The notes beneath the pieces were generated by a model. That model saw nothing but the letters and a program-made list of their open reading frames with translations, was not told the DNA's origin and did no database searches. A program made the position numbers and the translations under genes. A stretch of 64,000 bases of DNA from a virus (taxonomy: Duplodnaviria > Heunggongvirae > Uroviricota > Caudoviricetes): the IMG/VR virus record IMGVR_UViG_3300042561_000621; one strand, given 5' to 3'. Positions 1 to 64,000 of the stretch are shown piece by piece (within the stretch, counting starts at the first letter, position 1; the number at the start of each line of letters is the position of its first letter).

Positions 1-151
1 AATCTTTATCATCCATAGCATAGTAGATTTCATTAGGTACCACCCATTTATCAGATAAACCTTTATAATTACATAACAACTCCCTAAAGATAAACTTAGG
101 ATGTCTTTTAGTAACTATTATTCTAAATATATACCTTAATTGATCTAGCAT
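1..151 (-). CDS. hypothetical protein, 5' part only; gene runs off the window start
   Basis: ATG at 149-151 on the minus strand (MLDQLRYIFR...), frame open to the window edge, 3 nt from the upstream gene stop. Confidence 0.35.
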   Translation of the reverse strand, partial: MLDQLRYIFRIIVTKRHPKFIFRELLCNYKGLSDKWVVPNEIYYAMDDKD

Positions 152-153
152 AA

Positions 154-309
154 TTAATTGCCAAACACCCTATTATAATCCTCAATTAATCTAACATCAT
201 CCATGTTAACAACTTGTCTTCTAACAGCTTGTTCATCCTTATATTCTTGCTTATTAACATAATAACTAATAAGCTTTGTTCTATATTGTTGTCTTTCTTC
301 TTCTGTCAT
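154..309 (-). CDS. small hypothetical protein (51 aa, MTEEERQQYRTKL...)
   Basis: ATG at 309 two nt after the stop of the upstream ORF, TAA at 154-156; below the ORF-track length cutoff. Confidence 0.35.
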   Translation of the reverse strand: MTEEERQQYRTKLISYYVNKQEYKDEQAVRRQVVNMDDVRLIEDYNRVFGN

Positions 310-310
310 A

Positions 311-565
311 TTAGTAAATCCAATTATTATTTTTAATCTTATTAATTACATCTTGTAATTGCTCTTTAAAATTATTACCAACACCTTCTATATAACCTGT
401 TTCCCATTCATCATCAAGAGTAGCCCAATTACTAACAGTATATGTTTTATTTAGTTTAATAATAATGTCTTGCCAGTATGTGTTGATAATTTCAAGAGAA
501 CAGTGATTACTCTTATCACTAATGATTTTATATAACTCTAACCACAATTCTTGTTCTTCATTCAT
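311..565 (-). CDS. hypothetical protein (84 aa)
   Basis: ORF packed tightly in the minus-strand operon. Confidence 0.5.
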   Translation of the reverse strand: MNEEQELWLELYKIISDKSNHCSLEIINTYWQDIIIKLNKTYTVSNWATLDDEWETGYIEGVGNNFKEQLQDVINKIKNNNWIY

Positions 566-570
566 ATGTC

Positions 571-1728
571 TTATTTAACACTTGTATATACAATAGTAGT
601 AGTTTCAATTGCACCACTATCAGGACTATTAATAACAAGAATAACAATGTCAGTATCTTCAAAGCCCTTAACAACTGTTACTCTTTGATTAATAGTAATA
701 CCAGGACAACTATTATTAGTTAATTGCAATGCTTGTTTAAGATGATTAACTTCCAATGAAACATCAACAAAACCACCATCATATAATTCTGGTTTTAACT
801 TAGCTGGTTCTTTACTGCTACCACTAAACACTTGTAATAATGTATTAGTAGCAGTATCACTTGTTAAATTAATATAATCTCCTTCAGTATGAAAAGAAAT
901 AGCTAAATCTAACTCAGATCTTTTAACTGTGATACAACCACCAGCATCTAAACTATATATGTTATTAATAGTTTTCTCTATATTAGTAATACTATTTAAA
1001 CTCTTATAACATACAACACCCTTATCAGATGCAAACATTAACCATTTATTATTACTATTATAACCTATGGTAATAGAAGGTCCTAAAAAGGATAAAGTAC
1101 TATTTAATAAAGTAGGTTTAATAGCAAATGTTATGTTACCAATACTATCTAATTTAGACATAAATAGATTGTTACCAGTGGTGCCAAACTTACCACTAAT
1201 ACATAACTCTTTACTATCTCCTTTAATACCAATAACACTATTATCACAGCTCTTAGCAATATCACTAACAGCTATTAAGTGAGGCACTAAAGTTGTATTA
1301 TCTTCATCTAATACATTATATTTATTTTCATTTAAGAAGTCTGAATTAATAAATGAAACATTATCAACCCATATAGATTCTCCAATTGAACCTAAATTTA
1401 ATAGACTAAACGTAAGTACATTATTAATTAAACTTACCTTTAAATATTGTGTTTTAGAGGGTATTTTAGATAAGAGTAAGGACAGCTTTGTATGATGTAT
1501 TAAACAAGTACCTTCAACATTATTAGTCCCTTCTAAAGGTATATAAAACTTAACTCCATAACTATTATTAATAGCAGTAAATGTAAGTTTATCTCCTTCA
1601 ACAGGATCAACAGTAATAGTAATTTCAACACACTGTTCTAATGAAGAATTCATTTTAGAATTAGCTAGATTAATAGCTTGTTTAGCAGTAGTTTTAAATC
1701 TTGTTATATCAGTAATTGCAATTAGCAT
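571..1728 (-). CDS. hypothetical protein; weak resemblance to a DnaN-type sliding clamp
   Basis: 385 aa, close to DnaN length, with alternating hydrophobic beta-strand-like pattern; sits in the replication module next to the polymerase and RecA; no strong motif. Confidence 0.35.
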   Translation of the reverse strand: MLIAITDITRFKTTAKQAINLANSKMNSSLEQCVEITITVDPVEGDKLTFTAINNSYGVKFYIPLEGTNNVEGTCLIHHTKLSLLLSKIPSKTQYLKVSLINNVLTFSLLNLGSIGESIWVDNVSFINSDFLNENKYNVLDEDNTTLVPHLIAVSDIAKSCDNSVIGIKGDSKELCISGKFGTTGNNLFMSKLDSIGNITFAIKPTLLNSTLSFLGPSITIGYNSNNKWLMFASDKGVVCYKSLNSITNIEKTINNIYSLDAGGCITVKRSELDLAISFHTEGDYINLTSDTATNTLLQVFSGSSKEPAKLKPELYDGGFVDVSLEVNHLKQALQLTNNSCPGITINQRVTVVKGFEDTDIVILVINSPDSGAIETTTIVYTSVK

Positions 1729-2345
1729 TAATTATCACCTAAATCATAAGGAGATAAGATTGATGAGTCATCTTCATCATCTTCATCATCATCTTCATCT
1801 TCAATATCATCTTCAATATCATCAGAAAAATTATCTTTATCTTTATTTAAATCTTGATTGTACATACTAATTGAATCAATTAAATCAATACCAAGTCTAA
1901 ATCTAAGATCCTCTCTAATAACTTCAATTTGTTCATATAACATATCAAAGTATTTTAACAAATCAAATTCTGAAAAGAAATTAAATAGATAGCTTATTTG
2001 AAAGTAAGTTTCACCATCTTCCTTAACTGGTTTTATATCAAGATGTCCAATTAAGTTAGGTTTATAACTATAATCAGTAATGTCATATTGATATGCAGCA
2101 GCTTCTTCTATACTAGCAATATGAATAAGTCCTATATGAAACCTACCTTTAATAAAGCTTAAATCATTTGTAAAACCCTTATTAAACACAAGTTGAATGT
2201 TCATATCAGATGATCTAATGTGCCACTTATCTTGTTCTACAACAGGTCTTAATACTTTACCAATAAGCCAGTTATTAAACTTACTACTATAGAGAGCTTC
2301 AAAAAGATTATCTAAACTTGCAATGTTATTGTTGTTGTTTAACAT
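1728..2345 (-). CDS. hypothetical protein with poly-Asn N-terminus and acidic D/E-rich C-terminal tail
   Basis: 205-aa ORF; stop/start overlap with the neighbouring gene. Confidence 0.5.
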   Translation of the reverse strand: MLNNNNNIASLDNLFEALYSSKFNNWLIGKVLRPVVEQDKWHIRSSDMNIQLVFNKGFTNDLSFIKGRFHIGLIHIASIEEAAAYQYDITDYSYKPNLIGHLDIKPVKEDGETYFQISYLFNFFSEFDLLKYFDMLYEQIEVIREDLRFRLGIDLIDSISMYNQDLNKDKDNFSDDIEDDIEDEDDDEDDEDDSSILSPYDLGDN

Positions 2346-2407
2346 GTATTTGTATACTGTAAATTAGTATTAAATATCAAACTTAATAGATGATTACTAC
2401 TTAATAT

Positions 2408-2959
2408 TCATTCATCTTTTAATTCTTCTTCATCAGGTTCTAAATAGTCAAGGGGGTTATAACCACTAATAGTAAAGTTACCTTTACCATTAGCTTCTAA
2501 TAAATCTTCTATTGTAGTTTTTTCTCTAACTTCTAATTCATGTATCATAAACCAACTAAATAGTTCTAATACTTCTCTATCCTTATCAACTTGGCCAAAG
2601 TATAAAGTCTTACCCATAGCACTTTGTACTTCTTGTTCAGTTGCTACAAACAAACCATACAAAGTTGTATAAAAGCATTCCAACTCAAATTTATATAGTT
2701 TTAAAGGATTCATAAGCTTTTGATAAGACTTCTCTACATAAGGCTGTTCTATATCCTCTGGAGGCAAACAATCATTAACATATCTATGCCATTTATTAAT
2801 AGACAATACACATCTATACATAAATGTTTTAGTATTTTCACTGTATATAGACCAATCAATAAGTTTACTATTTTCTCTTCTTTCCCAAATATCACCCTTA
2901 TAACTTACTTTTTGTATAGTAGTTGGGCCAATTGTAATTGGTGATTCTATGAGCTTCAT
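2408..2959 (-). CDS. hypothetical protein (183 aa)
   Basis: ORF begins 4 nt after the polymerase exon-3 stop codon. Confidence 0.5.
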   Translation of the reverse strand: MKLIESPITIGPTTIQKVSYKGDIWERRENSKLIDWSIYSENTKTFMYRCVLSINKWHRYVNDCLPPEDIEQPYVEKSYQKLMNPLKLYKFELECFYTTLYGLFVATEQEVQSAMGKTLYFGQVDKDREVLELFSWFMIHELEVREKTTIEDLLEANGKGNFTISGYNPLDYLEPDEEELKDE

Positions 2960-2962
2960 ATA

Positions 2963-3124
2963 TTATTTCTTCCAACAAGGAGCAATTGTAAGTGAACTAA
3001 ACCCACCAGTCTCACAACCAAAGTACTTATATAACATATCACCTTGCACCTTTTCCATCAAAAGTTTTAATTCATTACCAACTTCTTCTGCCATTGGTTT
3101 ATATAACTCATATACTATTTCATC
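2963..3124 (-). CDS. family-A DNA polymerase, exon 3 (C-terminal motif C region)
   Basis: Minus-strand translation DEIVYELYKPMAEEVGNELKLLMEKVQGDMLYKYFGCETGGFSSLTIAPCWKK*. Joined to exon 2 it gives ALVHDEIVYE, matching PolA motif C (QVHDELVFE). Confidence 0.75.
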   Translation of the reverse strand, partial: DEIVYELYKPMAEEVGNELKLLMEKVQGDMLYKYFGCETGGFSSLTIAPCWKK

Positions 3125-3370
3125 CCTACTGTTATTTAATACTCGTTTCCAGTATTAGCCTACCATTTCTAGTAGTGTCGGATCATATCATTAATAGTTA
3201 CATTAACTATTACCTGCCGCTTCAGGAACCACTAGGTCCTTACTCTCCTAAGAGATGATCTCTGCACTTTACCTATGTTATTAGGTCTTAGCTCAATGTT
3301 ACCTTATACTGTTACCATACTTAGGTTTCTTTGAATTCAACAAGTTTAATCTGCACAATGATAAAGGGTT
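3125..3370 (-). mobile_element. putative ORF-less group I intron (polymerase intron 2, about 246 nt)
   Basis: Interrupts codons VH|DE of PolA motif C. The upstream exon ends in U and the intron ends in G. R-like (UAAGACCUA) and S-like (GAUAUGAUCC) elements occur in the expected order. The interval has no ORF. Confidence 0.55.
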
Positions 3371-3499
3371 ATGCACAAGAGCTACAATGTTATTTCTAAC
3401 ATTATATCTATTATTAATGTCTTCCAGATATGTTTTTATAACTGGCAAAGTTACTTTTAATTGATCAGCACAAAAGCCTTGAACATCCTTTATTGTTAT
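3371..3499 (-). CDS. family-A DNA polymerase, micro-exon 2 (about 43 codons; 5' boundary +/-10 nt)
   Basis: Frame with no ATG reads (I)TIKDVQGFCADQLKVTLPVIKTYLEDINNRYNVRNNIVALVH. This aligns to the PolA PMQGTAADIIKRAM...MIMQVH segment that is absent from the flanking ORFs. Confidence 0.65.
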
Positions 3500-3772
3500 C
3501 CTAAAAGCTTTTTATCTTTTAGTTCTATAGCTTCTTATTAACTATAGTTCAGCATATTTTTTTATCCTTGCAAAGTTAATGCAGTGGGATATTAGAGTCT
3601 CTTGGCTATTTATATTCTGTTAGTCTTAACAGGTTCAATTAGCTATGCGTTGCCCCTGACTAGTTTATTACTACTTAGCCTTCGGTTCAGGTTATCATCT
3701 CAGACTTTCCTGCTTAATACTCTAATTATCATTTACTAATTACTTAGTAATGGGACATGTATTTTATCCGTT
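3500..3772 (-). mobile_element. putative ORF-less group I intron (polymerase intron 1, about 270 nt; boundaries +/-10 nt)
   Basis: Non-coding, locally GC-richer and structured interval between SAQRKGPN(G) of exon 1 and KDVQG of exon 2. R-like UAAGACUAACA and S-like CUGAACUAUAGUU elements lie just upstream of the 3' splice site. Confidence 0.5.
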
Positions 3773-5623
3773 AGGGCCCTTCCTCTGTGCTGAAGATTCA
3801 TTTCCTTTAGAATTAGCTTCATCTACATACAACCATCTAGAGGTTGGTAATCTAATTCTTTTACATCTAACACCTTCTTTAGAAGTAGTATCTAACCAAT
3901 GTTTAAGTTTATAAAATTGATTAAAATAACTAGTTAGTATCTTTCCTGCTTCTTCTACTGAACATTTTAAATCATTAGACAAACCTTGTTCAGTCTTACC
4001 ATAGATAACACTAAAATTTAATACTTTGCCTTGAAATCTATAATCAGCACCATCATGACCCTTTTCAGCCATCTCTCTAATTAGTTCAGGTGCATAAGTC
4101 TTTAAAGCAGGACATAAACCCATAGCAGCTACTGTATGAGGATCAGTGTAAGGATCTTCTACTGGTTTATTATCCTTATTAAGTATTTGATTACCCTTGC
4201 TATCAAGTAAATATAACTGCTTCTTCTTTTGATAAAAAGGTGCCAAGCCAGCTTCATCTTTAGCATATGCCATAGCAGTGAGTACCTCTTCTGCTACATA
4301 GTCTATACCAGCTATAACATAGTTGTCCCTAGCAATATAACCACTTCTAACATTAAACTTACCTCTTGCTATAACTTGTTGAAGATTCATTTTATACTTC
4401 TTATCTCCAACAATAATAGAACCAGATGAAGACATTCTTCCTGTGGCGGTTCCTACAGGATTAGTAGTAGCATGTAAGGCTCCACTTATAGGATTAACAA
4501 TACTGTTATACTTACTGATTTCTGTCTTTAGTTTTTCCTGCTTCTTATAAGTTATTAGAGTATTAATAACCTCTTTAGCTTCAGCTTTATTAGTAATGTT
4601 ATCAACATCTAAGTCTTCATCCTCATCATCAGAGTCATCTTCTTCTTCATTATCACTAGTTAAAAACTCTTTCATAATGACAGCATTTAATGCTGTCAAG
4701 TTAACTTTAAACTTACTATTAATAATAGAAGCTAACTTCTTAGGGTTGTTAAATACTTTAGTTACAAGAGGTGATACAGACATACATTGATGCAATACAC
4801 CCTCATCATCTTCTTGTAGTTCTACAGATAATGGCTGATCTAACTGTTTAGCAAGACTAATTTTAGTCTCATTAGATAGTAGTTCAAGCTCTTTAATAAA
4901 GCCAACCATCTTATCCTTATCAATGATAAAACCTACATATTCAACTATAGCTAGAATTCTCATAGCTTCTTGATCTAAGTTGAATGCATACTCTTCATCA
5001 TAGTCTTGTATTAAAGAATCTTTAACACTTAAAATTAAGTTTAACCATTCACTACTAACATCTCTAGCTGAATACTTTAGTTGTTCTGATGATAACAAAG
5101 GAGAAGACCAATCAGATGTTTGTAACTCTTTACTCATTACAACACCAGCAAAGTGTTTCATAATAACAGCTAAACCAGCACCTATTAACTTACCCTGTCT
5201 CCAACCTATACTCACATATAAAGTATTAAACATTACCATAGAACAATATATATTAGTAAGTTCTAAGTTGTAATGATGCTTAATCTGTCTTATTTCAAAA
5301 GCAGCATTATGAGCCCACACTATAAACTTAGAACTATCACTAAGTAATAATAATAAAGGTGTTATATCTACATTATTTAATTCAATAACAATAGGTGCTC
5401 CATCATTACCAATCCAATTAATACTAAGTAATCTAAGCTTATTACAATAAGGATCAATGCCACTACTAACAAGCCTAAATTCTTCTTTAACATACGTTTC
5501 AAAATCAATACCTACATTAACTATATTATTAATAGAAAGAGTTACAAGAGTATTAATAACATACTCTTGTAACTCTTTATTTGTAGTAATGTAGGAATAA
5601 TCATTATTCCTATGTGACAACAT
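3773..5623 (-). CDS. family-A DNA polymerase, exon 1 (3'-5' exonuclease domain, polymerase motifs A and B)
   Basis: TATGRMSSS; DYVAEEVLTAMAYAKDE (motif A-like); GKVLNFSVIYG (motif B); SAQRKGPN matches SAERAAIN. The ORF-track stop at 3764 lies inside the intron. Confidence 0.8.
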
Positions 5624-6137
5624 TATCTTCTTCTATAGTAGTATTTACTAAATCATCAATTGAACTAAATCTATCATTTAATATTCTAGCTTCAGCTTCT
5701 AATTGTTCATCTGATATAGGTAGTTCCTCTGAAGTATTATTTAACATAGCATCTATTTTAAATTGTATTTCAGGATCAAATAAAGTTACATTAGCTTCAG
5801 GGCCAATAACATCTTGTTTAGGATCAAATGATGCAACTCTAACAGACATATTAGAAGGTTGATTATTATAATTATTATTATTATTATAATTATTATAGTT
5901 ATTATTACTAGAAGGATTTACATAAGATGTGTTAGGTTTATAATTAGTATTAATTACTTGTTTTACACCTAATGTTTTACCTAATTGACCAAGTAACTCT
6001 TGAGCTTCAGTTATAAATAGGGCTAAACTTTCTAAGTCATCAATAGTTAACTTCTTAGAAACTTTAGACCCCATTAATAATCTAGCTTCCTTTAACTTAG
6101 CAACAAGACTGTTATTATTTAAAGGTTGTTTTGTCAT
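5610..6137 (-). CDS. hypothetical protein with N/Y-rich low-complexity linker
   Basis: 175-aa ORF overlapping the polymerase start by 14 nt. Confidence 0.45.
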   Translation of the reverse strand: MTKQPLNNNSLVAKLKEARLLMGSKVSKKLTIDDLESLALFITEAQELLGQLGKTLGVKQVINTNYKPNTSYVNPSSNNNYNNYNNNNNYNNQPSNMSVRVASFDPKQDVIGPEANVTLFDPEIQFKIDAMLNNTSEELPISDEQLEAEARILNDRFSSIDDLVNTTIEEDNVVT

Positions 6138-6409
6138 TAATTAGAACCATTCAATAGTTCATGATACTTAGTAGTAATTCTAGAAACTTGAGTATTTAAA
6201 GCTCTAATAACACTAGGTCTAGTATCCTCAATTTCTTCATCTGTTAGATTTGTTAGTGCATTAACAAGAGTTACAATATTAGTTCTCTTTCCCTTCTTTG
6301 TAGTAATATCAGCAACTGTAGTTGTTACAGTTACAGGCACATCACTAGCACTAATTAAATCAACATTAGACACAGACTGAACAGTTGTTGTAGTTTCTTC
6401 TTCAAACAT
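6137..6409 (-). CDS. hypothetical protein (90 aa, T/V-rich)
   Basis: ORF with start/stop overlap to its neighbour. Confidence 0.4.
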   Translation of the reverse strand: MFEEETTTTVQSVSNVDLISASDVPVTVTTTVADITTKKGKRTNIVTLVNALTNLTDEEIEDTRPSVIRALNTQVSRITTKYHELLNGSN

Positions 6410-6449
6410 AATATATCTCTCTTTTTGTTTTGTTTTAAAAAATAACTCT

Positions 6450-7472
6450 TTAAATTAAAGAATTAACATGATCTCTTAGAGCTATAAATAAAGGCTGTTC
6501 TGTTTTTAACTTAGTAGCTAAATTGCTTTCACCTTGTACTTTAATAGGCTCATCTGAACTTAAATTGGGCAAACTTAAAGTAATCCAAGAACCAGCTTGT
6601 TTAATAACATTTACATCTGGATGCTTGGCCATTCTAATCAAATCTATGTAAGGATTATACATAGTGTTAGTAATAGTTTTATCATCACTATCTTGTTCTA
6701 AATCTACTTGCATATCAATAGATCTCAATGCTCTACCATACTTTGATTTAATACATTTAATCTGTACATCAAAGTCATTAATACCTTGTTCATCAGGTGC
6801 TTTTAATGCTCTCTTACTAGTCATTAATCTAATACTAGCCCAATAAGGTAAACCCTTACCACCCATACTACCTTCAGGGTTACCATAACCACTCAAGTTA
6901 GTATTTCTAACTTGATTAATAAGAATAAGTACAACATTATGTTTCTTACACTTAACACTAAATTGTGGTAAGTTTTCACTTAACAATCTAGCTCTAACAC
7001 CCATAACATGAACATCCCCTACTTCTTTACTTTCATCTGTTAATTTCTCTGGAACAAGACCAGCAACACTATCAATAATAACAGCACAGAAGTCATCACT
7101 AAGATAAGATCTAGTACATTGTAAACCTTCTTCAGCACTAGTAGCATCTACTAATAATACCTTATCAGGATCTAATCCAACATTAGTAGCATGTGTACTA
7201 GTATAACCAAACTCACTAGCTTGTATATAACCAACAAACTTATCTGTTTGTTTTTGTAATTGAGCAGCTAAATACATAGCTAATAATGATTTACTTGTTT
7301 GTTCAGGACCATATATTTCAATAATAGTGCCATATGGAACGCCACCACCTAACAAGTAATTAATAGAAGGTGATTCTAACTTAAATCTTTGTACTTCAAC
7401 TTGATTACCAATACAAACTTGTTTCTTACCAACTACCTTTTCAGTTAGTTTTAAATACTCATTTAAATCCAT
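6450..7472 (-). CDS. RecA/UvsX-like recombinase
   Basis: LGGGVPYGTIIEIYGPEQTSKS (RecA P-loop region), VIIDSVAGLVP (Walker B), and overall RecA length and architecture. Confidence 0.8.
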   Translation of the reverse strand: MDLNEYLKLTEKVVGKKQVCIGNQVEVQRFKLESPSINYLLGGGVPYGTIIEIYGPEQTSKSLLAMYLAAQLQKQTDKFVGYIQASEFGYTSTHATNVGLDPDKVLLVDATSAEEGLQCTRSYLSDDFCAVIIDSVAGLVPEKLTDESKEVGDVHVMGVRARLLSENLPQFSVKCKKHNVVLILINQVRNTNLSGYGNPEGSMGGKGLPYWASIRLMTSKRALKAPDEQGINDFDVQIKCIKSKYGRALRSIDMQVDLEQDSDDKTITNTMYNPYIDLIRMAKHPDVNVIKQAGSWITLSLPNLSSDEPIKVQGESNLATKLKTEQPLFIALRDHVNSLI

Positions 7473-7525
7473 TATCCATATACCTTATAAGATTAAACTT
7501 AAAAGGCAAACTTAATAATTACAGA

Positions 7526-8092
7526 TTAATCTGGTTTTACATAATAAGTAGTTTCAGTATCAACATTAATCCCAGTAAACTTAATGTGATCCACTTCAAA
7601 TACCATTCTAGCTTTTAAAACAGTATCTTCTGTAAATAATTCTAAACTTAGAACACTAGGCATAGTAAGATCATTTAGTTTGATAGGACCTAAATCCCAA
7701 CCACTAAGTACAGCATCTTTATTTTTTTCTGGTAATCTATAAGTAGTAGGATCTTCTGCCCCTATTTCTAATGTAATAGCTTCTTTATTGTTTTCTACTT
7801 CTTTACTATCCCATGTAATCTCTTCTAATCCATCTAATTTAAACTTAGTTGGTGTTTTTCCAGGGCTAAAAATAGCAGTGAGATTAGTACATATATGATC
7901 TTTACCATCTATATTAACTACTAAATCATTATTACCGATCACAGCAGCTAATGAATATTTTCTAGAGTGTACTCTTATAGGACCAATTGATACATCATAA
8001 ATATTAAGCTCTTTATTAGTATGTATTGATTTAAGCTTACTATCTGGAATAGGGAGAAAGCATTTATTGCTTAGTGTTATGTTTGATAACAT
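7526..8092 (-). CDS. hypothetical protein (188 aa)
   Basis: ORF in the replication/recombination module. Confidence 0.45.
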   Translation of the reverse strand: MLSNITLSNKCFLPIPDSKLKSIHTNKELNIYDVSIGPIRVHSRKYSLAAVIGNNDLVVNIDGKDHICTNLTAIFSPGKTPTKFKLDGLEEITWDSKEVENNKEAITLEIGAEDPTTYRLPEKNKDAVLSGWDLGPIKLNDLTMPSVLSLELFTEDTVLKARMVFEVDHIKFTGINVDTETTYYVKPD

Positions 8093-8141
8093 ATTATTTA
8101 TTATTGTTTATACTAAATTTATATTAAAAGTTACATATTAA

Positions 8142-8606
8142 TTATTCTATATCTTTACAAAACCCTTCTAACCATTCTGGTGCTTCTTGTTCATTGGTAA
8201 CGCCAAAGTATAAAGCAATCCTACCTTTAGTGCCATATTTCTTCCAAGCTTGTTCATAATCTTTAACAGCTTGATAAGCATTCATAGCTCTTTGAACTGA
8301 GTCAGTTTCATCTTCTAATGTCCAAGTTCTACCTAAATATTCAAGCCAATTAGGATCTACATCATATAAATATTCATCAGATGTTTTATCAATAAGTTGA
8401 CCATACATATCCCTTGAAGGATCACCATATGTTAAATAATCATAATAAGCATCTTCTAAATCACTAAACACTTCTTGTATATAATTAACAACATTAAGTC
8501 TTTCTCTAGTCTTATTAATGCTTTTTAGTTTCTTTTTGTAGTTTTTATTACAATTCTTTATTTTATACAGTTTCTTGTCTAACATAACCATTCTCCAATT
8601 GTTCAA
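8142..8606 (-). CDS. hypothetical protein (154 aa)
   Basis: ORF; overlaps the upstream gene. Confidence 0.45.
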   Translation of the reverse strand: MNNWRMVMLDKKLYKIKNCNKNYKKKLKSINKTRERLNVVNYIQEVFSDLEDAYYDYLTYGDPSRDMYGQLIDKTSDEYLYDVDPNWLEYLGRTWTLEDETDSVQRAMNAYQAVKDYEQAWKKYGTKGRIALYFGVTNEQEAPEWLEGFCKDIE

Positions 8607-9033
8607 AGACTAACTTAGACATTATAAACACAGGACCATATTCTTTACTATGTATAATATGTATCTCATCTATTCTATATTCATCTTTAGTAACAGCTAG
8701 TTTATTAGTTGTTGTTCTACTTTTAATTGAGGTTGGAATTATATCACCATTAGGTAAATGTAAATTACCATCACCATCTCTAAACTTAGCACCGCTAGAT
8801 TCAGTGGCTTCTAATCCTAACTCTTTAACAAGATTATTTTCAACTGTTCTACCTCTTTTATTACACTCTTTACCCCTGGCTGATAATGTTAAATCTTTAC
8901 AAGGATGAGGTTCTTTTAATAATTTTGATAAAGGTTTATAGTATAACTTACCTTCACCTATAATTGCTAAACAAGATGAACATTTATCATCTCTATTCTT
9001 ACAGTTAGTTTCAAATTTAATGGGACAAGGCAT
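8563..9033 (-). CDS. putative Holliday-junction resolvase (Hjc-like PD-(D/E)xK nuclease) with N-terminal Cys zinc ribbon
   Basis: CPIKFETNC...CSSC zinc ribbon; VENNLVKELG...ESSGAKF...DIIPTSIKSR matches the Hjc pattern ER..L...G......SG......D+.A....IE.K. Confidence 0.4.
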   Translation of the reverse strand: MPCPIKFETNCKNRDDKCSSCLAIIGEGKLYYKPLSKLLKEPHPCKDLTLSARGKECNKRGRTVENNLVKELGLEATESSGAKFRDGDGNLHLPNGDIIPTSIKSRTTTNKLAVTKDEYRIDEIHIIHSKEYGPVFIMSKLVFEQLENGYVRQETV

Positions 9034-9104
9034 ACAATACTCTATACAATTTAATTTAAATTAAATACAAATAACAATAATAATACTAATTAATAAACAT
9101 AAAC

Positions 9105-9524
9105 ATGCTTCTTAAATACTCTTTATCAACTCAAATAACCAATAATATAGAAACAGATGTTAAATGGATATTACCAGCTACAATTGCTCTTGCAACTAGT
9201 AATACTTATACTTTTACATCTGTAGATATTACAAAAGGCACTCCTTTTATAATAAATATAGATAACACATATATAGTTAGATATTTAGCTATAAGTAGTG
9301 ATCAATCATTCACATTAAGTATAAATAATCAACAAGAACTTATAACTAAAACATATGCAGTTGATTATGGTGTTAATAGTACTGGTTATACTAACATTAG
9401 TAAGATTAGTAGTATAAAAATAACTAATCCAACTGGTACAAGAGGACCAATTGGAAATCAGTTTAGTAATCCTAATATTATAGCTGTTAAATACTTATTA
9501 GTATTAGAAAAAATAACTACTTAA
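9105..9524 (+). CDS. hypothetical protein (139 aa)
   Basis: Plus-strand ORF in a divergent intergenic arrangement. Confidence 0.4.
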   Translation: MLLKYSLSTQITNNIETDVKWILPATIALATSNTYTFTSVDITKGTPFIINIDNTYIVRYLAISSDQSFTLSINNQQELITKTYAVDYGVNSTGYTNISKISSIKITNPTGTRGPIGNQFSNPNIIAVKYLLVLEKITT

Positions 9525-9533
9525 TAACATCTT

Positions 9534-9917
9534 CTAAAGACTTTTAGTAGTACTTTTATTACTACTTTTAATAGCTTTACTTGGTTGTTTAATCTTAATT
9601 TGTTTAGAAGTAGTAAAGAAATAATCACAATTAGGATCTATTTCATTAGTTATTTTTTCTGTAGTTAAGTTATAAGTATAATAGGTAAATATGGATCTAG
9701 GAGTTGTTGTAGCTGTTGGATCCATTTTTATGGTTTGTTTTTCATCAATACTAAACTTAACTCTTTCTCCTTCTTCTACTTGTACAATAACACTATAAAG
9801 TCTTGGACTTTCAATAGGAATTACTTGAGTTCCTCTTTTACTATTTACAATTATAATTTGTAGTGAATCTTTTTTTACTAAAGGATTGATAGGAATAATA
9901 ACATCAGTCTCTTTCAT
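9534..9917 (-). CDS. hypothetical protein (127 aa)
   Basis: ORF. Confidence 0.4.
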   Translation of the reverse strand: MKETDVIIPINPLVKKDSLQIIIVNSKRGTQVIPIESPRLYSVIVQVEEGERVKFSIDEKQTIKMDPTATTTPRSIFTYYTYNLTTEKITNEIDPNCDYFFTTSKQIKIKQPSKAIKSSNKSTTKSL

Positions 9918-9925
9918 TTATTTAT

Positions 9926-10426
9926 TTATTCTCTTATAATATGTTTTAAATTACTTAAGACTGTCTCTTTTAGAGAACAATTTAACAAATTAAGTTCTTT
10001 TATATCTTTAATATAAGTTACTCTTAAATCCTTTATAGTTGTAGGCTTATTAAATATTAAAGATATATATATTAGTTTACTTTTATCTCCATTACATAAG
10101 CCTCTTCTTATAAGGGGCCAATAATAATTATCTCTATTATAATATGGTGTTGTTATACTATATGTAATAGATGATGCCAGTAAATCTAAATCTTGTAAAC
10201 ACTTGTGTAAAGGAATAATATTAACTATATGTGGATATGTTTCTCTTTGATAAGTGCCATATAATATACTTTGAAATATATATTTATTTTTATTTAAATT
10301 GCTCATTAAAATACAACATATATAAATTAGTTTAATCTTTAATCTTATAAAATGAATAATAGTCAGTCTTATTAAATACATATTATATAATAATAATAAA
10401 ATGTAACTTTTTTTAATTAAATACAT
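9926..10426 (-). CDS. doubtful ORF (low-complexity I/L/Y-rich)
   Basis: Extremely AT-rich, low complexity; possibly a non-coding leader or promoter region instead. Confidence 0.2.
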   Translation of the reverse strand: MYLIKKSYILLLLYNMYLIRLTIIHFIRLKIKLIYICCILMSNLNKNKYIFQSILYGTYQRETYPHIVNIIPLHKCLQDLDLLASSITYSITTPYYNRDNYYWPLIRRGLCNGDKSKLIYISLIFNKPTTIKDLRVTYIKDIKELNLLNCSLKETVLSNLKHIIRE

Positions 10427-10440
10427 TGATGATTCATTAT

Positions 10441-10495
10441 TAAAATTTATATTGTATTTATTATTAATAAAAACATAAATACAATATAAATTTTA
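10441..10495. promoter_or_regulatory. perfect 20-bp inverted repeat (taaaatttatattgtattta ... taaatacaatataaatttta) with 15-nt spacer in a divergent promoter region
   Basis: Read directly from sequence; located 43 nt upstream of the tail-fibre-like gene cluster. Confidence 0.5.
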
Positions 10496-10537
10496 ATAAT
10501 GTTAAGGTTTATTATATAAATAATATAAAACAAATAA

Positions 10538-11407
10538 ATGGCATCTAAAAGAATTAGTCAATTGCCTCCTGCATCTTCTGTATCAGGCAATTCATTATTA
10601 GCTATTGTTAATAACAATGTAACTGAAAAAGTTACTATATCTCAACTACCTTTAGGTATTACTACAGTTAATAATTTAGGAACTGGAGCTTCATTAGGAT
10701 TTATAGCAGAAAATCAATTAAAGTTAAAAACTTTAATAGCTGGAACTGGTTTATCGTTTACAACAAGTTTTAATAGTGTTACATTAAATACAATATTTAA
10801 TGTTAATAATGTAGGTAGTGGAACCTCACTTATAAATTCATTTACTAATCCTAATCTAGCTTTAAAGTCTATAACTGGATCTGGTAATATTACTATAACA
10901 GATAATACTACTAGTATTAATATTGCTAGTACACCATTAACAACTTCTAATACTGGTAGTGGAACATCATTTATAAACTCTTTTACTAATAACAACTTAG
11001 CTTTAAAGTCTATAACTGGATCAGGTAGTATAACAGTTACAGATAACACTACTAGTATTAATATTGCTAGTACCCCTGTAACAAGTTCTACTACAGGTTC
11101 TGGAACTTCTTTTATAAATTCATTTACTAACTCTAATTTAGCTCTCAAATCAATAACTGGATCAGGTAGTATAACTGTAACTGATAATACTACTAGTATT
11201 AATATTGCTAGTACCCCTGTAACTGCTTCTAGTAGTGGTTCTGGTACATCCCTTATAGATTCATTTACCAACTCTAATCTAGCTTTAAAGTCTATAACTG
11301 GATCAAATGGTATAATAGTTACAAATAATACTACTAGTGTTGATATTGCTAATACTAATAATATAAATTTTGCTCAAATTTTAGCAATAGGAATGCTTAA
11401 ATGTTAA
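10538..11407 (+). CDS. repeat-containing fibre-like protein (4 tandem copies of a ~41-aa unit)
   Basis: TSFINSFTNSNLALKSITGSGSITVTDNTTSINIASTPVT repeated four times; antisense ORF 10714..11271 is a shadow. Confidence 0.6.
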   Translation: MASKRISQLPPASSVSGNSLLAIVNNNVTEKVTISQLPLGITTVNNLGTGASLGFIAENQLKLKTLIAGTGLSFTTSFNSVTLNTIFNVNNVGSGTSLINSFTNPNLALKSITGSGNITITDNTTSINIASTPLTTSNTGSGTSFINSFTNNNLALKSITGSGSITVTDNTTSINIASTPVTSSTTGSGTSFINSFTNSNLALKSITGSGSITVTDNTTSINIASTPVTASSSGSGTSLIDSFTNSNLALKSITGSNGIIVTNNTTSVDIANTNNINFAQILAIGMLKC

Positions 11408-12762
11408 TACTAGGAACAACAACAGATAAAATTCAAGTTACTTTAAGTAGTGCAATTACTACAAATCAATTAGATTGTATTGCAACTTATAAAGATATAA
11501 CAACTTCAGCATATTCTGGAAGCGCACCAATACTTGTTACAACTAATAACACTACTGCTGTAGATTTGGTTCCAGCACCAGCTTCTAATACTCAAAGAAT
11601 TGTAGATTTTATTAGCATTTATAATAATGACACTGCAAATGCTACTGTAATTGTAACAATAAATAGAAATGGTTCAATTGGAATCCTTTTTAAATGTACT
11701 TTAAAAACTAGTGAATCTTTAGTATATAGTGAAGGTGCAGGTTGGAATATACATTCAAATGATGGATCTCCTAAACAATCTTTATTAAATGATTATAGTA
11801 ATATAACTACAAATAAAAATTACTTAATTAATCCTAATTTTAAAGTAATTCAAGGAGCAGTCTCAGGTACACTTGCAAATTCTAATGCATTGCCAAATCA
11901 ATCCCTAGGATATTTAGGCAAAACTAATTGGTATGAATGTGCTACTGGAGGCACTCCCACTTATGCTTATAATGCTACTAATGAATCAGTTACTTTTACT
12001 GGTGCTGCATCTACAACTAATATATATTTTGGTCAAAGAATTGAAAGTTCAAATGTAGTTACACTTGCAAATAAAGTAGCAACAATGACCTTAAGTGTTG
12101 AACTCTCTAATTCATTGTTAACAGCTGTAACTTGGGAGATATTTAGACCTACTACAAGTAATGATGTACATGGTACAATTGGCACTCCAACACAAACATT
12201 AATTGCTAGTGGTACATGGAATGTAAATAGTACCTTAACCCGATATAATGCTAGTTTTACTCTTCCAACATCAGCTTCTACAGGATTAGATATAAGATTA
12301 AGAGTAGGAGCACAAACTTCAGGTACTTGGGTAATTAGTAGATTAAAATTAGAAGAAGGTAGTATTCCCACTACTTTTAGTTGTGAAGATTATTCACAAG
12401 AACTATTTAAATGTCAAAGACATTTTATTAAAAGTTTTGATATTGATACTGTTCCAGCTCAAAATGCTGGAAGAACTTCTGCCTTTGAATTTTTTGCAGG
12501 TAGTGTTGCTGCTGCTAGTGCAGTATACTCTTTAAGATTTCCTAATAGAATGTTTGTTATTCCATCTGTAACATTATTCAATCCAAGTGTGGCAAATGCA
12601 CAGGTAAGAAACCAATCAAGGTCTGCTGATTGTTCTTCTAGCACTGTTGTTGCTAATGGTACATCTCAATCAGGAATTGCAATACAAGCAACTGGTGCTA
12701 CTGCTCAAATGGTAGGAGATACATTGTCAATTCACTATTCTGCATCTGCACAAATTCCTTAA
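11401..12762 (+). CDS. putative tail fibre / receptor-binding protein, paralog A
   Basis: 453 aa, S/T/N-rich; first ~130 aa nearly identical to 12919..14205 while the C-terminus diverges. Confidence 0.5.
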   Translation: MLILGTTTDKIQVTLSSAITTNQLDCIATYKDITTSAYSGSAPILVTTNNTTAVDLVPAPASNTQRIVDFISIYNNDTANATVIVTINRNGSIGILFKCTLKTSESLVYSEGAGWNIHSNDGSPKQSLLNDYSNITTNKNYLINPNFKVIQGAVSGTLANSNALPNQSLGYLGKTNWYECATGGTPTYAYNATNESVTFTGAASTTNIYFGQRIESSNVVTLANKVATMTLSVELSNSLLTAVTWEIFRPTTSNDVHGTIGTPTQTLIASGTWNVNSTLTRYNASFTLPTSASTGLDIRLRVGAQTSGTWVISRLKLEEGSIPTTFSCEDYSQELFKCQRHFIKSFDIDTVPAQNAGRTSAFEFFAGSVAAASAVYSLRFPNRMFVIPSVTLFNPSVANAQVRNQSRSADCSSSTVVANGTSQSGIAIQATGATAQMVGDTLSIHYSASAQIP

Positions 12763-12918
12763 TTAAATTTACTTTATTTTTAAAGTAAAACAATACTTTT
12801 ATTAAATAATAATAATAATTTCATGAGAATTCTAGTATATATCAATTTACCTTTTACACCTATATTTAATAATATTAATGTAAATAATAATATAAATTTT
12901 AACAGTAGGATTATTTAA

Positions 12919-14205
12919 ATGTTAATATTAGCAACAACAACTGATAAAATTCAAGTATTACTTACAAATGCAATTACTACAAATCAATTAGACTGTATTG
13001 CAACTTATAAGGACATTTCAACTATAGCTTATTCTGGTAGTTCTCCAACACTTGTTACAACTAACAATACAACTGCTGTAGATTTAGTACCAGCACCAGC
13101 TTCTAATGTTCAGAGAATTGTAGATTTTATAAGTGTTTACAATGCTGATACTGTAAATGCAACACTAACTATAAGAATAAATAGAAATGGTTCTACTGGA
13201 GTACTTTTTAGATGTACTTTAGCAACTAATGAGTTACTTGTATATGTTGAAGGAAAAGGTTGGAATATACACTCAAGTAGTGGTTTATCTAAACAATCTT
13301 TATTATATGATAATAGTAATATTAGTTCAAATCCAAACTATTTAATTAATAGTGGTTTTCAAGTTGCACAAGCAGCAACATCTGCAACAATTACTGCTGG
13401 TACAGCTAGACCTACTGCTTCAATTGGCTATCCAGTTGTTGATAGTTGGTTTTGTTATTCAGTTGGTGGTAATCCAACTTTAGCTCAAATTGCTGGTTCT
13501 AACACTACGGCTAATAGACTTCAATTAACTGGTGCAGCATCTATAACTTCTGTTGGTATTGGTCAGAGATTAGAAGCTATAGATACAACATCATTAGCTT
13601 TAAAGACAGTAACTTTATCATTTGAATGTAGTAATTCTTTACTTACATCTTTAACAGTAATAGCTAATAGACCTACAACTACAGCTAACACATTTGGCAC
13701 AATTGGAACTCCTACAAAGACTTTAATAAATTCTACTAATGTTGCAATTAATTCAACTTTAACTAGATATTCAGTAACATTTACTTGTCCACAAGATGTT
13801 GATAAAGGGTTGGAAATACTATTTGTTTTAGGTGCTCAAACTAGTGGCACTTTTGTTTTAGCTAATGTTAAATTAGAAGAAGGTAATATTGCTACTACAT
13901 ATGTAAATTCTATTTATTTATCTGAATTGAATCAATGTCAGAGATACTTTAGAAGATTATCAGATTATCTATATGTTTATTTTGCTGGTACTGGTGGTAC
14001 ATTAAATACTGAACAAATGCATTTAAATATGTTTGGTACTACTAGAATTAGAAATTTAATAGCAGGTAATGCATTCAGTGGAACTACAGTTACTATAGTA
14101 GCAGGGCTCACTGAAGATTCAACAATAGCAAATTATACAAATACTGGTGTAGCTGGTTACCGTGGTGGCAATCCAGTATATACAGTATCAGCATACATTC
14201 CTTAA
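12919..14205 (+). CDS. putative tail fibre / receptor-binding protein, paralog B
   Basis: MLILATTTDKIQV...CIATYKD...WNIHS N-terminus shared with paralog A; variable C-terminal half. Confidence 0.5.
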   Translation: MLILATTTDKIQVLLTNAITTNQLDCIATYKDISTIAYSGSSPTLVTTNNTTAVDLVPAPASNVQRIVDFISVYNADTVNATLTIRINRNGSTGVLFRCTLATNELLVYVEGKGWNIHSSSGLSKQSLLYDNSNISSNPNYLINSGFQVAQAATSATITAGTARPTASIGYPVVDSWFCYSVGGNPTLAQIAGSNTTANRLQLTGAASITSVGIGQRLEAIDTTSLALKTVTLSFECSNSLLTSLTVIANRPTTTANTFGTIGTPTKTLINSTNVAINSTLTRYSVTFTCPQDVDKGLEILFVLGAQTSGTFVLANVKLEEGNIATTYVNSIYLSELNQCQRYFRRLSDYLYVYFAGTGGTLNTEQMHLNMFGTTRIRNLIAGNAFSGTTVTIVAGLTEDSTIANYTNTGVAGYRGGNPVYTVSAYIP

Positions 14206-14226
14206 AATAAACTAATAAATAAAACA

Positions 14227-14604
14227 ATGGAATTTACATATAAACTAATACTAAATGAATCTAATTCAATTTTAAGAATTGAAGATAGTGCTGTTATTCC
14301 TCAAGGAGATAATGGCGACTGGCAATTATATGAAGCTTGGTTAGCAGAGGGTAATACACCTATACTGCCAGATGAATTACCAAAACTTATTAGAGAACTA
14401 GATGCTACAACTTTAAGACTAAGCTTATTAAAACTTAATCTATTAGATGATGTTGAAGAAAAACTAGCAACACTTCCTAGAGCAGCACAAATTGCTTGGG
14501 AATACTCTGTAGTTGTTAAAGAAGATTCAGTTTTAGTACAAGAAATAATTTCTAAATTAAATTTAGATATTGATTTAATATTTAAAACAGCATTAGAATT
14601 ATAA
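14227..14604 (+). CDS. hypothetical protein; possible fibre assembly or chaperone role from position only
   Basis: 125-aa ORF immediately downstream of the fibre paralogs and followed by a terminator. Confidence 0.4.
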   Translation: MEFTYKLILNESNSILRIEDSAVIPQGDNGDWQLYEAWLAEGNTPILPDELPKLIRELDATTLRLSLLKLNLLDDVEEKLATLPRAAQIAWEYSVVVKEDSVLVQEIISKLNLDIDLIFKTALEL

Positions 14605-14625
14605 TAATAAACTGTTTAATAAAAA

Positions 14626-14666
14626 CCCTCCTAGAAACTTAATTAAAAAGCTCTAGGAGGGTTTTT
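14626..14666. terminator. bidirectional rho-independent terminator
   Basis: ccctcctag / ctaggaggg 9-bp stem, then a T-run; lies between converging genes. Confidence 0.7.
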
Positions 14667-14670
14667 ATAT

Positions 14671-14710
14671 TTAAATTAAATTAAATTAAATTAAATTAAA
14701 TTAAATTAAA
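14671..14710. repeat. (TTAAA)8 microsatellite
   Basis: Eight tandem ttaaa units; overlaps the stop codon of the GH19 gene. Confidence 0.8.
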
Positions 14711-14971
14711 TACTTGTTTAGCTTTTTTAAAATAACTTATACGATCAGATAATCCATTATAGCCACCATTAACTCTTAATGATACTTCTTCTACAGTAGC
14801 TTCATCATCATTTATATAAGAGGACATTTTATTATTAAACCACCAAAATCCAGCAGAGGTAAAGGGTAAATTACTAGCAACATAATCAACACCTTCCATA
14901 ACTTTAGGATTATTTAAGTGTCTACTAAGAGCTTGATAGTTTGCTCTACCAGTTAGTTGTATGAAACCTCC
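14696..14971 (-). CDS. GH19 lysozyme/chitinase-type peptidoglycan hydrolase, exon 2
   Basis: GGFIQLTGRANY is the GH19 catalytic signature (GRGxIQLTGRxNY); the frame is open upstream of the annotated start with no ATG. Confidence 0.7.
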   Translation of the reverse strand, partial: GGFIQLTGRANYQALSRHLNNPKVMEGVDYVASNLPFTSAGFWWFNNKMSSYINDDEATVEEVSLRVNGGYNGLSDRISYFKKAKQVFNLI

Positions 14972-15287
14972 CAATTTGTTACATGTTAATCGTTTCCATT
15001 AACATTCTCATACTTTCATATGAGTTCAGACTATATCTTATATAAGTATTAACTTATACCCTGGCGCTTCAAACTCACTTGAGTCTTACCTTACTTGGTT
15101 ATACATTATTTAATGTACCCTTTCTTTAGTCGTTGCAGGTTCCTTCTTTTTTCATTGTCAATTATAAAAAGAAGGCTTCCTTCAGTATTGTCCATTGTTA
15201 CATCTTCCTGTTATTTGTATATAATATAACACAAAGCTTTAGGATTTTCACTGAATTCACCAGGTTTTACAAGGGCAGTATTTGTTT
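14972..15287 (-). mobile_element. ORF-less group I intron in the GH19 lysin gene (about 316 nt)
   Basis: The GH19 motif is split as GDGPKFKG | GGFIQLTG. The upstream exon ends in U and the intron ends in G. A near-consensus S element AAGAUAUAGUCU lies about 60 nt upstream of the 3' splice site, with an R-like GCAACGACUAAAG upstream of it. Confidence 0.65.
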
Positions 15288-16190
15288 ACCCTTGAATTTA
15301 GGTCCATCCCCAAGTTCTGTATTACCTAAATCTTCTCTAAACTCATAATCTTCACCATCAGCTATTTCTTTAGTATATCTTAAACCACCACTTTCATGTG
15401 CAGTTTGACTTATAAAATGTGCAACATCTAGTTTAGTATTAATGTTAAAAGTGTTAAGGCAATTAATCATATCTTTATACTCATTACTAGTTAATGTTGT
15501 GTCATATATAGTATTACATTGTTCAATAGTAGGTCTAAAATTATTACTAAATGTAATATTAACTCCATCTTTTAATAAACTTATATGTGGTATAAAAGCA
15601 TAAAAGACTCTATCTTTTATATTAAATGATATATGATTTGTATTAATATCAAATGCATAATCATCTATATATATTTGATTATTAGACTTAACTTTAATCT
15701 TTTTAGTATTATTTAAATTACTGCTATCAACAGGCTCTAATTTATAATATGTTTCTTGTTTAGCTATTAACAATAAAGAAGTTTTATCATTATCAAATGA
15801 TAATTGTAAATCACTATTTATATTAATATCTGATAAACTACTAATAGGATTTAATATGGGTTTTTCTATTATAGGTTCTGAAACAACAATATTGTTGTTG
15901 TTTAATACATCATCTTTATTCTTTCCAGGTAATCCTTTAGGCGTATATACATCCTTATCAAGCCCCTTTAAAGAAGCACCAAATATACTTACTAAAGTTG
16001 TATTTATTAAATGCCCTATTTCTTGATTTGTTAACTTTCCATCTACTAATATTTTATCAATTGTAGGACTTAAAGTTGAAATATAATAAACTCCCAAAAC
16101 ACTTAAAAAGTGTTTTGTAAAGAATAAATTAATTGGATTATTATTACTATTACTCATAAATTTAGGCTCCCCAAATATAGCCATTACCAT
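15288..16190 (-). CDS. virion-type GH19 lysin, exon 1 (about 230-aa N-terminal domain plus start of the GH19 domain)
   Basis: ...FISQTAHESGGLRYTKE...GDGPKFKG carries the GH19 catalytic Glu region; it is the first gene of a tail-like module. Confidence 0.65.
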
Positions 16191-16683
16191 CTTTATTTAC
16201 ATATAATTTAGTATTAGGTATAGGAGTTGGTAATATGTAATCATTTAATCTACTAATAGTATATTGTTTATTAATTGCACTATTAGTATTATTAATTAAT
16301 ACAGTAGTTAAAGTTGGTCTTGTTAAAGGTGAATTAGATAATGCTTTATTATTTAATATTGTAGTAAAGTTTGTTTTAATAGTATCTAAATTATCTATAT
16401 AAGTATAACTATTAGTAGTAATACTATTTATATTATTTATTAAAGTATATTTATTTAATAGACTATTATGTTTAACTTGTAAATTATTAATTAATCTTGT
16501 TGTATAACTAACTTGAGGAGGAATATAAATTGTATTTATATCTAATACAAGTTCAGTTAATATATTATTAAAAGGACCAAATAAAGAATTTAAATAATCA
16601 TTAAAGTTATCAATTGTATTTATACTTTGATCCCCTACTAAATTCTCTCTATTAAATATATCAAAAGATGTTAAGTACTCCAT
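16162..16683 (-). CDS. hypothetical protein, probable virion/tail module component
   Basis: Translationally coupled overlapping ORF; N/I/T-rich. Confidence 0.4.
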   Translation of the reverse strand: MEYLTSFDIFNRENLVGDQSINTIDNFNDYLNSLFGPFNNILTELVLDINTIYIPPQVSYTTRLINNLQVKHNSLLNKYTLINNINSITTNSYTYIDNLDTIKTNFTTILNNKALSNSPLTRPTLTTVLINNTNSAINKQYTISRLNDYILPTPIPNTKLYVNKDGNGYIWGA

Positions 16684-17222
16684 TTTAAATCTCCATTATC
16701 ATCAGTTATTAAATACTTTAAAGGTTGTAATGGTTTAGGAGGTTGTTCTGATTTTTGAAGTTCTTTATTTAAATAATCTACATTAACAATACTAAGTAAA
16801 TTAGTAGGATTAGGACATTGTAATTGTTTAAATTCGCCATCTATTATATCTATTTTATTAACATTATATAATTCCTGTTTATAATTTAAATTATTTAATG
16901 TAATTCTATCTTTATAAGATAAAATACTAACAAGATCACTTAATATGTCATTTAATTCATCTATTAAAGGTTCAGCTTCTTCTTGATTTTGAGTTATTGT
17001 TATATATTTATTATCATTTAATAGATTATATATAGATGTATTATTACTACTATTAATAGAATTATAAAGACTAATTTTATCTTCTATTTGCTGTCTTTTT
17101 AGTTTTAAATCTTTAATTTTATCATCTATTATTTGTAAATAATTAATACTAATATACTCTTCAATATTATTAATTGAACTTATATTTTCTTTATTTACTC
17201 TTTCTTCTCTAATTATTGCCAT
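16671..17222 (-). CDS. hypothetical protein, probable virion/tail module component
   Basis: Overlapping ORF in the same operon. Confidence 0.4.
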   Translation of the reverse strand: MAIIREERVNKENISSINNIEEYISINYLQIIDDKIKDLKLKRQQIEDKISLYNSINSSNNTSIYNLLNDNKYITITQNQEEAEPLIDELNDILSDLVSILSYKDRITLNNLNYKQELYNVNKIDIIDGEFKQLQCPNPTNLLSIVNVDYLNKELQKSEQPPKPLQPLKYLITDDNGDLKWST

Positions 17223-17803
17223 ACTATTTCACCATTATTATTACATATTAAAGTTGAATTAACTTTTTTTGATTTAGGTATTTTAGGTAAATTAGATATG
17301 TAATTATTTAGCCATTCTTTATTTATTAATGCATAAATAGAAGATGATATTTCATCTAATACTATTTGATTTGTATATATGTTTACATTGTTAATTGTAT
17401 TATTAACAATTGAATTAATTATGCCATTACATTCTTCTATTAAACTATTAATAGTGTTTATAAGTTCTATAAAAAGGAAAGTATTAGGTACTACATAAGT
17501 ATATGTATTTATTAAATTAAGTAGATCTTTTTCATCTTGTAATAATAAACTAACTTGTCTACAATCACTTATAAGGATGTCTAAATCATCTAATGTATTA
17601 TTATAAGTAGCATCTAATTTGTCTAATTTATTTAATATATTAATATAAGTTGTATTATTTTTAATAGAATCATCTAAATCTTTAAAAGTTATTAGAGGGT
17701 GTTTTCCATAATTAGTTTTTCTATTATTTGCTTTATTATTAATGAGTATATTTTGAGCTATAGTTTGTGTCATTATTATTCTATTAATATATTCTATATA
17801 CAA
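17213..17803 (-). CDS. hypothetical protein, probable virion/tail module component
   Basis: Overlapping ORF in the same operon. Confidence 0.4.
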   Translation of the reverse strand: MYIEYINRIIMTQTIAQNILINNKANNRKTNYGKHPLITFKDLDDSIKNNTTYINILNKLDKLDATYNNTLDDLDILISDCRQVSLLLQDEKDLLNLINTYTYVVPNTFLFIELINTINSLIEECNGIINSIVNNTINNVNIYTNQIVLDEISSSIYALINKEWLNNYISNLPKIPKSKKVNSTLICNNNGEIVWQ

Positions 17804-17810
17804 TATTTAT

Positions 17811-18266
17811 ATGTTTGATTTACCCACAAAGAGTGAGCTATTAGCTTTACCAACTTTATATACAATTAATAATATTACTCCTATAATATATAACTTTTTA
17901 GGAGAATATTTAAATCATTTAAATCTAAAAGACTCTAATTTAATAATACCAAGTATAACTTTAGATATTGTTAAATCTAATAAAACTTTAAGTATTAGTT
18001 TACCTTATTCAAATTCTTATAAAGAATATATTAATTGGGAATATGGAATATTAAAATATAATACGGTTCCCAATTTATTTTTAGTAAATAATAAAACTGA
18101 TATTGGCCCTCTTATTTATTTATTGGGAGATGTAAATACAACTAAAATTATTCTATATACTATATCTCAACAAATGGAATTAGTTATAGATTCATTTGCT
18201 TATAATACCTTTGATGGTATTTTAAATTATAAAAATAATCCTGAAGATATTGTTTTATTAGATTAA
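17811..18266 (+). CDS. hypothetical protein (151 aa)
   Basis: Plus-strand ORF starting 7 nt from the divergent minus-strand gene. Confidence 0.4.
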   Translation: MFDLPTKSELLALPTLYTINNITPIIYNFLGEYLNHLNLKDSNLIIPSITLDIVKSNKTLSISLPYSNSYKEYINWEYGILKYNTVPNLFLVNNKTDIGPLIYLLGDVNTTKIILYTISQQMELVIDSFAYNTFDGILNYKNNPEDIVLLD

Positions 18267-18319
18267 ATAATATCTTCAGGATTATTTTTATAATTTAATT
18301 TAATTTAATTTAAATTAAT

Positions 18320-19717
18320 TTAAATTTTCATAATATATGCTAGGGCATAATAAGGAGGTAAATTATTAGTTGTAGCAGTAGTAGTTGAAAATCCATGAGT
18401 ATGCCCTCCATTAGAACCAGCAGATGCAACACTAATATTAGTAGTATTTAATGTACTATTTGCATAGGGAGGATTAACCCAGGTATCACCAGGTTTACCA
18501 GGCGCTCTAGATTCAAAAGTTGATCCAGTAGCAAAAAAAGCATACCCACCAACTATATGATTATGACCAGGATCATTTACAGTATGAGTATGTGCTGGCA
18601 TTTGACTAACAGTTAAAGTAGTAGCATTACTAGTACCACTTAAGGTATGAGTATGATTAATAGTACCACCAACAGAATTAACAGAATAAAGAGAGCCAGC
18701 ACCTACTATAAATCTATTTCTTAAGTCTGGGGTATTGTTTGTACCATCACAATTATGAACTAAGAAACCATTAGCAATAAAAGAATGATTATCTTCTACT
18801 TCAATATCATATTTAATATCATAAATTCTTCTATTCTTTTTAGAAGAATGTAATTCACTTATTGCTTTCTTTTCAACTGTAAAAGTTACTAAATCTTTAG
18901 AAGTAGAATCATATCTAAGTATTTTATCTCCTGTATTTACATATTCTGTTTTAGTCCATCCTTTATTAACAACCCAAACAGGATGATCTTTGGTTAAAGT
19001 TAGAGATTTAGGACCTAATCCTTTTGCTTTAGCTACTTTTAATTTATACCAAATAGATCTATCTTCAACTTTGTTCTTAAACCAGTTAATAACTTTTTTA
19101 TGTTCTAATTTACCAGTGCTTTCATTATATGAAACAACTTCAACTGCTAATTTATTATTAACAATATCTTGTATTTCCATAATACTACCATCAGACAATA
19201 AGACTTGAGAATCACCTAATAAACAAAGCTGCCAAGAAATAGGAATAGCACTAGTTAAACCACTCCAAACTACAATAATACCCATTGCAATTCCAAGTTC
19301 TAATGTTATTATTCTACCTTCTATTGATAATAATCTACTATTAAATGAACTAACAGTATTATTTAAAGTATTAAAAGAATTAACTAAATTAGCAATTTGT
19401 TGAGCTTGCTCAGCTATAGTTGCATTTTGATTATTAACTAATGTTGTAATTGCATCAATATTACTCTGTAATGAAGATTGAACATCTGCTAAATCTTGTG
19501 CAGTTTCTCCAATAGCACTAGCATTATTAGCTATACTACTATTTATACTATTTATAACATTAGTTTCAGATAAACAAGTGTTTAAACTTGCACTATTAAT
19601 TTTAGAACAATTAAGTTCTCCAGTTGCATTTGCTAAATCTAAGACGTAGTCATAGTTTGAGTCAACCTCTGAACATGAAAGGGGACTGCCCTTAGTGGAT
19701 ATTTTTATCAGACTCAT
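18320..19717 (-). CDS. phage tail-collar-domain protein carrying a mini-intein
   Basis: The N-extein ends ...AIPISWQL and the C-extein starts CDGTNNTPDLRNRFIVGAG. Joined, they match the collar consensus IPxGWxLCDG..TPDLRGRF. HTHT/HNH repeats and a Gly-rich stretch lie downstream. Confidence 0.75.
   Translation of the reverse strand: MSLIKISTKGSPLSCSEVDSNYDYVLDLANATGELNCSKINSASLNTCLSETNVINSINSSIANNASAIGETAQDLADVQSSLQSNIDAITTLVNNQNATIAEQAQQIANLVNSFNTLNNTVSSFNSRLLSIEGRIITLELGIAMGIIVVWSGLTSAIPISWQLCLLGDSQVLLSDGSIMEIQDIVNNKLAVEVVSYNESTGKLEHKKVINWFKNKVEDRSIWYKLKVAKAKGLGPKSLTLTKDHPVWVVNKGWTKTEYVNTGDKILRYDSTSKDLVTFTVEKKAISELHSSKKNRRIYDIKYDIEVEDNHSFIANGFLVHNCDGTNNTPDLRNRFIVGAGSLYSVNSVGGTINHTHTLSGTSNATTLTVSQMPAHTHTVNDPGHNHIVGGYAFFATGSTFESRAPGKPGDTWVNPPYANSTLNTTNISVASAGSNGGHTHGFSTTTATTNNLPPYYALAYIMKI
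18752..19225 (-). mobile_element. mini-intein (158 aa, Hint domain, no homing-endonuclease domain)
   Basis: It begins with block A CLLGDSQVLLSDGS and ends ...GFLVHN before the +1 Cys. It is inserted exactly inside the conserved W-x-L|C-D-G collar motif. Confidence 0.7.
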
Positions 19718-19799
19718 TATATTATTTTTTATAAATTATGTTATAATAAATATTATCAAATAAATGATAATACATAAAATAAGCTAATTTAATAATACA

Positions 19800-21038
19800 A
19801 TGAGAAAAAATAAAGATAAAGGTATTTATAAAATAATAAATATTATTAATAATAAATATTATATAGGTTCTAGCGTTGATTTACAAAGTAGAAAAGCAAA
19901 TCATTTTAGAAAACTAAAAACAAATAAACATCATTGTGTTCATCTTCAAAATGCTTGGAATAAACATGGAGAAGAAAACTTTAAATGGGAAATAGTAGAA
20001 ATACTAAATGATTTAGATTTAGCTGAAATTAGAAAAGTAGAACAAAAATATATTGATGCTGATTTTAATAATCAATATAATATTGCAAAAGATACTATGG
20101 CTCCAGGAATTTATTCAGAAGAAGTAAAGCAAAAACAAATTAATGCTTGTAGAGATACAATAAGACCTAATAACAAAACAGGTCATACAGGTATTCATTA
20201 TTCAGAAAAAGAGAAAGATTATAGACCCTCTATACAAGTTTGGGGTATTAGAGTATTTCTTGGTTCTTATAAAACATTACAAGAAGCTATTAATAAAAGA
20301 AAAGAAGCTGAAGAATATTTTTGGCAACCTTGTATAGAAAAATTATCTAAAGAATTAAAACAATTAATTGTTAAACAATATAAAGAAGCTAATAAAATAG
20401 CTAGATCTAATACAAATGTTGAAGGAGTTGTTTATTCTAAAGATAGAGAATACACAGCTTATATAACAACTAAAGACAATATAGCAATTCATTTAAGTAC
20501 TAATCTAACTTTTAAACAAGCCTTAAAAGTTAGAAAAGAAGCAGAACAATATTTTTATTCAGAAGAATTTATAAATTTATCTTTTCAACAAAAAGAAGAA
20601 GCTATAAAACAATACAAAGACAAATTAAAAGGATGTAGAAATAAATCTGGCCATAAATTTGTTATATGGAATAAAAATACAAATGATTGGGTAGTTAAAC
20701 CTTTTATTGATAATAAATTAATAATGCTTGGCTATTATAAAGATTTGAATAAAGCTATAAAAGTAAAAAATGCGGCTTTATTATATTTTAACTCTACTGA
20801 ATTTTTATCTAATAATTTAGAAACTAGATTACAATTAGCACAAAACTATAAAAAAGAATGTTTATTAAATAAGAATAAAGATAAAGAACAAGGAATTTGT
20901 TATATTAAATCTAAATCTATTTGGAGGGCTTATATATTTTACAATGGTAAAAATATATCTTTAGGTCAATATCCAACTAAAGAAATGGCTCTTCAAGTTA
21001 GAAAAGAAGGAGAGTTAAAATATAGAAATAATACTTAA
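19800..21038 (+). CDS. free-standing GIY-YIG homing endonuclease with four AP2-like DNA-binding repeats
   Basis: GIYKIINIINNKYYIGSS...R...N GIY-YIG core, followed by four repeats of the type YRPSIQVWGIRVFLGSYKTLQEAINKRKEAEEYF; it lies on the strand opposite to its neighbours. Confidence 0.75.
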   Translation: MRKNKDKGIYKIINIINNKYYIGSSVDLQSRKANHFRKLKTNKHHCVHLQNAWNKHGEENFKWEIVEILNDLDLAEIRKVEQKYIDADFNNQYNIAKDTMAPGIYSEEVKQKQINACRDTIRPNNKTGHTGIHYSEKEKDYRPSIQVWGIRVFLGSYKTLQEAINKRKEAEEYFWQPCIEKLSKELKQLIVKQYKEANKIARSNTNVEGVVYSKDREYTAYITTKDNIAIHLSTNLTFKQALKVRKEAEQYFYSEEFINLSFQQKEEAIKQYKDKLKGCRNKSGHKFVIWNKNTNDWVVKPFIDNKLIMLGYYKDLNKAIKVKNAALLYFNSTEFLSNNLETRLQLAQNYKKECLLNKNKDKEQGICYIKSKSIWRAYIFYNGKNISLGQYPTKEMALQVRKEGELKYRNNT

Positions 21039-21063
21039 ATAATAAAAATAATACTTAAATAAT

Positions 21064-21098
21064 AAAAAAGAAGCTATTTAATTTAGCTTCTTTTTTAT
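21064..21098. terminator. bidirectional rho-independent terminator
   Basis: aagaagct / agcttctt stem followed by T6; lies between converging genes. Confidence 0.65.
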
Positions 21099-21445
21099 TA
21101 TTCTTCATTTTTAATTTCAGCATCAATGTTTATAATATCTTCTTTAAACATCTTTTTAACCTTATCAATTAACTCTTGATTAATACATTGTAAGTTGTCA
21201 GGATTATTTACAATATCTAGCTCTAACAGTTCTAGAAACTTATATTCTCTATCACATTGTCTTAAAAACTCTATATAAGATTTAACTTGTAGTTGTCTTA
21301 AATCAATTGCTAAATACTGTTTAGTTATAGGATGTCTTCTAACAATTTTAAAAGAAGGCCATCTTTGATGTTGTTTGATAGCTTTTACTAAATCTTTATT
21401 AGTATGCCTATTTCTTCTAATCCAACGCTTATTTGTAATATTCAT
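21098..21445 (-). CDS. hypothetical basic protein (115 aa)
   Basis: ORF. Confidence 0.45.
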   Translation of the reverse strand: MNITNKRWIRRNRHTNKDLVKAIKQHQRWPSFKIVRRHPITKQYLAIDLRQLQVKSYIEFLRQCDREYKFLELLELDIVNNPDNLQCINQELIDKVKKMFKEDIINIDAEIKNEE

Positions 21446-21517
21446 TTAGCTCATATTATATTTTATAATTACTTGTATCTTATGCTATAATTTATATATT
21501 AATACATAAATTTACTC

Positions 21518-22399
21518 ATGTCAGACAGTTACTTTTATTATTCAAATTTAGTAGATAGATATAAAGGGCCAGCAGTGTTGTGGTGTATGCTAAGAAGTGT
21601 GCCCCAGCAAGCATCTGCTGGTAAAGCTCTTATGTCTATAACTGAATATGCAATTAAATTAGAAGTAACAAAAGATACTATAAAAACTTACCTCAAAGAC
21701 ACTAGATTTTTTAGGTCTGCAATTGCCACTAAAGAAAACAATGATATATATTCTGTATATCTTGTTAGTGGTAAAAAGGTATTAGAAGGCTTAGAAAAGC
21801 AACTACAAAGCGAAGAATCACCAGCTTTAGATAAAAATGGTGATTATAGACTTGGAGTTAAATTTGAAAGTGTTCTAACAAAGGTAAAAGATATTGTAAA
21901 AGAAAGTAGATTAGCTATTACATTGTATCTTCAAAAAAGAGCAAGAAAAGCTAAAAAATACACACTTACAAAAATTCAAAAGAAAACAAAAACAAGAGTA
22001 ATAAATCACTACTCTTTCTTTAACCAAGATAATACTCCTACTAATAATGTTTCTGGGGCAATGTTTAATTTGTTAAAGAAAGATGATACTAGAGATAATG
22101 GATTTAAAACAACTATATTTCTAGGCAGTGATAGCACATATGCAGGAGTAACACTAGAAACAATTGCTAAGGTATTAGGTAGATCAATGTCTACTATTAC
22201 TAGATCTTTAAAAAAAGTGGCAAAGATTAGATTATATCAATTTAATCCTAGTTACTACAAAGAAAGAAAAGAGCAAGAGTTTTTAAAGTCAGAAGGACAA
22301 GATAATACATTTGGTAAATACTATAAATTTAAAAACTTTACTTTTAAAGCTTTACCAAATTGTTATTATCCTTGTATTAATATTCTAGGAAGTTATTAA
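21518..22399 (+). CDS. hypothetical protein (293 aa)
   Basis: Plus-strand ORF, K-rich. Confidence 0.45.
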   Translation: MSDSYFYYSNLVDRYKGPAVLWCMLRSVPQQASAGKALMSITEYAIKLEVTKDTIKTYLKDTRFFRSAIATKENNDIYSVYLVSGKKVLEGLEKQLQSEESPALDKNGDYRLGVKFESVLTKVKDIVKESRLAITLYLQKRARKAKKYTLTKIQKKTKTRVINHYSFFNQDNTPTNNVSGAMFNLLKKDDTRDNGFKTTIFLGSDSTYAGVTLETIAKVLGRSMSTITRSLKKVAKIRLYQFNPSYYKERKEQEFLKSEGQDNTFGKYYKFKNFTFKALPNCYYPCINILGSY

Positions 22400-22533
22400 T
22401 TTAGCTTCTTGTTGTTGTCTTCTCCTCCTCTCCCCACAGCTAACCCTTAAAGAGAGTATACATTATTACTTTAGTCATAATAAACTAGACTTAAATCAAG
22501 TCTAGTTTTACTGTGTTTATTACTCTTTTATTG

Positions 22534-22575
<42 letters not shown>

Positions 22576-22599
22576 AACAATAAATTAGTAATAAATATC

Positions 22600-22824
22600 A
22601 TGACTAATCAAAATGACCCTTATAAAAATATTAGAAGATTTCTATTTGGGAAAGATGCTATTAAAGAGGGAGTTAACAGAGAAGCTTTACTTTTAGCTAG
22701 TTATAAGGGAGATGTTACTTGGCCCTATTCTAAAAGCATTTTTGATGAAGGAGTAAGTTATTTAAAAATACAACATAAGTTTGATCCTTTTTATACAACT
22801 GATAGAGAAGCCTTTTTTAATTAA
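22600..22824 (+). CDS. hypothetical protein (74 aa)
   Basis: ORF. Confidence 0.35.
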   Translation: MTNQNDPYKNIRRFLFGKDAIKEGVNREALLLASYKGDVTWPYSKSIFDEGVSYLKIQHKFDPFYTTDREAFFN

Positions 22825-22852
22825 CTTTTAATACAACTTATATATTATTACA

Positions 22853-22972
22853 TTATTCAACCTTACAAGGGTTTTCTTTTGTACATTCATTAGTATTATG
22901 TTCTTTATTACATCCTGTTAAAAACAAACATAAAACTAAACATATAGCTGTTACAATTTTTAAATTAAACAT
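22853..22972 (-). CDS. small putative lipoprotein (39 aa)
   Basis: MFNLKIVTAICLVLCLFLTGCNKEHNTNECTKENPCKVE: a signal peptide with the lipobox L-T-G-C; below the ORF-track cutoff. Confidence 0.4.
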   Translation of the reverse strand: MFNLKIVTAICLVLCLFLTGCNKEHNTNECTKENPCKVE

Positions 22973-22982
22973 GTTATTTTTC

Positions 22983-24401
22983 CTAATTATCTATTACTAA
23001 TAATTCACCAAATAAAGGAATATTACTCTCATTGTATTCCTTTTCTAATACTGTCCATATAACCTGTATAGAACCTTTATTATTAAATGGTTCTAATTCT
23101 TGTGGAACTCTTTCTAAGTATAAATCTGTTAATACAACAATTAAACATACATTATTAATATCAACTTGTTCAAAACCTTTATTAATAAACTGTTTAAAAA
23201 GAGGTATAACATCAGTACCTCCACCTCCTACTAAGTATTTATCTTTATGTTCTAATAACACATCAATAAGAGGTCTATCTAACTCACTCATATTAAATAA
23301 ATGAGTACCAGTAATGCTATCATCAAATGTTACTAAAAGTAAATTACCAACAACTTTACTAATACTATTAATTTGATCTAAGAAGTGATTTAAACATTCA
23401 ATGGAGCCATAAATACTACCAGATAAATCAACAAATACAGCTATTGTATCTGGCTCTGGCAGTCTAATATAAGGATGGTTAATAGCACATCTATTAAAAG
23501 GAGATAAACCCATTTCATAACCATAAAACTCCTCCTCGCTAACAATATTATAATTAGTTATAATCTTATCTGATAAAGAATTAGAAGCTATTTGTTTAAG
23601 TCTATCCTCCCATCTTAAATCACTACTTTGAATAGAATCTACATCAGAAGGTATTAACTTATTAGATAACTTTCCATGTTGCTTTTTCTTATCATTTCTA
23701 ATAGCATTAGCAGCCTTTTTAGTCAGATCTTTAAGGATTTCTTGTTGTTCTTCATTATTGTTAGTAGAATCAGCTTCTAAAACATCAAGATCTATCTCTT
23801 CTAACTTTATAGTAAGACCAGATGGTAATGTAATAGTATCTAAGTCATCATTATTACCATCTTGTTGTTGTCCCTTATTACTACCTCCACCACTAAACTT
23901 ACTATTAGTTAACACATAAGCAAGTAATTGTTCTTCTGTCCAATTATTATCATTAATTCTTGGATGATCTTTTTCTAAAAAAGTGGATAAAAAGACACCG
24001 CCTAAGTCACCAAAAGTATAACCCGCCTCTTTTAATGATTGATTAATAATAGCATCTTCAACTAGATTAAGTATATGGTTTAAGAAGTAAGCTTTATCAG
24101 CATATTGTTTATACAAACCCTTATTATGAAGACCAAATCTATAACTATGATTAAGATATATATGATACATCTCATGCAAAGTTAAAGTTATAAACTCACT
24201 TAACTTACTACTATCAGCCTCAATTTTATTAATGTAAGACTTATTATACATAATAGTATTATTAGTACAAGCTGCATAAGCAAAGTCATAATCCCCTATC
24301 TTAATACTAATAGCAGATAACAAATAAGCAAAAAATGGTTCAACTTTATTAACTAATAAATATATAGTTTTATCAGTAATCTTAAAACTTAGTTTAGACA
24401 T
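22983..24401 (-). CDS. VWA-domain protein with N-terminal zincin-like HExxH motif (DUF2201-like partner of a MoxR ATPase)
   Basis: TLHEMYHIYLNH (HExxH) and the MIDAS motif VDLSGSIYGS; overlaps the upstream AAA+ gene by 8 nt. Confidence 0.6.
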   Translation of the reverse strand: MSKLSFKITDKTIYLLVNKVEPFFAYLLSAISIKIGDYDFAYAACTNNTIMYNKSYINKIEADSSKLSEFITLTLHEMYHIYLNHSYRFGLHNKGLYKQYADKAYFLNHILNLVEDAIINQSLKEAGYTFGDLGGVFLSTFLEKDHPRINDNNWTEEQLLAYVLTNSKFSGGGSNKGQQQDGNNDDLDTITLPSGLTIKLEEIDLDVLEADSTNNNEEQQEILKDLTKKAANAIRNDKKKQHGKLSNKLIPSDVDSIQSSDLRWEDRLKQIASNSLSDKIITNYNIVSEEEFYGYEMGLSPFNRCAINHPYIRLPEPDTIAVFVDLSGSIYGSIECLNHFLDQINSISKVVGNLLLVTFDDSITGTHLFNMSELDRPLIDVLLEHKDKYLVGGGGTDVIPLFKQFINKGFEQVDINNVCLIVVLTDLYLERVPQELEPFNNKGSIQVIWTVLEKEYNESNIPLFGELLVIDN

Positions 24402-25674
24402 TGCTATTTTTTATACCCATATCAACTGTAGATTTAGTAACAATATGTTCATTTATAATCTTTTCACAGTCTTCTATTAACTGATAATAAACATTAACCC
24501 TAGAATTAGCCATTAACATATCAAACACATTACTAATAGTTGCTGGAGTATTAATGCCCTCTTTAAATTTAGTAGATATCAGCTTATCAAGTACTTGCAT
24601 AAGATTACTAATTGGTGGATAAACATAAGTCATCTTACCTTTTTTATTATAATTGACTTCAATCTTACCTTCATCTTTTAATTTTACAAAGGTTGTCATT
24701 CTATTATTAATCTCTTGATAAACAGTGAAAATAACACTACTTACAGCTTCTAAGTTGGCTGTAATATGTTTACTATAATCAACTGACTTATCTTTACAAG
24801 TAGACTCTAAAAACTCAATAGAAGGAATATTTAAAGTACTATTTAAACTTCTAATAAAGATATTAGATAAACTACTACCAATAAGACCGCTAACATTTTG
24901 AGTAAAACTCTCTTTATACTTATTGTCTAACACATTAACAGTTAATTTATATAACATATCAGACACAGCAGACCAAGTTCTAGGACAAGGATTAACATAG
25001 TTATTACTATTAGCACCATAACCTACAAACTCAGTTGGAATACCACCATTAGCTGCTAAGAACTTACTATCATTAGTGATTGCCCACTTCCTATCTTTTA
25101 AAAATGCATGAACACTAGGGTGATTATGATTTGCACTATATTCTAAGTATTCTTCAACATTAAGTTGTACTTCTAAAAGCACCAATCTACTAATAATAGG
25201 ACTACTAATATTAAATACATTAGCATTATCACTAGCTCTATTAGTGGCACCAACAATGATAAACTTATCAGTTGGTAAGTCATAGTTACCAAGCTTTCTA
25301 TCACCCAGTAGTTGCTGCAAAATCATCATCTCTTGAGGATTAGCATTAGCAAAGTCATCTAGAAACAATAGAGTCTTTTTATCATTATTAATAGCATTGT
25401 TATACCATTCAGCAACATAATGAGTACAAGCTTTTGTTTCAGGATCAATAAAATCAACGCCATAGATATTAGATTTAGTGATTAAACCTCCTGTAAATAC
25501 AACAATGTTATAATCATTATCTTTAGCATATTGATAGATTTTAGCTGATTTACCAAGACCAGGAAAGCCCATAAACAAACAACTTCTATTAGTATAACTA
25601 GCAAGTTTAATTTGCATAGGAATACTATTTAAAGTAATCTCCCCACCATTAAAATTTGACAACTTATTTGACAT
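24394..25674 (-). CDS. MoxR/AAA_5-type AAA+ ATPase
   Basis: Walker A FMGFPGLGKS, Walker B LLFLDDF, and a sensor region ...VGATNRA. Confidence 0.7.
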   Translation of the reverse strand: MSNKLSNFNGGEITLNSIPMQIKLASYTNRSCLFMGFPGLGKSAKIYQYAKDNDYNIVVFTGGLITKSNIYGVDFIDPETKACTHYVAEWYNNAINNDKKTLLFLDDFANANPQEMMILQQLLGDRKLGNYDLPTDKFIIVGATNRASDNANVFNISSPIISRLVLLEVQLNVEEYLEYSANHNHPSVHAFLKDRKWAITNDSKFLAANGGIPTEFVGYGANSNNYVNPCPRTWSAVSDMLYKLTVNVLDNKYKESFTQNVSGLIGSSLSNIFIRSLNSTLNIPSIEFLESTCKDKSVDYSKHITANLEAVSSVIFTVYQEINNRMTTFVKLKDEGKIEVNYNKKGKMTYVYPPISNLMQVLDKLISTKFKEGINTPATISNVFDMLMANSRVNVYYQLIEDCEKIINEHIVTKSTVDMGIKNSNV

Positions 25675-25726
25675 AATTAACTTATATTTTTACTTATTTT
25701 TACTTAACTTTATTTAATTTTATTTA

Positions 25727-26278
25727 TTAAACATTTTTCAAACAACTAGTAATTTGATTCTTTGAATCTAATACTATTAAATCTAAATAATTAATATATT
25801 TAAACAACATAACAAATGAAGAATATCCTCTTAATTTCCAACTTCCTAACTCATAATATATCATGTCATCTTTTACAATTTCATCTAATGATAAATTAAA
25901 AGTTATAAGTAATTCTTTTAAAATCACATCTTTTATAAGAATCTTATCAGGCAAATTATAATTAATAAGAGTATAGTAAAACTTAGGATAAGCTACAACT
26001 CTATTAATAATTTCTAAGAATATTAAAGATATTTCTTCTTTTGTTTTAGTTTTATTTGTTATATTTTTATAAGTAATACATAAAGAATTAAATAAATAAA
26101 ATTCTTTTATACTAACTTGTAAATTTAATCTAGTATTATTTAATCCCAACAAGGTAATAGTATCATTAGCATTTATACTATAAAATGTTTTTATAGTTTG
26201 TTTATGAGAAAAGGTAAGATCATCTGGATAAACACCTCCTAATAATCTTAAAGAATTTTGTTGAAATACTCTGGACAT
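25727..26278 (-). CDS. hypothetical protein (183 aa)
   Basis: ORF. Confidence 0.4.
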   Translation of the reverse strand: MSRVFQQNSLRLLGGVYPDDLTFSHKQTIKTFYSINANDTITLLGLNNTRLNLQVSIKEFYLFNSLCITYKNITNKTKTKEEISLIFLEIINRVVAYPKFYYTLINYNLPDKILIKDVILKELLITFNLSLDEIVKDDMIYYELGSWKLRGYSSFVMLFKYINYLDLIVLDSKNQITSCLKNV

Positions 26279-26817
26279 TAAATAATAATTGCACTAGTTC
26301 TACTACTAATATGTGTTGGAATTCTTACAATATTCTCAGTCATAATACTTAGTCCTTCCATAATATCAACTATCTTTCTAGTATTAAGATTATCTTCAGT
26401 CCATAAATGAGTACCACTATCACTTATATTTGTAATACTTTCTGGAACTATTGGAAAATAATAACATTCAACAGTGTTATTACCTTTTACTCTTGTACTT
26501 AATTGATAAGATTTAGTAGTATAACTAAGTTCTAAAGTATATTCTGCATTTTTAAAGATTATATTATTAAATCTATTATCTACAAATGTAATATTTTCTA
26601 TATTATTTAAATCAACTTTACTTAAATCTTCATTTGTTTGAAGATCAATATATAGAGAAACTCTTTTCTTATTAGCTTTATTAGTATTATTAGAGGGTAA
26701 ATCATAATGAATTAAATCTTTTCCTACAAATCTATTAATTGCAAAATGCAAAATTAAATTATTATTACTAAGCTGTTTCCAACTAGTAAAAACCCCACAC
26801 ACATAATTGATTGACAT
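26278..26817 (-). CDS. hypothetical protein (179 aa)
   Basis: ORF. Confidence 0.4.
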   Translation of the reverse strand: MSINYVCGVFTSWKQLSNNNLILHFAINRFVGKDLIHYDLPSNNTNKANKKRVSLYIDLQTNEDLSKVDLNNIENITFVDNRFNNIIFKNAEYTLELSYTTKSYQLSTRVKGNNTVECYYFPIVPESITNISDSGTHLWTEDNLNTRKIVDIMEGLSIMTENIVRIPTHISSRTSAIII

Positions 26818-26902
26818 CTTAGCTTTTTTTTATACATAATATTTATTAAAATTAAATGTTTACAAACTTAATATTACATAATATAAAAAATATTTTATAA
26901 TA

Positions 26903-26950
26903 AATTTTTAGTATGTAAGTAAAATATTTTAATTTACATACTAAAAATTT
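26903..26950 (-). terminator. 17-bp perfect-stem hairpin, probable terminator after gene 26952..27215
   Basis: aaatttttagtatgtaa ... ttacatactaaaaattt, immediately after the stop codon. Confidence 0.5.
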
Positions 26951-26951
26951 A

Positions 26952-27215
26952 TTATAAATCTTCATTTATTATATTAATTCTTTTAGGAAACCAAGTATCA
27001 AAATGAAGAAATTCCTTATGCATAAAAGACCAATCATCTGTAGAACTAATATCAATATTAATATTGATATTACTACTTAAAACTTCTAATAATTTATTTG
27101 ATAAACTAAAAATATAATTATCTAGTTTAAGATAATTTATTAAATAAAAGGTTATTGTATTAGCATTTATATTTTTAACATATAAATTATTTTTATTCTT
27201 AGTTTTTTTAGACAT
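26952..27215 (-). CDS. hypothetical protein (87 aa)
   Basis: ORF. Confidence 0.35.
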   Translation of the reverse strand: MSKKTKNKNNLYVKNINANTITFYLINYLKLDNYIFSLSNKLLEVLSSNININIDISSTDDWSFMHKEFLHFDTWFPKRINIINEDL

Positions 27216-27483
27216 TGATAAATCCTTTATTATATACTTCTTTTTCTAAGGAACTAAACAAATTGATAATTTCTGCTTGAATAATTACAAATTGATTATT
27301 AGTAAAATTATCTTCTAAATACCCATCATCATATTTTATATATAATGATGATGGGTTAATATTTAGCACAACTGCAAATTTAATAATAGGATTATATTTT
27401 AATGAATTATCTAAAGCTAGTTCAGCTATAGCTAATCTATCATTTAAATTAACCTTTTTTCCTTGTCGGTCTACTATAATCAT
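27208..27483 (-). CDS. hypothetical protein (91 aa)
   Basis: ORF. Confidence 0.35.
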   Translation of the reverse strand: MIIVDRQGKKVNLNDRLAIAELALDNSLKYNPIIKFAVVLNINPSSLYIKYDDGYLEDNFTNNQFVIIQAEIINLFSSLEKEVYNKGFINV

Positions 27484-27787
27484 TTAACAATTCCTCTTTA
27501 ATATTAAAATACTTAATAATCTTATCTTTAGTATTACTAATAGTATTAACACCATTAATCATACCTGATAAATGTCTAGGTTTAATACCTAAATCACTTG
27601 CTACATCTTGTTGTCTTTTACCAGTTAATTTAGTAAGAACACCTAATGTATAAGCTCCACTTAGTACTCTCCAATGAGTAATAAAAGACTCTGCAATAGC
27701 TCTATCTTCAACACTTAACTTATCATTATTATAATCAAACTTTAGGGCTTTATACTCAGCCAAATTTTTAGGATATGTAATAGTCAT
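27449..27787 (-). CDS. XRE-family helix-turn-helix transcriptional regulator
   Basis: LTGKRQQDVASDLGIKPRHLSGMINGV is a canonical HTH_3 motif. Confidence 0.6.
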   Translation of the reverse strand: MTITYPKNLAEYKALKFDYNNDKLSVEDRAIAESFITHWRVLSGAYTLGVLTKLTGKRQQDVASDLGIKPRHLSGMINGVNTISNTKDKIIKYFNIKEELLNDYSRPTRKKG

Positions 27788-27861
27788 TGTTATTCTTTAA
27801 CTCTTATATGTGTAACATGTATGTATATATATTAATGTGCAAACTTAAAGTGGGTATGTAT

Positions 27862-28248
27862 TTAATTCCACTCTTCCCACATAGCTAAAACAAGCTGTAA
27901 TACATTAGTTAAATCTGAATAAATCTCTTTATGATAAGATTCTTTTAGACTATTACTAATAGTTATTAAATTAATTAAAGAGTTAAACTCTATTAAAGTA
28001 AAACCCTTCATGTTTAAATATTTACTAATAGAAATAATCTTTTTTAATTTGGGCCCTTTAGTAGGATATAAATTAAAATAATCTTCTACATTCTTATCAA
28101 GGTATAAATTAAAACCTCTTAGAGGAGAATATATAATAAGTCTTATTTCATCATTTGAAGCATAGTTTTTATTAGCTGATAAGATATAATTAGTTATACT
28201 TTTCTTTTTAAACTTTTCTTTAAAGCATTTAATATAGATAGGTTGCAT
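27862..28248 (-). CDS. paralog-family protein 1 of 5 (conserved C-terminal LQLVxAxWxxWN)
   Basis: N-terminus MQPIYIKCFK and C-terminus ...VLQLVLAMWEEWN. Confidence 0.5.
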   Translation of the reverse strand: MQPIYIKCFKEKFKKKSITNYILSANKNYASNDEIRLIIYSPLRGFNLYLDKNVEDYFNLYPTKGPKLKKIISISKYLNMKGFTLIEFNSLINLITISNSLKESYHKEIYSDLTNVLQLVLAMWEEWN

Positions 28249-28254
28249 ATTAAT

Positions 28255-28644
28255 TTAGTTCCAGTCATCCCATTTAGCAATTATAAGTTGCAATAACTCA
28301 ACTAATTTAGAAGCCGAGGGCCAACCAGGTCTAATATTACTTTCTTCAATCATCTTTTCTAGTAAATATATTAAATCATAAAACTCTATTAAACTAAAAT
28401 GTTCTACATCTGCATACCACCATTCTATAGACCTTGTATTGTAAACTTCAACTATTTCATAATCTTTATTTACTTTTAAATTTATAAACAGTTCATCATA
28501 GTTATAGAACTGGGTTAAATATATAAATTTATCTAGGTTAATAGGATTATTACTATCTACTATAAAGTATTTAATATGACTTTTAACTTCATCCTTAGTT
28601 TTAAACTTATAAATGTATATAGGTTTTAACATACTTAATTCCAA
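28255..28644 (-). CDS. paralog-family protein 2 of 5
   Basis: C-terminus ...LLQLIIAKWDDWN. Confidence 0.5.
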   Translation of the reverse strand: MELSMLKPIYIYKFKTKDEVKSHIKYFIVDSNNPINLDKFIYLTQFYNYDELFINLKVNKDYEIVEVYNTRSIEWWYADVEHFSLIEFYDLIYLLEKMIEESNIRPGWPSASKLVELLQLIIAKWDDWN

Positions 28645-29036
28645 TCATCCCATTTAGCAATTATTAATTGTATTAAATTAATTAATTCTTCTTTTGCACA
28701 AAAAAAAGAAGGACAAAAAATATAAAAGCTCTTATTAAAATCTCCATCTCTTAATTTATAAAACATGTCTAACATACTTAATACTTCTTTAAAAGTTAAA
28801 TCTGTATACAACATTATATTAGTTTTATTTCTATTAAAATTTGATACTTTACTCCATTCTACTAATATATCAAATTGAAGAATGTAACTATTAGTATCAA
28901 CAAGTTGAATGTTTACAGGAAATAGATTTAAGTTATCTATAACTTCTTCTTTATTAGTTATTGCTAAGTAGTAGATAGTCTTATTAATTCTAGTTAAAGT
29001 GGTTCTTTTACATAATTTATATTTAACTTCAAACAT
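28635..29036 (-). CDS. paralog-family protein 3 of 5
   Basis: C-terminus ...LIQLIIAKWDDWN. Confidence 0.5.
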   Translation of the reverse strand: MFEVKYKLCKRTTLTRINKTIYYLAITNKEEVIDNLNLFPVNIQLVDTNSYILQFDILVEWSKVSNFNRNKTNIMLYTDLTFKEVLSMLDMFYKLRDGDFNKSFYIFCPSFFCAKEELINLIQLIIAKWDDWN

Positions 29037-29047
29037 AATTTAACATA

Positions 29048-29410
29048 TTAATTCCAATCCTCCCCTTTAGCTACAATCAACTGCAATACATTTGTTATAT
29101 GGTCATAATATTCAGATTTATTACAATCTTCTAATAAGTCAATTAAAGAATTAAAACTCATTAAATGAAATCTTTTAGTCTTTTTATTAAGAGATACAAC
29201 ACTATCTAAGTTATACCACGCAGTAGTCCAATCTTCACTAATAGTAAAATAAGACTTATTTATAATTTTGTTAATATAAATTTTAGTTTTTAAATTAATA
29301 GAATTTACTATGCAAAACAACTTATCCTCTGGATTATAGTTTTTAGTATCTAATAAAATATATTTATTTAAATGTTCTAGCTCAAATTTATAAAGGTATA
29401 TAGGTTGCAT
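29048..29410 (-). CDS. paralog-family protein 4 of 5
   Basis: N-terminus MQPIYLYKFE and C-terminus ...VLQLIVAKGEDWN. Confidence 0.5.
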   Translation of the reverse strand: MQPIYLYKFELEHLNKYILLDTKNYNPEDKLFCIVNSINLKTKIYINKIINKSYFTISEDWTTAWYNLDSVVSLNKKTKRFHLMSFNSLIDLLEDCNKSEYYDHITNVLQLIVAKGEDWN

Positions 29411-29779
29411 CTAATACCACTTATCCCATTTAGCAATTACAAGTTGTAATAACTCAATTAATGTATGTTTATTATAATGAAAACTATTATTTACATCTTT
29501 AATAACTAATAATAATTCATCAAATGTTATAAGTCTTTTATTATTTAAATATCTATTAGGTAAACTAAAAGATTTAGTCCAAAAGAACATATTGTCATAA
29601 TTAACTACACTTTCACTAATAAAAATAATTCTAAATTCACTAATATTTAAAACTTGAAACTTATAATCAAATGCTTTTGGATTATTAAAAGTATATGCAG
29701 TCAAGATTATAAAACAACATTCATTAAAATTAGTAATTGATTCTTTAATATAAATGTATATTGGTTTTATATTACTCAT
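29411..29779 (-). CDS. paralog-family protein 5 of 5
   Basis: N-terminus IKPIYIYIKE and C-terminus ...LLQLVIAKWDKWY. Confidence 0.5.
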   Translation of the reverse strand: MSNIKPIYIYIKESITNFNECCFIILTAYTFNNPKAFDYKFQVLNISEFRIIFISESVVNYDNMFFWTKSFSLPNRYLNNKRLITFDELLLVIKDVNNSFHYNKHTLIELLQLVIAKWDKWY

Positions 29780-30177
29780 TTAACCTTTAAATTAACTCCT
29801 TTTTTAGCTATAGCCCTTTTATTATTATAACTATTACCTTTATGCACTGCATCTATTTCCAACTGTTCTAATAATAATAGCTTCTCCTTAGTAATACTTT
29901 TATCTGCTACTACAAGTACATTAAATGTAAAATTAACAAGGCCAAATTTATTAAAATCTTCTTGTAATCCTTTATTACTATGTTTGTTAAACATTAAATT
30001 AGTAATATGACTATTCCATCTAGCTGTTAAATTAGTTGAACTGCCAATATATTTTTTATTATTAGAAGTACAAGTAATGCAATATATACCAACTAACTTT
30101 AGTTTTCTATAAGAATAAGCTTTACTTTTAGATGTAGTATTATTAGAGCTTTTTTTAGTTTTAATATTTGTTGTCAT
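29776..30177 (-). CDS. small GIY-YIG endonuclease (133 aa)
   Basis: VGIYCITCTSNNKKYIGSSTNLTARWNSH. Confidence 0.65.
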   Translation of the reverse strand: MTTNIKTKKSSNNTTSKSKAYSYRKLKLVGIYCITCTSNNKKYIGSSTNLTARWNSHITNLMFNKHSNKGLQEDFNKFGLVNFTFNVLVVADKSITKEKLLLLEQLEIDAVHKGNSYNNKRAIAKKGVNLKVK

Positions 30178-30250
30178 AATCTATTCAGTTTATTTACTTT
30201 ATAAAAGTTATTATTAATGAATAGATTATAACATAAGAAAAAAGAGTGTT

Positions 30251-30556
30251 TTATTTTTTATTCTCAACTTTAACTGAAAGACAGTGCCAAGCCTTACTTT
30301 CACCTTCTACAGGAACTAGCATAACTTTTCTTTTTGTTTTTCCACTTTTCTCTGCTCTTCCATAGCAAGTATTTAATGCATCAGATCTTCTTTCAGTACG
30401 AATAATATCTCCTAAAAAAGATACATCTTGACGGCGTTGAGCAACCTTAATAATATCTGATTTGTAATTATTTGGCAATGTTAAATCTGTCATTGCTGCA
30501 ACAACAGGAACTTGAATTGAAAAAATTAATGTAATAATACTGATAAATGATTTCAT
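30251..30556 (-). CDS. small secreted protein (signal peptide MKSFISIITLIFSIQVPVVAA; two Cys)
   Basis: Internal Met gives a 101-aa product with an N-terminal signal peptide; the local GC content is visibly higher than in flanking DNA. Confidence 0.45.
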   Translation of the reverse strand: MKSFISIITLIFSIQVPVVAAMTDLTLPNNYKSDIIKVAQRRQDVSFLGDIIRTERRSDALNTCYGRAEKSGKTKRKVMLVPVEGESKAWHCLSVKVENKK

Positions 30557-30612
30557 AACTGTAATTGTGAATGTATTTATTAAAAGATTATATATGAAAT
30601 AAAAACATAACA

Positions 30613-30645
30613 TTGTTTATGTTTATGTTTATGTTTATGTTTATA
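30613..30645. repeat. (ATGTTT)5 hexanucleotide tandem repeat
   Basis: Read directly from sequence, upstream of gene 30251..30556. Confidence 0.8.
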
Positions 30646-30703
30646 TTATTTAAGTTTGTTTTATATATTTAATACAAATCACCATAAATAATATAAACTA
30701 TTG

Positions 30704-31237
30704 TTAAATTAGAGTTTTACTTACAGTTGCTAGTAACTTATTATCATATTGATTAGAATAAGTAAGTCTAAAGTAAGACATTATATCTTTAATATTAGTA
30801 AGTTTGTTACTATTAATAATATCTAACATTTGTTCCTTTGTTAACTGTTGAGGTAACAAACCTTCTAAGTACTCTAACTCTTTAACAAGTGATTCTAAGT
30901 TAGTGTTAGTAGGATTTAAACAAAGTATTTGTTCTAATGTTAATTGATCATATGTAATAGTTAAATTTGGTACTAATGTAGTACCAATATCCTTTTTATC
31001 ACTTTTACTAATAATTGTAATAGCTGCATTTCTAGCCACATTAAATCTTTTCTTAACAACATCTAAATATATATCTTTAGATAGTTGTAATACATCTAAT
31101 TGTTTCTCTTTAGATACAGCTTTTAAACTCTGTAAAAGACCTTGTTTAAACTCTAATAAATCATCGGAGTCTCTATTAAATCTACCTTGTTTAATTTGTT
31201 CTTGTAACTGTTGAATGTTTATATTATTTGTTGTCAT
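30704..31237 (-). CDS. hypothetical protein (177 aa)
   Basis: ORF. Confidence 0.45.
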   Translation of the reverse strand: MTTNNINIQQLQEQIKQGRFNRDSDDLLEFKQGLLQSLKAVSKEKQLDVLQLSKDIYLDVVKKRFNVARNAAITIISKSDKKDIGTTLVPNLTITYDQLTLEQILCLNPTNTNLESLVKELEYLEGLLPQQLTKEQMLDIINSNKLTNIKDIMSYFRLTYSNQYDNKLLATVSKTLI

Positions 31238-31353
31238 ATTATTTAATCAACTTATTTATCTAATTTAATACTTAGTAATAGTTGTTCTAGTTAAAAAAAA
31301 CAACAAATTAAAAGCATTTATATTTGTTATATCTTTACTTTTAATTTGTTGCA

Positions 31354-31599
31354 TTATTTTTTATCCCAATTGTTTTTGCTTTGTATATTACCAATGTTTT
31401 CTAGAAAATCTTCAGGTGAAAAAGTTTTAGATGATTCTTTTCTTTCATATTTTATAGTTTGCAAAGCAACAAATTCTACCGCCCACATTTCATCATTAGA
31501 GCAGTAAGTATTTATATCTTCTGAAGGTATAAAAACACCACAAATGATTAAATACTTACCTGATCTTCTAATAAGGGCTTTACCCTTAAACATTTCCAT
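31354..31599 (-). CDS. small protein overlapping the stop of the SPFH gene; possible NfeD-like partner
   Basis: The 1-nt stop/start overlap with the SPFH gene mirrors bacterial stomatin-NfeD pairing; no strong motif. Confidence 0.3.
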   Translation of the reverse strand: MEMFKGKALIRRSGKYLIICGVFIPSEDINTYCSNDEMWAVEFVALQTIKYERKESSKTFSPEDFLENIGNIQSKNNWDKK

Positions 31600-32387
31600 T
31601 ATTGTTTGTTAGTATTAACAATAACAGGTGTTGAGCCTCCAGTAGAACCTCCAACTGTAAATACAGAACTATTACCATTCCACTTCTTAATAGCAGCATC
31701 TTGAAGCAGTACAGGTGTTAATGATTGACTGATAATACTATTATTCTTAGCAATTGTATTAGCAGTTTCTAGATCAATCTTAGCCTGTTCTTGTCTTTGA
31801 ATAGCAATAGCCTTTAATTCAATTGCTTGTTGTACTTCAGGATCTAATACAAGACCAGTTACTACAAAGTTTTGTAGAATTACAACAGATTGAGCTTTTA
31901 AACTACTATTAATACCTTCTTCAATTTCATCTGCAATTGCAGCTTGATTAGCAATAATATGACTAATAGGGTACTTAGCAATAACTTGTTTAACTACTGC
32001 TAATAAAGTAGGTTGTAATGCTACATTTTTAATAATCTCACTATCTTTATCTTTATCACCTGATAGAATAACCAGTTTTGCAGTTTGAGCAGCATGTAGA
32101 CCATTAATATTGTAATTAGCAGTAGCTGTAATTGTAACTTGTTGACCGTCTGATGTTAGAGATGTAAACTTCTCTGGCACTGATTTAGTACTAACATCCA
32201 ATTGTTTAGTAGATGTAATAAATGGTGTAACTAAATTCAAACCAGGAGTAAGAATTTGTTGTTGTGCTTCACCAAATCTATATACAGCATGTACAGTGCC
32301 TTCTTGAACTGGTACAATAGATCCAAAAGCTACTGATGTAATAATAGTAATTACAGTAATACCACTAATAAGTTGAATAAGATTCAT
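31599..32387 (-). CDS. SPFH / band-7 (stomatin/prohibitin/HflK-C-like) membrane protein
   Basis: N-terminal TM helix, then VPVQEGTVHAVYRFGEAQQQILTPGLNLVTPFI (the SPFH core signature) and a coiled-coil C-terminus. Confidence 0.7.
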   Translation of the reverse strand: MNLIQLISGITVITIITSVAFGSIVPVQEGTVHAVYRFGEAQQQILTPGLNLVTPFITSTKQLDVSTKSVPEKFTSLTSDGQQVTITATANYNINGLHAAQTAKLVILSGDKDKDSEIIKNVALQPTLLAVVKQVIAKYPISHIIANQAAIADEIEEGINSSLKAQSVVILQNFVVTGLVLDPEVQQAIELKAIAIQRQEQAKIDLETANTIAKNNSIISQSLTPVLLQDAAIKKWNGNSSVFTVGGSTGGSTPVIVNTNKQ

Positions 32388-32431
32388 AGTTTTAATTCTT
32401 TATTTGTTTAATTTGTTGTTTGTTTTATTGT

Positions 32432-32797
32432 TTATAGATACTTAATAGCAAAGTAATTGATTAATAAATGTAAAATGTTATCAACTATAATCACTAACCA
32501 AACACTTAAAAATGGTGGTGTTTGTTCTGGATATAACTCTTGTAATGCTTGTGGATTAAAGCCACCAAACAAGTAGTTTTTCCATCTAGTAACATAAGTT
32601 GCTAGTCTAAACTCATCTATAATCACACGTGTAAATGCAATTACAAACAATGCATTAGGACTAGCAATTGTTATAAAGGGCAAACTATACATGATTCCAT
32701 GATAAACAGCCCATTTATTTGATGATGTTTTGTTGATAGCCATGTTATGACTTTGTAAGACATAATCACCAACAAGATGACATAATAGTTGTTCCAT
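32432..32797 (-). CDS. integral membrane protein (multi-TM)
   Basis: Hydrophobic segments [18 protein letters not shown] and [21 protein letters not shown]. Confidence 0.45.
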
Positions 32798-32800
32798 GTT

Positions 32801-33052
32801 TTAGTTCCAATTCTTTAATAGTTGATTAATAATATCTTTAAGTTTAATAACATCATCTTTAGAAAAGACTACATTTACTACTGTTGTAGAATTATCATTT
32901 CTATCTTCATCTATTACACTTAAGTGTCCTTTATTATCAATCTTTAGAAAATTAAAGCTGCTAGGCTCTATAATAAATTTAGAAAGGGTAGGAGTAACGA
33001 TTGTTGTAAACTGGTGCATAATATTAATCCTTAAATATATTGTTGTTTTCAA
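32801..33052 (-). CDS. hypothetical protein (83 aa)
   Basis: ORF. Confidence 0.35.
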   Translation of the reverse strand: MKTTIYLRINIMHQFTTIVTPTLSKFIIEPSSFNFLKIDNKGHLSVIDEDRNDNSTTVVNVVFSKDDVIKLKDIINQLLKNWN

Positions 33053-33257
33053 TCAACATAATTAAATAACTATAACTGTTATTATATTGTCCTTGTTTAT
33101 AAGAATACTTATCCAACAAAACTTGTTTATTAGTAATGTTATTCTTTGTAATAACTTCCTTTAAACAGGTAATAGTATCTTCAAAGATCCTTTTACTATG
33201 TTCTGAAGCACCTTCTAATTTAGCTGCTGGAAAGGCTACTTTACATATATCTAACAT
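33024..33257 (-). CDS. hypothetical protein (77 aa)
   Basis: ORF overlapping its neighbour by 29 nt. Confidence 0.3.
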   Translation of the reverse strand: MLDICKVAFPAAKLEGASEHSKRIFEDTITCLKEVITKNNITNKQVLLDKYSYKQGQYNNSYSYLIMLIENNNIFKD

Positions 33258-33280
33258 GTAACTAATCTTAGCTTCACAAT

Positions 33281-33607
33281 CTAACTTAGATAGTTTGCAA
33301 GTGTTATATGCAAAAGGAATAGTAATGTTACCAAAACAGTAATACTATCACTACCTGAACAATAGTTAACAATAACCTCTTGTCCTTGTTTATTCTTTGT
33401 TATAACAGGCACTTTATACAAATGACCCTTACCACATCCAAATAATTCTTTATCTTTAGTACTTACAAACTCTAAATTATAAGTTCTAATTTCAGTCTTA
33501 ATCTCTTTTAGTTGATTATTTGTTAAAGGACTAGTTAACATTGTAAATATAGAAGCAAATCCAAGATAAAAAACAACTACTAATAAAAAAATAGTAGGGC
33601 CAATCAT
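33281..33607 (-). CDS. small membrane or secreted protein
   Basis: N-terminal TM or signal sequence MIGPTIFLLVVVFYLGFASIFTML. Confidence 0.4.
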   Translation of the reverse strand: MIGPTIFLLVVVFYLGFASIFTMLTSPLTNNQLKEIKTEIRTYNLEFVSTKDKELFGCGKGHLYKVPVITKNKQGQEVIVNYCSGSDSITVLVTLLFLLHITLANYLS

Positions 33608-33653
33608 CCTTAAAAGTCTTAAACATATTAATTATTACTCTTTTTTATTACTA

Positions 33654-34115
33654 TTAATTATTACTATTTTTATAACTGTTAATTAATCTTAATACTCTGT
33701 CAGCTTTAGATAAATTAATTTGTTTATCATCTTCTGTTAGATCAGTATAATAAGCATTTGCTCTATACTGTTCATCCATTGTTAGTTCAACTTGAACAAT
33801 ATCATCAGCCCAAATATCATGCATTAAAGAAGCTAAACCCTCTCTAACCTCTTCTGCTTCGTAGTTACTCAAAGAAGCATTAACTGTTCTTAGAAGCTCA
33901 TTCTCTTTATTAAGCTTATAAGTTTCATACCACCAACCTGCTATCCAAGTAAGAATAATAAAACTATTTATAAGATAAGATAAAGCAACACCAAACAAAT
34001 CAAACCAAGTTAAAATAAGTACAATAATACTAATCCAATTATAATAACTACTAAAAGCAAATACTTCTAACAAGTTAATAACATACTTTTTAATCTTTCT
34101 AAACACATATGACAT
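33654..34115 (-). CDS. membrane protein (2 TM helices)
   Basis: Hydrophobic segments WISIIVLILTWFDLFGVALSYLINSFIILTWIAGWW. Confidence 0.4.
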   Translation of the reverse strand: MSYVFRKIKKYVINLLEVFAFSSYYNWISIIVLILTWFDLFGVALSYLINSFIILTWIAGWWYETYKLNKENELLRTVNASLSNYEAEEVREGLASLMHDIWADDIVQVELTMDEQYRANAYYTDLTEDDKQINLSKADRVLRLINSYKNSNN

Positions 34116-34140
34116 AATATTTTATTCCTTTATTTATTAA

Positions 34141-34674
34141 TTAATTTAAATTAAACTTATCTCTATAAAACTTAACTGCTTCTTGTCTACTATTAAACAA
34201 GTATATATCCTCACTATATGGAGGATAATCATAGAATGAAAAGGTTTTGTTAGTGGTCTTATTTAAAAAACTAACAAGGTTATAACTATAAATAAAGTAA
34301 AAGTTAAACTCTCTTCTTATACTTTTAATTACAACATTAATAGGTGGTAGATCTTTATAAATGGCCCAATATTCATCACCTTCTTTTAGGTCATTATATA
34401 TACTACTATTAGGAAATATATCTTTTACAACATCTTTATTATGTTCAAAAATGTTTTCAATTACTTGTTTAATTGTGTATTCATTAACTTCATCATCATC
34501 TTGACTAAAGTTATTTTTATCATCATCAATTAATACATTAAAGTCCGTAAACAGTAAGTCACTATAATAATATGTTGGTACTATATATTTAATTTTAATA
34601 TTTTCTAGTACAACTTTAACTACATCATCTGATAACTTAAGTTCTTCTTTTAAATACTTAATTAGCTTGTCCAT
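34141..34674 (-). CDS. hypothetical protein (177 aa)
   Basis: ORF. Confidence 0.4.
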   Translation of the reverse strand: MDKLIKYLKEELKLSDDVVKVVLENIKIKYIVPTYYYSDLLFTDFNVLIDDDKNNFSQDDDEVNEYTIKQVIENIFEHNKDVVKDIFPNSSIYNDLKEGDEYWAIYKDLPPINVVIKSIRREFNFYFIYSYNLVSFLNKTTNKTFSFYDYPPYSEDIYLFNSRQEAVKFYRDKFNLN

Positions 34675-35185
34675 TTTGTTCTATTTTTATATAAGTTAAA
34701 GCTTCATCTTTAGTTTCAAAGAATTTATCTAAATACTGACCACCAAACTTTAAAAAGTTTTTATCATTATTAAACATTTGATTTATAGATCTTGCATTAA
34801 CTTGATAATGTACATGTTCAGTTAATATATAATCATATTCTTTATCACAAACTGATTCTAAATATTTATATATTCTAGTAACATTTATGTTAAATAGTTT
34901 ATTATATTTAACTTGATAATATGTTTTACCTTCTTCAAAGAACTTATAAATTCTATTATCAATGTGTTTAACTTTATCTAAATTAGCAACTATAATGTTA
35001 TCTATAAGCTGTCTTATATGATCATTAGAATAGTTTAATTCATCTTCAGTATAAGCATAATCAGAGTACTTAGATTGCAACTTATAAATAGTAACAGGCA
35101 CTACTTGTAGATTACTTTTAACTAGATCTAATACACTAGGATTTATATCTTGTAGCTCTAATAACTCATTAATATTAATAGTCAT
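34658..35185 (-). CDS. hypothetical protein (175 aa)
   Basis: ORF. Confidence 0.4.
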   Translation of the reverse strand: MTININELLELQDINPSVLDLVKSNLQVVPVTIYKLQSKYSDYAYTEDELNYSNDHIRQLIDNIIVANLDKVKHIDNRIYKFFEEGKTYYQVKYNKLFNINVTRIYKYLESVCDKEYDYILTEHVHYQVNARSINQMFNNDKNFLKFGGQYLDKFFETKDEALTYIKIEQNGQAN

Positions 35186-35760
35186 AAGTTAAAGGTGTCC
35201 CCTTGTGTAATAACACCCTGTAAGATGTTAGTAATAACATCACTACTAAAGTTTATAATATTACTTAGTTGATTCTGTTCAAACTCTGTAAAATTTGATA
35301 AAACCCAATCTAATATAGTACTATTAACAGGCTGTCCAATACCAATCTTAAATCTAATAAACTCTTCTGTTTGTAACTCTTTAATAATACTTTTAACACC
35401 ATTATGACCTCCAGCAGAGCCACCTTCTCTTAATCTAATAGTGCCAAATGGTAAGTTTATATCATCATGTATAATAAGTACCTGTGAAGGCTGTAAACAC
35501 ATCTCTTCCATTGTATTTCTAACAGATAAGCCGCTATCATTCATACCTCCTATAGAGGGTTTTAAAAGAGCTACTAATTGTTTTTTACCAATATATAAAG
35601 GACCTCTATAAATACTATTACAATAAGTTTCACTTGATATTACTCCGTATTCTTTTATTAAGTTATCAATAACTCTATAACCAATATTATGTCTAGTCTT
35701 AGAATAATTTAAACCTCTATTGCCTAACCCAACTACAAGTTTTATATTACTAATTGTCAT
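35182..35760 (-). CDS. pth: peptidyl-tRNA hydrolase (bacterial Pth type)
   Basis: LVVGLGNRG..YSKTRHNIGY and HDDINLPFGTIRLREGGSAGGHNGVKS match the Pth catalytic His/Asp signatures. Confidence 0.8.
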   Translation of the reverse strand: MTISNIKLVVGLGNRGLNYSKTRHNIGYRVIDNLIKEYGVISSETYCNSIYRGPLYIGKKQLVALLKPSIGGMNDSGLSVRNTMEEMCLQPSQVLIIHDDINLPFGTIRLREGGSAGGHNGVKSIIKELQTEEFIRFKIGIGQPVNSTILDWVLSNFTEFEQNQLSNIINFSSDVITNILQGVITQGDTFNL

Positions 35761-36220
35761 TATTATTCTTTAACCAAGTATCAATAACATGTTTAGCTGT
35801 ATTAACTGTTGCATAAATACTAGCTGCATCATACCAAACTATATGTTTATCATCTACATCTTTATGCTCACCAACTAAGTATTGATCATTCTTACATTGC
35901 TTAATATAGCCTTTATCAATGACAAGACTATCAGTAACATTTATACCAACTGAATGACCATTAGTTTCAATTACATATACAAATTGATTATAATCAAAAG
36001 GCCCAATCTTAGGAGGATATAATAGATTAATTAAATCTTCCTTAGTCTTTGCTATAACAGTACTAGAAGACCAAATAGAAATGTTTTTATAATCTATAAA
36101 GTATCTAAACTCAATACAGGATTCTTGTTTAATATTTAAAATAGTATTAAGTCTAATCTTATTATGTCTAGAATCAAGCCACCATATCTCATCACCAACT
36201 TCAAACTTTGTTATTGTCAT
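35750..36220 (-). CDS. hypothetical protein (156 aa)
   Basis: ORF. Confidence 0.4.
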   Translation of the reverse strand: MTITKFEVGDEIWWLDSRHNKIRLNTILNIKQESCIEFRYFIDYKNISIWSSSTVIAKTKEDLINLLYPPKIGPFDYNQFVYVIETNGHSVGINVTDSLVIDKGYIKQCKNDQYLVGEHKDVDDKHIVWYDAASIYATVNTAKHVIDTWLKNNNDN

Positions 36221-36229
36221 ATTAACCTT

Positions 36230-36775
36230 TTAAGTCATTATTAAAGCTGTTTTATATTTGTTTAAAAGAGCTTCTTCTGTTACAAATAACTCTGCACCCT
36301 TAGCGGTACTAGGCTTAATACCATATATTGTAAGTCCTTCTTCATCATCCCAAGCTCTAGCAGAAAAGGTTAAATAGTTAAACCAAAACTCTTGATATCT
36401 TTTATATTCATCTTTTGTTAGATTATAAGTGTAATTAGTTTTAGTAATAGTAATCTTATAGTAAACATTAATACTACTAACATATAAATATCTAACACAA
36501 CCTTCTGTTAAATCAGGATATTGACAGGAATTAACAATAGTAATTTTATCTTTATTACAGCTTGCAATATGACTTAACAAGTCATTAAAGTTGGCCTCAT
36601 CATCATTAAATGTATTGTTAGTTTCTGTGTCCCATAAGACATAAGCATTACCATAGCTATAGTTAATAATATTCTGTTTACTTTCAACTAGTGTTGCTGC
36701 TAAATCAATTAGTTCTTTGTTATTACTTACTTTGTTTAGTTGATCTATAAGTATTTGTTGTGTGTTTTGTGTCAT
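36230..36775 (-). CDS. hypothetical protein (181 aa)
   Basis: ORF; first gene after a terminator. Confidence 0.4.
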   Translation of the reverse strand: MTQNTQQILIDQLNKVSNNKELIDLAATLVESKQNIINYSYGNAYVLWDTETNNTFNDDEANFNDLLSHIASCNKDKITIVNSCQYPDLTEGCVRYLYVSSINVYYKITITKTNYTYNLTKDEYKRYQEFWFNYLTFSARAWDDEEGLTIYGIKPSTAKGAELFVTEEALLNKYKTALIMT

Positions 36776-36812
36776 ATTGTTTTGTATATAAATACATTTA
36801 TAATAAAAACAA

Positions 36813-36845
36813 AAGGCGTTTTATATAATATAAAACGCCTTTTAT
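36813..36845. terminator. rho-independent terminator (GC-containing hairpin with T-runs on both sides)
   Basis: aaggcgtttta ... taaaacgcctt stem with flanking U-tracts. Confidence 0.65.
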
Positions 36846-36872
36846 TATTTACTATTTAGTTGTTATAAGAAC

Positions 36873-37190
36873 TTAGTCTTCATCTTCTAAGTAGTAATCA
36901 TCATCACTATCATAATATGAATAGTCTTCATCTTCTAAATCACCATCCCCATCATAATCACCTAATGAAGGAACATTATAACTCCTATAAAGCACTTTAT
37001 CAATTTCACCCTTATCATATGTATATTCTGATAAAGGAGTATAAGCACAAGTTCTAATTTTACTATTGTTATAGTCTCTAGGAATAGCAACAATGTCTGC
37101 TGGATCTACTTCACATAGTAGAATAGCATCATGTCCTGACACTGCTGAACCATAGTGAGGTAAGTATTGCCAACTGCAAACGTGTCAATT
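36873..37190 (-). CDS. 3' exon of split gene C (C-terminal acidic tail); function unknown
   Basis: The frame is open upstream of the annotated start (HVCSWQYLPHYGSAVSGHDAILLCEVDPADIV...) with no ATG, and the exon lies downstream of a LAGLIDADG-bearing intron. Confidence 0.45.
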
Positions 37191-38038
37191 TTTGTTATCT
37201 TAAGGGCTTTTTATCCCCTAATTCTAATCCTTTCGGTTTATAATGATTTAATAAATAATTATTATATTTTCTATTTATTGATAAACATTTACTGTAATAA
37301 ATTTCAGATAAGAATCTATTACCACTTACTTTTAAAGTTAATTTATAAGTGTTATTTTGTTTACTAATAGAAAAGCAGTTTCCATAATTATTTAATATAT
37401 ATTGGCTTAGTTGATTAATAAAAACTTCACTTGCTGATACTATGCAAGCTTGTCTACTTAAACAACCATCTCCATCCCAACAACCTCTTATTAAATCAAG
37501 CATATAAATACTATCTATATTAGGCAAACTAACAGTAAAAGATTTCTTCTGAGTAATTGAATATTTCTCTAAATCTTTAACCATTTGTTTACATCCAATA
37601 CATAACAAAACGTATTTATCTTCTATTACTTTAAGACAATAATTATCTACACCTAAATCTAAAAGAAATTTATCTAATATATCTTTATCTTTTATGTGTA
37701 GTTTTATATTTACTGTTTTGCCTCGATGGATATATCCATCACTTAAAATAAGTCCAAGAAAATAAGCTTTATTTGAAGAATCTATATTTTCAAAGTAATT
37801 TTTGGGCCAATTGTATTTAATCATTATATATTAGTTCAGACTATCTCTTCATCCTATTATACTATAGGATGTCCCTGCCTCGTGGATTTATTATATTCTG
37901 ATACTTCTATCAGGTTCAAAATCTAGTCGTTGCACCTGGTTAATATATTATTACTAACCTTCAGTTGCTGATTGCCATATACTATTATTAGTACTTAGGT
38001 TTCCAGTTTATTTCAGGGATTTATTACCTATTAATTAC
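37191..38038 (-). mobile_element. group I intron carrying a LAGLIDADG homing endonuclease gene (boundaries +/-20 nt)
   Basis: An S-like GAAGAGAUAGUCUGAAC and an R-like GCAACGACUAG element (minus-strand RNA) are present. It shares the sequence blocks tagtcgttgca and agttcagactat with the GH19 intron. The core is GC-richer than flanking DNA and has no ORF. Confidence 0.55.
37195..37824 (-). CDS. LAGLIDADG homing endonuclease (double-motif)
   Basis: AYFLGLILSDGYI and LIRGCWDGDGCLS. Confidence 0.75.
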   Translation of the reverse strand: MIKYNWPKNYFENIDSSNKAYFLGLILSDGYIHRGKTVNIKLHIKDKDILDKFLLDLGVDNYCLKVIEDKYVLLCIGCKQMVKDLEKYSITQKKSFTVSLPNIDSIYMLDLIRGCWDGDGCLSRQACIVSASEVFINQLSQYILNNYGNCFSISKQNNTYKLTLKVSGNRFLSEIYYSKCLSINRKYNNYLLNHYKPKGLELGDKKPLR

Positions 38039-38041
38039 TTA

Positions 38042-38638
38042 ATAGGAGGCCACTACATTTAGCCCATGACTACAAGTTTGATCAATATTATCATCAACAA
38101 AGTTCCTCTGTACCACTACAGGAACATTAAACATTTGTTTAAATGTCTTTGTATATAAATCAAGAAACACTTCTTTATCATCTGTTCTCTTTACAATCTT
38201 ATACATGATTAAGTTGCCCTTTTCATTGATAACAATGTTATTAGCTTCAATGAAGTCAAACAAGCATCTATTAACCCTATAAGAAGGATTAAGTCTAACC
38301 TTTTCCCAGAACTTAATTAAAGGTGTAATAGAAGACTCATCTTGTTCATACATTGCAATAAGTGTTTTGTTTAAAGATGGTGGTAATTGTTCTACTTGGC
38401 CCTCTTTATTAGTATATGTTACTAAACCTTCTCTAGTAATAGTAACACCTAACTTAGTACTAACTTGAGTTACAACATCAAATAGTTTAATAATAGCTTC
38501 TTCATCTTTATTTCTAATAAGTTCTAATACTTTATTATACTTATCTTCATTTGTATATTTATGTATTGTTACTGGTTTGCCCTTTACAATTATATTTAAT
38601 GTGTTATTTGTGCTATTTAAAATATAGTTAATTGTCAT
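38042..38638 (-). CDS. 5' exon of split gene C (200 aa); function unknown
   Basis: ATG at 38638 overlaps the stop of the upstream gene; the product ends ...QTCSHGLNVVASY at the intron boundary. Confidence 0.45.
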
Positions 38639-40289
38639 TTGTTTCTTCTTTTTCTGTATTATTATTTTGATGTTTGTTATAAAAATCAACTAACTCAATG
38701 TAGTGTGTAATATGACTTTTATTTTGTATATTATTATAACCATAAGAATTAATACTACCTTTAATAATAGGATATGTATTATCTATATCTTGTATTAAAT
38801 CCCTCATATTAAAAGCGCCATGTTTAAGTTCTAACAGACCTTCACTAATAAAATGATTTATTAACTGTTTATGTTTTAACTTAGTATCAAATACTTTAGC
38901 ATCTTCTAAAAACATTGTTATAGGATGATTAGGATGTTCTTTAATAAAATCTGTTTTATATTCAATTTCATTAATATAATTAGATCTATAACTGTTTAAA
39001 TATAAAGTAAAGTTACTATTTAAAACACTAAAATCATCTAGTATAAGTTGAATTAAATCAGTCCAACTATCTTTAACAAGACTTACATCATTAACAACAT
39101 ATATGTCTTTATTTATATAATTAAATAGTAAGGGTTTTAAATAAGTATTAACATACTTACTATAAAAGTCCATTGATATATAATAAACATTCTTACTTAG
39201 CAACTCTTTACTAATGTTTAATTCTCTACCAATCTCACCATCATATGTTGATAATCTATAACACTTTTTGTTTGTTTTAACTGATGCTTTTCTAACTTTA
39301 GTTGCTTTAACAAGTCTATCAACTGGTAAGAAATTAGATAAACATGGTAAATTATAGTAATTATTATCAATGTTATTAACAAGAATAATCTTACTAAGAT
39401 CTGATTCTACATCTTCACATTGTTCTAACTCTTTAACTGTTGGAATATAATTTAAATCATTGTAATAATATATTTTAGAGCTATAAAAACGTTCACCATA
39501 AGTAGAAGTATAAGGATTACATTTATAACTCTTTTTAGTACTTAGGTATCTAACAATATCACACAACCATTTTCTATCACTAACAGTTTTACCACTCCAA
39601 TTAACACTATCAGTATTAAAGTTATTCTTATATAAGAAAGTTAAAACATCTGTAAAACATGTAAAATCTTTAACTTTAATAGCAACTAACTCTTTATAGT
39701 CTTCTACTATTTGAGTGATTAAAGAACATAATGTATTCTTTGTTCTAGTACTAAGTTGTACATTCTTATCAGCAGCTTGATCAATGGAGCCAATAGGTAT
39801 ATTAAACACTACAGCATTAGTTCTTAATCTAGATTCAATATAGCCATATACATCACTATTTAAAGTATATTTTAAGTCTTGTAATTTAATATAGTTAGGT
39901 AAACCACCAATTAAACCCACCAAATTGTTAGCATTTGCAAAAGATGTAGCATGTGTTTTAAATGATTTAAACTCTTCATTATAGATTGGTGGCTGAACTA
40001 AAACACCATCAATGTTTACATTAGTTAAGTATTTAGTATGTTCTTTAACATAGTTAGATAAAGTAGTAAAGTCTTCATTTTTAATCTCAAATGAAATAGA
40101 AACACCCGTTAGTTCTTCTTCATTGTTAGTTACATTTTCTTCTAGTAATAGAGAAACAAAGACTTTATTGTTGTCTTTACTAATTACATACTCTCTCTTA
40201 TACTTGGCACCATCACTATCAATTGTAATACAAGTAGCAGTGTATAAGTCTGTATATGCTAAAGGTGACATTCTGCCAATTCCTACATG
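38628..40289 (-). CDS. GHKL-family ATPase, GyrB / type II topoisomerase ATPase-subunit-like, 3' exon
   Basis: In the joined product DVLGG|IGRMSPLAY resembles the G2 box (GGLHGVGVSVVNALS); LSTRTKNTL resembles the transducer QTK loop (SSQTKDKL); LYTATCITIDSDGAKYKREY resembles LELVIQREGKIHRQIY. Confidence 0.45.
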   Translation of the reverse strand, partial: HVGIGRMSPLAYTDLYTATCITIDSDGAKYKREYVISKDNNKVFVSLLLEENVTNNEEELTGVSISFEIKNEDFTTLSNYVKEHTKYLTNVNIDGVLVQPPIYNEEFKSFKTHATSFANANNLVGLIGGLPNYIKLQDLKYTLNSDVYGYIESRLRTNAVVFNIPIGSIDQAADKNVQLSTRTKNTLCSLITQIVEDYKELVAIKVKDFTCFTDVLTFLYKNNFNTDSVNWSGKTVSDRKWLCDIVRYLSTKKSYKCNPYTSTYGERFYSSKIYYYNDLNYIPTVKELEQCEDVESDLSKIILVNNIDNNYYNLPCLSNFLPVDRLVKATKVRKASVKTNKKCYRLSTYDGEIGRELNISKELLSKNVYYISMDFYSKYVNTYLKPLLFNYINKDIYVVNDVSLVKDSWTDLIQLILDDFSVLNSNFTLYLNSYRSNYINEIEYKTDFIKEHPNHPITMFLEDAKVFDTKLKHKQLINHFISEGLLELKHGAFNMRDLIQDIDNTYPIIKGSINSYGYNNIQNKSHITHYIELVDFYNKHQNNNTEKEETNDN

Positions 40290-40359
40290 TTATTCCTGTA
40301 TTACTACAGGCATGGACTATATCATCATTAATAATTTAATATTAATGCGGGACGCTGTA

Positions 40360-40968
40360 CTATATATTTATTGCTTTATACTTCATACATTCAATTTGAT
40401 TAACATAAGGTCTTACTATTTCTAAGAATCTTCTACCTTCTTTAGTAGACATTCTTAGTCTGTATAGATTTTTATGCTTTGTTATCTTCCAAGTAATATC
40501 CCATTTATCTTGAAAATATTTAACTATTGTTTCATTTTCTTCTTTTGATAAATAAGTACTAAGAACTAATTCCCAAGCATGTATCTTGCCATTTCTTTTC
40601 TTAGGATATAAAGAACCATCATCCATCCACCAAATAGCTAATCCTATAGGAGTTAATCTATTTAAAGCTTTAAGAGGTATAGTTTTTACTTTATTTTTAT
40701 ATAAATATTTATGTAAAACTCTAAAATATTTATGTCCTTTTTCTAAGATAACAGCGGGATATTTCCTATTAACTATCTGTCTAACATTTATATTAGATTG
40801 AAAGATATTTCTAATTAAATTAGCTTTCCAATCTAAATATTCTTTTTGTTTTAGACAGTGAGTAATGGTCAACCTACCATATAATGAAGCATGACTAGGT
40901 TTTGCAACGCAGCCATCTCCAAAAATAATTCCCATCAATATTGAAATGTTTTCTTTTGTTTTTAGCAT
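40360..40968 (-). CDS. LAGLIDADG homing endonuclease (double-motif), located between the R and S elements (P8-loop position)
   Basis: LMGIIFGDGCVAK and LAIWWMDDGSLY. Confidence 0.7.
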   Translation of the reverse strand: MLKTKENISILMGIIFGDGCVAKPSHASLYGRLTITHCLKQKEYLDWKANLIRNIFQSNINVRQIVNRKYPAVILEKGHKYFRVLHKYLYKNKVKTIPLKALNRLTPIGLAIWWMDDGSLYPKKRNGKIHAWELVLSTYLSKEENETIVKYFQDKWDITWKITKHKNLYRLRMSTKEGRRFLEIVRPYVNQIECMKYKAINI

Positions 40969-41098
40969 ATCTTTTCACACTCTTGGCGTGGATATAAAAT
41001 AATATAGATAGTCTCTGAACCTTCAGAAAATATATCTTCTGCTTGGCTGCTGATTGCCCTCAACACTACTTGGTGGGGTTTCCAGCAATTCATCCCGT

Positions 41099-41767
41099 TT
41101 AAAGTGGACAAGGCTTTTTATTTTTACTATACTCATTACTATTAAAATTTTTGCTCCAAGTAAAATTATTTATGACATCCCACTTTCTTTGTAGATACAA
41201 AGCATTATGATTTGTCATTAAATTTACTAAATTTATTATGCTAGTTTGACGACCAACTTTTAACTCATATTGGTTTCTTCTTGCAACTACACAATATCTA
41301 ATGTCATATTCATCATAGATAGCCATTATATATTTAAAGAACGAAGCACAATTTCCATATATTGTAATTCTTTTATTATTAGTTGAATTAACATATACAT
41401 TACCATCACCATCAAAAACACCTCTTAAGAAATCACCAGGATATAATAATTTTCCAGGATTACCTAATAGATCTTTGTTCTTCATACTTTTACTTGGCAC
41501 TAAACCATGACTCATTAAATCAATAACTAACTGTTTGCTATAACAATAGATTAACCAGCATTTATGATACTTTTCTTTTTTAGGTAAACAAAAGAAAGGA
41601 AACACTTCAACTATTCTATCTAATAATTCAACATCATTAATTTTGATTCTGCAACAGTAAGATTGTCCAATATTATTTGTAATAGATCCATCACTATAAA
41701 ATTAAACCTAATAAATAAGCTTTATTTGGAGTGTCAATTATTTTAAATTCATCAGTATATTTCATAA
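41099..41767 (-). pseudogene. frameshifted LAGLIDADG homing endonuclease gene
   Basis: ATG at 41767 gives MKYTDEFKIIDTPNKAYLLGLIL, then a stop. The +1 frame continues FYSDGSITNN...FDGDGNVY, so a single indel falls inside LAGLIDADG motif 1. The N-terminal region is nucleotide-homologous to the HEG at 37195..37824. Confidence 0.55.
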
Positions 41768-41837
41768 TTAGATAATAGTTATTTTATTATCTAATTATAG
41801 CAAAAAGTTATATAAGTTAAACATACCTTATATACTT

Positions 41838-42176
41838 TTATCCACCTAATACATCATTACTAGTACTTTTAGTTGAAAGTCCTACTTTAGTGTATTCATT
41901 CAACATAAACTCTTTACTAATACCATTAGCATAATCTCTAATAGTTATATTATTAGTAAAGTAATTAGGAAGCCAAATGTCTACTGGCCTAGTTATATTG
42001 TGTTTACTATGTTCATCCAGAGAATTGCTGCAAACTTCCTTAAATGCAGCAAGTAAAGTGTTGCTATAAATATTATTTCTAAGAAGACTAATAATAAGAC
42101 CAGATCTTTCTTCATCTATAGAAAAAACATTCTGGTCTAAATTAGTACTAATATTCTCATTTATTGTTGGAATCAT
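41838..42176 (-). CDS. GHKL-family ATPase (GyrB-like), 5' exon
   Basis: EVCSNSLDE (N box, ExxxNSxDE) and ITIRDYANGIS (G1 box, IxVxDNGRGIP); ends ...STKSTSNDVLGG at the intron. Confidence 0.45.
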   Translation of the reverse strand: MIPTINENISTNLDQNVFSIDEERSGLIISLLRNNIYSNTLLAAFKEVCSNSLDEHSKHNITRPVDIWLPNYFTNNITIRDYANGISKEFMLNEYTKVGLSTKSTSNDVLGG

Positions 42177-42243
42177 AAATTACATTATTAAGTTAAAGTA
42201 CAAATTACTCCTTAATAACAAACTTAAATAAAATAGGTGCAAA

Positions 42244-42699
42244 TTAAAGTTTATGTGTTCTTAAATTATCTTTTAACTCAGTTCTAAGTTGTTCTAAATA
42301 CTCAATGATCCATTTATGACCAGCATCAATTTGTTTACCATTAAACACATAATAATGACTAAAGGGTAAAGTAGAATCTACAAAGTTAAAGTATTGAGGA
42401 CCACCAGCAACTTTGATTTTAATGGCCTGTTTAATAATAGATTTAAACTCATCATCAGATAATGTTACAACTTTAGGTAAAGATCTACCTAACTGTTTAG
42501 CAGCAAAGCCAGACATTGATTTAAGTCTATTATCTCTAGTTGATAACCAATACCACAAACCTTCAATTGAATCAAATCTACCAAGGGATTCTAAATTTAT
42601 AGGATATCTATACCAGTTAGATAAGAAAACACCTAACACAGTTTTACCTTGTGAATAAATATTAATATGATCAATACCATCATTATTTGGATCAAACAT
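42244..42699 (-). CDS. hypothetical protein; weak NADAR/YbiA-like pattern
   Basis: VLGVFLSNWYRYP...FDSIEGLWYWL loosely resembles the LSNF...F.S.EH NADAR core. Confidence 0.25.
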   Translation of the reverse strand: MFDPNNDGIDHINIYSQGKTVLGVFLSNWYRYPINLESLGRFDSIEGLWYWLSTRDNRLKSMSGFAAKQLGRSLPKVVTLSDDEFKSIIKQAIKIKVAGGPQYFNFVDSTLPFSHYYVFNGKQIDAGHKWIIEYLEQLRTELKDNLRTHKL

Positions 42700-42711
42700 A
42701 ATTAAAACTCT

Positions 42712-43293
42712 TTAAGTATCATTTACATTACTAAACTTATTTAATTCATCTTGAACAAGTTGATTATATCTGTCTTGTTTTCTCTTTTGTTCTAATCTAA
42801 AAGTATTATTGATTAGTGTTTCAGTAGCTTCATCTATTGTTAGAAACAAGTCACTATTAGTAATAGAATTAACTACAAAATCTACATCTTCATCTAATCT
42901 TTTAATGCCTACTTGAGAATAAGCATAGGGCCCTTTAAACATGTCTTGAGTAAGACTAACATGATTATCAATTGATGTTATTTCACCTCTAATCAAAGTA
43001 AAGTTATGTTTATCAAAGTAGTAAACAACATCGCCAACTTTAAACTTAGTTAACACATTAGATATGTCAACCTCTTTATTGTTTATTAATACCTCCGTGT
43101 TTTCTATCTGATTAAAGAAGTAGTCAAGATATCCAAAAATACTATTATAAGATAAATGAATTTTAGTATTACCAGTTAAACATTTAAAAGTAGGAATTAA
43201 CTGTATTTCAGTGTTATTTACAACATAATCAATAGTAGCCTCTAAATAGTTACATTTATCTTTTATTAGTTGTTTTAGTTTTTGTTTATCCAT
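42712..43293 (-). CDS. hypothetical protein (193 aa)
   Basis: ORF. Confidence 0.45.
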   Translation of the reverse strand: MDKQKLKQLIKDKCNYLEATIDYVVNNTEIQLIPTFKCLTGNTKIHLSYNSIFGYLDYFFNQIENTEVLINNKEVDISNVLTKFKVGDVVYYFDKHNFTLIRGEITSIDNHVSLTQDMFKGPYAYSQVGIKRLDEDVDFVVNSITNSDLFLTIDEATETLINNTFRLEQKRKQDRYNQLVQDELNKFSNVNDT

Positions 43294-43300
43294 ATGTTTA

Positions 43301-43546
43301 TTATTTAATAGTAGTTAGAATTACTTGGCCCAAATTATTTACATAGAATTTAACAGTTAAACTGGTAGAGATGGTATCTTCTACTATAGAATTACTTACT
43401 TCTTTTTCAACAATAGTAAGACCAATTGCATTCTCAGCACCCCAACAAATGACATTATTATCATTACACAAGACAGAATCAAGTTGCTTTAAAAGGTTAA
43501 CTTTTAACTCTTGTGAAACATCTCTAGGTATTAAGTCATTAGACAT
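43301..43546 (-). CDS. hypothetical protein (81 aa)
   Basis: ORF. Confidence 0.35.
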   Translation of the reverse strand: MSNDLIPRDVSQELKVNLLKQLDSVLCNDNNVICWGAENAIGLTIVEKEVSNSIVEDTISTSLTVKFYVNNLGQVILTTIK

Positions 43547-43576
43547 ATAATTACTCTTTATTGTGTATTGTTTAAG

Positions 43577-44185
43577 TTAACTTACAAACATTTGAATGTG
43601 CTGAATGATAAAAGTATCAATATCAACATCTACATCAATTAACAAGGCTTTTAAAGGCTCTTTTAAACCCTCTTTAATACAAAGTTTAATTAGATTGATT
43701 AGAGCTAAATTCTTGGTAACTTCCTCATTTTCTGACAGTTTACTAGAGTGATAAAATATAAAGTTGGTGCCACTAGTAAGAATGTCTTGATTAGAAGTAA
43801 GACTTGTTAAGGCTGCAATAAAAGCAGTTCTAAGTTCAATTTGTTCATAGTGCAACTTATAATCAGAAACAAAGTTACTAAATATAGAATCACAATTAAT
43901 AGAATCATTGTTAAACTTTTCAAAGTCAGCTTTAGTTAGAGGTTTATCATCAACATTACTAACAAGCATATTATTCAATGACAAATACTGACAAATTGTT
44001 AAGGCTAAAGCTTCAACTGCTTCTTCATTCTCATCTACTAAAACATCTTTTAAACAAGTACTAACAGTTTTAAAAGCAGTAGGTGGCACCTTATTAATAT
44101 CTTTAACAATAATTAAAGAGGCTAATAGTTTTTCCTGTTCAAGTTCAGACATTGAAGAGATTAAATCAGAGAGATTAAGAGACAT
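43577..44185 (-). CDS. hypothetical protein (202 aa)
   Basis: ORF. Confidence 0.45.
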   Translation of the reverse strand: MSLNLSDLISSMSELEQEKLLASLIIVKDINKVPPTAFKTVSTCLKDVLVDENEEAVEALALTICQYLSLNNMLVSNVDDKPLTKADFEKFNNDSINCDSIFSNFVSDYKLHYEQIELRTAFIAALTSLTSNQDILTSGTNFIFYHSSKLSENEEVTKNLALINLIKLCIKEGLKEPLKALLIDVDVDIDTFIIQHIQMFVS

Positions 44186-44208
44186 ATATTATTACCTACA
44201 TTTTATTA

Positions 44209-44229
44209 TTAATTAATTAATTAATTAAT
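44209..44229. repeat. (TTAA)5 palindromic tetranucleotide repeat
   Basis: Read directly from sequence in an intergenic region. Confidence 0.8.
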
Positions 44230-44264
44230 ACCTTAAGCTATAACTGTTGATCGCTAGTAAAATA

Positions 44265-44921
44265 CTAAACACTATAAGTATGTTTAGGTACTGATGAATA
44301 CAAGCTTGTAATCTTTTGTTCAACTAGTCTTACATCATAGATGACATTAACATCACCCCATCTAGTAATAGGAGTAGTAGTACCAAATCGTTGATTAGAA
44401 GAGCCTGATAAAGCAATGCCACCAGCATTGTAAGTGGCACTTTTAGTATTTTCACTATAATCATCACTAGCACTTAAAGAACAACCTCTAATGCCACCAG
44501 CAGATTTACTTTGTAGCTTAAATGGTGTTTGTGGTTGTTCTTGTTCTGATCTAAACCAAATACTTACTCTACCATAATCATCATCTGATACAAAGTTTTC
44601 AACTGTCTCTTTAAACTCAGAACTACTCTTTCTAACAAAGGTAAACTGTTCACCATTGCTCTTATAAGTTTCTAGTGTAACCCCTTGAAATGGTGATAGA
44701 ATCCAAGCACCAATAAAGGCTTGCTCATCACCAACTTTGCCATTTAGATACACATCAATCTGCATTCTAACTGGTAAAGGATTATTAATTTTAATTTTAA
44801 ATACATCCTCATGTTTAAGAGCCACATGACTCATATCATTAGGATAAACAATAGAATTATCTTGTTTTAAAATATAAAACTTAAACTTGTTGTTACTTGT
44901 ATGATAACTTGATAATGACAT
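44265..44921 (-). CDS. hypothetical protein (218 aa)
   Basis: ORF. Confidence 0.45.
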   Translation of the reverse strand: MSLSSYHTSNNKFKFYILKQDNSIVYPNDMSHVALKHEDVFKIKINNPLPVRMQIDVYLNGKVGDEQAFIGAWILSPFQGVTLETYKSNGEQFTFVRKSSSEFKETVENFVSDDDYGRVSIWFRSEQEQPQTPFKLQSKSAGGIRGCSLSASDDYSENTKSATYNAGGIALSGSSNQRFGTTTPITRWGDVNVIYDVRLVEQKITSLYSSVPKHTYSV

Positions 44922-45416
44922 ATTAATTTTCTCTTTATTAATTTACAATTTATTTAATATTTAAACTTTATAATATTTATAATAAAACCCTCTTATAAAC
45001 AGCACTGCAAAGAAGGCAAGAACTATTTATAAAAGGGTTTTAAAATATAGCTAACACCGCAGCCAGAGGATAACTCAAGGTTGATTTAATAACCACCTAT
45101 AACCTTTAATCTGGATTTAAAATAACTTTAACATTTAATGATTAATCTTTGAGTGTATACTATAGCATCTGTTATAGAATATACAATTTGATCTTTAAAC
45201 TTATAAACTTTAACTTTTAACTTTTAAACTTTAAGAATAAATTTTCCACTACCATGAGTCACAGCTAGGATAATCTTAGTTTAGGTTTTGCTAACATGCA
45301 AAGTATTATATAGTCCTGAGACAGCAGGACTAACTGTATTAAAATTATGAGTTACACTATGCAGCTAATGATATAAACATTATTATATTACATTACTTCT
45401 AATAATGTAGTTAGTT
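44922..45416. other. 495-nt ORF-free structured region (candidate ncRNA, degenerate intron-like element or replication/packaging site)
   Basis: No ORF of 60 aa or more on either strand in an otherwise gene-dense genome. It has a 16-bp imperfect hairpin at 44985-45045, a stem agtcctg/caggact, an R/S-like AUAUAGUCC element, and aacttttaa repeats. Confidence 0.4.
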
Positions 45417-46082
45417 TTATACTACAAGAATTGTAGTAGCATTTGACTTAGAAATGGCCCTATCAAGCTCATTGTTAAAGCTATCAACATACTCTTGCAA
45501 TCTTTCAATTTCTCCCACAATACCAATAGGATCAACTCTAATAGGTTGATTAGTAGGACTAAATGTTTTAGTACATTCTTCTACAAACTTACTATTATCT
45601 GCTTTAATATCCTTTAAAGCAGCTTGTTTACCAATATAGTCTTGCAACTCAATGTTATATTGTTTTGTTGCTTCTACAAGTTCTCTTTCAATTTTAAAGT
45701 TAACTTGTTTAAGTCTTTCTAGTAAAGTCTTTTCAAGTACAAGAGACTTTCTTCTTTCAATAATTTCAGCAATAGTAAAAGATTCACCTAATATAGTAAC
45801 AGTATTAATAAGCACGGCATCTTTAGTCACACCAGCATTAGATCTAATAATAGCAGACTTAAGCTTATGTCTTCTTTTAATCAAATCATTAATAGATTGA
45901 TAACCAGATTTAGTAATCTGTTTAAATTCTTCAACTTGAGCTTGTAGTTTAGGGCTTACAAGTTTTTCTTTACTGATCATATCTAGAGTAGCCCTGCTGA
46001 TGTTATCAGGGATTTGTTTATCAAGTAGTGTAACATCAGCAAGAGCATCAGTAACACAATAGTTATTTGCAGTAATAGTCAT
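45417..46082 (-). CDS. hypothetical coiled-coil protein (E/K/L-rich; scaffold-like composition)
   Basis: 221-aa ORF with heptad-like charged composition. Confidence 0.4.
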   Translation of the reverse strand: MTITANNYCVTDALADVTLLDKQIPDNISRATLDMISKEKLVSPKLQAQVEEFKQITKSGYQSINDLIKRRHKLKSAIIRSNAGVTKDAVLINTVTILGESFTIAEIIERRKSLVLEKTLLERLKQVNFKIERELVEATKQYNIELQDYIGKQAALKDIKADNSKFVEECTKTFSPTNQPIRVDPIGIVGEIERLQEYVDSFNNELDRAISKSNATTILVV

Positions 46083-46095
46083 ATTATTTAACCTT

Positions 46096-46150
46096 TTAAT
46101 GTGTTTAATGTTTAATATTTAATGTGTTTAATGTTTAATATTTAATGTAT
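46096..46150. repeat. tandem direct repeat, about 2.2 copies of a 25-nt unit (ttaatgtgtttaatgtttaatattt)
   Basis: Read directly from sequence, upstream of gene 45417..46082. Confidence 0.75.
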
Positions 46151-46158
46151 GTAGCAAA

Positions 46159-46410
46159 TTAATTAGCAGTATCTGCTAACAATTCTTTAACATACTCTTG
46201 ATCAACTGATTTAAGCAAGTCTAATGCAAATGCAGGATTAGTATGTTGTATAATCTTAGCATACTTTCTAATAGCAACTCTAACAGCAGAACCATCTTTA
46301 ATATTATTAGCATCATATCTTAATACTATATATTTAGCTTTAGGATCAATAGGAGAACCATCTGCTTTAGATATAATAAACTTATCATATAAACCTTGTT
46401 GTTCAGACAT
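46159..46410 (-). CDS. hypothetical protein (83 aa)
   Basis: ORF. Confidence 0.4.
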   Translation of the reverse strand: MSEQQGLYDKFIISKADGSPIDPKAKYIVLRYDANNIKDGSAVRVAIRKYAKIIQHTNPAFALDLLKSVDQEYVKELLADTAN

Positions 46411-46412
46411 AT

Positions 46413-47495
46413 TTAATTAGTTTCATCTTTACCATGTTTCTTCATAAATCTATCATTCTTAACTTTAATAAAATGTTTACCATTGCTGATAACTACACCT
46501 TCATTAGGTGTAACACCATCTAATACACATACACTTTGTTGTGCAAAGTTATTAGCAAGTTCAAGTGTAGTAATTGAATTAAATGGTCCTCTATATAATT
46601 CAGGTACAATGTTAATATTAATATCTCTAAAGTTATTTAAATCAACATAAACTCCATCAATATACACAGAATATAAAAACATAGTTGGTTCCTTAAAACC
46701 ATAGCTAAAACCTTTGATAGTGCTTATAACTTCTCCAACAAGTTGTACTTGACTATCAAAGATATTAAAGCCTTTAATAGATGTTAACCTATCCCAAAAC
46801 TGGACACTAGCAAAAGGTGTTCTAAACATATTAGACCAGCCTTTACTATATACATTATCAACATCTTCCTTAAATACTAAACCATTATCCCATAAACCTT
46901 TACTAGTAAATATTAAAGAAGGACATTGTTCTCGTTCTTGTTTATCATAGTTCCATAATACATTTACTTGTGTACCATGTAACTTACTTGTAATAGTTAT
47001 TAATTCATCTTCAACAAACTTATTTAAGTATACAGAAGCATATTTACAATCATGTTTAATATCCCTTTTAAAAGGTCTACGATTATAAACTTCAACGGTG
47101 TTTATAATTTCATCAGGTACTTCTGGAATATACTTTTCAACATCTAATAAACTAGTTACATCTGTACCTAATTCAAGAGTATTAAGGTCAACACCAGTAA
47201 TCTCCTTAAACAAATCTTCTCTAACTACAATACCTTGTGATTCTTGGCCTCTCATAATTTTAAAGCCAACTTTATTACCTTCTTTACCTTGTAGATATTG
47301 CCCCCATTCTCTAATAAAAACCGGATGTTTTACAATACTATTCTTAGGAATAGCAACAGCTTTATCACCAGATACATATAGACCTTTTTGAACTACATAT
47401 TGTTGTTCTCCAATACCTACTAACTCTAAACTTGTAGTTTCTGGATCAGGATGAGGATATACTTTTACTTCTTCTACACATACTTTATATAACAT
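46413..47495 (-). CDS. RNA ligase (Rnl2/Rnl5-like nucleotidyltransferase) with an N-terminal extension of about 150 aa
   Basis: Motif I TSKLHGTQ (KxHG, compare T4 Rnl2 EKIHGTN), motif IV NEGVVIS and motif V HFIKVKNDRF. Confidence 0.55.
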   Translation of the reverse strand: MLYKVCVEEVKVYPHPDPETTSLELVGIGEQQYVVQKGLYVSGDKAVAIPKNSIVKHPVFIREWGQYLQGKEGNKVGFKIMRGQESQGIVVREDLFKEITGVDLNTLELGTDVTSLLDVEKYIPEVPDEIINTVEVYNRRPFKRDIKHDCKYASVYLNKFVEDELITITSKLHGTQVNVLWNYDKQEREQCPSLIFTSKGLWDNGLVFKEDVDNVYSKGWSNMFRTPFASVQFWDRLTSIKGFNIFDSQVQLVGEVISTIKGFSYGFKEPTMFLYSVYIDGVYVDLNNFRDININIVPELYRGPFNSITTLELANNFAQQSVCVLDGVTPNEGVVISNGKHFIKVKNDRFMKKHGKDETN

Positions 47496-47588
47496 ATTAA
47501 TTAAAACTCCTTAAACAAATAAACCTACAATAAACAAAACAATTACAATATATTTATGTATATATAAACTATATAAAACTTTAAATAT

Positions 47589-47840
47589 ATGGCAGCTAAA
47601 AAGAAAGTATACGTCTTTAAAAAAGAGGACAAATCAGCTAAAGGTGGTTTAACTGAAAAGGGGAGACAAGCTTATAATAAAGCTACAGGTTCTAACTTAA
47701 AACCACCTCAACCACAGGGAGGAGCTAGAAAGGATAGTTTCTGTGCTAGAAGTCTTGGACAAAAGAATAAATTTGGAATTGATTGTACAAAAACACCAGA
47801 CAAAAGAATATGTTTAGCTAGAAAAAGATGGAAATGTTAA
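47589..47840 (+). CDS. small basic Cys-containing protein (83 aa, MAAKKK...)
   Basis: Plus-strand ORF; its MAAK N-terminus and K-rich composition resemble the small gene at 62498..62650. Confidence 0.4.
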   Translation: MAAKKKVYVFKKEDKSAKGGLTEKGRQAYNKATGSNLKPPQPQGGARKDSFCARSLGQKNKFGIDCTKTPDKRICLARKRWKC

Positions 47841-48067
47841 TTACTTTCATTTCTTTGCATAAGCCAATAATTTAACTCTTCAGTTGTAAAACCAACAGCT
47901 TTAATAGTAAATTTATTATCTAAAAAATGAGTTGTTAAATCAAGTAGCTTCCACCAACTATTATTATAATAAACTTGACTGTAAATGTCATCATTTACAC
48001 ATTCAAAGACAATATTATTGTCAGTATCTAGTACTTTAAAGTATGTATAATCCATATTAAATCTCAC
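47837..48067 (-). CDS. hypothetical protein (76 aa)
   Basis: ORF. Confidence 0.35.
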   Translation of the reverse strand: MRFNMDYTYFKVLDTDNNIVFECVNDDIYSQVYYNNSWWKLLDLTTHFLDNKFTIKAVGFTTEELNYWLMQRNESN

Positions 48068-48089
48068 TTCTATTAATTTAAAACAAATA

Positions 48090-48125
48090 AAAGCTCTTGT
48101 TATTAACTAAAATAACAAGAGCTTT
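48090..48125 (-). terminator. rho-independent terminator (15-bp perfect stem)
   Basis: aaagctcttgttatt ... aataacaagagcttt, followed on the minus strand by a U-rich tract. Confidence 0.65.
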
Positions 48126-48179
48126 TATGATATATAACATAATGCATTTAATAATACATTACAATTCTAAACATCTTTA

Positions 48180-48572
48180 CTATAACTCTGTTATAGTTAC
48201 ATAATCAACTCCATTAAAACCAATTGCTTCAGCAGTTCCTAGAGATAAATCAATATCCCTATTATCATAGTAAGGGCCTCTATCAGTTACAGTTACAATT
48301 ACAGATCTTCCCCTATATGTAATTCTTAATCTAGTGCCAAATGCATATCTTCTATGAGCTACTGTTAAAGCATACTGATTAAATACTTCACCACTAGCTG
48401 TTAAATTACCATGAAATCCAGGCCCATACCAACTAGCTAATGCTTCATAGGAATTATTATAAGATTGCACCACTTTTACTTCATTTTGAGGTAATTCAGG
48501 AGGTAGTAAAGGAGATACAACACTTGTTGTAAGTGGAGTTAGCAAGTTAATTAATACTGGAATTAAGTTCAT
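48180..48572 (-). CDS. RlpA-like double-psi beta-barrel (DPBB) protein, putative lytic transglycosylase / cell-wall-binding enzyme
   Basis: ASWYGPGFHGNLTASGEVFNQYALTVAHRRYAFGTRLRITYRGRSVIVTVTDRGPY matches the RlpA signature (ASWYG..FHG..TA.GE...TAAH..LP.GT...V.N..NG.S..V.VNDRGP), with an N-terminal signal or TM. Confidence 0.7.
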   Translation of the reverse strand: MNLIPVLINLLTPLTTSVVSPLLPPELPQNEVKVVQSYNNSYEALASWYGPGFHGNLTASGEVFNQYALTVAHRRYAFGTRLRITYRGRSVIVTVTDRGPYYDNRDIDLSLGTAEAIGFNGVDYVTITEL

Positions 48573-48741
48573 TATTTGTTGTTGAATTTGTACAATTGTT
48601 ATATTTATTTATAAGTATTAGTATTGGTGTCATTAAACAAATACATATTATATAAGGCCATAACAAAGCCGTTGAATATCTTTTAATTAATACAAAGATT
48701 GATGTAATTATTAGATATAAGATAAAGATATATTGAATCAT
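48547..48741 (-). CDS. two-TM small membrane protein, holin-like
   Basis: A 64-aa product with two hydrophobic helices, overlapping the start of the RlpA-like gene. Confidence 0.35.
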   Translation of the reverse strand: MIQYIFILYLIITSIFVLIKRYSTALLWPYIICICLMTPILILINKYNNCTNSTTNNELNSSIN

Positions 48742-48790
48742 ATAAATAAAGATAAGTTAATTATAAATAAATAAACTAAGCATTATTCAT

Positions 48791-48940
48791 TCATTCATTT
48801 ATACTATCATTATTACTACATTCTTCACAGGAAACCCAAATTGTTTCATTATAAAACTTACCTGTAGTTTCATCTTTAAGATAAATGGTTCTCATATAAC
48901 CACCTTTATTATTACAGGATTTACACTTTTTATTACTCAT
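48791..48940 (-). CDS. small zinc-ribbon protein (49 aa)
   Basis: MSNKKCKSCNNKGG...WVSCEECSNND has two CxxC pairs; an AGGAG RBS lies 8 nt upstream; below the ORF-track cutoff. Confidence 0.45.
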   Translation of the reverse strand: MSNKKCKSCNNKGGYMRTIYLKDETTGKFYNETIWVSCEECSNNDSINE

Positions 48941-48955
48941 ATAATACTCCTATAG

Positions 48956-49510
48956 TTATTTAAATGAACAATTAGCAACTACATTCTTACCTTCATATAA
49001 GTCAAACTCCATACCATTTAAGTTTATGTTTTCAACTATTGAGGGTATTAAGAATGTTAAATATCCTTCACTAGTTGAATCTACAAACTCAATAGAAATA
49101 GATAACATTACATCTATGCCCTTAATATAAGTAGTACAAGAGTATTTACAATTAACTGGTACTGGTACTTTTCTAGCACCTTCAATCCACTTAATTGTAA
49201 TGTATCTATCAGGCATTGTAATACCTCTTTCTTTTAATAATGTAGTAGCTATATCATCAATTTCATTACTATTTAAAAAACCTTTATTATAGTTAGGTCT
49301 TTGTGTTACTACTTGATTATTATTAGCTAGTAAAGACTTAGTTAAACAAGCTGAATTAGTGCTTTTACTGCATGTTTGCAGTCTAAACTTATCAATTGAA
49401 ATAGGAGGCCCAACACTAACATGAACGTAGTTAATAGAATGTAAATTATCTCCTATAAACAAACCTCCACAGGCTCCACAAAGTCTTTGTTTAGGTTGTT
49501 CTTGTGTCAT
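48956..49510 (-). CDS. hypothetical protein with N-terminal CGACGG zinc-finger-like motif
   Basis: 184-aa ORF. Confidence 0.4.
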   Translation of the reverse strand: MTQEQPKQRLCGACGGLFIGDNLHSINYVHVSVGPPISIDKFRLQTCSKSTNSACLTKSLLANNNQVVTQRPNYNKGFLNSNEIDDIATTLLKERGITMPDRYITIKWIEGARKVPVPVNCKYSCTTYIKGIDVMLSISIEFVDSTSEGYLTFLIPSIVENINLNGMEFDLYEGKNVVANCSFK

Positions 49511-49785
49511 GGTATATTACCCTTAATATTATCTAAGAACTCTTGCTTAGCAAGCTTAGTAAATAATGCTGACTGACCAAGATAAAGCAAATGAAGAGAT
49601 TCTAGTAATTCTTTGGCCTGAGCAAGACTAATATTCTCAATTTGAGAAATAAAGACTTTATGCACAAACTGCTTTTCAATAGGGAGCTGACTCATATCAG
49701 AGTTAGTAGTAAATGATGGTACTACTTTATCTTTATTAGTATCATCATTGTTATCATTATCTGGTCTATCTGCTAATGCACTCAT
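49507..49785 (-). CDS. hypothetical protein (92 aa)
   Basis: ORF. Confidence 0.35.
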   Translation of the reverse strand: MSALADRPDNDNNDDTNKDKVVPSFTTNSDMSQLPIEKQFVHKVFISQIENISLAQAKELLESLHLLYLGQSALFTKLAKQEFLDNIKGNIP

Positions 49786-49813
49786 TGCTTATAACCTTTA
49801 TAATTAGTCTGTA

Positions 49814-50449
49814 TTAATTGTTACAATTGTATTCCATGTCATAGTGAAATCTAAGACATCTAATAACATCATAGTCATCATCAATAGCATTATGCTTTAC
49901 TTCTGTGTTATAGCCAGCTATCTCTAAACACTCTTTTAAGTTTGGTGTTTTGTCCATAGTATCTGGATCAAAGAATAGTTCTGCTGGATCATGCACCCTA
50001 TGAATAAAATATTGGTCAAGGGTTTGTTTTAAACCTGGCACCATGTCTAAGAAGGGCCTATCAAAACCACTAAAGTTCTTACCAGCAAACATTATTTTAT
50101 TATTCCAACCCCCATCACCTTTATGTAAGTGTTTAGTTAAAAACTTATTTATACAAGGTGCCACTTGATCAATTGTAATAATATCTGGATGAACACCTTC
50201 ATCAATGATTCTAATAATGTTCTTATTTAAGTTTAAAGCATATTCATCACCATATAGTGTAAATGGATACTTTATATAACAATGCCATGTAGGAAGAGTT
50301 AATAGATAGTCTTCTAAGTCTTCTCTTTTAACTCTCTTTCTACTATTATCTAGTACAATACCAACTTCTAAGATAAGAGATGTGGTCTTGTCTAAACCCG
50401 TAGTTTCAATGTCTGTTGCTGCAAGATTATATTTTAATTTACTGACCAA
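49814..50449 (-). CDS. DnaQ-like DEDDh 3'-5' exonuclease
   Basis: Exo I ATDIETTGLD, Exo II NFSGFDRPFL and Exo III HNAIDDDYD. Confidence 0.65.
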   Translation of the reverse strand: MVSKLKYNLAATDIETTGLDKTTSLILEVGIVLDNSRKRVKREDLEDYLLTLPTWHCYIKYPFTLYGDEYALNLNKNIIRIIDEGVHPDIITIDQVAPCINKFLTKHLHKGDGGWNNKIMFAGKNFSGFDRPFLDMVPGLKQTLDQYFIHRVHDPAELFFDPDTMDKTPNLKECLEIAGYNTEVKHNAIDDDYDVIRCLRFHYDMEYNCNN

Positions 50450-50661
50450 GTTTTAAACTCTCCATTAACACTAGCAATTGGTTCTTCATTTAATAATCCT
50501 TTGATATTAGCTTCATCAACATGTTCATATCCATTTATAAACATATCTTCTTTAATGAGATATACTCTTTTACTATTATCAAAATGATTATATCTAACAT
50601 CTTTAATAGTAACAGTTTGACCTGTTTTTAATATTACCTTATCACCAAGTTTAAACTGCAT
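50434..50661 (-). CDS. hypothetical protein (75 aa)
   Basis: ORF. Confidence 0.35.
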   Translation of the reverse strand: MQFKLGDKVILKTGQTVTIKDVRYNHFDNSKRVYLIKEDMFINGYEHVDEANIKGLLNEEPIASVNGEFKTWSVN

Positions 50662-50947
50662 TATGTTTATCCCAAATATTTACTGATTCTTGTAGATTAA
50701 GCCACGACTCAGGGCCATTACCTAATACATTACCAAGGTGTTCAGCAAGTTTATAATCAATTTGTACAGTACCTTTAATAATATTCTCTAAATGATCTAT
50801 TGCTATATCTAAGTATTGTGCAAAGGATTCAAAAGTAAAATCATCATTATCTTCATCTTCAATAATATCTAATAAAACAGAACCAGGGCTACCTGGTCTT
50901 CTTTTTCTGCTTAATATATGCTCAATATGTTCTTGTGATAATGCCAT
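50651..50947 (-). CDS. HigA-like HTH antitoxin-family protein
   Basis: RPGSPGSVLLDII...LAEHLGNVLGNGPESWLNLQESVNIWD matches the HigA/VapI consensus (PGE.L.E....LA..LG......W.NLQ..YDL). Confidence 0.45.
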   Translation of the reverse strand: MALSQEHIEHILSRKRRPGSPGSVLLDIIEDEDNDDFTFESFAQYLDIAIDHLENIIKGTVQIDYKLAEHLGNVLGNGPESWLNLQESVNIWDKHNAV

Positions 50948-50959
50948 CTTAATAACTCC

Positions 50960-51256
50960 TTATTTTGTTGGATATACATTGTTTTTAACTCTTAGAAGCT
51001 TAATTGTATGTTGTTCACTAGCAATCCAACAACTAACTAATAATTCCAACATTTCCATTTTTAAAGAAGAAACATGTTTAATATTAATTGTTGTTAGCCA
51101 TCCTAAAAACACATCTTTATCTTCTTTTAATGTATTTAAAAGCTTATCTTTATCTTGTTCTAATGTTGATATAGGATCAACATATTCAATGTAAACTGAT
51201 GCTAGTGGTGCATCAAATGATATACCACTAGCATTAAATTGATTATTATAATTCAT
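50960..51256 (-). CDS. hypothetical protein, candidate toxin partner of the HigA-like gene (position only)
   Basis: A 98-aa ORF immediately upstream in the same operon; no diagnostic motif. Confidence 0.2.
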   Translation of the reverse strand: MNYNNQFNASGISFDAPLASVYIEYVDPISTLEQDKDKLLNTLKEDKDVFLGWLTTINIKHVSSLKMEMLELLVSCWIASEQHTIKLLRVKNNVYPTK

Positions 51257-51545
51257 CTTCTGTTAATTCAACTAATTCTTCAATATCAATAACATGAGTT
51301 GTATTAAACTTAATATTAATATAAGCACCATGTCCTGATTGATTTGGAATTGGCCCAAGGAATAACAATGATCTATAATCACTCATATCTTCCTCTGGAT
51401 CATCTATAACATATTGTCTAAACATAGAATCATCCGTAAATTTAACTAATGATAAAGGTCTAGGTTCTTTGTTATTAGCTTTAATTTTATTAATCTCAGC
51501 TTCAATCTCAGCATCTGTTTTAGGTATCCAAGTTTTACTTGTCAT
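51246..51545 (-). CDS. hypothetical protein (start probably at an internal Met)
   Basis: The longest ORF would overlap the upstream gene by 107 nt; an internal ATG reduces the overlap to about 11 nt. Confidence 0.35.
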   Translation of the reverse strand: MTSKTWIPKTDAEIEAEINKIKANNKEPRPLSLVKFTDDSMFRQYVIDDPEEDMSDYRSLLFLGPIPNQSGHGAYINIKFNTTHVIDIEELVELTEDEL

Positions 51546-52320
51546 ATAGTTCATTATAGTATTGTTTAATAGCACTACTATATAGATAATAAGCAGCATC
51601 AACTGTCTCTGCTTCTTCTTTTGTATTAAACTCTTTACCATTAATAAAGAAGTCTAATAGTTCTGATAGAAATTGATTAAACAAGTTATCATAATTAACC
51701 TGTCCAACTAAGTTAATAGCTGCTTGTTCTACTAATAAAGTATTATTAGAATCACTAAACAATTTAGCATTTAATAGACTATTCCATAGGTCAATATACT
51801 GCCAACTAATAACATTATTAACCCATTTCCAATGAGGATATTTGTCTTTAGCTCTAATTTCAAAGTGTTGTAAAAACAATTTTAAATCCAATAAATCTTT
51901 ATAATTAGGATCGCTAAAACTAATATTTAATTGATTAATTGCATCCATTAATGCAAACTTTCTACCTTCATTTCTATTAAACTTATCTCCATATTGAGGG
52001 GATGATACACCTGTAATAATATAAGTGTTTTTACTCTCTGGGATCAATTCAAACCTTTTATTATTGCCGTTATAAATATGATCAGTTTCAATTTTAAGAG
52101 GATTACCTTCTCTATCAAACAAAAACACTTCAGTTGAAATATACTTCTTTTGTTTAAGTTTTGATTCATCTAATACAATAGTATGTTGACCTCTACTAAT
52201 AGCCTTATCAACTGCATTAACAGCATAAGCTCTATTAGGTACATACTTCCAATTATGTTTATATTCAAGCACTGGTTGTACTTGTTTAGATTTGTCATTT
52301 GTCATTAATACTTTTGTCAT
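51535..52320 (-). CDS. hypothetical protein (261 aa)
   Basis: ORF. Confidence 0.45.
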   Translation of the reverse strand: MTKVLMTNDKSKQVQPVLEYKHNWKYVPNRAYAVNAVDKAISRGQHTIVLDESKLKQKKYISTEVFLFDREGNPLKIETDHIYNGNNKRFELIPESKNTYIITGVSSPQYGDKFNRNEGRKFALMDAINQLNISFSDPNYKDLLDLKLFLQHFEIRAKDKYPHWKWVNNVISWQYIDLWNSLLNAKLFSDSNNTLLVEQAAINLVGQVNYDNLFNQFLSELLDFFINGKEFNTKEEAETVDAAYYLYSSAIKQYYNELYDK

Positions 52321-52365
52321 ATTATTATTTATTTTTTTATTATTTGTTTTATTTAATGTTTATTA

Positions 52366-52680
52366 TTACTCTTCAATTTTATGAATCTTTTGTAATAACT
52401 TAAGAAACTCTGACTTATCAAAAACATCTAAATTTGCATACCAAGATATAAATGTATATATTATTTTTAATTGATCATTTTTAGAAAAATCAATAAAGCT
52501 ATTATGACTAATCATAAAATCTCTTAAAAATTCTTGATCAATTTGTTGTATGTATTCTTTAGCAAGTTCTAAATCCTCAAACTCTTTAGAAAAATTATTA
52601 GTAGGGTGATTAACTACAAAAGAGGTAAAGTCAGTAACTTGGCCATTTGGCAATTTAACTTGTACTTTATAATCTGTCAT
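52366..52680 (-). CDS. hypothetical protein (104 aa)
   Basis: ORF. Confidence 0.4.
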   Translation of the reverse strand: MTDYKVQVKLPNGQVTDFTSFVVNHPTNNFSKEFEDLELAKEYIQQIDQEFLRDFMISHNSFIDFSKNDQLKIIYTFISWYANLDVFDKSEFLKLLQKIHKIEE

Positions 52681-52694
52681 AACAAAGCCTCATA

Positions 52695-53072
52695 TTAATC
52701 CTTAAGAATATCTATTACATCATAACCAAATAAGGAACAATACAGCCTTAAAAGAGATATTGCATCTTTAGATAAACCACTTGGATAATCTTTTGAAAGG
52801 GCTAAATAATCATCAACTATATAAGTTTTTATATTGTTTAAAGCTTCATCAAATGTTTTACCATATGCAGAGAGCTTAAACGTAGGAGATGATGCAATAA
52901 ATAGATCTTTCTTTGGTTGAGTTACTTTAATTATAATTGGGTAAGTAAATCCATAACCATCAACAAGATCTGTTATTTCACAGAATGATGCAATATATTC
53001 TCTAACAAAGAGATAATGTATAAATTGAATAATAGATCTAAATAAACCTAATTCTGTATCTTTACTACTCAT
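52695..53072 (-). CDS. hypothetical protein (125 aa)
   Basis: ORF. Confidence 0.4.
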   Translation of the reverse strand: MSSKDTELGLFRSIIQFIHYLFVREYIASFCEITDLVDGYGFTYPIIIKVTQPKKDLFIASSPTFKLSAYGKTFDEALNNIKTYIVDDYLALSKDYPSGLSKDAISLLRLYCSLFGYDVIDILKD

Positions 53073-53299
53073 TAGTTTCTTTTTTTAACTCCAATTATAT
53101 CTAGTAACAAAGTAAATAAAAACAAAGGCCAAAACAAAAATACAACTACAAATATATAAATTATGTATAACTTTTGTATAATTTTTGACCAATTATAATA
53201 ATATAAAGTCAAATCTTTGTACAAATAATTGTTTAGGTTAGCCCAAATAGACACCATAAACAACACACCAAAAAGAGGATAAACAATAAAATAATTCAT
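53072..53299 (-). CDS. small membrane protein (2 TM)
   Basis: Hydrophobic 75-aa product. Confidence 0.35.
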   Translation of the reverse strand: MNYFIVYPLFGVLFMVSIWANLNNYLYKDLTLYYYNWSKIIQKLYIIYIFVVVFLFWPLFLFTLLLDIIGVKKRN

Positions 53300-53308
53300 A
53301 ATATAACC

Positions 53309-53581
53309 TCAATTAAAAATAAATCTATCAAGAAAAACAAGACAAGGATTCCCCTCTGTTGTAATTATAAATTCATTAGTTTTAGGATCAACGGTTATAA
53401 TAACAGTTTGTTGTATGCCATTATTAATTTTGATTGGTTGTTCTTGTGAAGTATTATTAATTTGTTCACATCCAACATTGAAATTCCTAGTAACTTTACT
53501 ACTCATAATAAATCTATTTCTTATTATCCCTTTCCAAATCTGTTTCTGGATCAATTTTGTTAATTTCAAAAGAAAAGCCAA
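53309..53581 (-). CDS. hypothetical protein (90 aa)
   Basis: ORF. Confidence 0.3.
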   Translation of the reverse strand: MAFLLKLTKLIQKQIWKGIIRNRFIMSSKVTRNFNVGCEQINNTSQEQPIKINNGIQQTVIITVDPKTNEFIITTEGNPCLVFLDRFIFN

Positions 53582-53852
53582 TTCTAATAGTACTTAAAAA
53601 TATAATAAGATCAACTAATAAATAAGTAGAATAAAAAGGCCAAAACATAACAAAGAAACAATTACCAATAAAGAATTTTAATTCTCTTTCTTGATTACTC
53701 ATTCCTATCAAATCAGTATTTAAGTAATTAATTATAAACTTATTTATAATTGTATTAAATATTAATGCTTGAAGCCAACCAATTGATATATAAACTAATA
53801 AATATTCAATAGGAATATCATTTAAGTCATTTAAAACTGTTAAATCAATCAT
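53514..53852 (-). CDS. membrane protein (multi-TM)
   Basis: Hydrophobic segments; start uncertain because of a 68-nt overlap. Confidence 0.35.
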   Translation of the reverse strand: MIDLTVLNDLNDIPIEYLLVYISIGWLQALIFNTIINKFIINYLNTDLIGMSNQERELKFFIGNCFFVMFWPFYSTYLLVDLIIFLSTIRIGFSFEINKIDPETDLERDNKK

Positions 53853-54685
53853 ACTAATAAACTCTCTATACTACTTACAATTAAATGTCTAACAAACTTC
53901 TTTGGCAGTCTAACATTACTTACTTTATCTAGTAATATAGGCTTAAACAATGGTGCCACCTGTTCAAATGTAAACCCTGCTAAGCCACATCCAACTTCAG
54001 TTACAAGAAATGTTAGATGTGTATTATCTTTAGCAAATGTTATAAATTTGCTAACTTCATCTTCTAGCAAAGACATAGGAATAGATGGTCTTTGAGGCAC
54101 ATTTAAGTCTGTTGTAATAAGACCATATGTTTGACCTTTATAAGCTTCAACTAAGCCATAAACAGCACCAAACTTTAAAGCATGTTTAGCTGCTCCAGCG
54201 CCGTGGCGAAAATCTTGATTAGCTCCATAGAGAAACACTTCATTAAGCTCTAAATCATTAATAATATCAGGTGAATAATTATATGTTGGAGGATATAAAT
54301 TATAAGTAAATTGATATAATTCTTTATCTTTATTAGATTTAAAATAAGCTCTAGCAAAAGCTTCATCTCAACCTTCTAATTCACACCATTCTTTAATTCC
54401 ATTATGATGTTCAAGTAACATATAGTATGGATATAATTTATGTCCAACTCTATCTAAATGTTCTGTTTTAGTAGCAAAGACTATAATAGAATCAACTACT
54501 TGTTTGGTTTTATTATCAGTTCTAATAAATCTAACAGGCTGACCATGTTTAAGAGTTCTAATTAAAGCAATTTCATTAGGATAACATCTAGTAGTAGCAG
54601 TTCTAATACCTGTTCTAATAGCATCTATAGTATACATGTCAAGATTAGACATGTAAAAAGACATATTAAATGTTGGAATGTTCAT
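53849..54685 (-). CDS. two-domain protein with C-terminal macro-like (ADP-ribose binding/processing) domain, interrupted by a single in-frame TGA at 54368-54370
   Basis: ORFs 54368..54685 and 53849..54238 are in the same frame (...EWCELEG-TGA-DEAFARAYFK...). The downstream half has no ATG for 40 codons. In the C-terminal half, ...YGANQDFRHGAGAAKHALKFG... and ...LTFLVTEVGCGLAGF resemble the macro-domain Gly-rich loops. Confidence 0.4.
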
Positions 54686-54692
54686 AATAAAT

Positions 54693-54865
54693 CACTTAAA
54701 AAACTTATTAATAAACTTATTAATCTTATAAATAATAGAGTTAAACAAAGATCTTTTATATACTTGTCCATCTTTAATAACATTGCCCTTAACTTTATTA
54801 CCTTTTATAATAGTAATAGTTTCTTTTCCTGTTTTAACATCAATAGATGTAATTTTACCTGACAT
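54693..54865 (-). CDS. small K-rich protein (57 aa)
   Basis: MSGKITSIDVKTGKETITIIKGNKVKGNVIKDGQVYK...; an AAGGAG RBS lies 7 nt upstream; below the ORF-track cutoff. Confidence 0.4.
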
Positions 54866-55136
54866 TTGTATTCTCCTTTACACTTTTAAAAGTTAAAGAT
54901 AATTGTTGTAAAGCTTCTGAACCCTTAAAACATACAAAGTTTTTACCATCAGCATCACTTTTCTTATATAAAACAGTAATAATTTCTTCATTATTATATC
55001 TATTAACAAGAGGATGATAAAACTTAGCTATCCAAGTTTTACATGAAGCTATACCCTTACTAAGCACTGCATAATCAATATTAGTAATAACAATTGTAAA
55101 AACAACTAAACCATCTTTACTTATATATGTCCACAT
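54855..55136 (-). CDS. MWTYISKDG-family protein, paralog 1
   Basis: Shares N-terminus MWTYISKDG...NIDY.ILSKG with the adjacent gene. Confidence 0.45.
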   Translation of the reverse strand: MWTYISKDGLVVFTIVITNIDYAVLSKGIASCKTWIAKFYHPLVNRYNNEEIITVLYKKSDADGKNFVCFKGSEALQQLSLTFKSVKENTNVR

Positions 55137-55141
55137 AATAT

Positions 55142-55399
55142 TTAATTCTTTTGGCTTGTAAATCTATGTTCTGGAGTAATAACTAATTGATTAAACGCCA
55201 CTTCACCTTCAATGTAAATAAAACCACCAGTCTTTTTATAGATAATAGTGAGGTATTCACTATTATAATAATTATTAATCTCTTTATGATCAAAGTATTT
55301 CTTCCAAGGACTTTGTAAACCCTTACTAAGAATTACATAATCAATGTTTGAGTATGGAATAGCATATTTAGTTCCATCTTTACTTATATATGTCCACAT
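55142..55399 (-). CDS. MWTYISKDG-family protein, paralog 2
   Basis: Tandem paralog. Confidence 0.45.
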   Translation of the reverse strand: MWTYISKDGTKYAIPYSNIDYVILSKGLQSPWKKYFDHKEINNYYNSEYLTIIYKKTGGFIYIEGEVAFNQLVITPEHRFTSQKN

Positions 55400-55439
55400 A
55401 ATATTAAATCTCCTAATTAATATTTAAAACAAACTTAAT

Positions 55440-55811
55440 TTAACATTGAGGATCTTCTCCCCACACAAACTGATTTAAAAACTTACAATAATAAGTAGCT
55501 TCATCTACATCATTACTTATATCTTTATAGGGTGTTAATGGTACTGCATGTTTACACATAGCATTATCACTACAACATGATTTTGTCTTTGTATTATCAT
55601 AGAAAATAGTTGGATAACCTTCTCTATGTTCTACTTTATTAGCTGCTTTTAAATCATTACAATAGTTAAAGTATTTACTAGATAGAACCAATTCAGGAGG
55701 CCATTTTAATTTAAGTCTTTCATATATAGTCTTAGCGGGTATATTAAGTTCAATTGACCATTGTTTAACAGTTTGAACCTTACCTTTATACTTAATCTTT
55801 CTTATAGACAT
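55440..55811 (-). CDS. putative DNA-binding protein (N-terminal HTH, Cys-rich C-terminus)
   Basis: VKQWSIELNIPAKTIYERLKL HTH-like segment and C-terminal cysteines. Confidence 0.35.
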   Translation of the reverse strand: MSIRKIKYKGKVQTVKQWSIELNIPAKTIYERLKLKWPPELVLSSKYFNYCNDLKAANKVEHREGYPTIFYDNTKTKSCCSDNAMCKHAVPLTPYKDISNDVDEATYYCKFLNQFVWGEDPQC

Positions 55812-55892
55812 AATTAAATCATATCTCCTTTTTTACTATTGCAATACATACATAATAATAGTATTTCAACTGTTTTACATTGAGTCCAAACA

Positions 55893-56129
55893 TTATTCTT
55901 TTTCTTTGGCATTTTTTAACATAGATGTTATTAATTGTCCTTTAAGCATCTCAGCATGTTTATAAGGATCAGATAACTCTTGTGAATATTTATTTTGTAG
56001 CTCTTCATGTTCCCACATTAAAGTTTCTGTAATATCTAATAATGTTTTTAAATCTTCATCATTACATCTCCAAGGGGTAAACTTTATTAAATTATGCAGG
56101 GAAGTTAAATAATCTTTATTAATGTGCAT
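55893..56129 (-). CDS. hypothetical protein (78 aa)
   Basis: ORF. Confidence 0.35.
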   Translation of the reverse strand: MHINKDYLTSLHNLIKFTPWRCNDEDLKTLLDITETLMWEHEELQNKYSQELSDPYKHAEMLKGQLITSMLKNAKEKE

Positions 56130-56135
56130 ATTAGT

Positions 56136-56558
56136 TTAATTCCAATCAAATTGATTTATATTTAACTCTGTCTTACAAAACTCTATAAAAGTTTGTTGAC
56201 TATCTAATGGAGTATATCCTTTAAAGAAGTTATAGACTATGGGCCACATATTATTAATATTATAAGGCTCATTTAATATGCCTCTAAACATTGAATCATC
56301 TATACTATATATAGTTAAATTAATCCAGGGTCTTTTAGGTTCATTTATAAATGATAAAGCCAAAACATTATAAATTCTATTATATAAGATATAAGAACAT
56401 TCTTCAGTTACTTTAATAACCATAAAATAAGATGTGCCAGATCTGTTACTAATCTTATAAGTAAGACCAACAATAGATTCAGCCTCATCATCTGTAAAAT
56501 CATATATAGCAAATCTACTACTTTCTAATAGCTTTAATAACTCTAAAGTTGTTCTCAT
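56136..56558 (-). CDS. hypothetical protein (140 aa)
   Basis: ORF. Confidence 0.4.
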   Translation of the reverse strand: MRTTLELLKLLESSRFAIYDFTDDEAESIVGLTYKISNRSGTSYFMVIKVTEECSYILYNRIYNVLALSFINEPKRPWINLTIYSIDDSMFRGILNEPYNINNMWPIVYNFFKGYTPLDSQQTFIEFCKTELNINQFDWN

Positions 56559-56562
56559 ATTA

Positions 56563-57186
56563 TTAAAATAAATCCAATTTCAAAGTTTTTAAAACATCAT
56601 TAAATACAGTAAGATCAGCTAGATTAAATATAGGTATATTGTAATCTAATGCTATTCTTAAACCTTGTCCAGTACCACCAACAACCTTTGCATTAGGTGT
56701 CCAACAAAGGACAAAATCAACTGGTGATTTTAAGTCTGGTCCTAACACACAATAAGCATTTCTAGCCATTAACTTTTTAGTAAAGGGTGTTAAGTGTTGT
56801 GGTGCTGGATGATACTTATCAACTGTTTTTAACCCTTCATTCCAATTAAATAAAGAGGAACAATCTATAAAGTCAGTGCCATTTGCTGTTTTATAGTTAA
56901 AGTATTTAGAAGGCATAAACACTTTATAAAAGTATATTCTTGCTAAGAATGCTGCATCAGCACCTTCAGCAGCACCACTTGTATAAAGTATAAACAATTG
57001 ATGTTCTAACCTTTTACTTATATGTGACATTCTAATTAGAACTTCATATGGAGTACTTCTAGCACCAATACCAGCATAAGTTAATACTCTATTACTGTCA
57101 TCTTCTTTTTGTTTAATTAAAGATTGTAATAGAGTATTAAACTGGCAATTATGTTGAACATTAACTAAATTAATGTTATTAGTCAT
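56563..57186 (-). CDS. DprA/Smf-like (SLOG Rossmann-fold) DNA-processing protein
   Basis: LTYAGIGARSTPYEV...ILYTSGAAEGADAAFLARI matches the DprA pattern VGSR..S.YG....L...G...VSG.A.GID..AH. Confidence 0.45.
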   Translation of the reverse strand: MTNNINLVNVQHNCQFNTLLQSLIKQKEDDSNRVLTYAGIGARSTPYEVLIRMSHISKRLEHQLFILYTSGAAEGADAAFLARIYFYKVFMPSKYFNYKTANGTDFIDCSSLFNWNEGLKTVDKYHPAPQHLTPFTKKLMARNAYCVLGPDLKSPVDFVLCWTPNAKVVGGTGQGLRIALDYNIPIFNLADLTVFNDVLKTLKLDLF

Positions 57187-57205
57187 AATTTAATACTTTA
57201 ATACT

Positions 57206-57820
57206 TTAATTAATAGCTTTCCAATCTTCAACCTTTTTAACTAAATCTTCAATAAGAATATCTTCCTCTCTTAGAATAGTTTTTAGATCATTTTTAATAT
57301 TCTTCCAAGAGTTATACATACCACTTTTAATAGCAATTGCACTAAGAAAGAAACAACCTGATAATACATAATTTAAGCCAAAGAAGAAGTAACTAGTATA
57401 AGCAATATATGTAAATAAAACAATATAAATTTTTAACAAAGTACTAGTTAAAAACTTATAAAAACCTTTTAAATTGCCACCATTAATCTGACTTAAAAGA
57501 TATTTATAATCACCTTTTTTAATACTTTCTTTTACAGTATTAGTAAAATAATTACCTTCACCACCATATACAACACTCATTGACAGTATAATAATTATTA
57601 CTACAGGCCAAGTAATAACTTGTTGTATAAATATTAGAAAGGGATAATTAAAATAAAAAGGTAAAGCAAGTATTGATATACAAGTTGTACCTCCAATGAG
57701 TGATTTAATTGTCTTTATATTAATACTTTCTTTATCTTTAGCAAAATTACTAAGTTCTAGAAAATAGAAGTCGTAATCATAAGGATTATCAGACATGTTT
57801 GAATAGTCTCCATTAGACAT
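57206..57820 (-). CDS. integral membrane protein (about 4 TM)
   Basis: Hydrophobic helices throughout. Confidence 0.45.
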   Translation of the reverse strand: MSNGDYSNMSDNPYDYDFYFLELSNFAKDKESINIKTIKSLIGGTTCISILALPFYFNYPFLIFIQQVITWPVVIIIILSMSVVYGGEGNYFTNTVKESIKKGDYKYLLSQINGGNLKGFYKFLTSTLLKIYIVLFTYIAYTSYFFFGLNYVLSGCFFLSAIAIKSGMYNSWKNIKNDLKTILREEDILIEDLVKKVEDWKAIN

Positions 57821-57872
57821 AACATTTACCTTTAAATTTACAAATTAATTAATTTAATTAAACATAAGTTAT

Positions 57873-57922
57873 AAAAGATGTAATATAAAAGTATAAATTA
57901 ATAGCTTTATATTACATCTTTT
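57873..57922 (-). terminator. long-stem hairpin (about 18 bp), probable terminator
   Basis: aaaagatgtaatataaaag ... ctttatattacatctttt. Confidence 0.5.
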
Positions 57923-57948
57923 ATATTCTTTAATAGTTAATACAAGAA

Positions 57949-58302
57949 TTATTCTTTAGAAACTTCAATAAATAAATCTTCATCAATAGCATATTGTAAA
58001 TTCTGCACAATTAAATCTAAAGAAGCACCTTTTAAATTAACCTCTTTATTCTTATAACTTGCAGTTGCATTTAAGTTTGAATCCCAATTATCATAGCCAA
58101 AATCACTAATAGTATAATCACCAATAGTAATTACTAAATCATTTTTAATAGTATCAAGCTTAAGAGGTAATTGATAGATTTGCCTTCCAATCTTACTTAG
58201 TTTATAAACTAATTCTTGTTTAAAAAGATAGATATAATCAATTACATCTTGTTTTTTAATAGCTTTAATTTTATTAATAAGATTAGTTTTCAATGTATTC
58301 AT
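57949..58302 (-). CDS. hypothetical protein (117 aa)
   Basis: ORF. Confidence 0.4.
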   Translation of the reverse strand: MNTLKTNLINKIKAIKKQDVIDYIYLFKQELVYKLSKIGRQIYQLPLKLDTIKNDLVITIGDYTISDFGYDNWDSNLNATASYKNKEVNLKGASLDLIVQNLQYAIDEDLFIEVSKE

Positions 58303-58516
58303 ATTTACTCCAATTTTGTATTACATAATTTAAGAATGCTGATACATTACTATCATTATAATAAGGATCAATACTATTTAATTGTCCTCTAATATCCTTA
58401 GCTAAATTAGGACTGTAATCACATAAGGTATTAAACATATGTTGTCCAATTCTAATAGAAGGATGTCTTGTTTGAAGAGCAATTAGATAGTTGATAAATG
58501 ATTCAGATGTTGTCAT
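58283..58516 (-). CDS. hypothetical protein (77 aa)
   Basis: ORF. Confidence 0.35.
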   Translation of the reverse strand: MTTSESFINYLIALQTRHPSIRIGQHMFNTLCDYSPNLAKDIRGQLNSIDPYYNDSNVSAFLNYVIQNWSKYEYIEN

Positions 58517-58523
58517 ATTAATA

Positions 58524-59168
58524 CTACTTACTACTTAGAACTTTAGCTTTTAAAGCAGTATAAGAATACTTACCTACACAATGTAATCTACATAATCTAT
58601 GCATTTCAGCTTGACTAAACTTAGCTACAAACATAGTATAAGTGGCAGTTGGATTAGCTTTAATCCATTCAGTAGAGTTAGTATTAGCAGTAGTTACATT
58701 TAATACAGTATTAACAGGATTAAACATAAATCTAACATTAGTTTCTTTATTGAATGTTGGTTTAAACTTAGCTCTATAAGCAGTAACAGCATGTACATAC
58801 TTACTAGCATTCTCATGTGCAACTACATATACAGTTGCTGGCTTCATACTTTGAAAACTATTTGCTAAACCACAAACATAATGATAAATATGATTAGTTT
58901 GACCAATATAAAGTACTACATTATTACTATCAACTAGAAACAACATAGCAGAGATGTGAGATAGATTACTATTAGTAAGTACAAGATGCCAATTATTATC
59001 AGATGGAATGTCAATCTTATAAACATTGGCTTCTTTGTGATTATCTAATAAAAACTGTTGAATATTAAAGTCACTCTTCTTAGTCTTCTTAGTAGACTTA
59101 GCAGGCATCTTAGGAAGAATTACAGAGGAAGTAGAAACAGTCTTTTTAGCAGAATTAATTACAGGCAT
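58524..59168 (-). CDS. hypothetical protein; weak T5orf172/GIY-YIG-like segment (VVLYIGQTNHI)
   Basis: 214-aa ORF; the motif resemblance is weak. Confidence 0.35.
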   Translation of the reverse strand: MPVINSAKKTVSTSSVILPKMPAKSTKKTKKSDFNIQQFLLDNHKEANVYKIDIPSDNNWHLVLTNSNLSHISAMLFLVDSNNVVLYIGQTNHIYHYVCGLANSFQSMKPATVYVVAHENASKYVHAVTAYRAKFKPTFNKETNVRFMFNPVNTVLNVTTANTNSTEWIKANPTATYTMFVAKFSQAEMHRLCRLHCVGKYSYTALKAKVLSSK

Positions 59169-59211
59169 ATTGTTCTCTTTACAGATTAATTATTTAATGT
59201 TTATTGTTGTA

Positions 59212-59228
59212 ATATATATATATATATA
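59212..59228. repeat. (AT)8-9 dinucleotide repeat
   Basis: Read directly from sequence. Confidence 0.8.
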
Positions 59229-59231
59229 AAC

Positions 59232-59277
59232 AAAGTAAAAGCATGTTGTAACTATAACTACAACATGCTTTTACTTT
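59232..59277 (-). terminator. rho-independent terminator with 19-bp perfect stem
   Basis: aaagtaaaagcatgttgta ... tacaacatgcttttacttt, followed on the minus strand by an A/U-rich tract. Confidence 0.65.
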
Positions 59278-59301
59278 ATTATAAATTGTGTTTATTGTTA
59301 G

Positions 59302-59922
59302 TTATAAGAATAACCTAACAAAGGTTTTTAGTTCTGGGGGAGCAGACTTATTAAAGTCAGAACCAACTCTATCAATTAACTTATCAATAGATTTGTATAA
59401 CTCCTCATAAGTTTCTTCATTAGTTGTTGGTTTATTACTTATAACATAACTAAAGTTAGTTAGAATTAGGGCCACCTTATAATCCTGATCATTAAAAGTT
59501 GGAGTCTTAATATTAGCAGTTACAGTTACTGTTCTAGCAAGATGATTAATCTTAGTTTCAGTGATAGTCAAACCATGTTTATACTTATCTTCTTTGTATT
59601 TATCATAGACAGCATTATGAGCAATGTTAATTGAGTTTAAATTAGTATAAGGCTTTTCAATTGTAATAGTTTCAGTCTTATACTGTTTACTATTAACTGT
59701 TGTAGTGCCAAGCAAAAACTCAAAACCTAATGCTTTAACTTGTTCTTGAATAAACTCTTTAGTAATTGCACTAGTTGTAATAGTGCCTTCTTTTGCATTG
59801 TAAGTATAATCAGAAGGTGCTAAACCGAGGACACTAATTACCTTATTGATTACTTGTAAATCATCACCAACTTTAAATTTAAATTGTTGATTACTATTGT
59901 TTGTTGTTTGTGTTGTTGTCAT
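59302..59922 (-). CDS. hypothetical protein (206 aa)
   Basis: ORF. Confidence 0.45.
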   Translation of the reverse strand: MTTTQTTNNSNQQFKFKVGDDLQVINKVISVLGLAPSDYTYNAKEGTITTSAITKEFIQEQVKALGFEFLLGTTTVNSKQYKTETITIEKPYTNLNSINIAHNAVYDKYKEDKYKHGLTITETKINHLARTVTVTANIKTPTFNDQDYKVALILTNFSYVISNKPTTNEETYEELYKSIDKLIDRVGSDFNKSAPPELKTFVRLFL

Positions 59923-59980
59923 ATTTGTTATATGTTTAATACTGTATTTATGTGGTTAATATAAACTAAATAAGATTAAA

Positions 59981-60030
59981 TATAAAGAGGGTTAATACTA
60001 TATTTAATTGTAGTATTAACCCTCTTTATA
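59981..60030 (-). terminator. rho-independent terminator with 20-bp perfect stem
   Basis: tataaagagggttaatacta ... tagtattaaccctctttata, 7 nt after the stop of gene 60037..61233. Confidence 0.65.
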
Positions 60031-60036
60031 TAATAA

Positions 60037-61233
60037 TTATAGACTTTTTAAAAAGTCTTTTAACTTTTGTATCTCATCTTCTGTAAAAACCAAGTCTTTA
60101 TGAGGATAATAAGACTTATCCTTTCTAATTTGTAGCTCATGATAGGCTTTTGTTTCAGCTATTAATTCATCAACATTATTGGGAATATCAGTAATAAATT
60201 CAGCAATATCCTCCTCATTAACTTTTGATTTATTTAAAATAACTTCATGCATTTCAAATGATGTTGATAATTCTTTATCATATATCTTATCACCTGTTTC
60301 AACTATAGGATATTTTGGCTCTGGTTCTGGTAATGTTTCAGTTGCAAAGTCAGCAATATCTTCTTCATTAATAGAAGAAGTTGATTCAATATCACCATCT
60401 TTATTACTAATATCTTCTAATACTTGAGTAATATTAACAGAACTTTCTAATAACTCTAAAGTATCATCATTAACCACAGGATATTGATAACTGATAATTC
60501 TTTCAATTAATTTATCATAACCCCCAGTGTTTATAGCAGAATGTCTACAAGAATCAAACCTATCAACTATAATACAAGATTTAATAATAGCGGCTATATC
60601 ATCTGTATAAGTCTTATGTTTGGCACTTTGTCTACCAGTGATTGTAATAGTATTAACATAATTATAAAGATATTTCTCATCAGTATTAATACCAACATAG
60701 GTAATATCATCCTCATGTAATTTATTATCTATTAAGAATTTTAATTGACTATCTAATAGATTTTGTATTGTGGGTCTTTTATCAAAATGATAAGTTTTAG
60801 TAAATGTATTAGTTCTATTTTCTAATTCAATTACCTCTTTAGCACTTTCAATAATCTCTTTAGTTAACTTATTAGAGGTAATAACAAAGTGATTACTTGG
60901 ATACGTAACATACTCATGAAGCTCTAATCCTAAAGGTTCAAAGACTTTAAGTAAATCCTTATAATTTGTATGTGGAGCTACATTTAAATCAAAGATAAAA
61001 CCTTTATTATCTTTTCTAGGATGAAATAAACTAGTACTATAAGCTTCAATTGTAATAGTTTTAGTCTCATAATCAATTAATGTTCTAGTTATTAAATTGT
61101 TATTATCTAACAAGTGGCCATACTTCTCTACAAATTCAGCTTCAGCTTGAGTAATATCTACATGATTAATTACATGTTTAAAGTTATAAGTTTGTGTAAG
61201 ATGTTCAGGTTTATTTTTTATCTGTACTGTCAT
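60037..61233 (-). CDS. hypothetical protein (398 aa)
   Basis: ORF. Confidence 0.5.
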   Translation of the reverse strand: MTVQIKNKPEHLTQTYNFKHVINHVDITQAEAEFVEKYGHLLDNNNLITRTLIDYETKTITIEAYSTSLFHPRKDNKGFIFDLNVAPHTNYKDLLKVFEPLGLELHEYVTYPSNHFVITSNKLTKEIIESAKEVIELENRTNTFTKTYHFDKRPTIQNLLDSQLKFLIDNKLHEDDITYVGINTDEKYLYNYVNTITITGRQSAKHKTYTDDIAAIIKSCIIVDRFDSCRHSAINTGGYDKLIERIISYQYPVVNDDTLELLESSVNITQVLEDISNKDGDIESTSSINEEDIADFATETLPEPEPKYPIVETGDKIYDKELSTSFEMHEVILNKSKVNEEDIAEFITDIPNNVDELIAETKAYHELQIRKDKSYYPHKDLVFTEDEIQKLKDFLKSL

Positions 61234-61336
61234 ATTTGTATAGTAAATAATTTACTTAATATTCAAACTTAAATTTTTATTACTTCTTATTTCCTATATA
61301 ATATAGATATACAAATACAAGACAAGAAAAGAAAAC

Positions 61337-62374
61337 ATGTCAATTACTACATATAACTTTTATAACAAAGATTGGTTCATTGCTGCTGATGTTGTTAAGC
61401 ATTATAAATTATCTTCTAATTACAATACATACTATTCTAAATTCTATTCTAATGGTAGATTATTTGGCCCTGTGACCTCATATGAGTTTAGACTGTCAGA
61501 ATCATACTTAGAAGAGTTTAAGAGTCTTTATGGAGCTAATAATGCCTCATTAAATAAGACTAGTGCTGTATGGTTAATAGATGAAGAAACAGTTAGAAAG
61601 TTACTTAATAAAGATATTATTAATAGTAAAGATAAAACTGTTAAAACAGTAGAGAGTAATGCTTTATCAGTTAGATATAATCTTGGTGTTGATAAAACAT
61701 TTGAAGAGTTAAAGATTAAACATGTGGTAGATAATAAAGGTAATACACAAGTAGTAACACCAAAAGCTGAACCTGAATATATAGTTAATCCCTTATTTAT
61801 TAATTCTAATAATGTTGTAGTTGATAGTAATAATCATCCTCAATCTGATCAACTATTACCTAAACAAGAATATAAATCATCTAAAGAATTTATTAATATA
61901 TCTTATTCAAAGTACTCAGAAGAAGAGATTAGTGATTGTATTACATTACTTAGTAGTAAGTTAACTAACACGCCATATCAACAAGAGAAGTTATTAGAAG
62001 GTGGTTCTATTAGATTAGATTTATTCTCTTGCACTAGAAGATCTATCTATGCAATTGAGTTAAAAAAAGGACTTATTACATTAGATATGATAAAGGAGAA
62101 GTTAGAGACAAAACATTATCTAACATCTATTATGAATGCCTATCCAGACTTGAATATCACCTTTATCTTTTCATCACCAACGGGCATTACATGGGAAGGA
62201 TTTTTATACTTACAAGAAGCAAGTAAAAGTGTTGGGCCACACAAGATTATATATAGACCATGTAGTAACTTAATCCTTGACATGATTAATAAAAAGGAGA
62301 AAGAACTACCTTCCTACTACTATAAACAAATACTTGACAAGCCTATTATTAAATATCTTTTACAAGTGAATTAA
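61337..62374 (+). CDS. hypothetical protein; possible Bro-N/KilA-N-like N-terminal domain
   Basis: YNFYNKDWFIAADVVKHYKLSSN weakly resembles the Bro-N/KilA-N DNA-binding module. Confidence 0.4.
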   Translation: MSITTYNFYNKDWFIAADVVKHYKLSSNYNTYYSKFYSNGRLFGPVTSYEFRLSESYLEEFKSLYGANNASLNKTSAVWLIDEETVRKLLNKDIINSKDKTVKTVESNALSVRYNLGVDKTFEELKIKHVVDNKGNTQVVTPKAEPEYIVNPLFINSNNVVVDSNNHPQSDQLLPKQEYKSSKEFINISYSKYSEEEISDCITLLSSKLTNTPYQQEKLLEGGSIRLDLFSCTRRSIYAIELKKGLITLDMIKEKLETKHYLTSIMNAYPDLNITFIFSSPTGITWEGFLYLQEASKSVGPHKIIYRPCSNLILDMINKKEKELPSYYYKQILDKPIIKYLLQVN

Positions 62375-62403
62375 TAGTAGTTATATAGTTATATACAAGA
62401 TTT

Positions 62404-62430
62404 AAAAGGCTCAATTAAGAGCCTTTTTTA
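62404..62430 (+). terminator. rho-independent terminator
   Basis: aaaaggctc / gagcctttt stem followed by a T-run, 30 nt after the gene stop. Confidence 0.6.
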
Positions 62431-62497
62431 ATGTATACAATTATCTAATTAAACCTATTAATGTAATAACATTAACTATTACAATTAACTATATAAC

Positions 62498-62650
62498 ATG
62501 GCTGCTAAACAAGGTTTATACTCTAACATTAAAGCAAAACGAGATAGGATTAAAGCTGGTTCTGGTGAAAAGATGAGAGCAGTTGGATCTAAAGGAGCAC
62601 CAACTAAAGCAAACTTTAAACAAGCAGCTAAAACTGCTAAGAAGAAGTAA
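62498..62650 (+). CDS. small basic protein (50 aa, MAAKQGLYSNIKAKRDRIKAGSGEKMRAVGSKGAPTKANFKQAAKTAKKK)
   Basis: ATG/TAA ORF with markedly GC3-richer, highly-expressed-like codon usage (gct, ggt, aaa). A hairpin (aagaagaagtaata/tattacttcttctt) overlaps its stop codon. Below the ORF-track cutoff. Confidence 0.45.
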   Translation: MAAKQGLYSNIKAKRDRIKAGSGEKMRAVGSKGAPTKANFKQAAKTAKKK

Positions 62651-62677
62651 TATTATTACTTCTTCTTATAGTTATTA

Positions 62678-63430
62678 TTATAGCCAGCCAACATGTTTTA
62701 AAACACTATTGTTTCTAGTATCATTTACATTAAGAATAAACAATACAGTAATATAATTGTTACCATTTTCTTGTTTATTCTTAATAATTCCTTTAATTGG
62801 AACTTCATTATTATCATCATCTAATCTATAATTAATCCATCTTATATTAGACTTTGTAATATAGAAATCAATAAATGATGCAGGTGCTCTAACAACTAAA
62901 ATACTTTCTACTTGTTGAGACTTAATAGATTCATTTGAAGCATCAGGATGAGCTAACTTATACTCTTTAATATACTTATCTTCAACAGTTAATACTTCTT
63001 TAATAGTATTAATTTGTTCTGAAGTTAAGTCTTTGGTATAATTACTCTTTAAGTCTTTAAAAGATGTATAGAAGTTAATAGAAACATTAGTATTATTACT
63101 AATACTTTTAAACTTTAAAGCCTTTTGTTTACTTAAATTGTTTTCATTATAAGCAATATAAGTATACTGTAACCCTTCCTTATTTAAACTAACAAGCCAC
63201 TGTTTAAACTCCTCTAAAGAATAACACCAATGATTAACTTGAAGAGGATCATTTATAGCTTCATCATAACTTTGTGTATCATTAACTGTAGTATATAAAA
63301 CACTATATAATACCTTAATATCTTTACCAAATTTACTAATTAGCTGTAGTTTTGTCTCTTCTGTTGATCCTTCAAAAAGAATAACATTATCATTGTTTAA
63401 TACTCTTACATTTCTTTTAAAGTTAGTCAT
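62678..63430 (-). CDS. hypothetical protein (250 aa)
   Basis: ORF. Confidence 0.45.
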   Translation of the reverse strand: MTNFKRNVRVLNNDNVILFEGSTEETKLQLISKFGKDIKVLYSVLYTTVNDTQSYDEAINDPLQVNHWCYSLEEFKQWLVSLNKEGLQYTYIAYNENNLSKQKALKFKSISNNTNVSINFYTSFKDLKSNYTKDLTSEQINTIKEVLTVEDKYIKEYKLAHPDASNESIKSQQVESILVVRAPASFIDFYITKSNIRWINYRLDDDNNEVPIKGIIKNKQENGNNYITVLFILNVNDTRNNSVLKHVGWL

Positions 63431-63444
63431 ATATTTATACTTAA

Positions 63445-63789
63445 TTAATTTTTACTCTTTAGTTTGATTGATTGTTTACTATTATTAACAATAATAAGCC
63501 ATTCATTCTTATATTCATCATAAAGACAAGTAAGATTACTTATCTCTACTATTGTTCTTTTATAAGGAGATATAAAAGATTTAGTAGTTTGACCTGATTT
63601 TAGTAAATCAAGCCAAGTATTAATAGATGTAAAGTCTTTAACATTAGTACTAATGTCTAGATTATTTACAGCTTCTATAATACTATTTCCAATTTCATAT
63701 AGAATGTTTGAATTATAATATTCAATTCTATATAACTTTCTCCCTTTTTTTGTATCTTTATTCTTTAGTTTATTAGTTAATTGGGCCAT
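63445..63789 (-). CDS. hypothetical protein (114 aa)
   Basis: ORF. Confidence 0.4.
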   Translation of the reverse strand: MAQLTNKLKNKDTKKGRKLYRIEYYNSNILYEIGNSIIEAVNNLDISTNVKDFTSINTWLDLLKSGQTTKSFISPYKRTIVEISNLTCLYDEYKNEWLIIVNNSKQSIKLKSKN

Positions 63790-64000
63790 TAGATTTCACT
63801 ATTAAGTAAGTTTATAAAGACAGATAAACATAAACCCACTAAACTTATAATTCCAATAATAAAACATAAAACTATTAATGCTAAATACATATGTATTTAC
63901 CTCTTTTTATCTTGTGATTATATATATAGTTTAACTAAACTATATACAAATAAAATTAGAAAGGCCAATGGTATTGTTAGATTAATAATTAAATTAAAAA

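Follow-up and report, generated by a model that had tools for sequence, protein, structure and literature searches.

Two small ORF-less inserts, read as group I introns, divide the family A DNA polymerase gene of an uncultured phage into three exons

The window is the whole 64,000-nt stretch of viral DNA (Caudoviricetes) analysed here. Its minus strand contains a family A DNA polymerase ORF (5623..3764) which stops early; the remaining protein is encoded in two downstream pieces. Alone, the ORF covers the Pfam DNA_pol_A profile to position 291 of 381 (85.7 bits), which bears out an earlier, sequence-only reading of this DNA in which the ORF stopping at 3764 lacked the rest of the protein. It also matches DNA_pol_A_exo1, the 3'-5' exonuclease domain. 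Gene callers report only this 619-aa polymerase product. When the exons (1858, 116 and 162 nt) are joined they form a 2136-nt reading frame, and the DNA_pol_A match extends to profile position 360. The score rises from 85.7 to 126.7 bits, well above the cut-off of 34.3 for PF00476, and motifs A, B and C are included, as is expected of a family A polymerase; this is the profile alignment of the rebuilt protein which the earlier reading had suggested as a check, and motif C is aligned in it. The same reading had joined the 2963-3124 frame to the frame upstream of it and recovered ALVHDEIVYE, and both the translation and the joined product (ALVH^DEIVYE, where ^ marks the junction) confirm this. 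The single 711-aa frame is collinear with an uninterrupted homolog (P0001), to which it is 86.9% identical over residues 1-711 with 3 gaps. Its alignment with Taq is gapless across both junctions and runs through RxxxKxxNFxxxYG, VQG and VHDE. The polymerase is only ~25-30% identical to the polymerases of the cultured-phage collection searched.

Table 1. Exons, inserts and predicted intron elements of the polymerase gene (window coordinates)
Feature	Coordinates	Strand	Description
Exon 1	3766..5623	-	3'-5' exonuclease domain and motifs A and B, through GPNG and the first base of the Tyr codon; defined by ORF, Pfam and intron-less alleles
Intron 1 (putative group I)	3487..3765	-	279 nt, ORF-less; absent from L007/P0001
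Intron 1 internal guide sequence (predicted)	3753..3760	-	ACAU (P10, with 3' exon AUGU), then GUCC (P1, with 5' exon GGAU)
Intron 1 catalytic core (predicted), P3 5' strand to P7 3' strand	3546..3728	-	Model R1 and covariation
Intron 1 P7 5' strand GCAUA	3644..3648	-	Pairs with 3556..3552
Intron 1 P7 3' strand UAUGC	3552..3556	-	A-rich J8/7 directly before
Exon 2 (micro-exon)	3371..3486	-	116 nt, encodes (Y)VQGFCADQLKVTLPVIKTYLEDINNRYNVRNNIVALVH; aligns to Taq PVQGTAADLMK...LQVH
RF00028 Intron_gpI match	3159..3401	-	P1 through P9 of intron 2, start inside exon 2; model positions 1-253 of 253
Intron 2 (putative group I)	3125..3370	-	246 nt, ORF-less; precisely absent from L007
Intron 2 internal guide sequence (predicted)	3351..3361	-	UCAUU (P10, with 3' exon GAUGA), then GUGCAG (P1, with 5' exon (G)UGCAU)
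Exon 3	2963..3124	-	DEIVYEL...CWKK and stop codon; starts with catalytic Asp-Glu of motif C

The layout in Table 1 was fixed by comparison with intron-less alleles of related phages. In these alleles the protein reads GPNG-Y-VQG at site 1 (DNA GGAT^ATGTTCAAGG) and ALVHDEIVYE at site 2. DNA alignment to one of them (L007) gives clean insertions, GGAT^A...GG^AT at site 1 and GCAT^A...GG^GAT at site 2. The site 1 boundary is ambiguous by 1 nt, as an A can be placed on either side, and this is settled by the rule of a U at the end of the 5' exon and a G at the end of the intron. All alleles follow this rule at both sites; in the window, exons 1 and 2 end in U at 3766 and 3371, and the introns end in G at 3487 and 3125. 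The sequence-only reading had noted the pattern for intron 2, and it is true of both introns. The apparent TAA stop begins with this same U at 3766. The predicted spliced junctions are ...ACGGAU^AUGUUCAAGG... (exons 1 and 2) and ...GUGCAU^GAUGAAAUAG... (exons 2 and 3). Both insertion sites are in the most conserved polymerase codons: site 1 precedes the Gln codon of VQG by 5 nt, and in motif C site 2 separates the His from the catalytic Asp.

Some of the earlier dimensions change with these boundaries. The frames at 3371-3499 and 2963-3124 do encode the missing pieces, but exon 2 starts at 3486, so that 3499 is 13 nt off. The micro-exon is 116 nt and not 129 nt; the residues ITIKD at its supposed start are intron 1 sequence, because the intron-less alleles go directly from GPNG through Y to VQG and have GGAT joined to ATGTTCAAGG. 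The 246 nt given for the second insert is exact, whereas the first, put at about 270 nt, is really 279 nt. Both inserts are non-coding, as had been proposed: the longest open stretch in the sense frames of either is 25 codons, and no endonuclease ORF is present in the sense frames of intron 1 or intron 2. They had also been described as GC-richer than flanking DNA. This is only weakly true, with 35.8% GC in intron 2 and 31.5% in intron 1 against 31.4% in the exons and 26.7% in the window.

Intron 1 has a predicted architecture of P1, P2, a P3-P8 core, one extra hairpin between P7 and P3', P9 and P9.1. The helix order, P1-P2-P3-P4-P5-P6-P7-(P7.1)-P3'-P8-P7'-P9 with a P3/P7 pseudoknot, is the group I topology. 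P1 places a U.G pair at the splice site and covaries with the exon, being GGAU/GUCC here, GGGU/GCCC in L012 and GGCU/GGCC in L021. In P10, ACAU pairs with AUGU; the 3' exon is GUGU in L012 and L021, which gives a G.U pair. The P10 strand is directly 5' of the P1 strand in both introns, and these helices are short enough for chance pairing. P7 is 100% paired in 44 copies of the intron, and its middle pair is AU in 39, GC in four and CG in one. Over the core of the family to which intron 1 belongs (family 1; alignment A4), 35 pairs are 96.5% paired and 24 of them have changed on both sides. Pairing falls to 76.4% in shuffled controls and to 29-39% when partners are slid, and the observed values are reached by none of 500 shuffles. 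P3 shows 100% pairing, with covariation in all six of its pairs; the hairpin between P7 and P3' is 98.6% paired and also covarying. The minimum free energy (MFE) of intron 1 has a z of -3.47 against shuffled sequence, and the fold recovers P1-P5, P8, P9 and P9.1. The segments GUUAAGACUAACAG, considered as 'R/S' elements of intron 1, were rejected; they form part of an inserted variable hairpin within the loop of P7.1.

Family 1 is found in at least 120 viral contigs. A covariance model (R1) made from 42 other viral-contig copies, with the window left out, matches intron 1 at 115.1 bits (E 1.7e-26) over model positions 1-158 of 158, at 3728..3546 on the minus strand. Elsewhere R1 scores ~130 bits in L012 and L021, 113 in LIS04, 107 in BpSp and 66 in phiCD211. 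Family 1 introns often form tandem pairs with another intron, separated by a very short exon (the window, phiCD211, L048 and L153), and they are unannotated in GenBank records. The Rfam group I model, RF00028, gives no match at E <= 10 with lax filters, either on intron 1 (in a search of positions 3100-3800) or on a canonical member of the family (L036). Family 1 can be linked to this curated model because a third intron in the window is recognised by both (R1 94.6 bits; RF00028 46.6 bits, E 1.2e-10). Intron 1 is filed as a putative group I intron on structural grounds only, outside RF00028 membership.

Intron 2 belongs to the Rfam family, scoring 62.0 bits against RF00028 (gathering score 50, E 2.9e-15) with the speed filters relaxed. 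The Rfam search which the earlier reading had recommended for both inserts is thus positive for the second, and gives no match for the first. P1 of intron 2 is GUGCAU/GUGCA(C/G) and has the splice-site U.G pair in five of five alleles. Between P7 and P3' there are two extra hairpins, P7.1 and P7.2. A covariation test, limited to five sequences and using a structure taken from the copy in the window, gives 84.8% pairing across the helices, compared with 35-46% after partners are slid; 24 of the 58 pairs have changed on both sides. P7, P7.1, P8 and P9.1 are 100% paired in the five sequences; P7.1 covaries, and P7.2 is 68% paired in what is a crude alignment. HNH-bearing introns at site 2 were excluded from this test, as their cores align with the compact ones in the 3' half only. 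By MFE, intron 2 does not outperform shuffled sequence (z = -0.62). GGACC/GAUCC was considered as P7 and rejected, since P7 is GAUCA/UGAUC in the Rfam alignment and GGACC is part of P7.2. A blastn search of intron 2 against cultured phages gave no match. Scanning for a 16-nt intron 2 motif returned mostly chance matches in coding DNA; only those in L153, L160 and L168 are intron-like.

Extra helices between P7 and the P3 3' strand (P7.1/P7.2) are a mark of subgroup IA (IA2-like). On helix topology and this general classification, the introns are provisionally described as IA-like. The Twort ribozyme has a similar 3' end, ...UAACAUnAnUG.

With default speed filters, Rfam finds nothing in the whole window or in a 3.5-kb segment, and even intron 2 is missed; for intron 2 this is a filter artefact. 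Rfam also returns nothing for the phiCD211, LIS04 and BpSp loci, even for Intron_gpI features annotated in GenBank. Default filters can therefore miss a 62-bit group I match in AT-rich DNA, and the family of intron 1 goes unseen. Because filters and model both miss such introns, the intron content of uncultured phages is probably undercounted.

The precise absence of the inserts from homologs, the U.G-closed P1, the terminal G, P10 and the Rfam and model scores together support the group I reading first made by eye, in which two small group I introns, neither with an ORF, divide the polymerase gene into three exons. The gene would be transcribed as a single pre-mRNA. Each guide near the 5' end of an intron would pair with the end of the upstream exon (P1, with U.G at the cleavage site) and with the start of the downstream exon (P10). 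In the folded P3-P9 core, P7 is predicted to form the pocket for an external guanosine, which would attack the 5' splice site under catalysis by the core; the released end of the exon would in turn react just after the intron's terminal G. Removal of both introns by such RNA-catalysed splicing to give the complete 711-aa polymerase is considered highly probable (about 0.9). The exact boundaries, the restored protein, the P1 and P10 complementarity, the covarying core and the Rfam match of intron 2 are observed; both the occurrence of splicing and its autocatalysis are inferred. Skipping of exon 2 would produce an immediate stop (GGA U^GA), and a longer variant protein could therefore not arise by alternative splicing.

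It is possible, though unlikely, that these are true group I introns whose splicing depends on a maturase- or chaperone-like protein of phage or host, or on in vivo conditions. Both introns have complete cores with predicted stable P1-P9 helices and GNRA loops, and self-splicing is common among small phage group I introns that lack an ORF; both points argue against such dependence. Consistent with it are the lack of a protein encoded by either intron and the unexceptional folding energy of intron 2. Some phage group I introns are spliced in infected cells but not in vitro, and in Bastillevirinae four of eight tested intron-bearing genes had their introns excised only in infected cultures (PMC11878797).

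Much less probable is that intron 1 is a structured insert of another kind, from a class of ribozyme or mobile RNA not yet recognised, which is removed differently or retained. RF00028 fails on intron 1 and on the canonical family member, the P7 GCAUA/UAUGC departs from the usual GACUA/UAGUC, and the family is without GenBank annotation. Against this, the helices of intron 1 covary in the group I order with the P3/P7 pseudoknot, it has the splice-site U.G, a covarying P1, a terminal G and P10, and its family model scores 94.6 bits on an intron which RF00028 recognises; nor can the polymerase be obtained unless intron 1 is removed. The gene might also be a decaying pseudogene, or might make the truncated 619-aa protein only, with the downstream pieces as relics. 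The gene callers' annotation agrees with this, but it is slightly less probable still: exons 2 and 3 are free of stops and frameshifts and retain 90-92% protein identity to the intact homolog, motif C and the C-terminus are intact in the Taq alignment, L021 and other diverged lineages keep the split layout, and a 619-aa protein would be without a catalytic carboxylate motif. Errors of assembly or sequencing, inteins and translational bypass can practically be dismissed, since only the interrupted ORF itself speaks for them: 1001 nt of the window (3900..2900) is matched exactly in two independent assemblies (L008 and L009), so the inserts are not assembly errors and the continuous ORF after error correction which the earlier reading named as a refutation is countered; inserts of this size with 7-14 stops in every sense frame cannot be inteins; and their length greatly exceeds that of known bypass gaps, and their RNA structure is conserved. 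The two group I introns remain the preferred reading.

Two ORF-less introns with a 116-base exon between them are real here, and the arrangement is of a type well known in phage polymerase genes. The sequence-only reading considered small ORF-less introns and so short a micro-exon unusual in a viral polymerase; the kind is already documented, in polymerase genes and in other genes of phages (PMC11878797, PMC3984707). Polymerase genes of Bacillus phages (Bastillevirinae/Herelleviridae) have IA-type group I introns in conserved codons, with two or three introns per gene, some of them ORF-less, and related alleles vary in intron content (PMC11878797). Small internal exons between introns are found in the ribonucleotide reductase gene of Bastillevirinae phages (PMC11878797), and the polymerase introns of SPO1 and Bastille are cited in PMC11878797 and PMC3984707. 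The present gene resembles those of SPO1, Bastille and other Bastillevirinae in being a family A polymerase gene with putative group I introns, provisionally IA-like, in conserved codons; its short internal exon recalls those of the reductase gene. It differs in that the phage is uncultured, of a 26.7% GC lineage known from metagenome assemblies alone, and in that both introns are ORF-less.

Twort, the ribozyme of which is cited in PMC3984707, carries three group I introns in a single gene (PMC3073962); this gene, orf142, encodes the tail tube protein (PMC11878797). Small group I introns in one gene, short exons and extra P7-P3' helices are shared with orf142, where exon skipping is known. However, the host gene here is a polymerase and skipping of its exon 2 would abort the protein. 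With respect to RF00028, intron 2 matches the full model length above the gathering score, whereas the intron 1 family is undetected.

The finding alters no principle. For annotation, it means that this phage lineage has a full-length polymerase of 711 aa and not a 619-aa fragment, and the same correction applies to many relatives. A more speculative and rather doubtful extension is that intron 1 represents a widespread phage group I subclass, with the variant P7 GCAUA/UAUGC and a single P7.1 hairpin, which is invisible to the standard Rfam model. If so, many 'truncated' or 'split' phage genes would be intron-bearing genes missed by annotation, and tandem pairs might be spliced in a coupled or regulated manner, because a skipped micro-exon aborts the protein.

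Close homologs of the gene are found in every combination: intron-less, with site 1 only, with site 2 only, and with both. Scans of metagenome and viral collections with protein patterns yielded few loci. The split layout also occurs in diverged lineages, for example L021. Introns of relatives, at or beside the same sites, contain LAGLIDADG (LAGLIDADG_3) and HNH (HNH_3) endonuclease ORFs; alongside the polymerase gene, the window showed no free-standing endonuclease. Some phages have an ORF-less intron at site 1 and others a LAGLIDADG-bearing intron 5 nt away, and at site 2 compact and HNH-bearing versions are both present. The two introns described here are probably compact forms of such mobile introns. 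The mixture of ORF-less and endonuclease-bearing introns at these sites may be akin to 'collaborative homing' (PMC3984707), in which ORF-less introns are accompanied by endonucleases that target the same site. In all, the polymerase family has four insertion sites within ~60 codons, occupied by ORF-less and endonuclease-bearing forms, and is thus a compact natural system for the study of intron and homing-endonuclease turnover.

The best explanation for the interrupted family A DNA polymerase gene of the window is that both introns would leave one transcript by ordinary group I splicing. On the minus strand, a 619-codon ORF (5623..3764) encodes the 3'-5' exonuclease domain and the first two thirds of the polymerase domain, and then stops. 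Alone, it covers Pfam DNA_pol_A to position 291 of 381 (85.7 bits). The sequence-only reading had placed the missing parts in two downstream frames; both are open and encode them. Joined to the ORF, they carry the match on as far as profile position 360, and with the spliced product the score rises to 126.7 bits. The spliced exons (2136 nt) form one 711-aa frame, which is 86.9% identical to the uninterrupted homolog P0001 over its whole length, with 3 gaps. Its alignment to Taq polymerase is gap-free across both junctions: saqrkgpngyvqgfcadql aligns with AAERKAFNMPVQGTAADLM at the first, and alvhdeivye with LQVHDELVLE at the second. A public protein search returned 25 close homologs (65-100% identity), which fall into three groups by length: complete proteins of 703-756 aa, proteins of 661-683 aa cut short after ALVH, and proteins of 614-626 aa cut short after GPNG. 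At the two interrupted places the complete ones have the sequences ...AQRKGPNG[Y]VQGFCADQ... and ...ALVHDEIVYEL.... Assembly error is ruled out because window 3900..2900 is present exactly in two independent assemblies. There are two low-complexity runs in this region (minus strand): an acidic run, NEEEDDSDDEDEDLD, inside the polymerase (4600-4660), the length of which differs among homologs, and an Asn/Tyr-rich coding run, NNNYNNYNNNNNYNN, in the ORF upstream (5610-6137).

Boundaries were set by aligning the DNA of an intron-less allele, L007 (86% protein identity), to the window, which revealed two clean insertions (see table). At site 1, exon GGAT is followed by the insert AAAATA...AAAGG and then ATGTTCAAGG; the end of exon 1 is placed at 3766. 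At site 2, GTGCAT is followed by AACCC...AGTAGG and then GATGAA. There is a 1-nt ambiguity at site 1 (A on both sides) and none at site 2. Site 1 precedes the Gln codon of the conserved VQG by 5 nt; site 2 falls precisely at the junction of His and the catalytic Asp in motif C. Neither insert contains an open stretch of more than 25 codons in any sense frame. The micro-exon proposed earlier exists, but its start at 3499 was 13 nt too far upstream; the true start is 3486, the length is 116 rather than 129 nt, and the 'ITIKD' read as exon is intron sequence by comparison with the intron-less allele. Retention of intron 1 leads to a translation stop at codon 620, retention of intron 2 leads to one at codon 682, and skipping of exon 2 joins GGA U to GA, an immediate stop; accurate removal of both introns is thus required for the polymerase.

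At each of the two sites, every allele has U as the last base of the 5' exon and G as the last base of the insert. In intron 1, the exon end pairs (P1) with a guide sequence 9-10 nt inside the intron. This helix covaries with the exon (GGAU/GUCC in the window, GGGU/GCCC in L012, GGCU/GGCC in L021), and the U.G wobble is always retained. ACAU, directly 5' of the guide, can pair with the start of the 3' exon, AUGU (GUGU in other alleles), as P10. In intron 2, P1 is (G)UGCAU/GUGCA(G/C) and P10 is GAUGA/UCAUU.

Coordinates of exons, introns and associated ORFs in the window and in compared loci
Feature	Locus	Coordinates	Strand	Remarks
Exon 1	window	5623..3766	-	L007 alignment; last base is the T of the apparent TAA stop
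Intron 1	window	3765..3487	-	279 nt
Exon 2	window	3486..3371	-	116 nt
Intron 2	window	3370..3125	-	246 nt
Exon 3	window	3124..2963	-	
Third group I intron	window	38070..37817	-	RF00028 46.6 bits, E 1.2e-10; R1 94.6 bits at 38022..37833
LAGLIDADG_3 ORF	window	37195-37824	-	209 aa; directly after third intron
LAGLIDADG_2 ORF	window	40968..40360	-	129 bits
LAGLIDADG endonuclease ORF	window	41605..41099	-	
LAGLIDADG-ORF intron	L017 (as in L017-L020, L023/24)	3856-5389		~1.5-1.7 kb; beside site 1
HNH-like-ORF intron	L004 (as in L004-6, L026-30)	5101-6133		~1.03 kb; site 2
1.2-kb insert	L012	4283-5473		residue 598
Family-1 copy	phiCD211 (L001)	2328-2867		coordinates cover the tandem introns; family-1 copy has R1 65.6 bits and is ~80 nt upstream of GenBank-annotated Intron_gpI, between tail genes
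Family-1 copy, then RF00028 match	L048	3291-3845		
Three RF00028 matches and family-2-like copy	L153	1472-3830		within 2.5 kb

Intron 2 is a group I intron of the curated family RF00028 (Rfam Intron_gpI). The search suggested by the sequence-only reading, run on 701 nt (window 3100-3800) with laxer filters, gave a full-length match at 3401..3159 (-) with 62.0 bits (E 2.9e-15), above the gathering score of 50 bits. Rfam gave no match on the whole window or on a 3.5-kb slice; these negatives are filter artefacts, since the 701-nt search gives 62.0 bits. The alignment includes P3 (CUUGUUG/CGGCAGG) and P7 (GAUCA/UGAUC), with two extra hairpins between P7 and P3', followed by P8, J8/7 (AAUGAUAU) and P9 with a GAAA loop. 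Across five compact site-2 alleles the structure is 84.8% paired versus 74.7% for shuffled and 35-46% for slid controls, and both sides have changed in 24 of 58 pairs; these figures come from five sequences only and a structure derived from the window copy, with several helices out of register in the plain alignment. P7, P7.1, P8 and P9.1 are 100% paired in the five alleles, and P7 shows a double swap from GAUCA/UGAUC to GACUA/UAGUC. By itself, the minimum free energy of intron 2 is not significant (z = -0.62). As a separate observation, cmscan loses the 62-bit (E 3e-15) Intron_gpI match once at least 3.5 kb of this AT-rich DNA is searched, and its speed filters are responsible; negative Rfam scans of AT-rich genomes like this one are therefore unreliable.

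Intron 1 belongs to a large family (family 1) which has the group I core but is missed by Rfam. By blastn it matches, at 75-84%, gaps in the annotation of unrelated phages (phiCD211, Listeria LIS04, Bacillus BpSp, crAss-like and Staphylococcus phages), and at least 120 viral contigs carry its 15-nt core motif. In an alignment of 44 non-redundant compact copies, the window's included, the proposed helices P3, P4, P5, P6, P7 (pseudoknot), P7.1 and P8 are 96.5% paired versus 76.4% shuffled and 29-39% slid. Both sides have changed in 24 of 35 pairs, and none of 500 shuffles attains any of five measures. P3 and P7 are 100% paired, and all six P3 pairs covary. Both the order of the helices and the way P3 and P7 cross follow the group I pattern, and J8/7 (AAAAGAUAU) is like the classical S element. 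Unconstrained folding of the window copy independently gives P1, P2 (GUAA loop), P3, P4, P5, P8, P9 and P9.1 (z = -3.47; 0/200 shuffles as stable). R1, a covariance model built from 42 copies with the window and its polymerase-site relatives left out, matches the window (filters off, whole length) at 3728..3546 (-) with 115.1 bits (E 1.7e-26), and the L012 and L021 site-1 introns with ~130 bits. RF00028 matches neither intron 1 nor a canonical family 1 member, even at E <= 10. Family 1 is linked to RF00028 indirectly, because both models match the third window intron.

That phage polymerase genes can carry group I introns was established with SPO1 and Bastille (cited in PMC3984707 and PMC11878797). 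Homing endonucleases recognise conserved sequence, which is why phage introns target polymerases and other conserved genes (PMC3984707). An endonuclease is carried by 32 of 45 introns and absent from 13; most matches are from IA2/IA3 models, and exon skipping has been seen, as has a small exon flanked by two introns (PMC11878797). Twort has three group I introns in one gene (PMC3073962). The window adds a further example of this known kind of arrangement, from a phage lineage that is new, uncultured and AT-rich. That two small ORF-less group I introns split the polymerase is confirmed as an observation, with one exon boundary corrected, and supported as an interpretation. The arrangement had also been called unusual, a view which is not supported: multiple introns, ORF-less introns and small exons were already known (PMC11878797, PMC3073962). 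The finding matters mainly for polymerase annotation, the Rfam blind spot for family 1, and the intron density of this genome.

The intron-less protein was mapped onto 24 related loci. Both compact introns are present in the window and L021/L022; L012 has the site-1 intron and lacks the site-2 intron; L010 and L025 have only the compact site-2 intron; L017-L019 combine it with a LAGLIDADG intron beside site 1; L007 and L011 are intron-less. The boundaries of the LAGLIDADG intron are most consistent with GTT before the insert, TTG at its end and CAA after it, 5 nt downstream of site 1. There are four insertion sites within ~60 codons, and R1 matches the cores of the site-1b and site-3 inserts weakly (22-28 bits). 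Such a distribution across relatives is typical of mobile group I introns with their homing endonucleases. Intron 1 (window 3487-3765) is 86% identical to L012 5532-5800 and L021 3844-4115, whereas identity over the neighbouring 600 nt of exon 1 is 65-76%, which suggests either recent lateral spread, after the host genes diverged, or strong constraint. Intron 2 of the window is a divergent variant (63-68% identity to other site-2 introns). HNH-bearing site-2 introns (L004 5860-6133, L026 4736-5009, L030 4722-4995) match compact ones only in the 3' half, from P7' through P9 and the 3' end, and their 5' cores do not align; this hints at modular recombination between introns.

In its 64 kb the window holds at least three group I introns, along with three LAGLIDADG ORFs. 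The third intron has the usual P7 (GACUA/UAGUC). It separates ORFs 38689..38039 and 37142..36873 (-), apparent halves of one gene. The other two LAGLIDADG ORFs lie between a 112-aa fragment (42176..41838, -) and a 547-aa ORF (40271..38628, -). The fragment has weak similarity to the GHKL ATPase fold, and immediately upstream of the LAGLIDADG_2 ORF there is a weak R1 match (41099..40959, -; 15.5 bits, E 0.069). In window 40360-42176 (-), a topoisomerase-like gene probably contains one or two more introns. Another weak R1 match, at 27809-27876 (-; 16.1 bits, E 0.048), may be chance. Tandem group I introns with a very short exon between them recur in unrelated phages (L001, L048, L153).

Follow-up and report, generated by a model that had tools for sequence, protein, structure and literature searches.

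A natural class-1 mini-intein within the tip domain of a phage tail-fiber-type protein

Profile, alignment, and structural-model evidence supports the conclusion that a tail-fiber-type protein encoded in the 64,000-nucleotide stretch of viral DNA analyzed here (the window) carries a canonical class-1 mini-intein. The element looks like an ordinary intein in an unusual and apparently undescribed kind of host protein, the tail-fiber/Collar type. Very probably, the gene for a short trimeric fiber was invaded by a selfish class-1 intein, which later became a mini-intein by loss of its nuclease and which would splice to leave a 307-residue fiber protein.

The original prediction, drawn from the DNA alone, placed a 158-residue insert between ...AIPISWQL and a +1 Cys within the open reading frame at 18320-19717; translation and coordinates show this to be correct to the residue. 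The precursor passes from ...AIPISWQL into CLLGDSQVLLSDGS at the N-terminal junction and from GFLVHN into CDGTNNTPDLRNRFIVGAG at the C-terminal junction (Table 1), and the predicted spliced product of 307 residues has the junction ...SWQL-CDGTNNTPDLR.... In the N-extein, a short N-terminal stretch leads into a long helix, which is followed by GIIVVWSGLTSAIPISWQL, where the tip domain begins. When the spliced extein is modeled with AF2, the helix spans about residues 42 to 144 and is probably a coiled-coil stalk; profile searches also gave matches to coiled-coil families. The C-extein opens with the +1 Cys (codon 18749-18751) and CDGTNNTPDLRNRF, after which a tip domain with HxH motifs runs to the C-terminal NLPPYYALAYIMKI. 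The same 465-residue protein, identical throughout, is encoded on three other independent contigs from three samples, and the reading frame stays open in every copy, across several samples. Two further fiber-like genes lie 5 to 8 kb from the intein-bearing one.

Table 1. Coordinates in the window of the intein-bearing fiber gene and its predicted parts
Feature	Coordinates	Strand	Evidence or detail
Precursor ORF, tail-fiber-type protein plus mini-intein	18320..19717	-	465 aa plus stop
N-extein, residues 1-164 (164 aa)	19226..19717	-	ORF translation; AF2 helix 42-144; coiled-coil family matches
Class-1 mini-intein of 158 residues (165-322 of the precursor)	18752..19225	-	TIGR01445, TIGR01443, PF14890, phmmer to 7cfv, AF2 plus Foldseek
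Intein block A CLLGDSQVLLSDG, with predicted Cys1 nucleophile (codon 19223-19225)	19187..19225	-	Sequence; C1 invariant in alignment A2
Intein block B, TKDH (TxxH), intein residues 78-81	18983..18994	-	T78, H81 invariant in A2
Homing-endonuclease deletion scar, DSTS	18899..18910	-	Comparison with full-length relatives; site-specific HMM
Intein blocks F and G, YDIEVEDNHSFIANGFLVHN, with the block F Asp and the C-terminal His-Asn pair	18752..18811	-	D140, H157, N158 invariant in A2
C-extein, residues 323-465 (143 aa)	18323..18751	-	Translation, alignment A1, PHROG and PDB tail-fiber matches

The match of the insert to known inteins is far beyond chance. The terminal Hint features that had been read from the sequence (Cys1, His-Asn, and the +1 Cys) are present, and blocks A, B, F, and G were all found. 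The NCBIfam models TIGR01445 (intein_Nterm; 42.0 bits, cutoff 24.5) and TIGR01443 (intein_Cterm; 38.3 bits, cutoff 15.6) both scored above their thresholds, and Pfam PF14890 reached 37.0 bits on the isolated insert (cutoff 35.8) but 33.6 bits, just below the cutoff, on the whole precursor. With phmmer, the insert aligned end to end with the Spl DnaX mini-intein 7cfv (9.5e-11). Cys1 of the intein is Cys165 of the precursor, and the +1 nucleophile is Cys323 (CDGTNN). In a 12-sequence alignment of the window intein with 11 intein-containing proteins (A2), no variation occurs at C1, T78, H81, D140, H157, or N158. The AF2 model (pLDDT 89.7, pTM 0.85) predicts a HINT fold: in a Foldseek search of the PDB, the Mtu RecA, Ssp DnaB, and Spl DnaX inteins came out on top, with E values down to 5e-12 and TM scores of 0.7 to 0.87, and almost all of the top 30 structures were inteins. 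The further expectation that the insert would lack an endonuclease domain was borne out. A Pfam search of the precursor and of the isolated insert found no nuclease domain (LAGLIDADG, HNH, or other) between blocks B and F, and the insert is without positions 109-308 of a 361-position HMM constructed on 29 inteins that occupy the same site.

The host had been called a tail-collar-domain protein, an assignment that holds for the tail-fiber type and only in part for the Collar domain itself. The C-terminal domain matched the PHROG profiles phrog_5795 (1.9e-30), phrog_8469 (4.6e-22), and phrog_1800, "tail collar fiber protein" (2.3e-18), and the profile of the extein alignment A1 matched tail fibers in the PDB: 9qgo_A (4.1e-17), 9nxk_A (1e-13), 6ov6_A (1.3e-12), and also 8kec. 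These matches support a tail-fiber-type protein with a tail-fiber tip domain. The tip was compared with solved fibers through sequence matches because it is poorly modeled in the AF2 monomer of the spliced extein (pLDDT 58). Pfam Collar (PF07484), by comparison, gave the spliced extein 7.5 bits (E = 5.4), below the gathering threshold of 24, in a match that covers profile positions 1-21 of 57 only; the same model reached an E value of 10 or less in 10 of 23 orthologs (best 0.0094) and is present in some distant homologs. With the Collar or "microcystin-dependent protein" tip and with 9qgo, 9nxk, and 6ov6, the window extein has in common an opening G-I-I-x-W-x-G...IP.GW.LCDG, a PDLR.RF motif, and a PPYYALAYIMK-like C terminus, but unlike Collar it is without a domain middle of about 25 residues, and CDG runs straight into TNNTPDLR. 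The tip is thus related to Collar but shorter, with the middle of that domain missing.

The proposal that the insertion falls in the most conserved motif of this domain is likewise supported by the A1 alignment, which takes in 22 intein-less orthologs, all contiguous across the site. Its invariant positions around the insertion are I158, P159, G167, N169, T171, P172, D173, R175, R177, and F178. The site also lies at the border between a conserved stalk and a hypervariable, presumed receptor-binding tip.

Related contigs hold the site in empty, full-length, and mini form. An intein-less allele of exactly 307 residues (P0006, on contig L174) reads GCAGCTT followed by TGTGATGG in its DNA across the site, which is the N- and C-junction halves of the window joined; the empty-site sequence is TCTTGGCAGCTT followed by TGTGATGGTACAAA, and identity to the window in the flanking 180 nucleotides is 98 to 100%. 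The site is likewise empty in P0009, P0011, P0013, and roughly 35 other clusters, and variants with A, T, or M at the +1 position occur (P0022, P0023, and P0045). Full-length alleles of 361 residues with a LAGLIDADG_2 domain are found in P0003 and P0005, and mini alleles with a common deletion in the window, P0002, and P0004. At the position of the window's DSTS, the full-length relatives have 207 residues (EPTF...ELLT) that include the two-motif LAGLIDADG_2 domain; mapped against P0003, the window intein corresponds to the 361-residue version minus 203 codons. The inteins of P0003 and P0005, and of the more distant P0046, P0048, P0049, and P0123-P0149, agree with the window copy in insertion site and splicing domain (97.5% nucleotide identity between P0003 and the window) but keep the 203-residue two-motif endonuclease that the window copy has lost. 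Comparison of these alleles clearly identifies the full-length LAGLIDADG inteins as the parent form of the window mini-intein.

Among the proteins retrieved and checked, the site is occupied in 33, of which 26 have full-length LAGLIDADG inteins, and the occupied proteins include at least five nuclease deletions at differing places. Intein DNA is 97.5 to 99.8% identical between genomes while the flanking extein DNA is 74 to 92% identical, a difference that points to recent horizontal spread of the intein. The intein is younger than its flanks (dS of 0.03 to 0.05, against 0.35 for the N-extein). Both the splicing domain (dN/dS 0.21, window versus L169) and the nuclease domain of relatives (0.175, L005 versus L169) are under purifying selection. 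No co-conversion gradient was seen around the insertion site; identity falls sharply at the intein boundaries. The nuclease-less mini-intein is combined with three or more distinct extein backgrounds and is found beside the near-identical empty allele on L174. This distribution calls for an extra assumption, namely a trans-acting nuclease, ordinary homologous recombination, or exact loss of the intein.

Two neighboring genes were considered as partners in homing. An obligatory link between the intein and the adjacent GIY-YIG homing endonuclease gene (19800-21038), as in collaborative homing, was rejected on finding all four combinations: intein and endonuclease gene together (window, L005, L009, and L169), intein without endonuclease gene (L171), endonuclease gene without intein (L172 and L173), and neither (L007). 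The first four contigs alone had suggested co-occurrence. A free-standing LAGLIDADG_2 gene (40360-40968) was also rejected as a trans replacement for the lost nuclease; its product belongs to one Pfam family with the intein's nuclease but is only 25% identical to it, and nothing supports a shared specificity. Beyond the related contigs, the tip domain is very common, with more than 570 confirmed matches listed in each of two scans with the extein alignment, one of IMG/VR and one of JGI metagenome contigs. This intein was found in none of the best 159 loci of these scans, and five loci with over-long extein matches proved to be tandem fiber genes.

We propose the following sequence of events. 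The gene would encode a short trimeric tail fiber, its coiled-coil stalk bearing a tip of the receptor-binding type, into which a selfish class-1 intein inserted at the codons for W-Q-L/C-D-G. The original invader of the gene family would have been a 361-residue intein with a LAGLIDADG homing endonuclease. By the homing mechanism that we infer for the fiber site, this enzyme would cut the conserved, intein-less site during co-infection, and repair would copy the intein in. The window copy would represent a later stage of the homing cycle, in which an in-frame deletion of 203 codons left the splicing domain only; self-homing would be lost, and the mini-intein would have to go on splicing to give a working fiber. 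The splicing chemistry is proposed by analogy with the established class-1 intein pathway. Translation would yield the 465-residue precursor, the HINT domain would fold, and Cys1 would carry out an N-S acyl shift; the N-extein would pass to the +1 Cys by trans-thioesterification, cyclization of the terminal Asn would free the 158-residue intein, and an S-N shift would restore a normal peptide bond in a 307-residue fiber protein able to form the tip domain. It is a reasonable inference that fiber and virion assembly depend on protein splicing.

A more speculative extension, which we think unlikely, would make the intein more than a passenger. Nuclease cuts at W-x-L-C-D-G during co-infection could swap the downstream tip module between phages, with a selfish element speeding host-range shuffling, or splicing could gate fiber maturation, with three inteins spliced per trimer and, for example, redox sensitivity through Cys1 and the +1 Cys. 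The fiber gene is mosaic just downstream of the insertion site, but intein-less alleles show a similar mosaic among themselves, and the pattern therefore lends no specific support to either idea.

A trivial explanation could be that assembly joined another gene's intein to the fiber gene. The window and its relatives are indeed metagenome assemblies, but the three further contigs already refute such a chimera, as does the same architecture in many others and in a cultured isolate, Salicola phage SCTP-2, whose genome is complete; we regard its probability as negligible. Somewhat more weight, although still little, attaches to a decayed, splicing-dead relic, with the fiber gene either a pseudogene or encoding a protein that works with the 158-residue domain kept as a loop. 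The homing endonuclease is already gone, a step on the usual path of decay. Set against this are catalytic residues that are all intact and invariant across relatives, a splicing-domain dN/dS of about 0.2, and the frame open in all copies; moreover, the insert breaks the most conserved tip motif, and a retained domain of this size would be hard to accommodate.

Pretoxin-HINT and BIL domains act by cleavage that releases or activates a flank without ligation, and the insert might similarly be an autoprocessing domain that releases or activates the C-terminal tip. Self-cleavage matures many tail fibers, Pfam PT-HINT gave a weak match to the insert (24.9 bits, under the cutoff of 27.7), and the structures of BIL2 and a C. 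thermocellum BIL appeared lower in the fold-search list. True inteins were nevertheless the best profile and fold matches, a +1 Cys together with a terminal His-Asn is the canonical arrangement of a fully splicing intein, and intein-less orthologs are contiguous over this most conserved motif with the same residues on either side. BIL and pretoxin-HINT domains, in contrast, occupy variable positions that are not conserved, and they usually have no +1 nucleophile and no relatives with a homing endonuclease. The LAGLIDADG homing endonuclease in sister alleles further defines a mobile intein and not a BIL domain, and we judge cleavage without ligation very improbable, slightly more so than a dead relic. 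The invaded fiber gene whose product splices remains the favored reading.

Inteins are strongly biased toward enzymes that handle ATP and nucleic acids, and this bias has been used as an argument for function or for constraints of habitat. A recurrent intein allele in a tail-fiber tip, an intertwined trimer with no nucleotide chemistry, is a clear counterexample, in addition to those in portal, minor capsid, and tape-measure proteins. Closely related jumbo-phage-like genomes with an empty site, a full LAGLIDADG intein, or one of several independent mini-inteins also make up a compact natural series that lends itself well to study of the homing cycle. There is also a consequence for annotation: profile models miss such fiber genes because the domain is split, and intein-split fiber genes are mis-annotated as "hypothetical." Finally, phage adsorption might be brought under conditional control by building on a natural mini-intein that has to splice out of a receptor-binding protein.

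The original prediction also held that an intein in a tail protein is unusual. This appears right for the tail-fiber/Collar host but is too broad for phage structural proteins at large, since inteins are on record in portal proteins (PMC4760082, table 3) and, from a separate study (bioRxiv 10.1101/2025.01.02.630785), in minor capsid, tape-measure, and baseplate-wedge-like exteins. Neither of these two surveys includes a tail-fiber or Collar-type extein, and in a metagenomic survey none of 36 variable tail fiber/collar genes gave an intein match (PMC7468147, table 2). In the literature covered, which takes in few subscription journals, we found no report of an intein in a tail fiber, tail collar, baseplate, or receptor-binding protein. 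The reported virion inteins resemble that of the window in being selfish and in having non-enzymatic virion hosts, and identical inteins in divergent exteins likewise show active spread; they differ in host protein and insertion site.

Compared with the Mtu RecA delta-I, Ssp DnaB, and Spl DnaX (7cfv) mini-inteins, the window intein falls in the same length range, has Cys1 and the terminal His-Asn along with all four blocks (A, B, F, and G), shares the HINT fold in its model, and is likewise without an endonuclease domain. Identity to the solved mini-inteins is only 20 to 28%, their hosts are replication or repair enzymes in contrast to a virion tail fiber, and several of them are laboratory deletions whereas the window deletion is natural. 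The closest parallel among cultured phages is gp4 of SCTP-2 (ASV44019.1, 938 residues), a jumbo phage with a 440-kb genome and the sole cultured carrier among the occupied sites found. Its record reads "hypothetical protein" and leaves the intein unannotated; the SCTP-2 intein that we found mentioned in the literature is the PolB mini-intein only (PMC6892783). Gp4 has a 159-residue mini-intein at the same W-A-L/C-D-G site of a homologous fiber tip and aligns with residues 135-465 of the window protein at 37% identity, but it differs in a much longer N-terminal fiber shaft and in an independent endonuclease deletion junction.

The tail-fibre ORF translates in the order ...GIIVVWSGLTSAIPISWQL, junction, CLLGDSQVLLSDGS...NHSFIANGFLVHN, junction, CDGTNNTPDLRNRFIVGAG..., and removal of the insert leaves a predicted spliced protein of 307 aa. 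Upon re-reading of the ORF, all numbers in the original prediction (ORF coordinates, insert length, and spliced-product length) were correct; the strand, for which it gave none, is minus.

The inserted segment belongs to the canonical class-1 mini-inteins. In the precursor, the match to NCBIfam intein_Nterm (TIGR01445; 42.0 bits, cut-off 24.5) begins exactly at Cys165, and that to intein_Cterm (TIGR01443; 38.3 bits, cut-off 15.6) stops at His-Asn. Pfam Intein_splicing (PF14890; cut-off 35.8) matched the isolated insert at 37.0 bits with full-length coverage and the whole precursor at 33.6 bits. Among PDB sequences (phmmer), the Spirulina DnaX mini-intein (7cfv) aligned with the insert end to end (9.5e-11), and further matches were the Mtu RecA, NrdJ-1, and Ssp DnaB inteins. 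Aligned with related inteins (12 sequences in all), the insert shares the invariant residues C1, T78 and H81 of block B (TKDH), D140 of block F, and H157 and N158 of block G. A confident AlphaFold model of the intein from this alignment (pLDDT 89.7, pTM 0.85) had solved mini-inteins as its top PDB structural matches (E to 5e-12, TM 0.7 to 0.87). No nuclease domain was found in the insert, which lacks positions 109 to 308 of a 361-position HMM built from 29 inteins occupying the same insertion site. A mini-intein without an endonuclease, as originally proposed, is thus borne out by the terminal profiles, the catalytic residues, and the missing HMM positions.

One search of a large protein collection yielded an allele series. 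Mini-inteins are present in P0001 (the exact window protein), P0002, and P0004 (465 to 490 aa), and full-length inteins with Pfam LAGLIDADG_2 are present in P0003 and P0005 (686 and 662 aa). P0006 and P0009 to P0045, about 38 orthologue clusters of 300 to 344 aa, are intein-less; carriers account for about 7 of 45 clusters in the orthologous clade. P0006 is exactly 307 aa, and its gene on contig L174 is 91% identical in DNA to the window's N-extein and 97% identical to its C-extein, with 98 to 100% identity across the flanking 180 nt. The empty site in L174 reads GCTATTCCTATTTCTTGGCAGCTT, insertion point, TGTGATGGTACAAACAATACCCCA, i.e., the N-junction half and the C-junction half of the window joined, and the window insertion is therefore precise, in frame, and 474 nt long. 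Full-length inteins have 361 aa and two LAGLIDADG motifs, IIGMYLSDG and LAHWYMGDG. The window intein equals this element minus 203 codons, with the linker DSTS remaining; the deletion, bounded by ...ILRY-EPTF/TDEG... and ...ELLT/KDLV... of the full-length form, is identical in P0002 and P0004.

The wider spread of the site was searched by exhaustive HMMER with precursor residues 136 to 380 against 1.84 billion representatives, and the top matches were retrieved and screened for inteins together with other proteins already collected. Among these, 33 proteins with widely divergent N-terminal regions carry an intein between G-W-x-L and C-[DN]-G, including the canonical long Collar-type proteins P0128 and P0163 (CDG..SRTTY..LF...F.[LV]PDF.GR). 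The full-length inteins (26 of the 33 carriers; 352 to 380 aa) are all of the same LAGLIDADG_2 type. In mini forms outside the window's clade (P0121, P0122, P0137, and P0169), the deletion junctions lie elsewhere, which implies at least five independent losses of the nuclease. The sole carrier among 50,697 deposited phage records is Salicola phage SCTP-2, a cultured jumbo phage whose gp4 contains, at the same position, a 159-aa mini-intein missing from the annotation. In scans of IMG/VR and JGI metagenome contigs, the 159 top-ranking loci all lacked the intein allele. The site is a recurrent intein home, although only a small fraction of fibre genes have it filled.

Intein DNA is 97.5 to 99.8% identical between the window and contigs L005, L009, and L171, whereas the neighbouring exteins are only 74 to 92% identical, and dS is 0.03 to 0.05 for the intein versus 0.35 for the N-extein, so the intein is much younger than its host genes. 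Such an age difference is classically taken as a mark of horizontal spread through homing. No co-conversion gradient was visible around the insertion site; identity drops abruptly at the intein borders. The nuclease-less mini-intein occurs in three extein backgrounds, beside a near-identical empty allele, and this distribution may reflect a nuclease provided in trans by a full-length copy during co-infection, movement of the intein by plain homologous recombination, or precise intein loss.

The spliced extein matched phrog_5795 (1.9e-30), phrog_8469 "tail fiber protein" (4.6e-22), and phrog_1800 "tail collar fiber protein" (2.3e-18), and a 23-orthologue profile matched the solved tail fibres 9qgo_A (4.1e-17), 9nxk_A, 6ov6_A, and 8kec_A. 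Residues 42 to 144 are modeled as a single long helix and match coiled-coil families only; the C-terminal ∼160 residues contain HxH motifs and an invariant terminal NLPPYYALAYIM. The predicted tail-collar host is partly right: these tail families and solved fibres support a tail-fibre-type protein, but Pfam Collar (PF07484) stayed below threshold against the spliced extein (7.5 bits, cut-off 24, profile positions 1 to 21 only). The host family appears to be a short relative of Collar in which the PDLR.RF motif comes directly after CDG. The orthologue alignment agrees with the prediction that the insertion lies inside the domain's most conserved stretch. The +1 Cys varies among intein-less orthologues (Cys in 16 of 23, Thr in 5, Ala in 1, and Met in 1); since Ala or Met could not support splicing and would alter the nuclease target, we speculate that these may be intein-resistant alleles. 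Compared with contigs L005, L007, L009, L171, L172, and L174, the fibre gene is mosaic, with modules swapped in the first ∼90 nt and in the mid-C-extein between HTHT and GGHTHG (identity down to 30 to 60%), between otherwise close relatives and in intein-less alleles as well. This mosaicism fits receptor-binding variability.

Outside the fibre gene, the window looks like a large, AT-rich phage (26% GC); genes for a DNA polymerase, an RNA ligase, and a UvsX-like recombinase are present alongside several homing endonucleases, and related contigs reach 243 kb. A fibre-like ORF pair a few kilobases from the intein-bearing gene is close to the polymerase and recombinase genes; structural and replication genes are therefore interleaved. 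At least four genes are of homing-endonuclease type. The GIY-YIG gene, directly upstream of the fibre gene and divergently transcribed, varies in presence across related contigs independently of the intein, and only ∼118 nt of its 3' end remain in L171. The free-standing LAGLIDADG_2 product matches precisely that stretch of the intein HMM which the mini-intein lacks, but is only 25% identical to the full-length fibre-intein nuclease. The AAA-type ATPase and DUF2201 genes form a conserved pair; in contig L172 the latter is broken into 140-aa and 266-aa ORFs, and the PHROGs label "HNH endonuclease" on its family looks like a mislabel.

Table. Coordinates of the fibre gene, its intein, and neighbouring or comparable features (window positions unless stated)
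Feature	Position	Strand	Details
Precursor ORF	18320-19717	-	465 aa
Intein	18752-19225	-	158 aa; precursor residues 165-322
+1 residue	18749-18751		protein residue 323
Mosaic segments of fibre gene	18323-18751, 19630-19717
DNA polymerase	3764-5623
UvsX-like recombinase	6450-7472
Tail-fibre-like paralogue	11401-12762	+	phrog_4492, ~1e-25
Tail-fibre-like paralogue	12919-14205	+	phrog_4492, ~1e-25
GIY-YIG homing endonuclease	19800-21038	+	412 aa; free-standing; AP2-like DNA-binding repeats
DUF2201 metallopeptidase/VWA-like protein	22983-24401	-
AAA-type ATPase	24394-25674	-
AAA-type ATPase/DUF2201 pair	22983-25674	-
LAGLIDADG_3/WhiA-like ORF	37195-37824	-
547-aa ORF	38628-40271
LAGLIDADG_2 homing endonuclease	40360-40968	-	202 aa; free-standing; PF03161, 129 bits
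LAGLIDADG_3/WhiA-like ORF	41099-41605	-
SCTP-2 gp4 (ASV44019.1)	L001:4231-7044 (MF360958.1 1195-4008)		938-aa fibre protein, "hypothetical protein"

The residues, the predicted fold, and selection best support a functional class-1 mini-intein that would splice itself from the fibre precursor. By analogy with established intein biochemistry, an N-S shift at Cys1 would be followed by trans-thioesterification onto Cys+1, Asn cyclisation, and an S-N shift, after which the fibre tip could form; assembly would then depend on splicing. The splicing domain has a dN/dS ratio of 0.21 (window versus L169, dS 0.50) and the nuclease domain one of 0.175 (full-length copies of L005 and L169 compared), and both domains are therefore under purifying selection. 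A dead relic, which would have lost splicing as well as the nuclease, is unlikely beside this selection and the invariant catalytic residues. It is likewise improbable that the insert is a cleavage-only HINT/BIL domain, the closest structures being solved mini-inteins, or that it arose as an assembly artefact, the identical protein being encoded on three further contigs from three samples.

The mini-intein is real, and its original interpretation was essentially right. Phage-related exteins in a 2016 survey are terminase and portal proteins (PMC4760082, table 3); a 2025 actinobacteriophage survey adds minor capsid, tape-measure, and baseplate-wedge-like proteins among its 19 host proteins (bioRxiv 10.1101/2025.01.02.630785). 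Of the variable phage genes in a metagenomic study, 36 tail fibre/collar cases were without an intein (PMC7468147, table 2), and for SCTP-2 the literature found mentions a PolB mini-intein alone (PMC6892783). Our full-text literature search, with most subscription journals outside its coverage, turned up no tail fibre or Collar-type protein described as carrying an intein; the host is unusual in this respect, but inteins in structural proteins were already known. Together, the alleles document the homing cycle cleanly as it occurs in nature. The finding would be notable to intein and phage-fibre specialists and leaves concepts unchanged: the host protein and the insertion site appear to be new, and the intein itself is standard.

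Follow-up and report, generated by a model that had tools for sequence, protein, structure and literature searches.

In T4-type phages, the polymorphic internal-protein (IP) locus is reportedly hypervariable. The IP proteins are unrelated or diverged small proteins that have one short conserved terminal segment in common, and at least IPI* acts in counter-defence. What they share is a capsid-targeting peptide at the N-terminus, ending in a prohead-protease site, which is cleaved off. A different organization is found in acr-aca operons, in which anti-CRISPR genes are followed by the gene of the HTH regulator Aca (PMC6765145, PMC9410906, PMC8633003). SegB, a GIY-YIG homing endonuclease encoded beside the tandem tRNA array of T-even phages, promotes segmental amplification via microhomology (PMC13096335). 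'Genomic accordions' are reported in phage (10.1101/2022.04.14.488369) as well as in poxvirus (Elde 2012, via PMC13096335).

The locus described here has features in common with each of these systems. It is located on the minus strand of a 64 kb stretch of phage DNA, further called the window, where five adjacent paralogous ORFs of 120–133 aa occupy positions 27862–29779, as the first-pass annotation had reported. In the direction of transcription these are W5 (29411..29779, 122 aa, class D, tail LLQLVIAKWDKWY), W4 (29048..29410, 120 aa, class C, tail VLQLIVAKGEDWN), W3 (28635..29036, 133 aa, class A), W2 (28255..28632, 125 aa, class E, tail LLQLIIAKWDDWN; the copy used for modeling) and W1 (27862..28248, 128 aa, class B, usually the last cassette, tail VLQLVLAMWEEWN). 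The start of W2 is most likely the ATG at 28632, giving 125 aa, rather than the TTG at 28644. Pairwise identity between the five proteins is 15–39%, and BLASTP E-values of 1e-5 to 1e-14 indicate that they are homologous beyond chance. Among all ORFs of the window, a profile of the family picks up these five genes only, and neither the profile nor BLASTP yields an additional member in the 64 kb beyond the array. The family has metagenomic relatives (n = 74), one of which, P0002, is identical to W1; every source annotation reads 'hypothetical protein'. Stop-start gaps between the array genes are typically 0–2 nt, with GGA or GGGA motifs 8–15 nt upstream of the next ATG. The isoelectric points of the five copies (4.9, 6.3, 6.3, 8.5, and 9.3) are so widely spread that no common physicochemical mode is apparent. 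DNA mimicry by acidic anti-restriction proteins of the Ocr, ArdA or Arn type was rejected, as the copies are not uniformly strongly negative.

The five C-terminal 13-mers are exactly those quoted in the first-pass annotation, which called the tail strictly conserved. The tail is indeed almost invariant, but this wording is too strong, because W4 has AKGEDWN and W1 has AMWEEWN. In W4, Gly replaces Trp121, a residue that is otherwise 99% conserved and that is retained in the ortholog from L008, a related genome. The N-terminal motif proposed for all copies, i.e., a (Q/K)PIY start, is present in four of the five; W3 differs, as it has a 16-aa extension, with MFEVKYKLCKR at the N-terminus and KTIYY at residues 19–23.

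That the paralogs belong to no known family was borne out by searches of Pfam, PHROGs, NCBIfam, PADLOC, and PDB sequences, none of which gave a significant match. The best E-value is 0.013 in Pfam-A, far below gathering scores, 0.0039 in PHROGs v4, to a family of unknown function and over 35 residues only, and 0.88 in a PDB sequence profile search; NCBIfam 20 gave noise only and PADLOC 2.0 zero matches. In Pfam and NCBIfam, a nucleic-acid-binding signature is absent from the paralogs. The AF2 model of W2 (pLDDT 94, pTM 0.88) consists of four β-strands followed by helices, with the PIYIY motif as core strand β1 (pLDDT above 90) and the tail as helices 107–119 and 121–124. No whole-domain structural neighbor of this model is present among PDB and BFVD folds. 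The array family is a previously undescribed one, the predicted fold of which is confident yet unmatched. The model of W3 is of low confidence (pLDDT 48) and does not confirm the shared fold for class A. The family is limited to one clade of uncultivated AT-rich jumbo phages with contigs of up to 257 kb. A blastn search of the locus against phages came back empty, i.e., without close cultured relatives, and the best match of the PolA protein of this phage, to Microcystis phage LMM01, has approximately 30% identity. Pattern scans of IMG/VR, GTDB genomes and JGI metagenomes for further loci or a hint of the host resulted in pattern matches and zero confirmed relatives.

The first gene of the unit (29776..30177, minus strand) encodes an I-TevI-like, catalytic-domain-only GIY-YIG nuclease of 133 aa. 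Its family assignment is solid (Pfam GIY-YIG, E 3.5e-10; TIGR01453, 67.6 bits, above the cut-off) and it adjoins the array as described before, but it precedes the array in transcription order rather than following it. Its stop codon overlaps the W5 start by 4 nt (ATGA). The TIGR01453 alignment covers model positions 3–88 of 215 only, and the protein ends approximately 15 residues past the domain, the linker and C-terminal DNA-binding domain being missing. In the PDB, the nuclease is closest to the catalytic domain of I-TevI (1mk0, E 6e-8). Residues Y32, Y43, R53, H57, H66, E104, and N118 are invariant in seven orthologs and, with all catalytic residues kept, the enzyme is predicted to be catalytically intact. 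The orthologs are 76–90% identical over the whole protein and 84–89% over the shared domain, with a dN/dS of 0.20–0.24 that reflects purifying selection. The gene adjoins the array in 7/7 genomes that cover this array end (L008 is cut there), and six of these show the stop-start overlap with the first array copy. The sporadic, mobile distribution of a homing endonuclease is not seen in these seven genomes. The nuclease is a syntenic, catalytic-domain-only enzyme under purifying selection and not a roaming homing gene. By contrast, a 412-aa GIY-YIG and AP2 protein encoded elsewhere in the window (19800–21038) does have a DNA-binding domain.

At its other end, the slot is closed by a conserved gene for a probable Xre-type helix-turn-helix protein of 112 aa (27449..27787, minus strand). 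The evidence for this assignment is weak but concordant, as all matches fall on residues 53–86: Pfam HTH_3 (0.003), a PHROG transcriptional repressor (0.001) and, weakly in the PDB, the HTH of 8dtq (0.11–0.14) and KorA (0.29). Its relatives are all at least 63% identical and restricted to the phage clade, and the protein has no Pfam domain on record. The intergenic block between the array and this gene (27788..27861, minus strand) contains an invariant ACTTTAAGTTTGCA (27838–27851), followed by ATTAATA..ATACAT. The core of the block is identical in 8/8 genomes despite differing neighboring cassettes, and within the window it is not repeated above chance. From its sequence, the block is a candidate promoter or operator. 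Upstream of the unit, a perfect extended -10-like motif, TGTTATAAT, is located at 30225..30233 (minus strand), about 50 nt from the GIY-YIG start, and is kept as TATGTTATAAT in the window and in three relatives (L005, L010, and L011). As a candidate host-sigma70 (early) promoter of the operon it is suggestive only, since the window has no excess of the 9-mer (3 occurrences versus 5.4 expected). In a scan for sigma70 promoters and terminators, promoter-like sites were less frequent than in shuffled sequence and the minus strand gave no terminator, but such a scan is uninformative in DNA of 22–27% GC.

In eight genomes, the array occupies one fixed slot bounded by the GIY-YIG gene and the probable HTH gene. 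The slot is never empty and holds 3–8 copies from 19 sequence classes, of which class A (W3) is the only one present in all eight (65–73% identity). Copies and classes turn over even between close relatives. L008, whose nucleotide identity to the window is 97–100% across the flanking genes and the three complete cassettes that both have, carries an extra cassette, and W5 (cassette D) is missing from L005, the closest complete relative, as a clean one-cassette indel. A hybrid D/C recombination joint in L005 at this point was considered and rejected, since the genome has a class C copy there that carries the position-1 prefix and a 2-nt frameshift in a TA run. Other decayed-looking copies have truncated tails or the W121G substitution. 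The N-terminal prefix tracks array position and not class, as it should if cassettes are exchanged, gained and lost via breaks in conserved junction sequences. Altogether, the locus is a cassette-wise recombination mosaic, in which the differences stem from old, diverged cassettes being gained, lost or swapped, with breakpoints that likely lie at the conserved cassette junctions. The array also evolves faster than its surroundings, with pN/pS values of 1.14 and 0.65 versus 0.27 and 0.22 for the flanking genes (Fisher p 3e-5 and 3e-12). These rates, together with the turnover, agree with the earlier description of a diversifying multigene family. As to selection, the array is above its flanks, but its pN/pS does not significantly exceed 1 (binomial p 0.85), so that relaxed constraint is also compatible with the data.

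The explanation that we tentatively favor, and to which we give somewhat less than an even chance, is that the array is an early-operon birth-and-death family of host-directed accessory proteins that share one scaffold or docking helix. These small proteins would be specific to one AT-rich jumbo phage clade and would be encoded in one tightly packed, probably early predicted operon, with the GIY-YIG gene first and the probable HTH regulator gene after the array. Each copy would have the same compact α/β fold, in which an invariant scaffold or docking element would be formed chiefly by the C-terminal helix (LLQLIIAKWDDWN in W2), together with the PIYIY N-terminal strand and Phe84, and the approximately 90 middle residues would vary from class to class. 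Each variable body may then recognize a different target, with the shared helix contacting a common partner or holding the fold. From context only, we infer that the copies are host-directed, i.e., involved in counter-defence or host takeover.

The tail had been proposed to be a conserved interaction peptide, but it is modeled as a structured helix within a confident fold and not as a free peptide. β-clamp-binding QLxLF-like motifs and the acidic C-terminal tails of SSB/gp2.5-like proteins were considered as counterparts and set aside, because the modeled helix is well packed and not a disordered end. A portable peptide on other phage proteins was rejected, the motif being confined to the five array genes; a weak profile match at the Pth C-terminus is not the tail motif. 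The conserved termini might also stem from gene conversion or from an element repeated at the DNA or RNA level, such as a promoter, terminator or recombination site, as the tail of each gene and the head of the following one make up a contiguous conserved junction of about 60–70 nt. However, the tail DNA is only 60–74% identical between copies, Rfam gave no match, and the last cassette keeps its tail although no family member follows. Moreover, synonymous sites in the tail are saturated and as diverged as elsewhere (pS 0.56 versus 0.53 in the body), with a pN of 0.19 versus 0.48, which places the constraint at the protein level rather than the DNA level. This interpretation is largely refuted and we consider it highly improbable. 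A rather unlikely alternative is that the genes are ORFans that drift near-neutrally without any specialised role, and that their tail and PIYIY strand are kept for fold and translation only. The tail codons TGG GAT GAT TGG AAT would then provide a G-rich ribosome-binding stretch and a tight stop-start coupling for the next cistron, which is in line with the short gaps and GGA/GGGA motifs in the array, and drift would suit the decayed copies and a pN/pS near 1, not significantly higher, in the closest comparison. On the other hand, orthologous classes persist across deep divergence, as class A does in every genome, pN/pS versus L005 is significantly below neutrality (0.65, p 0.003), the slot is always filled and the last tail is retained with nothing of the family downstream. 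The tail is also more conserved than other core elements, its polar residues far more so, which hints at function.

Other explanations assign a larger role to the nuclease. The first-pass annotation suggested that it drives duplication of the array, and breaks made by it could indeed cause accordion-like duplication of the adjoining genes. SegB is a precedent (PMC13096335), copy number differs between close relatives such as L008 and L005, within the overall range of 3 to 8, and the joints of rearrangements seem to lie where cassette junctions have conserved microhomologies. Near-identical tandem copies are nevertheless not found, the DNA repeats being 60–74% identical. The most similar pair within any genome is 29–48% identical, so there are no recent duplications, and variation involves old cassettes. 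As the nuclease is syntenic and has no recognizable DNA-binding domain, we regard this as quite unlikely. A role of the nuclease in cassette turnover is possible by analogy, given the same precedent and the junction-localised recombination at this locus. In the most far-reaching form of such a role, which we rate as a long shot, the nuclease would be domesticated and would nick or cut the conserved tail- and head-coding junctions. Recombinational repair between co-infecting relatives would then shuffle, insert and delete counter-defence cassettes, all of which would plug into one common partner via the invariant helix. The fixed slot, the 19 classes, the likely junction breakpoints, the intact nuclease, always at the 5′ end, and the SegB example allow this scenario. 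Alternatively, although we hold this to be unlikely as well, the array proteins may be exchangeable partner subunits of the nuclease, i.e., targeting adaptors or inhibitors. Their invariant helix would dock on the conserved enzyme, leaving specificity or timing to be determined by the variable body. That variable proteins keep an invariant motif does imply a partner that is invariant too, and the nuclease adjoins the array wherever this end is covered, mostly with a stop-start overlap. It has lost the DNA-binding domain on which I-TevI-type enzymes depend, but purifying selection acts on it and the catalytic residues are all retained. The paralogs, however, have no nucleic-acid-binding signature, and the nuclease (pI 10.1) could bind DNA unaided through its basic extensions at the N- and C-termini. 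To our knowledge, there is no precedent for 3–8 alternative subunits of one small enzyme.

If the favored explanation of a host-directed birth-and-death family is correct, the array is a natural and compact illustration of the way in which a large phage maintains a variable repertoire of host-directed proteins, with one fold, one invariant handle and many bodies, in a fixed slot of which the junctions permit whole-cassette swaps. It would also extend the recent finding that a homing endonuclease is able to remodel adjacent anti-defence loci, and cassette shuffling by the nuclease, if true, would make the locus the phage counterpart of integron-like or polymorphic-effector arrays. The analysis also yields a new family of proteins, whose confidently predicted fold is unmatched, as well as a GIY-YIG enzyme reduced to its catalytic domain and kept under purifying selection beside the array. 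Since phage and host are uncultivated, practical work will need surrogate hosts or in vitro approaches.

Compared to the known systems, the array resembles the SegB locus in that a GIY-YIG gene is located directly beside a tandem array of varying copy number with microhomology at the unit boundaries. SegB is a full-length, sporadically distributed homing endonuclease, whereas the nuclease described here is catalytic-domain-only and syntenic in every genome covering it. Its catalytic domain aligns with those of I-TevI and group I intron GIY-YIG endonucleases (TIGR01453, PF01541), with conserved catalytic residues. Unlike I-TevI, it has no linker, zinc finger or HTH DNA-binding domain and is neither intron-borne nor sporadic. 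Accordions consist of near-identical recent repeats, whereas the array copies are ancient, with 15–48% identity. As in the T4 IP locus, the array proteins keep one short terminal segment and differ elsewhere. However, their main shared segment is modeled as a C-terminal helix inside the fold, and their PIYIY motif as a core strand and not as an N-terminal capsid-targeting peptide. Like acr genes, the array genes are small, fast-evolving and clade-restricted, vary in number and identity, have no detectable homologs, and are located directly upstream of a conserved small HTH gene, with which they share the strand in 8/8 genomes, although the HTH assignment is weak. In contrast to acr-aca operons, in which Aca binds inverted repeats in the operon promoter, a conserved spacer of 74 nt separates the array from the HTH gene, the conserved block lies upstream of that gene instead of upstream of the variable genes, and every variable gene belongs to a single paralogous family, marked by an invariant tail.

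Five consecutive minus-strand ORFs make up the array, at 27862-28248 (W1), 28255-28644 (W2), 28635-29036 (W3), 29048-29410 (W4) and 29411-29779 (W5), and the last 13 residues of each, the tail, are exactly those quoted in the first-pass annotation. A few details of that annotation shift. The most likely start of W2 is ATG 28632, not 28644, which gives 125 aa, the length of the identical protein P0001 in the databases. The N-terminal PIY motif described as common to the copies lies internally in W3, behind a 16-aa extension, and the supposedly near-invariant tail deviates in W4, where Gly replaces the almost invariant Trp121. The GIY-YIG endonuclease gene (29776-30177, minus strand), placed after the array, is in transcription order upstream of it and overlaps the start of W5 by ATGA. 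The other four copies are 21-40% identical to W1 in a five-way alignment, and all pairs are 15-36% identical in a larger one.

The array family is the largest paralog family within the 64 kb, and a profile of the five paralogs finds no further member among the window ORFs. Searches of Pfam, PHROGs, NCBIfam, PADLOC and PDB sequences gave no significant match for the paralogs. A word-indexed search of 5.8 billion proteins yielded 74 relatives, all unnamed and 86-195 aa long; when 1.84 billion cluster representatives were searched exhaustively with a profile, only 40 came up, each consisting of a single domain and not fused to any known one. Public sources annotate family members as hypothetical. 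The family is new and clade-specific, and its confidently predicted fold is without match. The AlphaFold2 model of W2 (47-sequence alignment; pLDDT 94, pTM 0.88) predicts β-strands at residues 6-13, 18-25, 35-41 and 47-51, followed by a short helix, and helices at 84-100, 107-119 and 121-124, the last two forming the conserved tail. Foldseek matched this model to nothing in PDB or BFVD. The model of W3, which belongs to class A, is poor (pLDDT 48) and resembles W2 in the C-terminal helices only, so that one fold common to all classes rests on sequence homology.

The array occupies a fixed slot. Seven further distinct phage loci were recovered through exact look-ups of family members, on contigs of up to 257 kb, and the position of the slot is identical in the window and in all seven. 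Upstream are rIIB, a peptidyl-tRNA hydrolase, a Band_7 protein and the small GIY-YIG gene, a side visible in seven of the eight genomes, as L008 is cut at that end. Downstream come a gene of 112-114 aa, two smaller ones of 91 and 87 aa and two of about 180 aa, then the genes for an AAA ATPase and a DUF2201 protein. The genomes carry 3, 5, 5, at least 5, 6, 7, 8 and 8 copies, which fall into 19 classes when clustered at 45% identity. Read in transcription order, from the GIY-YIG gene to the probable HTH gene, the classes are D C A E B in the window, C A E B L in L008 (left end cut), C A E B G in L005, M H A in L013, I D F A N J K B in L010, I D F A J K B B in L011, O P F A G B in L004 and Q H C R S A B in L006. 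Class A is found in every genome and class B in nearly every one; the remaining classes come and go. The closest pair inside any one genome is only 29-48% identical, so none of the duplications is recent. The slot thus holds three to eight old, diverged cassettes drawn from 19 classes, packed tightly as an operon downstream of the conserved gene for the catalytic-only nuclease. A 120-aa ORF whose N-terminus is hydrophobic (30251-30613, minus strand) lies immediately upstream of the GIY-YIG promoter region; its ortholog in L005 is about 75% identical, and L004 and L006 have none, making it another variable gene at the slot edge.

Between the end of each tail and the next gene there are 0-11 nt, and the conserved N-terminus of that gene follows directly, which makes a DNA or RNA element at the junctions a real alternative explanation for the conserved termini. 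Such an element is very improbable. The five tails differ in synonymous codons; over ten paralog pairs, pS is the same in tail (0.56) and body (0.53); the array DNA repeats are merely 60-74% identical, and Rfam gave no match. Over the same pairs, pN is 0.19 in the tail and 0.48 in the body, and the almost invariant C-terminal helix is constrained at the protein level. Among 93 family members, mean column entropy is 0.87 bits for the tail, compared with 2.3-3.1 bits for the other secondary-structure elements, where the hydrophobic pattern is kept and residue identity is not. Essentially no variation is seen at F84, W121 and W124, and conservation at the polar residues Q115, K120, D122, D123 and N125 is 70-91%. 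A helical wheel, approximate because of a kink at K120, suggests a broad hydrophobic face (L113, L116, I117, W121, W124) and a narrow polar stripe (Q115, A119, D122, D123). Tail conservation exceeds what packing alone explains. The motif was found on no other window protein. In W4, codon 114 (29066-29068, minus strand) is GGG where 99% of the family has TGG; L001, the same phage from another sample, shares this W121G change, and the L008 ortholog retains Trp. The change may have disabled W4 or may simply be tolerated.

The array evolves faster than its surroundings. Compared with L005, its closest complete relative, the window has flanking proteins of 84-97% identity and array orthologs of 48-76%, W5 having no ortholog there. 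By Nei-Gojobori counts, pN/pS against L008 is 1.14 for the array, not significantly above 1, and 0.27 for the flanks (Fisher p 3e-5); against L005 it is 0.65, significantly below neutrality (p 0.003), and 0.22 (Fisher p 3e-12). The replacement rate of the array is therefore several-fold above that of its neighbours. These rates fit mixed purifying and diversifying selection, and partly relaxed constraint may play a part as well. Decay is also seen: the first copy of L005 is frameshifted, tails are truncated in the fifth copy of L010 and the fourth copies of L011 and L006, W4 carries W121G, and the database relative P0004 (195 aa, contig of 221,731 nt) is a fused copy. In P0004, a whole class C copy with a tail ending in AKWD continues in frame into the C-terminal half of the copy that follows, either by deletion across the junction or as an assembly artefact.

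Nucleotide identity between the window and L005 changes stepwise, cassette by cassette: flanking genes are mostly 93-98% identical (o120 and the HTH gene 87%), cassettes C, A, E and B are 86, 76, 88 and 66% identical, and D is cleanly absent. Synonymous divergence is uneven among GIY, C, A, E, B and HTH (chi-square p 0.004) and over 12 genes (p 2e-8), which indicates that adjacent genes have different histories through recombination. In five genomes and across five classes, the first copy after the GIY-YIG gene starts with MS(N/T/I)I(Q/K)PIYIY, and the prefix of class C tracks the upstream neighbour (MSNIQ-, MQ- or MLK-). The array is a cassette-wise mosaic with junction-associated joints, most simply explained by exchange, gain and loss that break in the conserved PIYIY-coding microhomology.

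The GIY-YIG protein passes the NCBIfam group I intron endonuclease model with only positions 3-88 of 215 covered, stops about 15 residues past the catalytic domain, and has the I-TevI catalytic domain as its nearest solved relative (E 6e-8). All I-TevI catalytic residues are invariant in seven orthologs, as judged against an I-TevI sequence that agrees with the PDB-search alignment at positions 4-75. The orthologs are 76-90% identical over the whole length and 84-89% over the shared domain, with dN/dS of 0.20-0.24. Intact residues, short length and constraint mark it as a catalytic-only enzyme that has been retained and is probably active, and not as a homing gene of the usual roaming sort. 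The window does contain one of the latter, the full-length, free-standing 412-aa protein with GIY-YIG and AP2 DNA-binding domains (19800-21038, plus strand), on the strand opposite the array and adjoining a tail-fibre gene; its catalytic domain and that of the nuclease beside the array share 33% identity, and relatives have versions of 418-426 aa at the matching place.

On the other side, the 112-aa protein (27449-27787, minus strand) has weak but concordant HTH matches, all within invariant residues 53-86; it is confined to the clade and at least 63% identical throughout. Between this gene and the last cassette, ACTTTAAGTTTGCA (27838-27851, minus strand, in intergenic 27788-27861) followed by ATTAATA..ATACAT is invariant in all eight genomes, the neighbouring cassettes differing. 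It begins with a 9-bp palindrome (ACTT-T-AAGT) and is a candidate operator or phage-specific promoter. The similar TTAAGTTTGA lies upstream of the GIY-YIG genes in L004 and L006, and TATGTTATAAT, a perfect extended -10, upstream of that gene in four genomes. Neither TATGTTATAAT nor the ACTTTAAGTTTGCA block is statistically enriched in the window.

The window (20-31% GC) carries genes for tail-fibre proteins, a family A DNA polymerase, an RNA ligase and homing endonucleases, and so derives from a tailed phage. Deposited phages offer no close relative: blastn of the locus matched none of them, and the polymerase is about 30% identical to its counterpart in Microcystis phage LMM01. Neighbouring paralogs also occur as two tail-fibre genes (11401-12762 and 12919-14205, plus strand; 59% identical over 351 residues; PHROG 4492) and as a second, small tandem pair of about 85-93 aa (54855-55136 and 55142-55399, minus strand; 44% identical, E 1e-17). 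The AAA ATPase and DUF2201 genes (22983-25674, minus strand) overlap at their ends and are conserved (77-95% identical across relatives); the DUF2201 protein combines a metallopeptidase-like N-terminal domain with a VWA-like domain, and its PHROGs label, HNH endonuclease, lacks Pfam support. The peptidyl-tRNA hydrolase gene (35182-35760, minus strand; Pfam 6e-52) shares an early-looking block with the SPFH/Band_7 gene (31599-32387, minus strand; 7e-25), which is absent or fragmentary in L005, L006 and L013. In the rIIB region (36873-38689, minus strand; ORFs 38039-38689, 37195-37824 and 36873-37142), rIIB is apparently interrupted by a gene for a LAGLIDADG endonuclease of 209 aa (Pfam LAGLIDADG_3, 1.6e-7); the flanking products (199+ and 89 aa) are both Phage_T4_rIIB by precomputed Pfam matches. 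As rIIB is whole (296-297 aa) in L004, L005, L006 and L010 and split likewise in L013 and L014, the insertion is a polymorphic mobile one, possibly an intron. Together with other endonuclease genes, an L005 gene with Intein_splicing and LAGLIDADG_2 matches (19030-20390, plus strand), downstream of the shared block, suggests a clade rich in selfish nuclease elements.

We tentatively favour a reading in which the array proteins would be early, host-directed accessory proteins, acting in counter-defence or takeover, with a common scaffold or docking helix and differing recognition surfaces. That they are ORFans evolving near neutrality, with a tail that serves in folding and translational coupling, seems rather unlikely: decayed copies and close gene spacing stand beside tail conservation beyond packing and a pN/pS below neutrality against L005. 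It is unlikely, too, that the paralogs are exchangeable partners of the nuclease. Duplication driven by the nuclease, as the first-pass annotation proposed, is compatible with host-directed accessory proteins and has a parallel in a SegB-adjacent array, where a GIY-YIG enzyme promotes rearrangement of anti-defence loci (PMC13096335); with within-genome copies so diverged, it appears quite improbable.

The array itself was a real observation, with more structure than that annotation could see. What makes it notable is an invariant handle on many bodies, cassette exchange localised at junctions and a domesticated nuclease. In layout, the slot resembles both acr-aca operons (PMC6765145, PMC9410906) and the SegB-adjacent array (PMC13096335), a likeness of layout that does not extend to some defining features of either. 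The locus is best grouped with those hypervariable accessory-gene loci of phages that have a regulator and a nuclease at their flanks.
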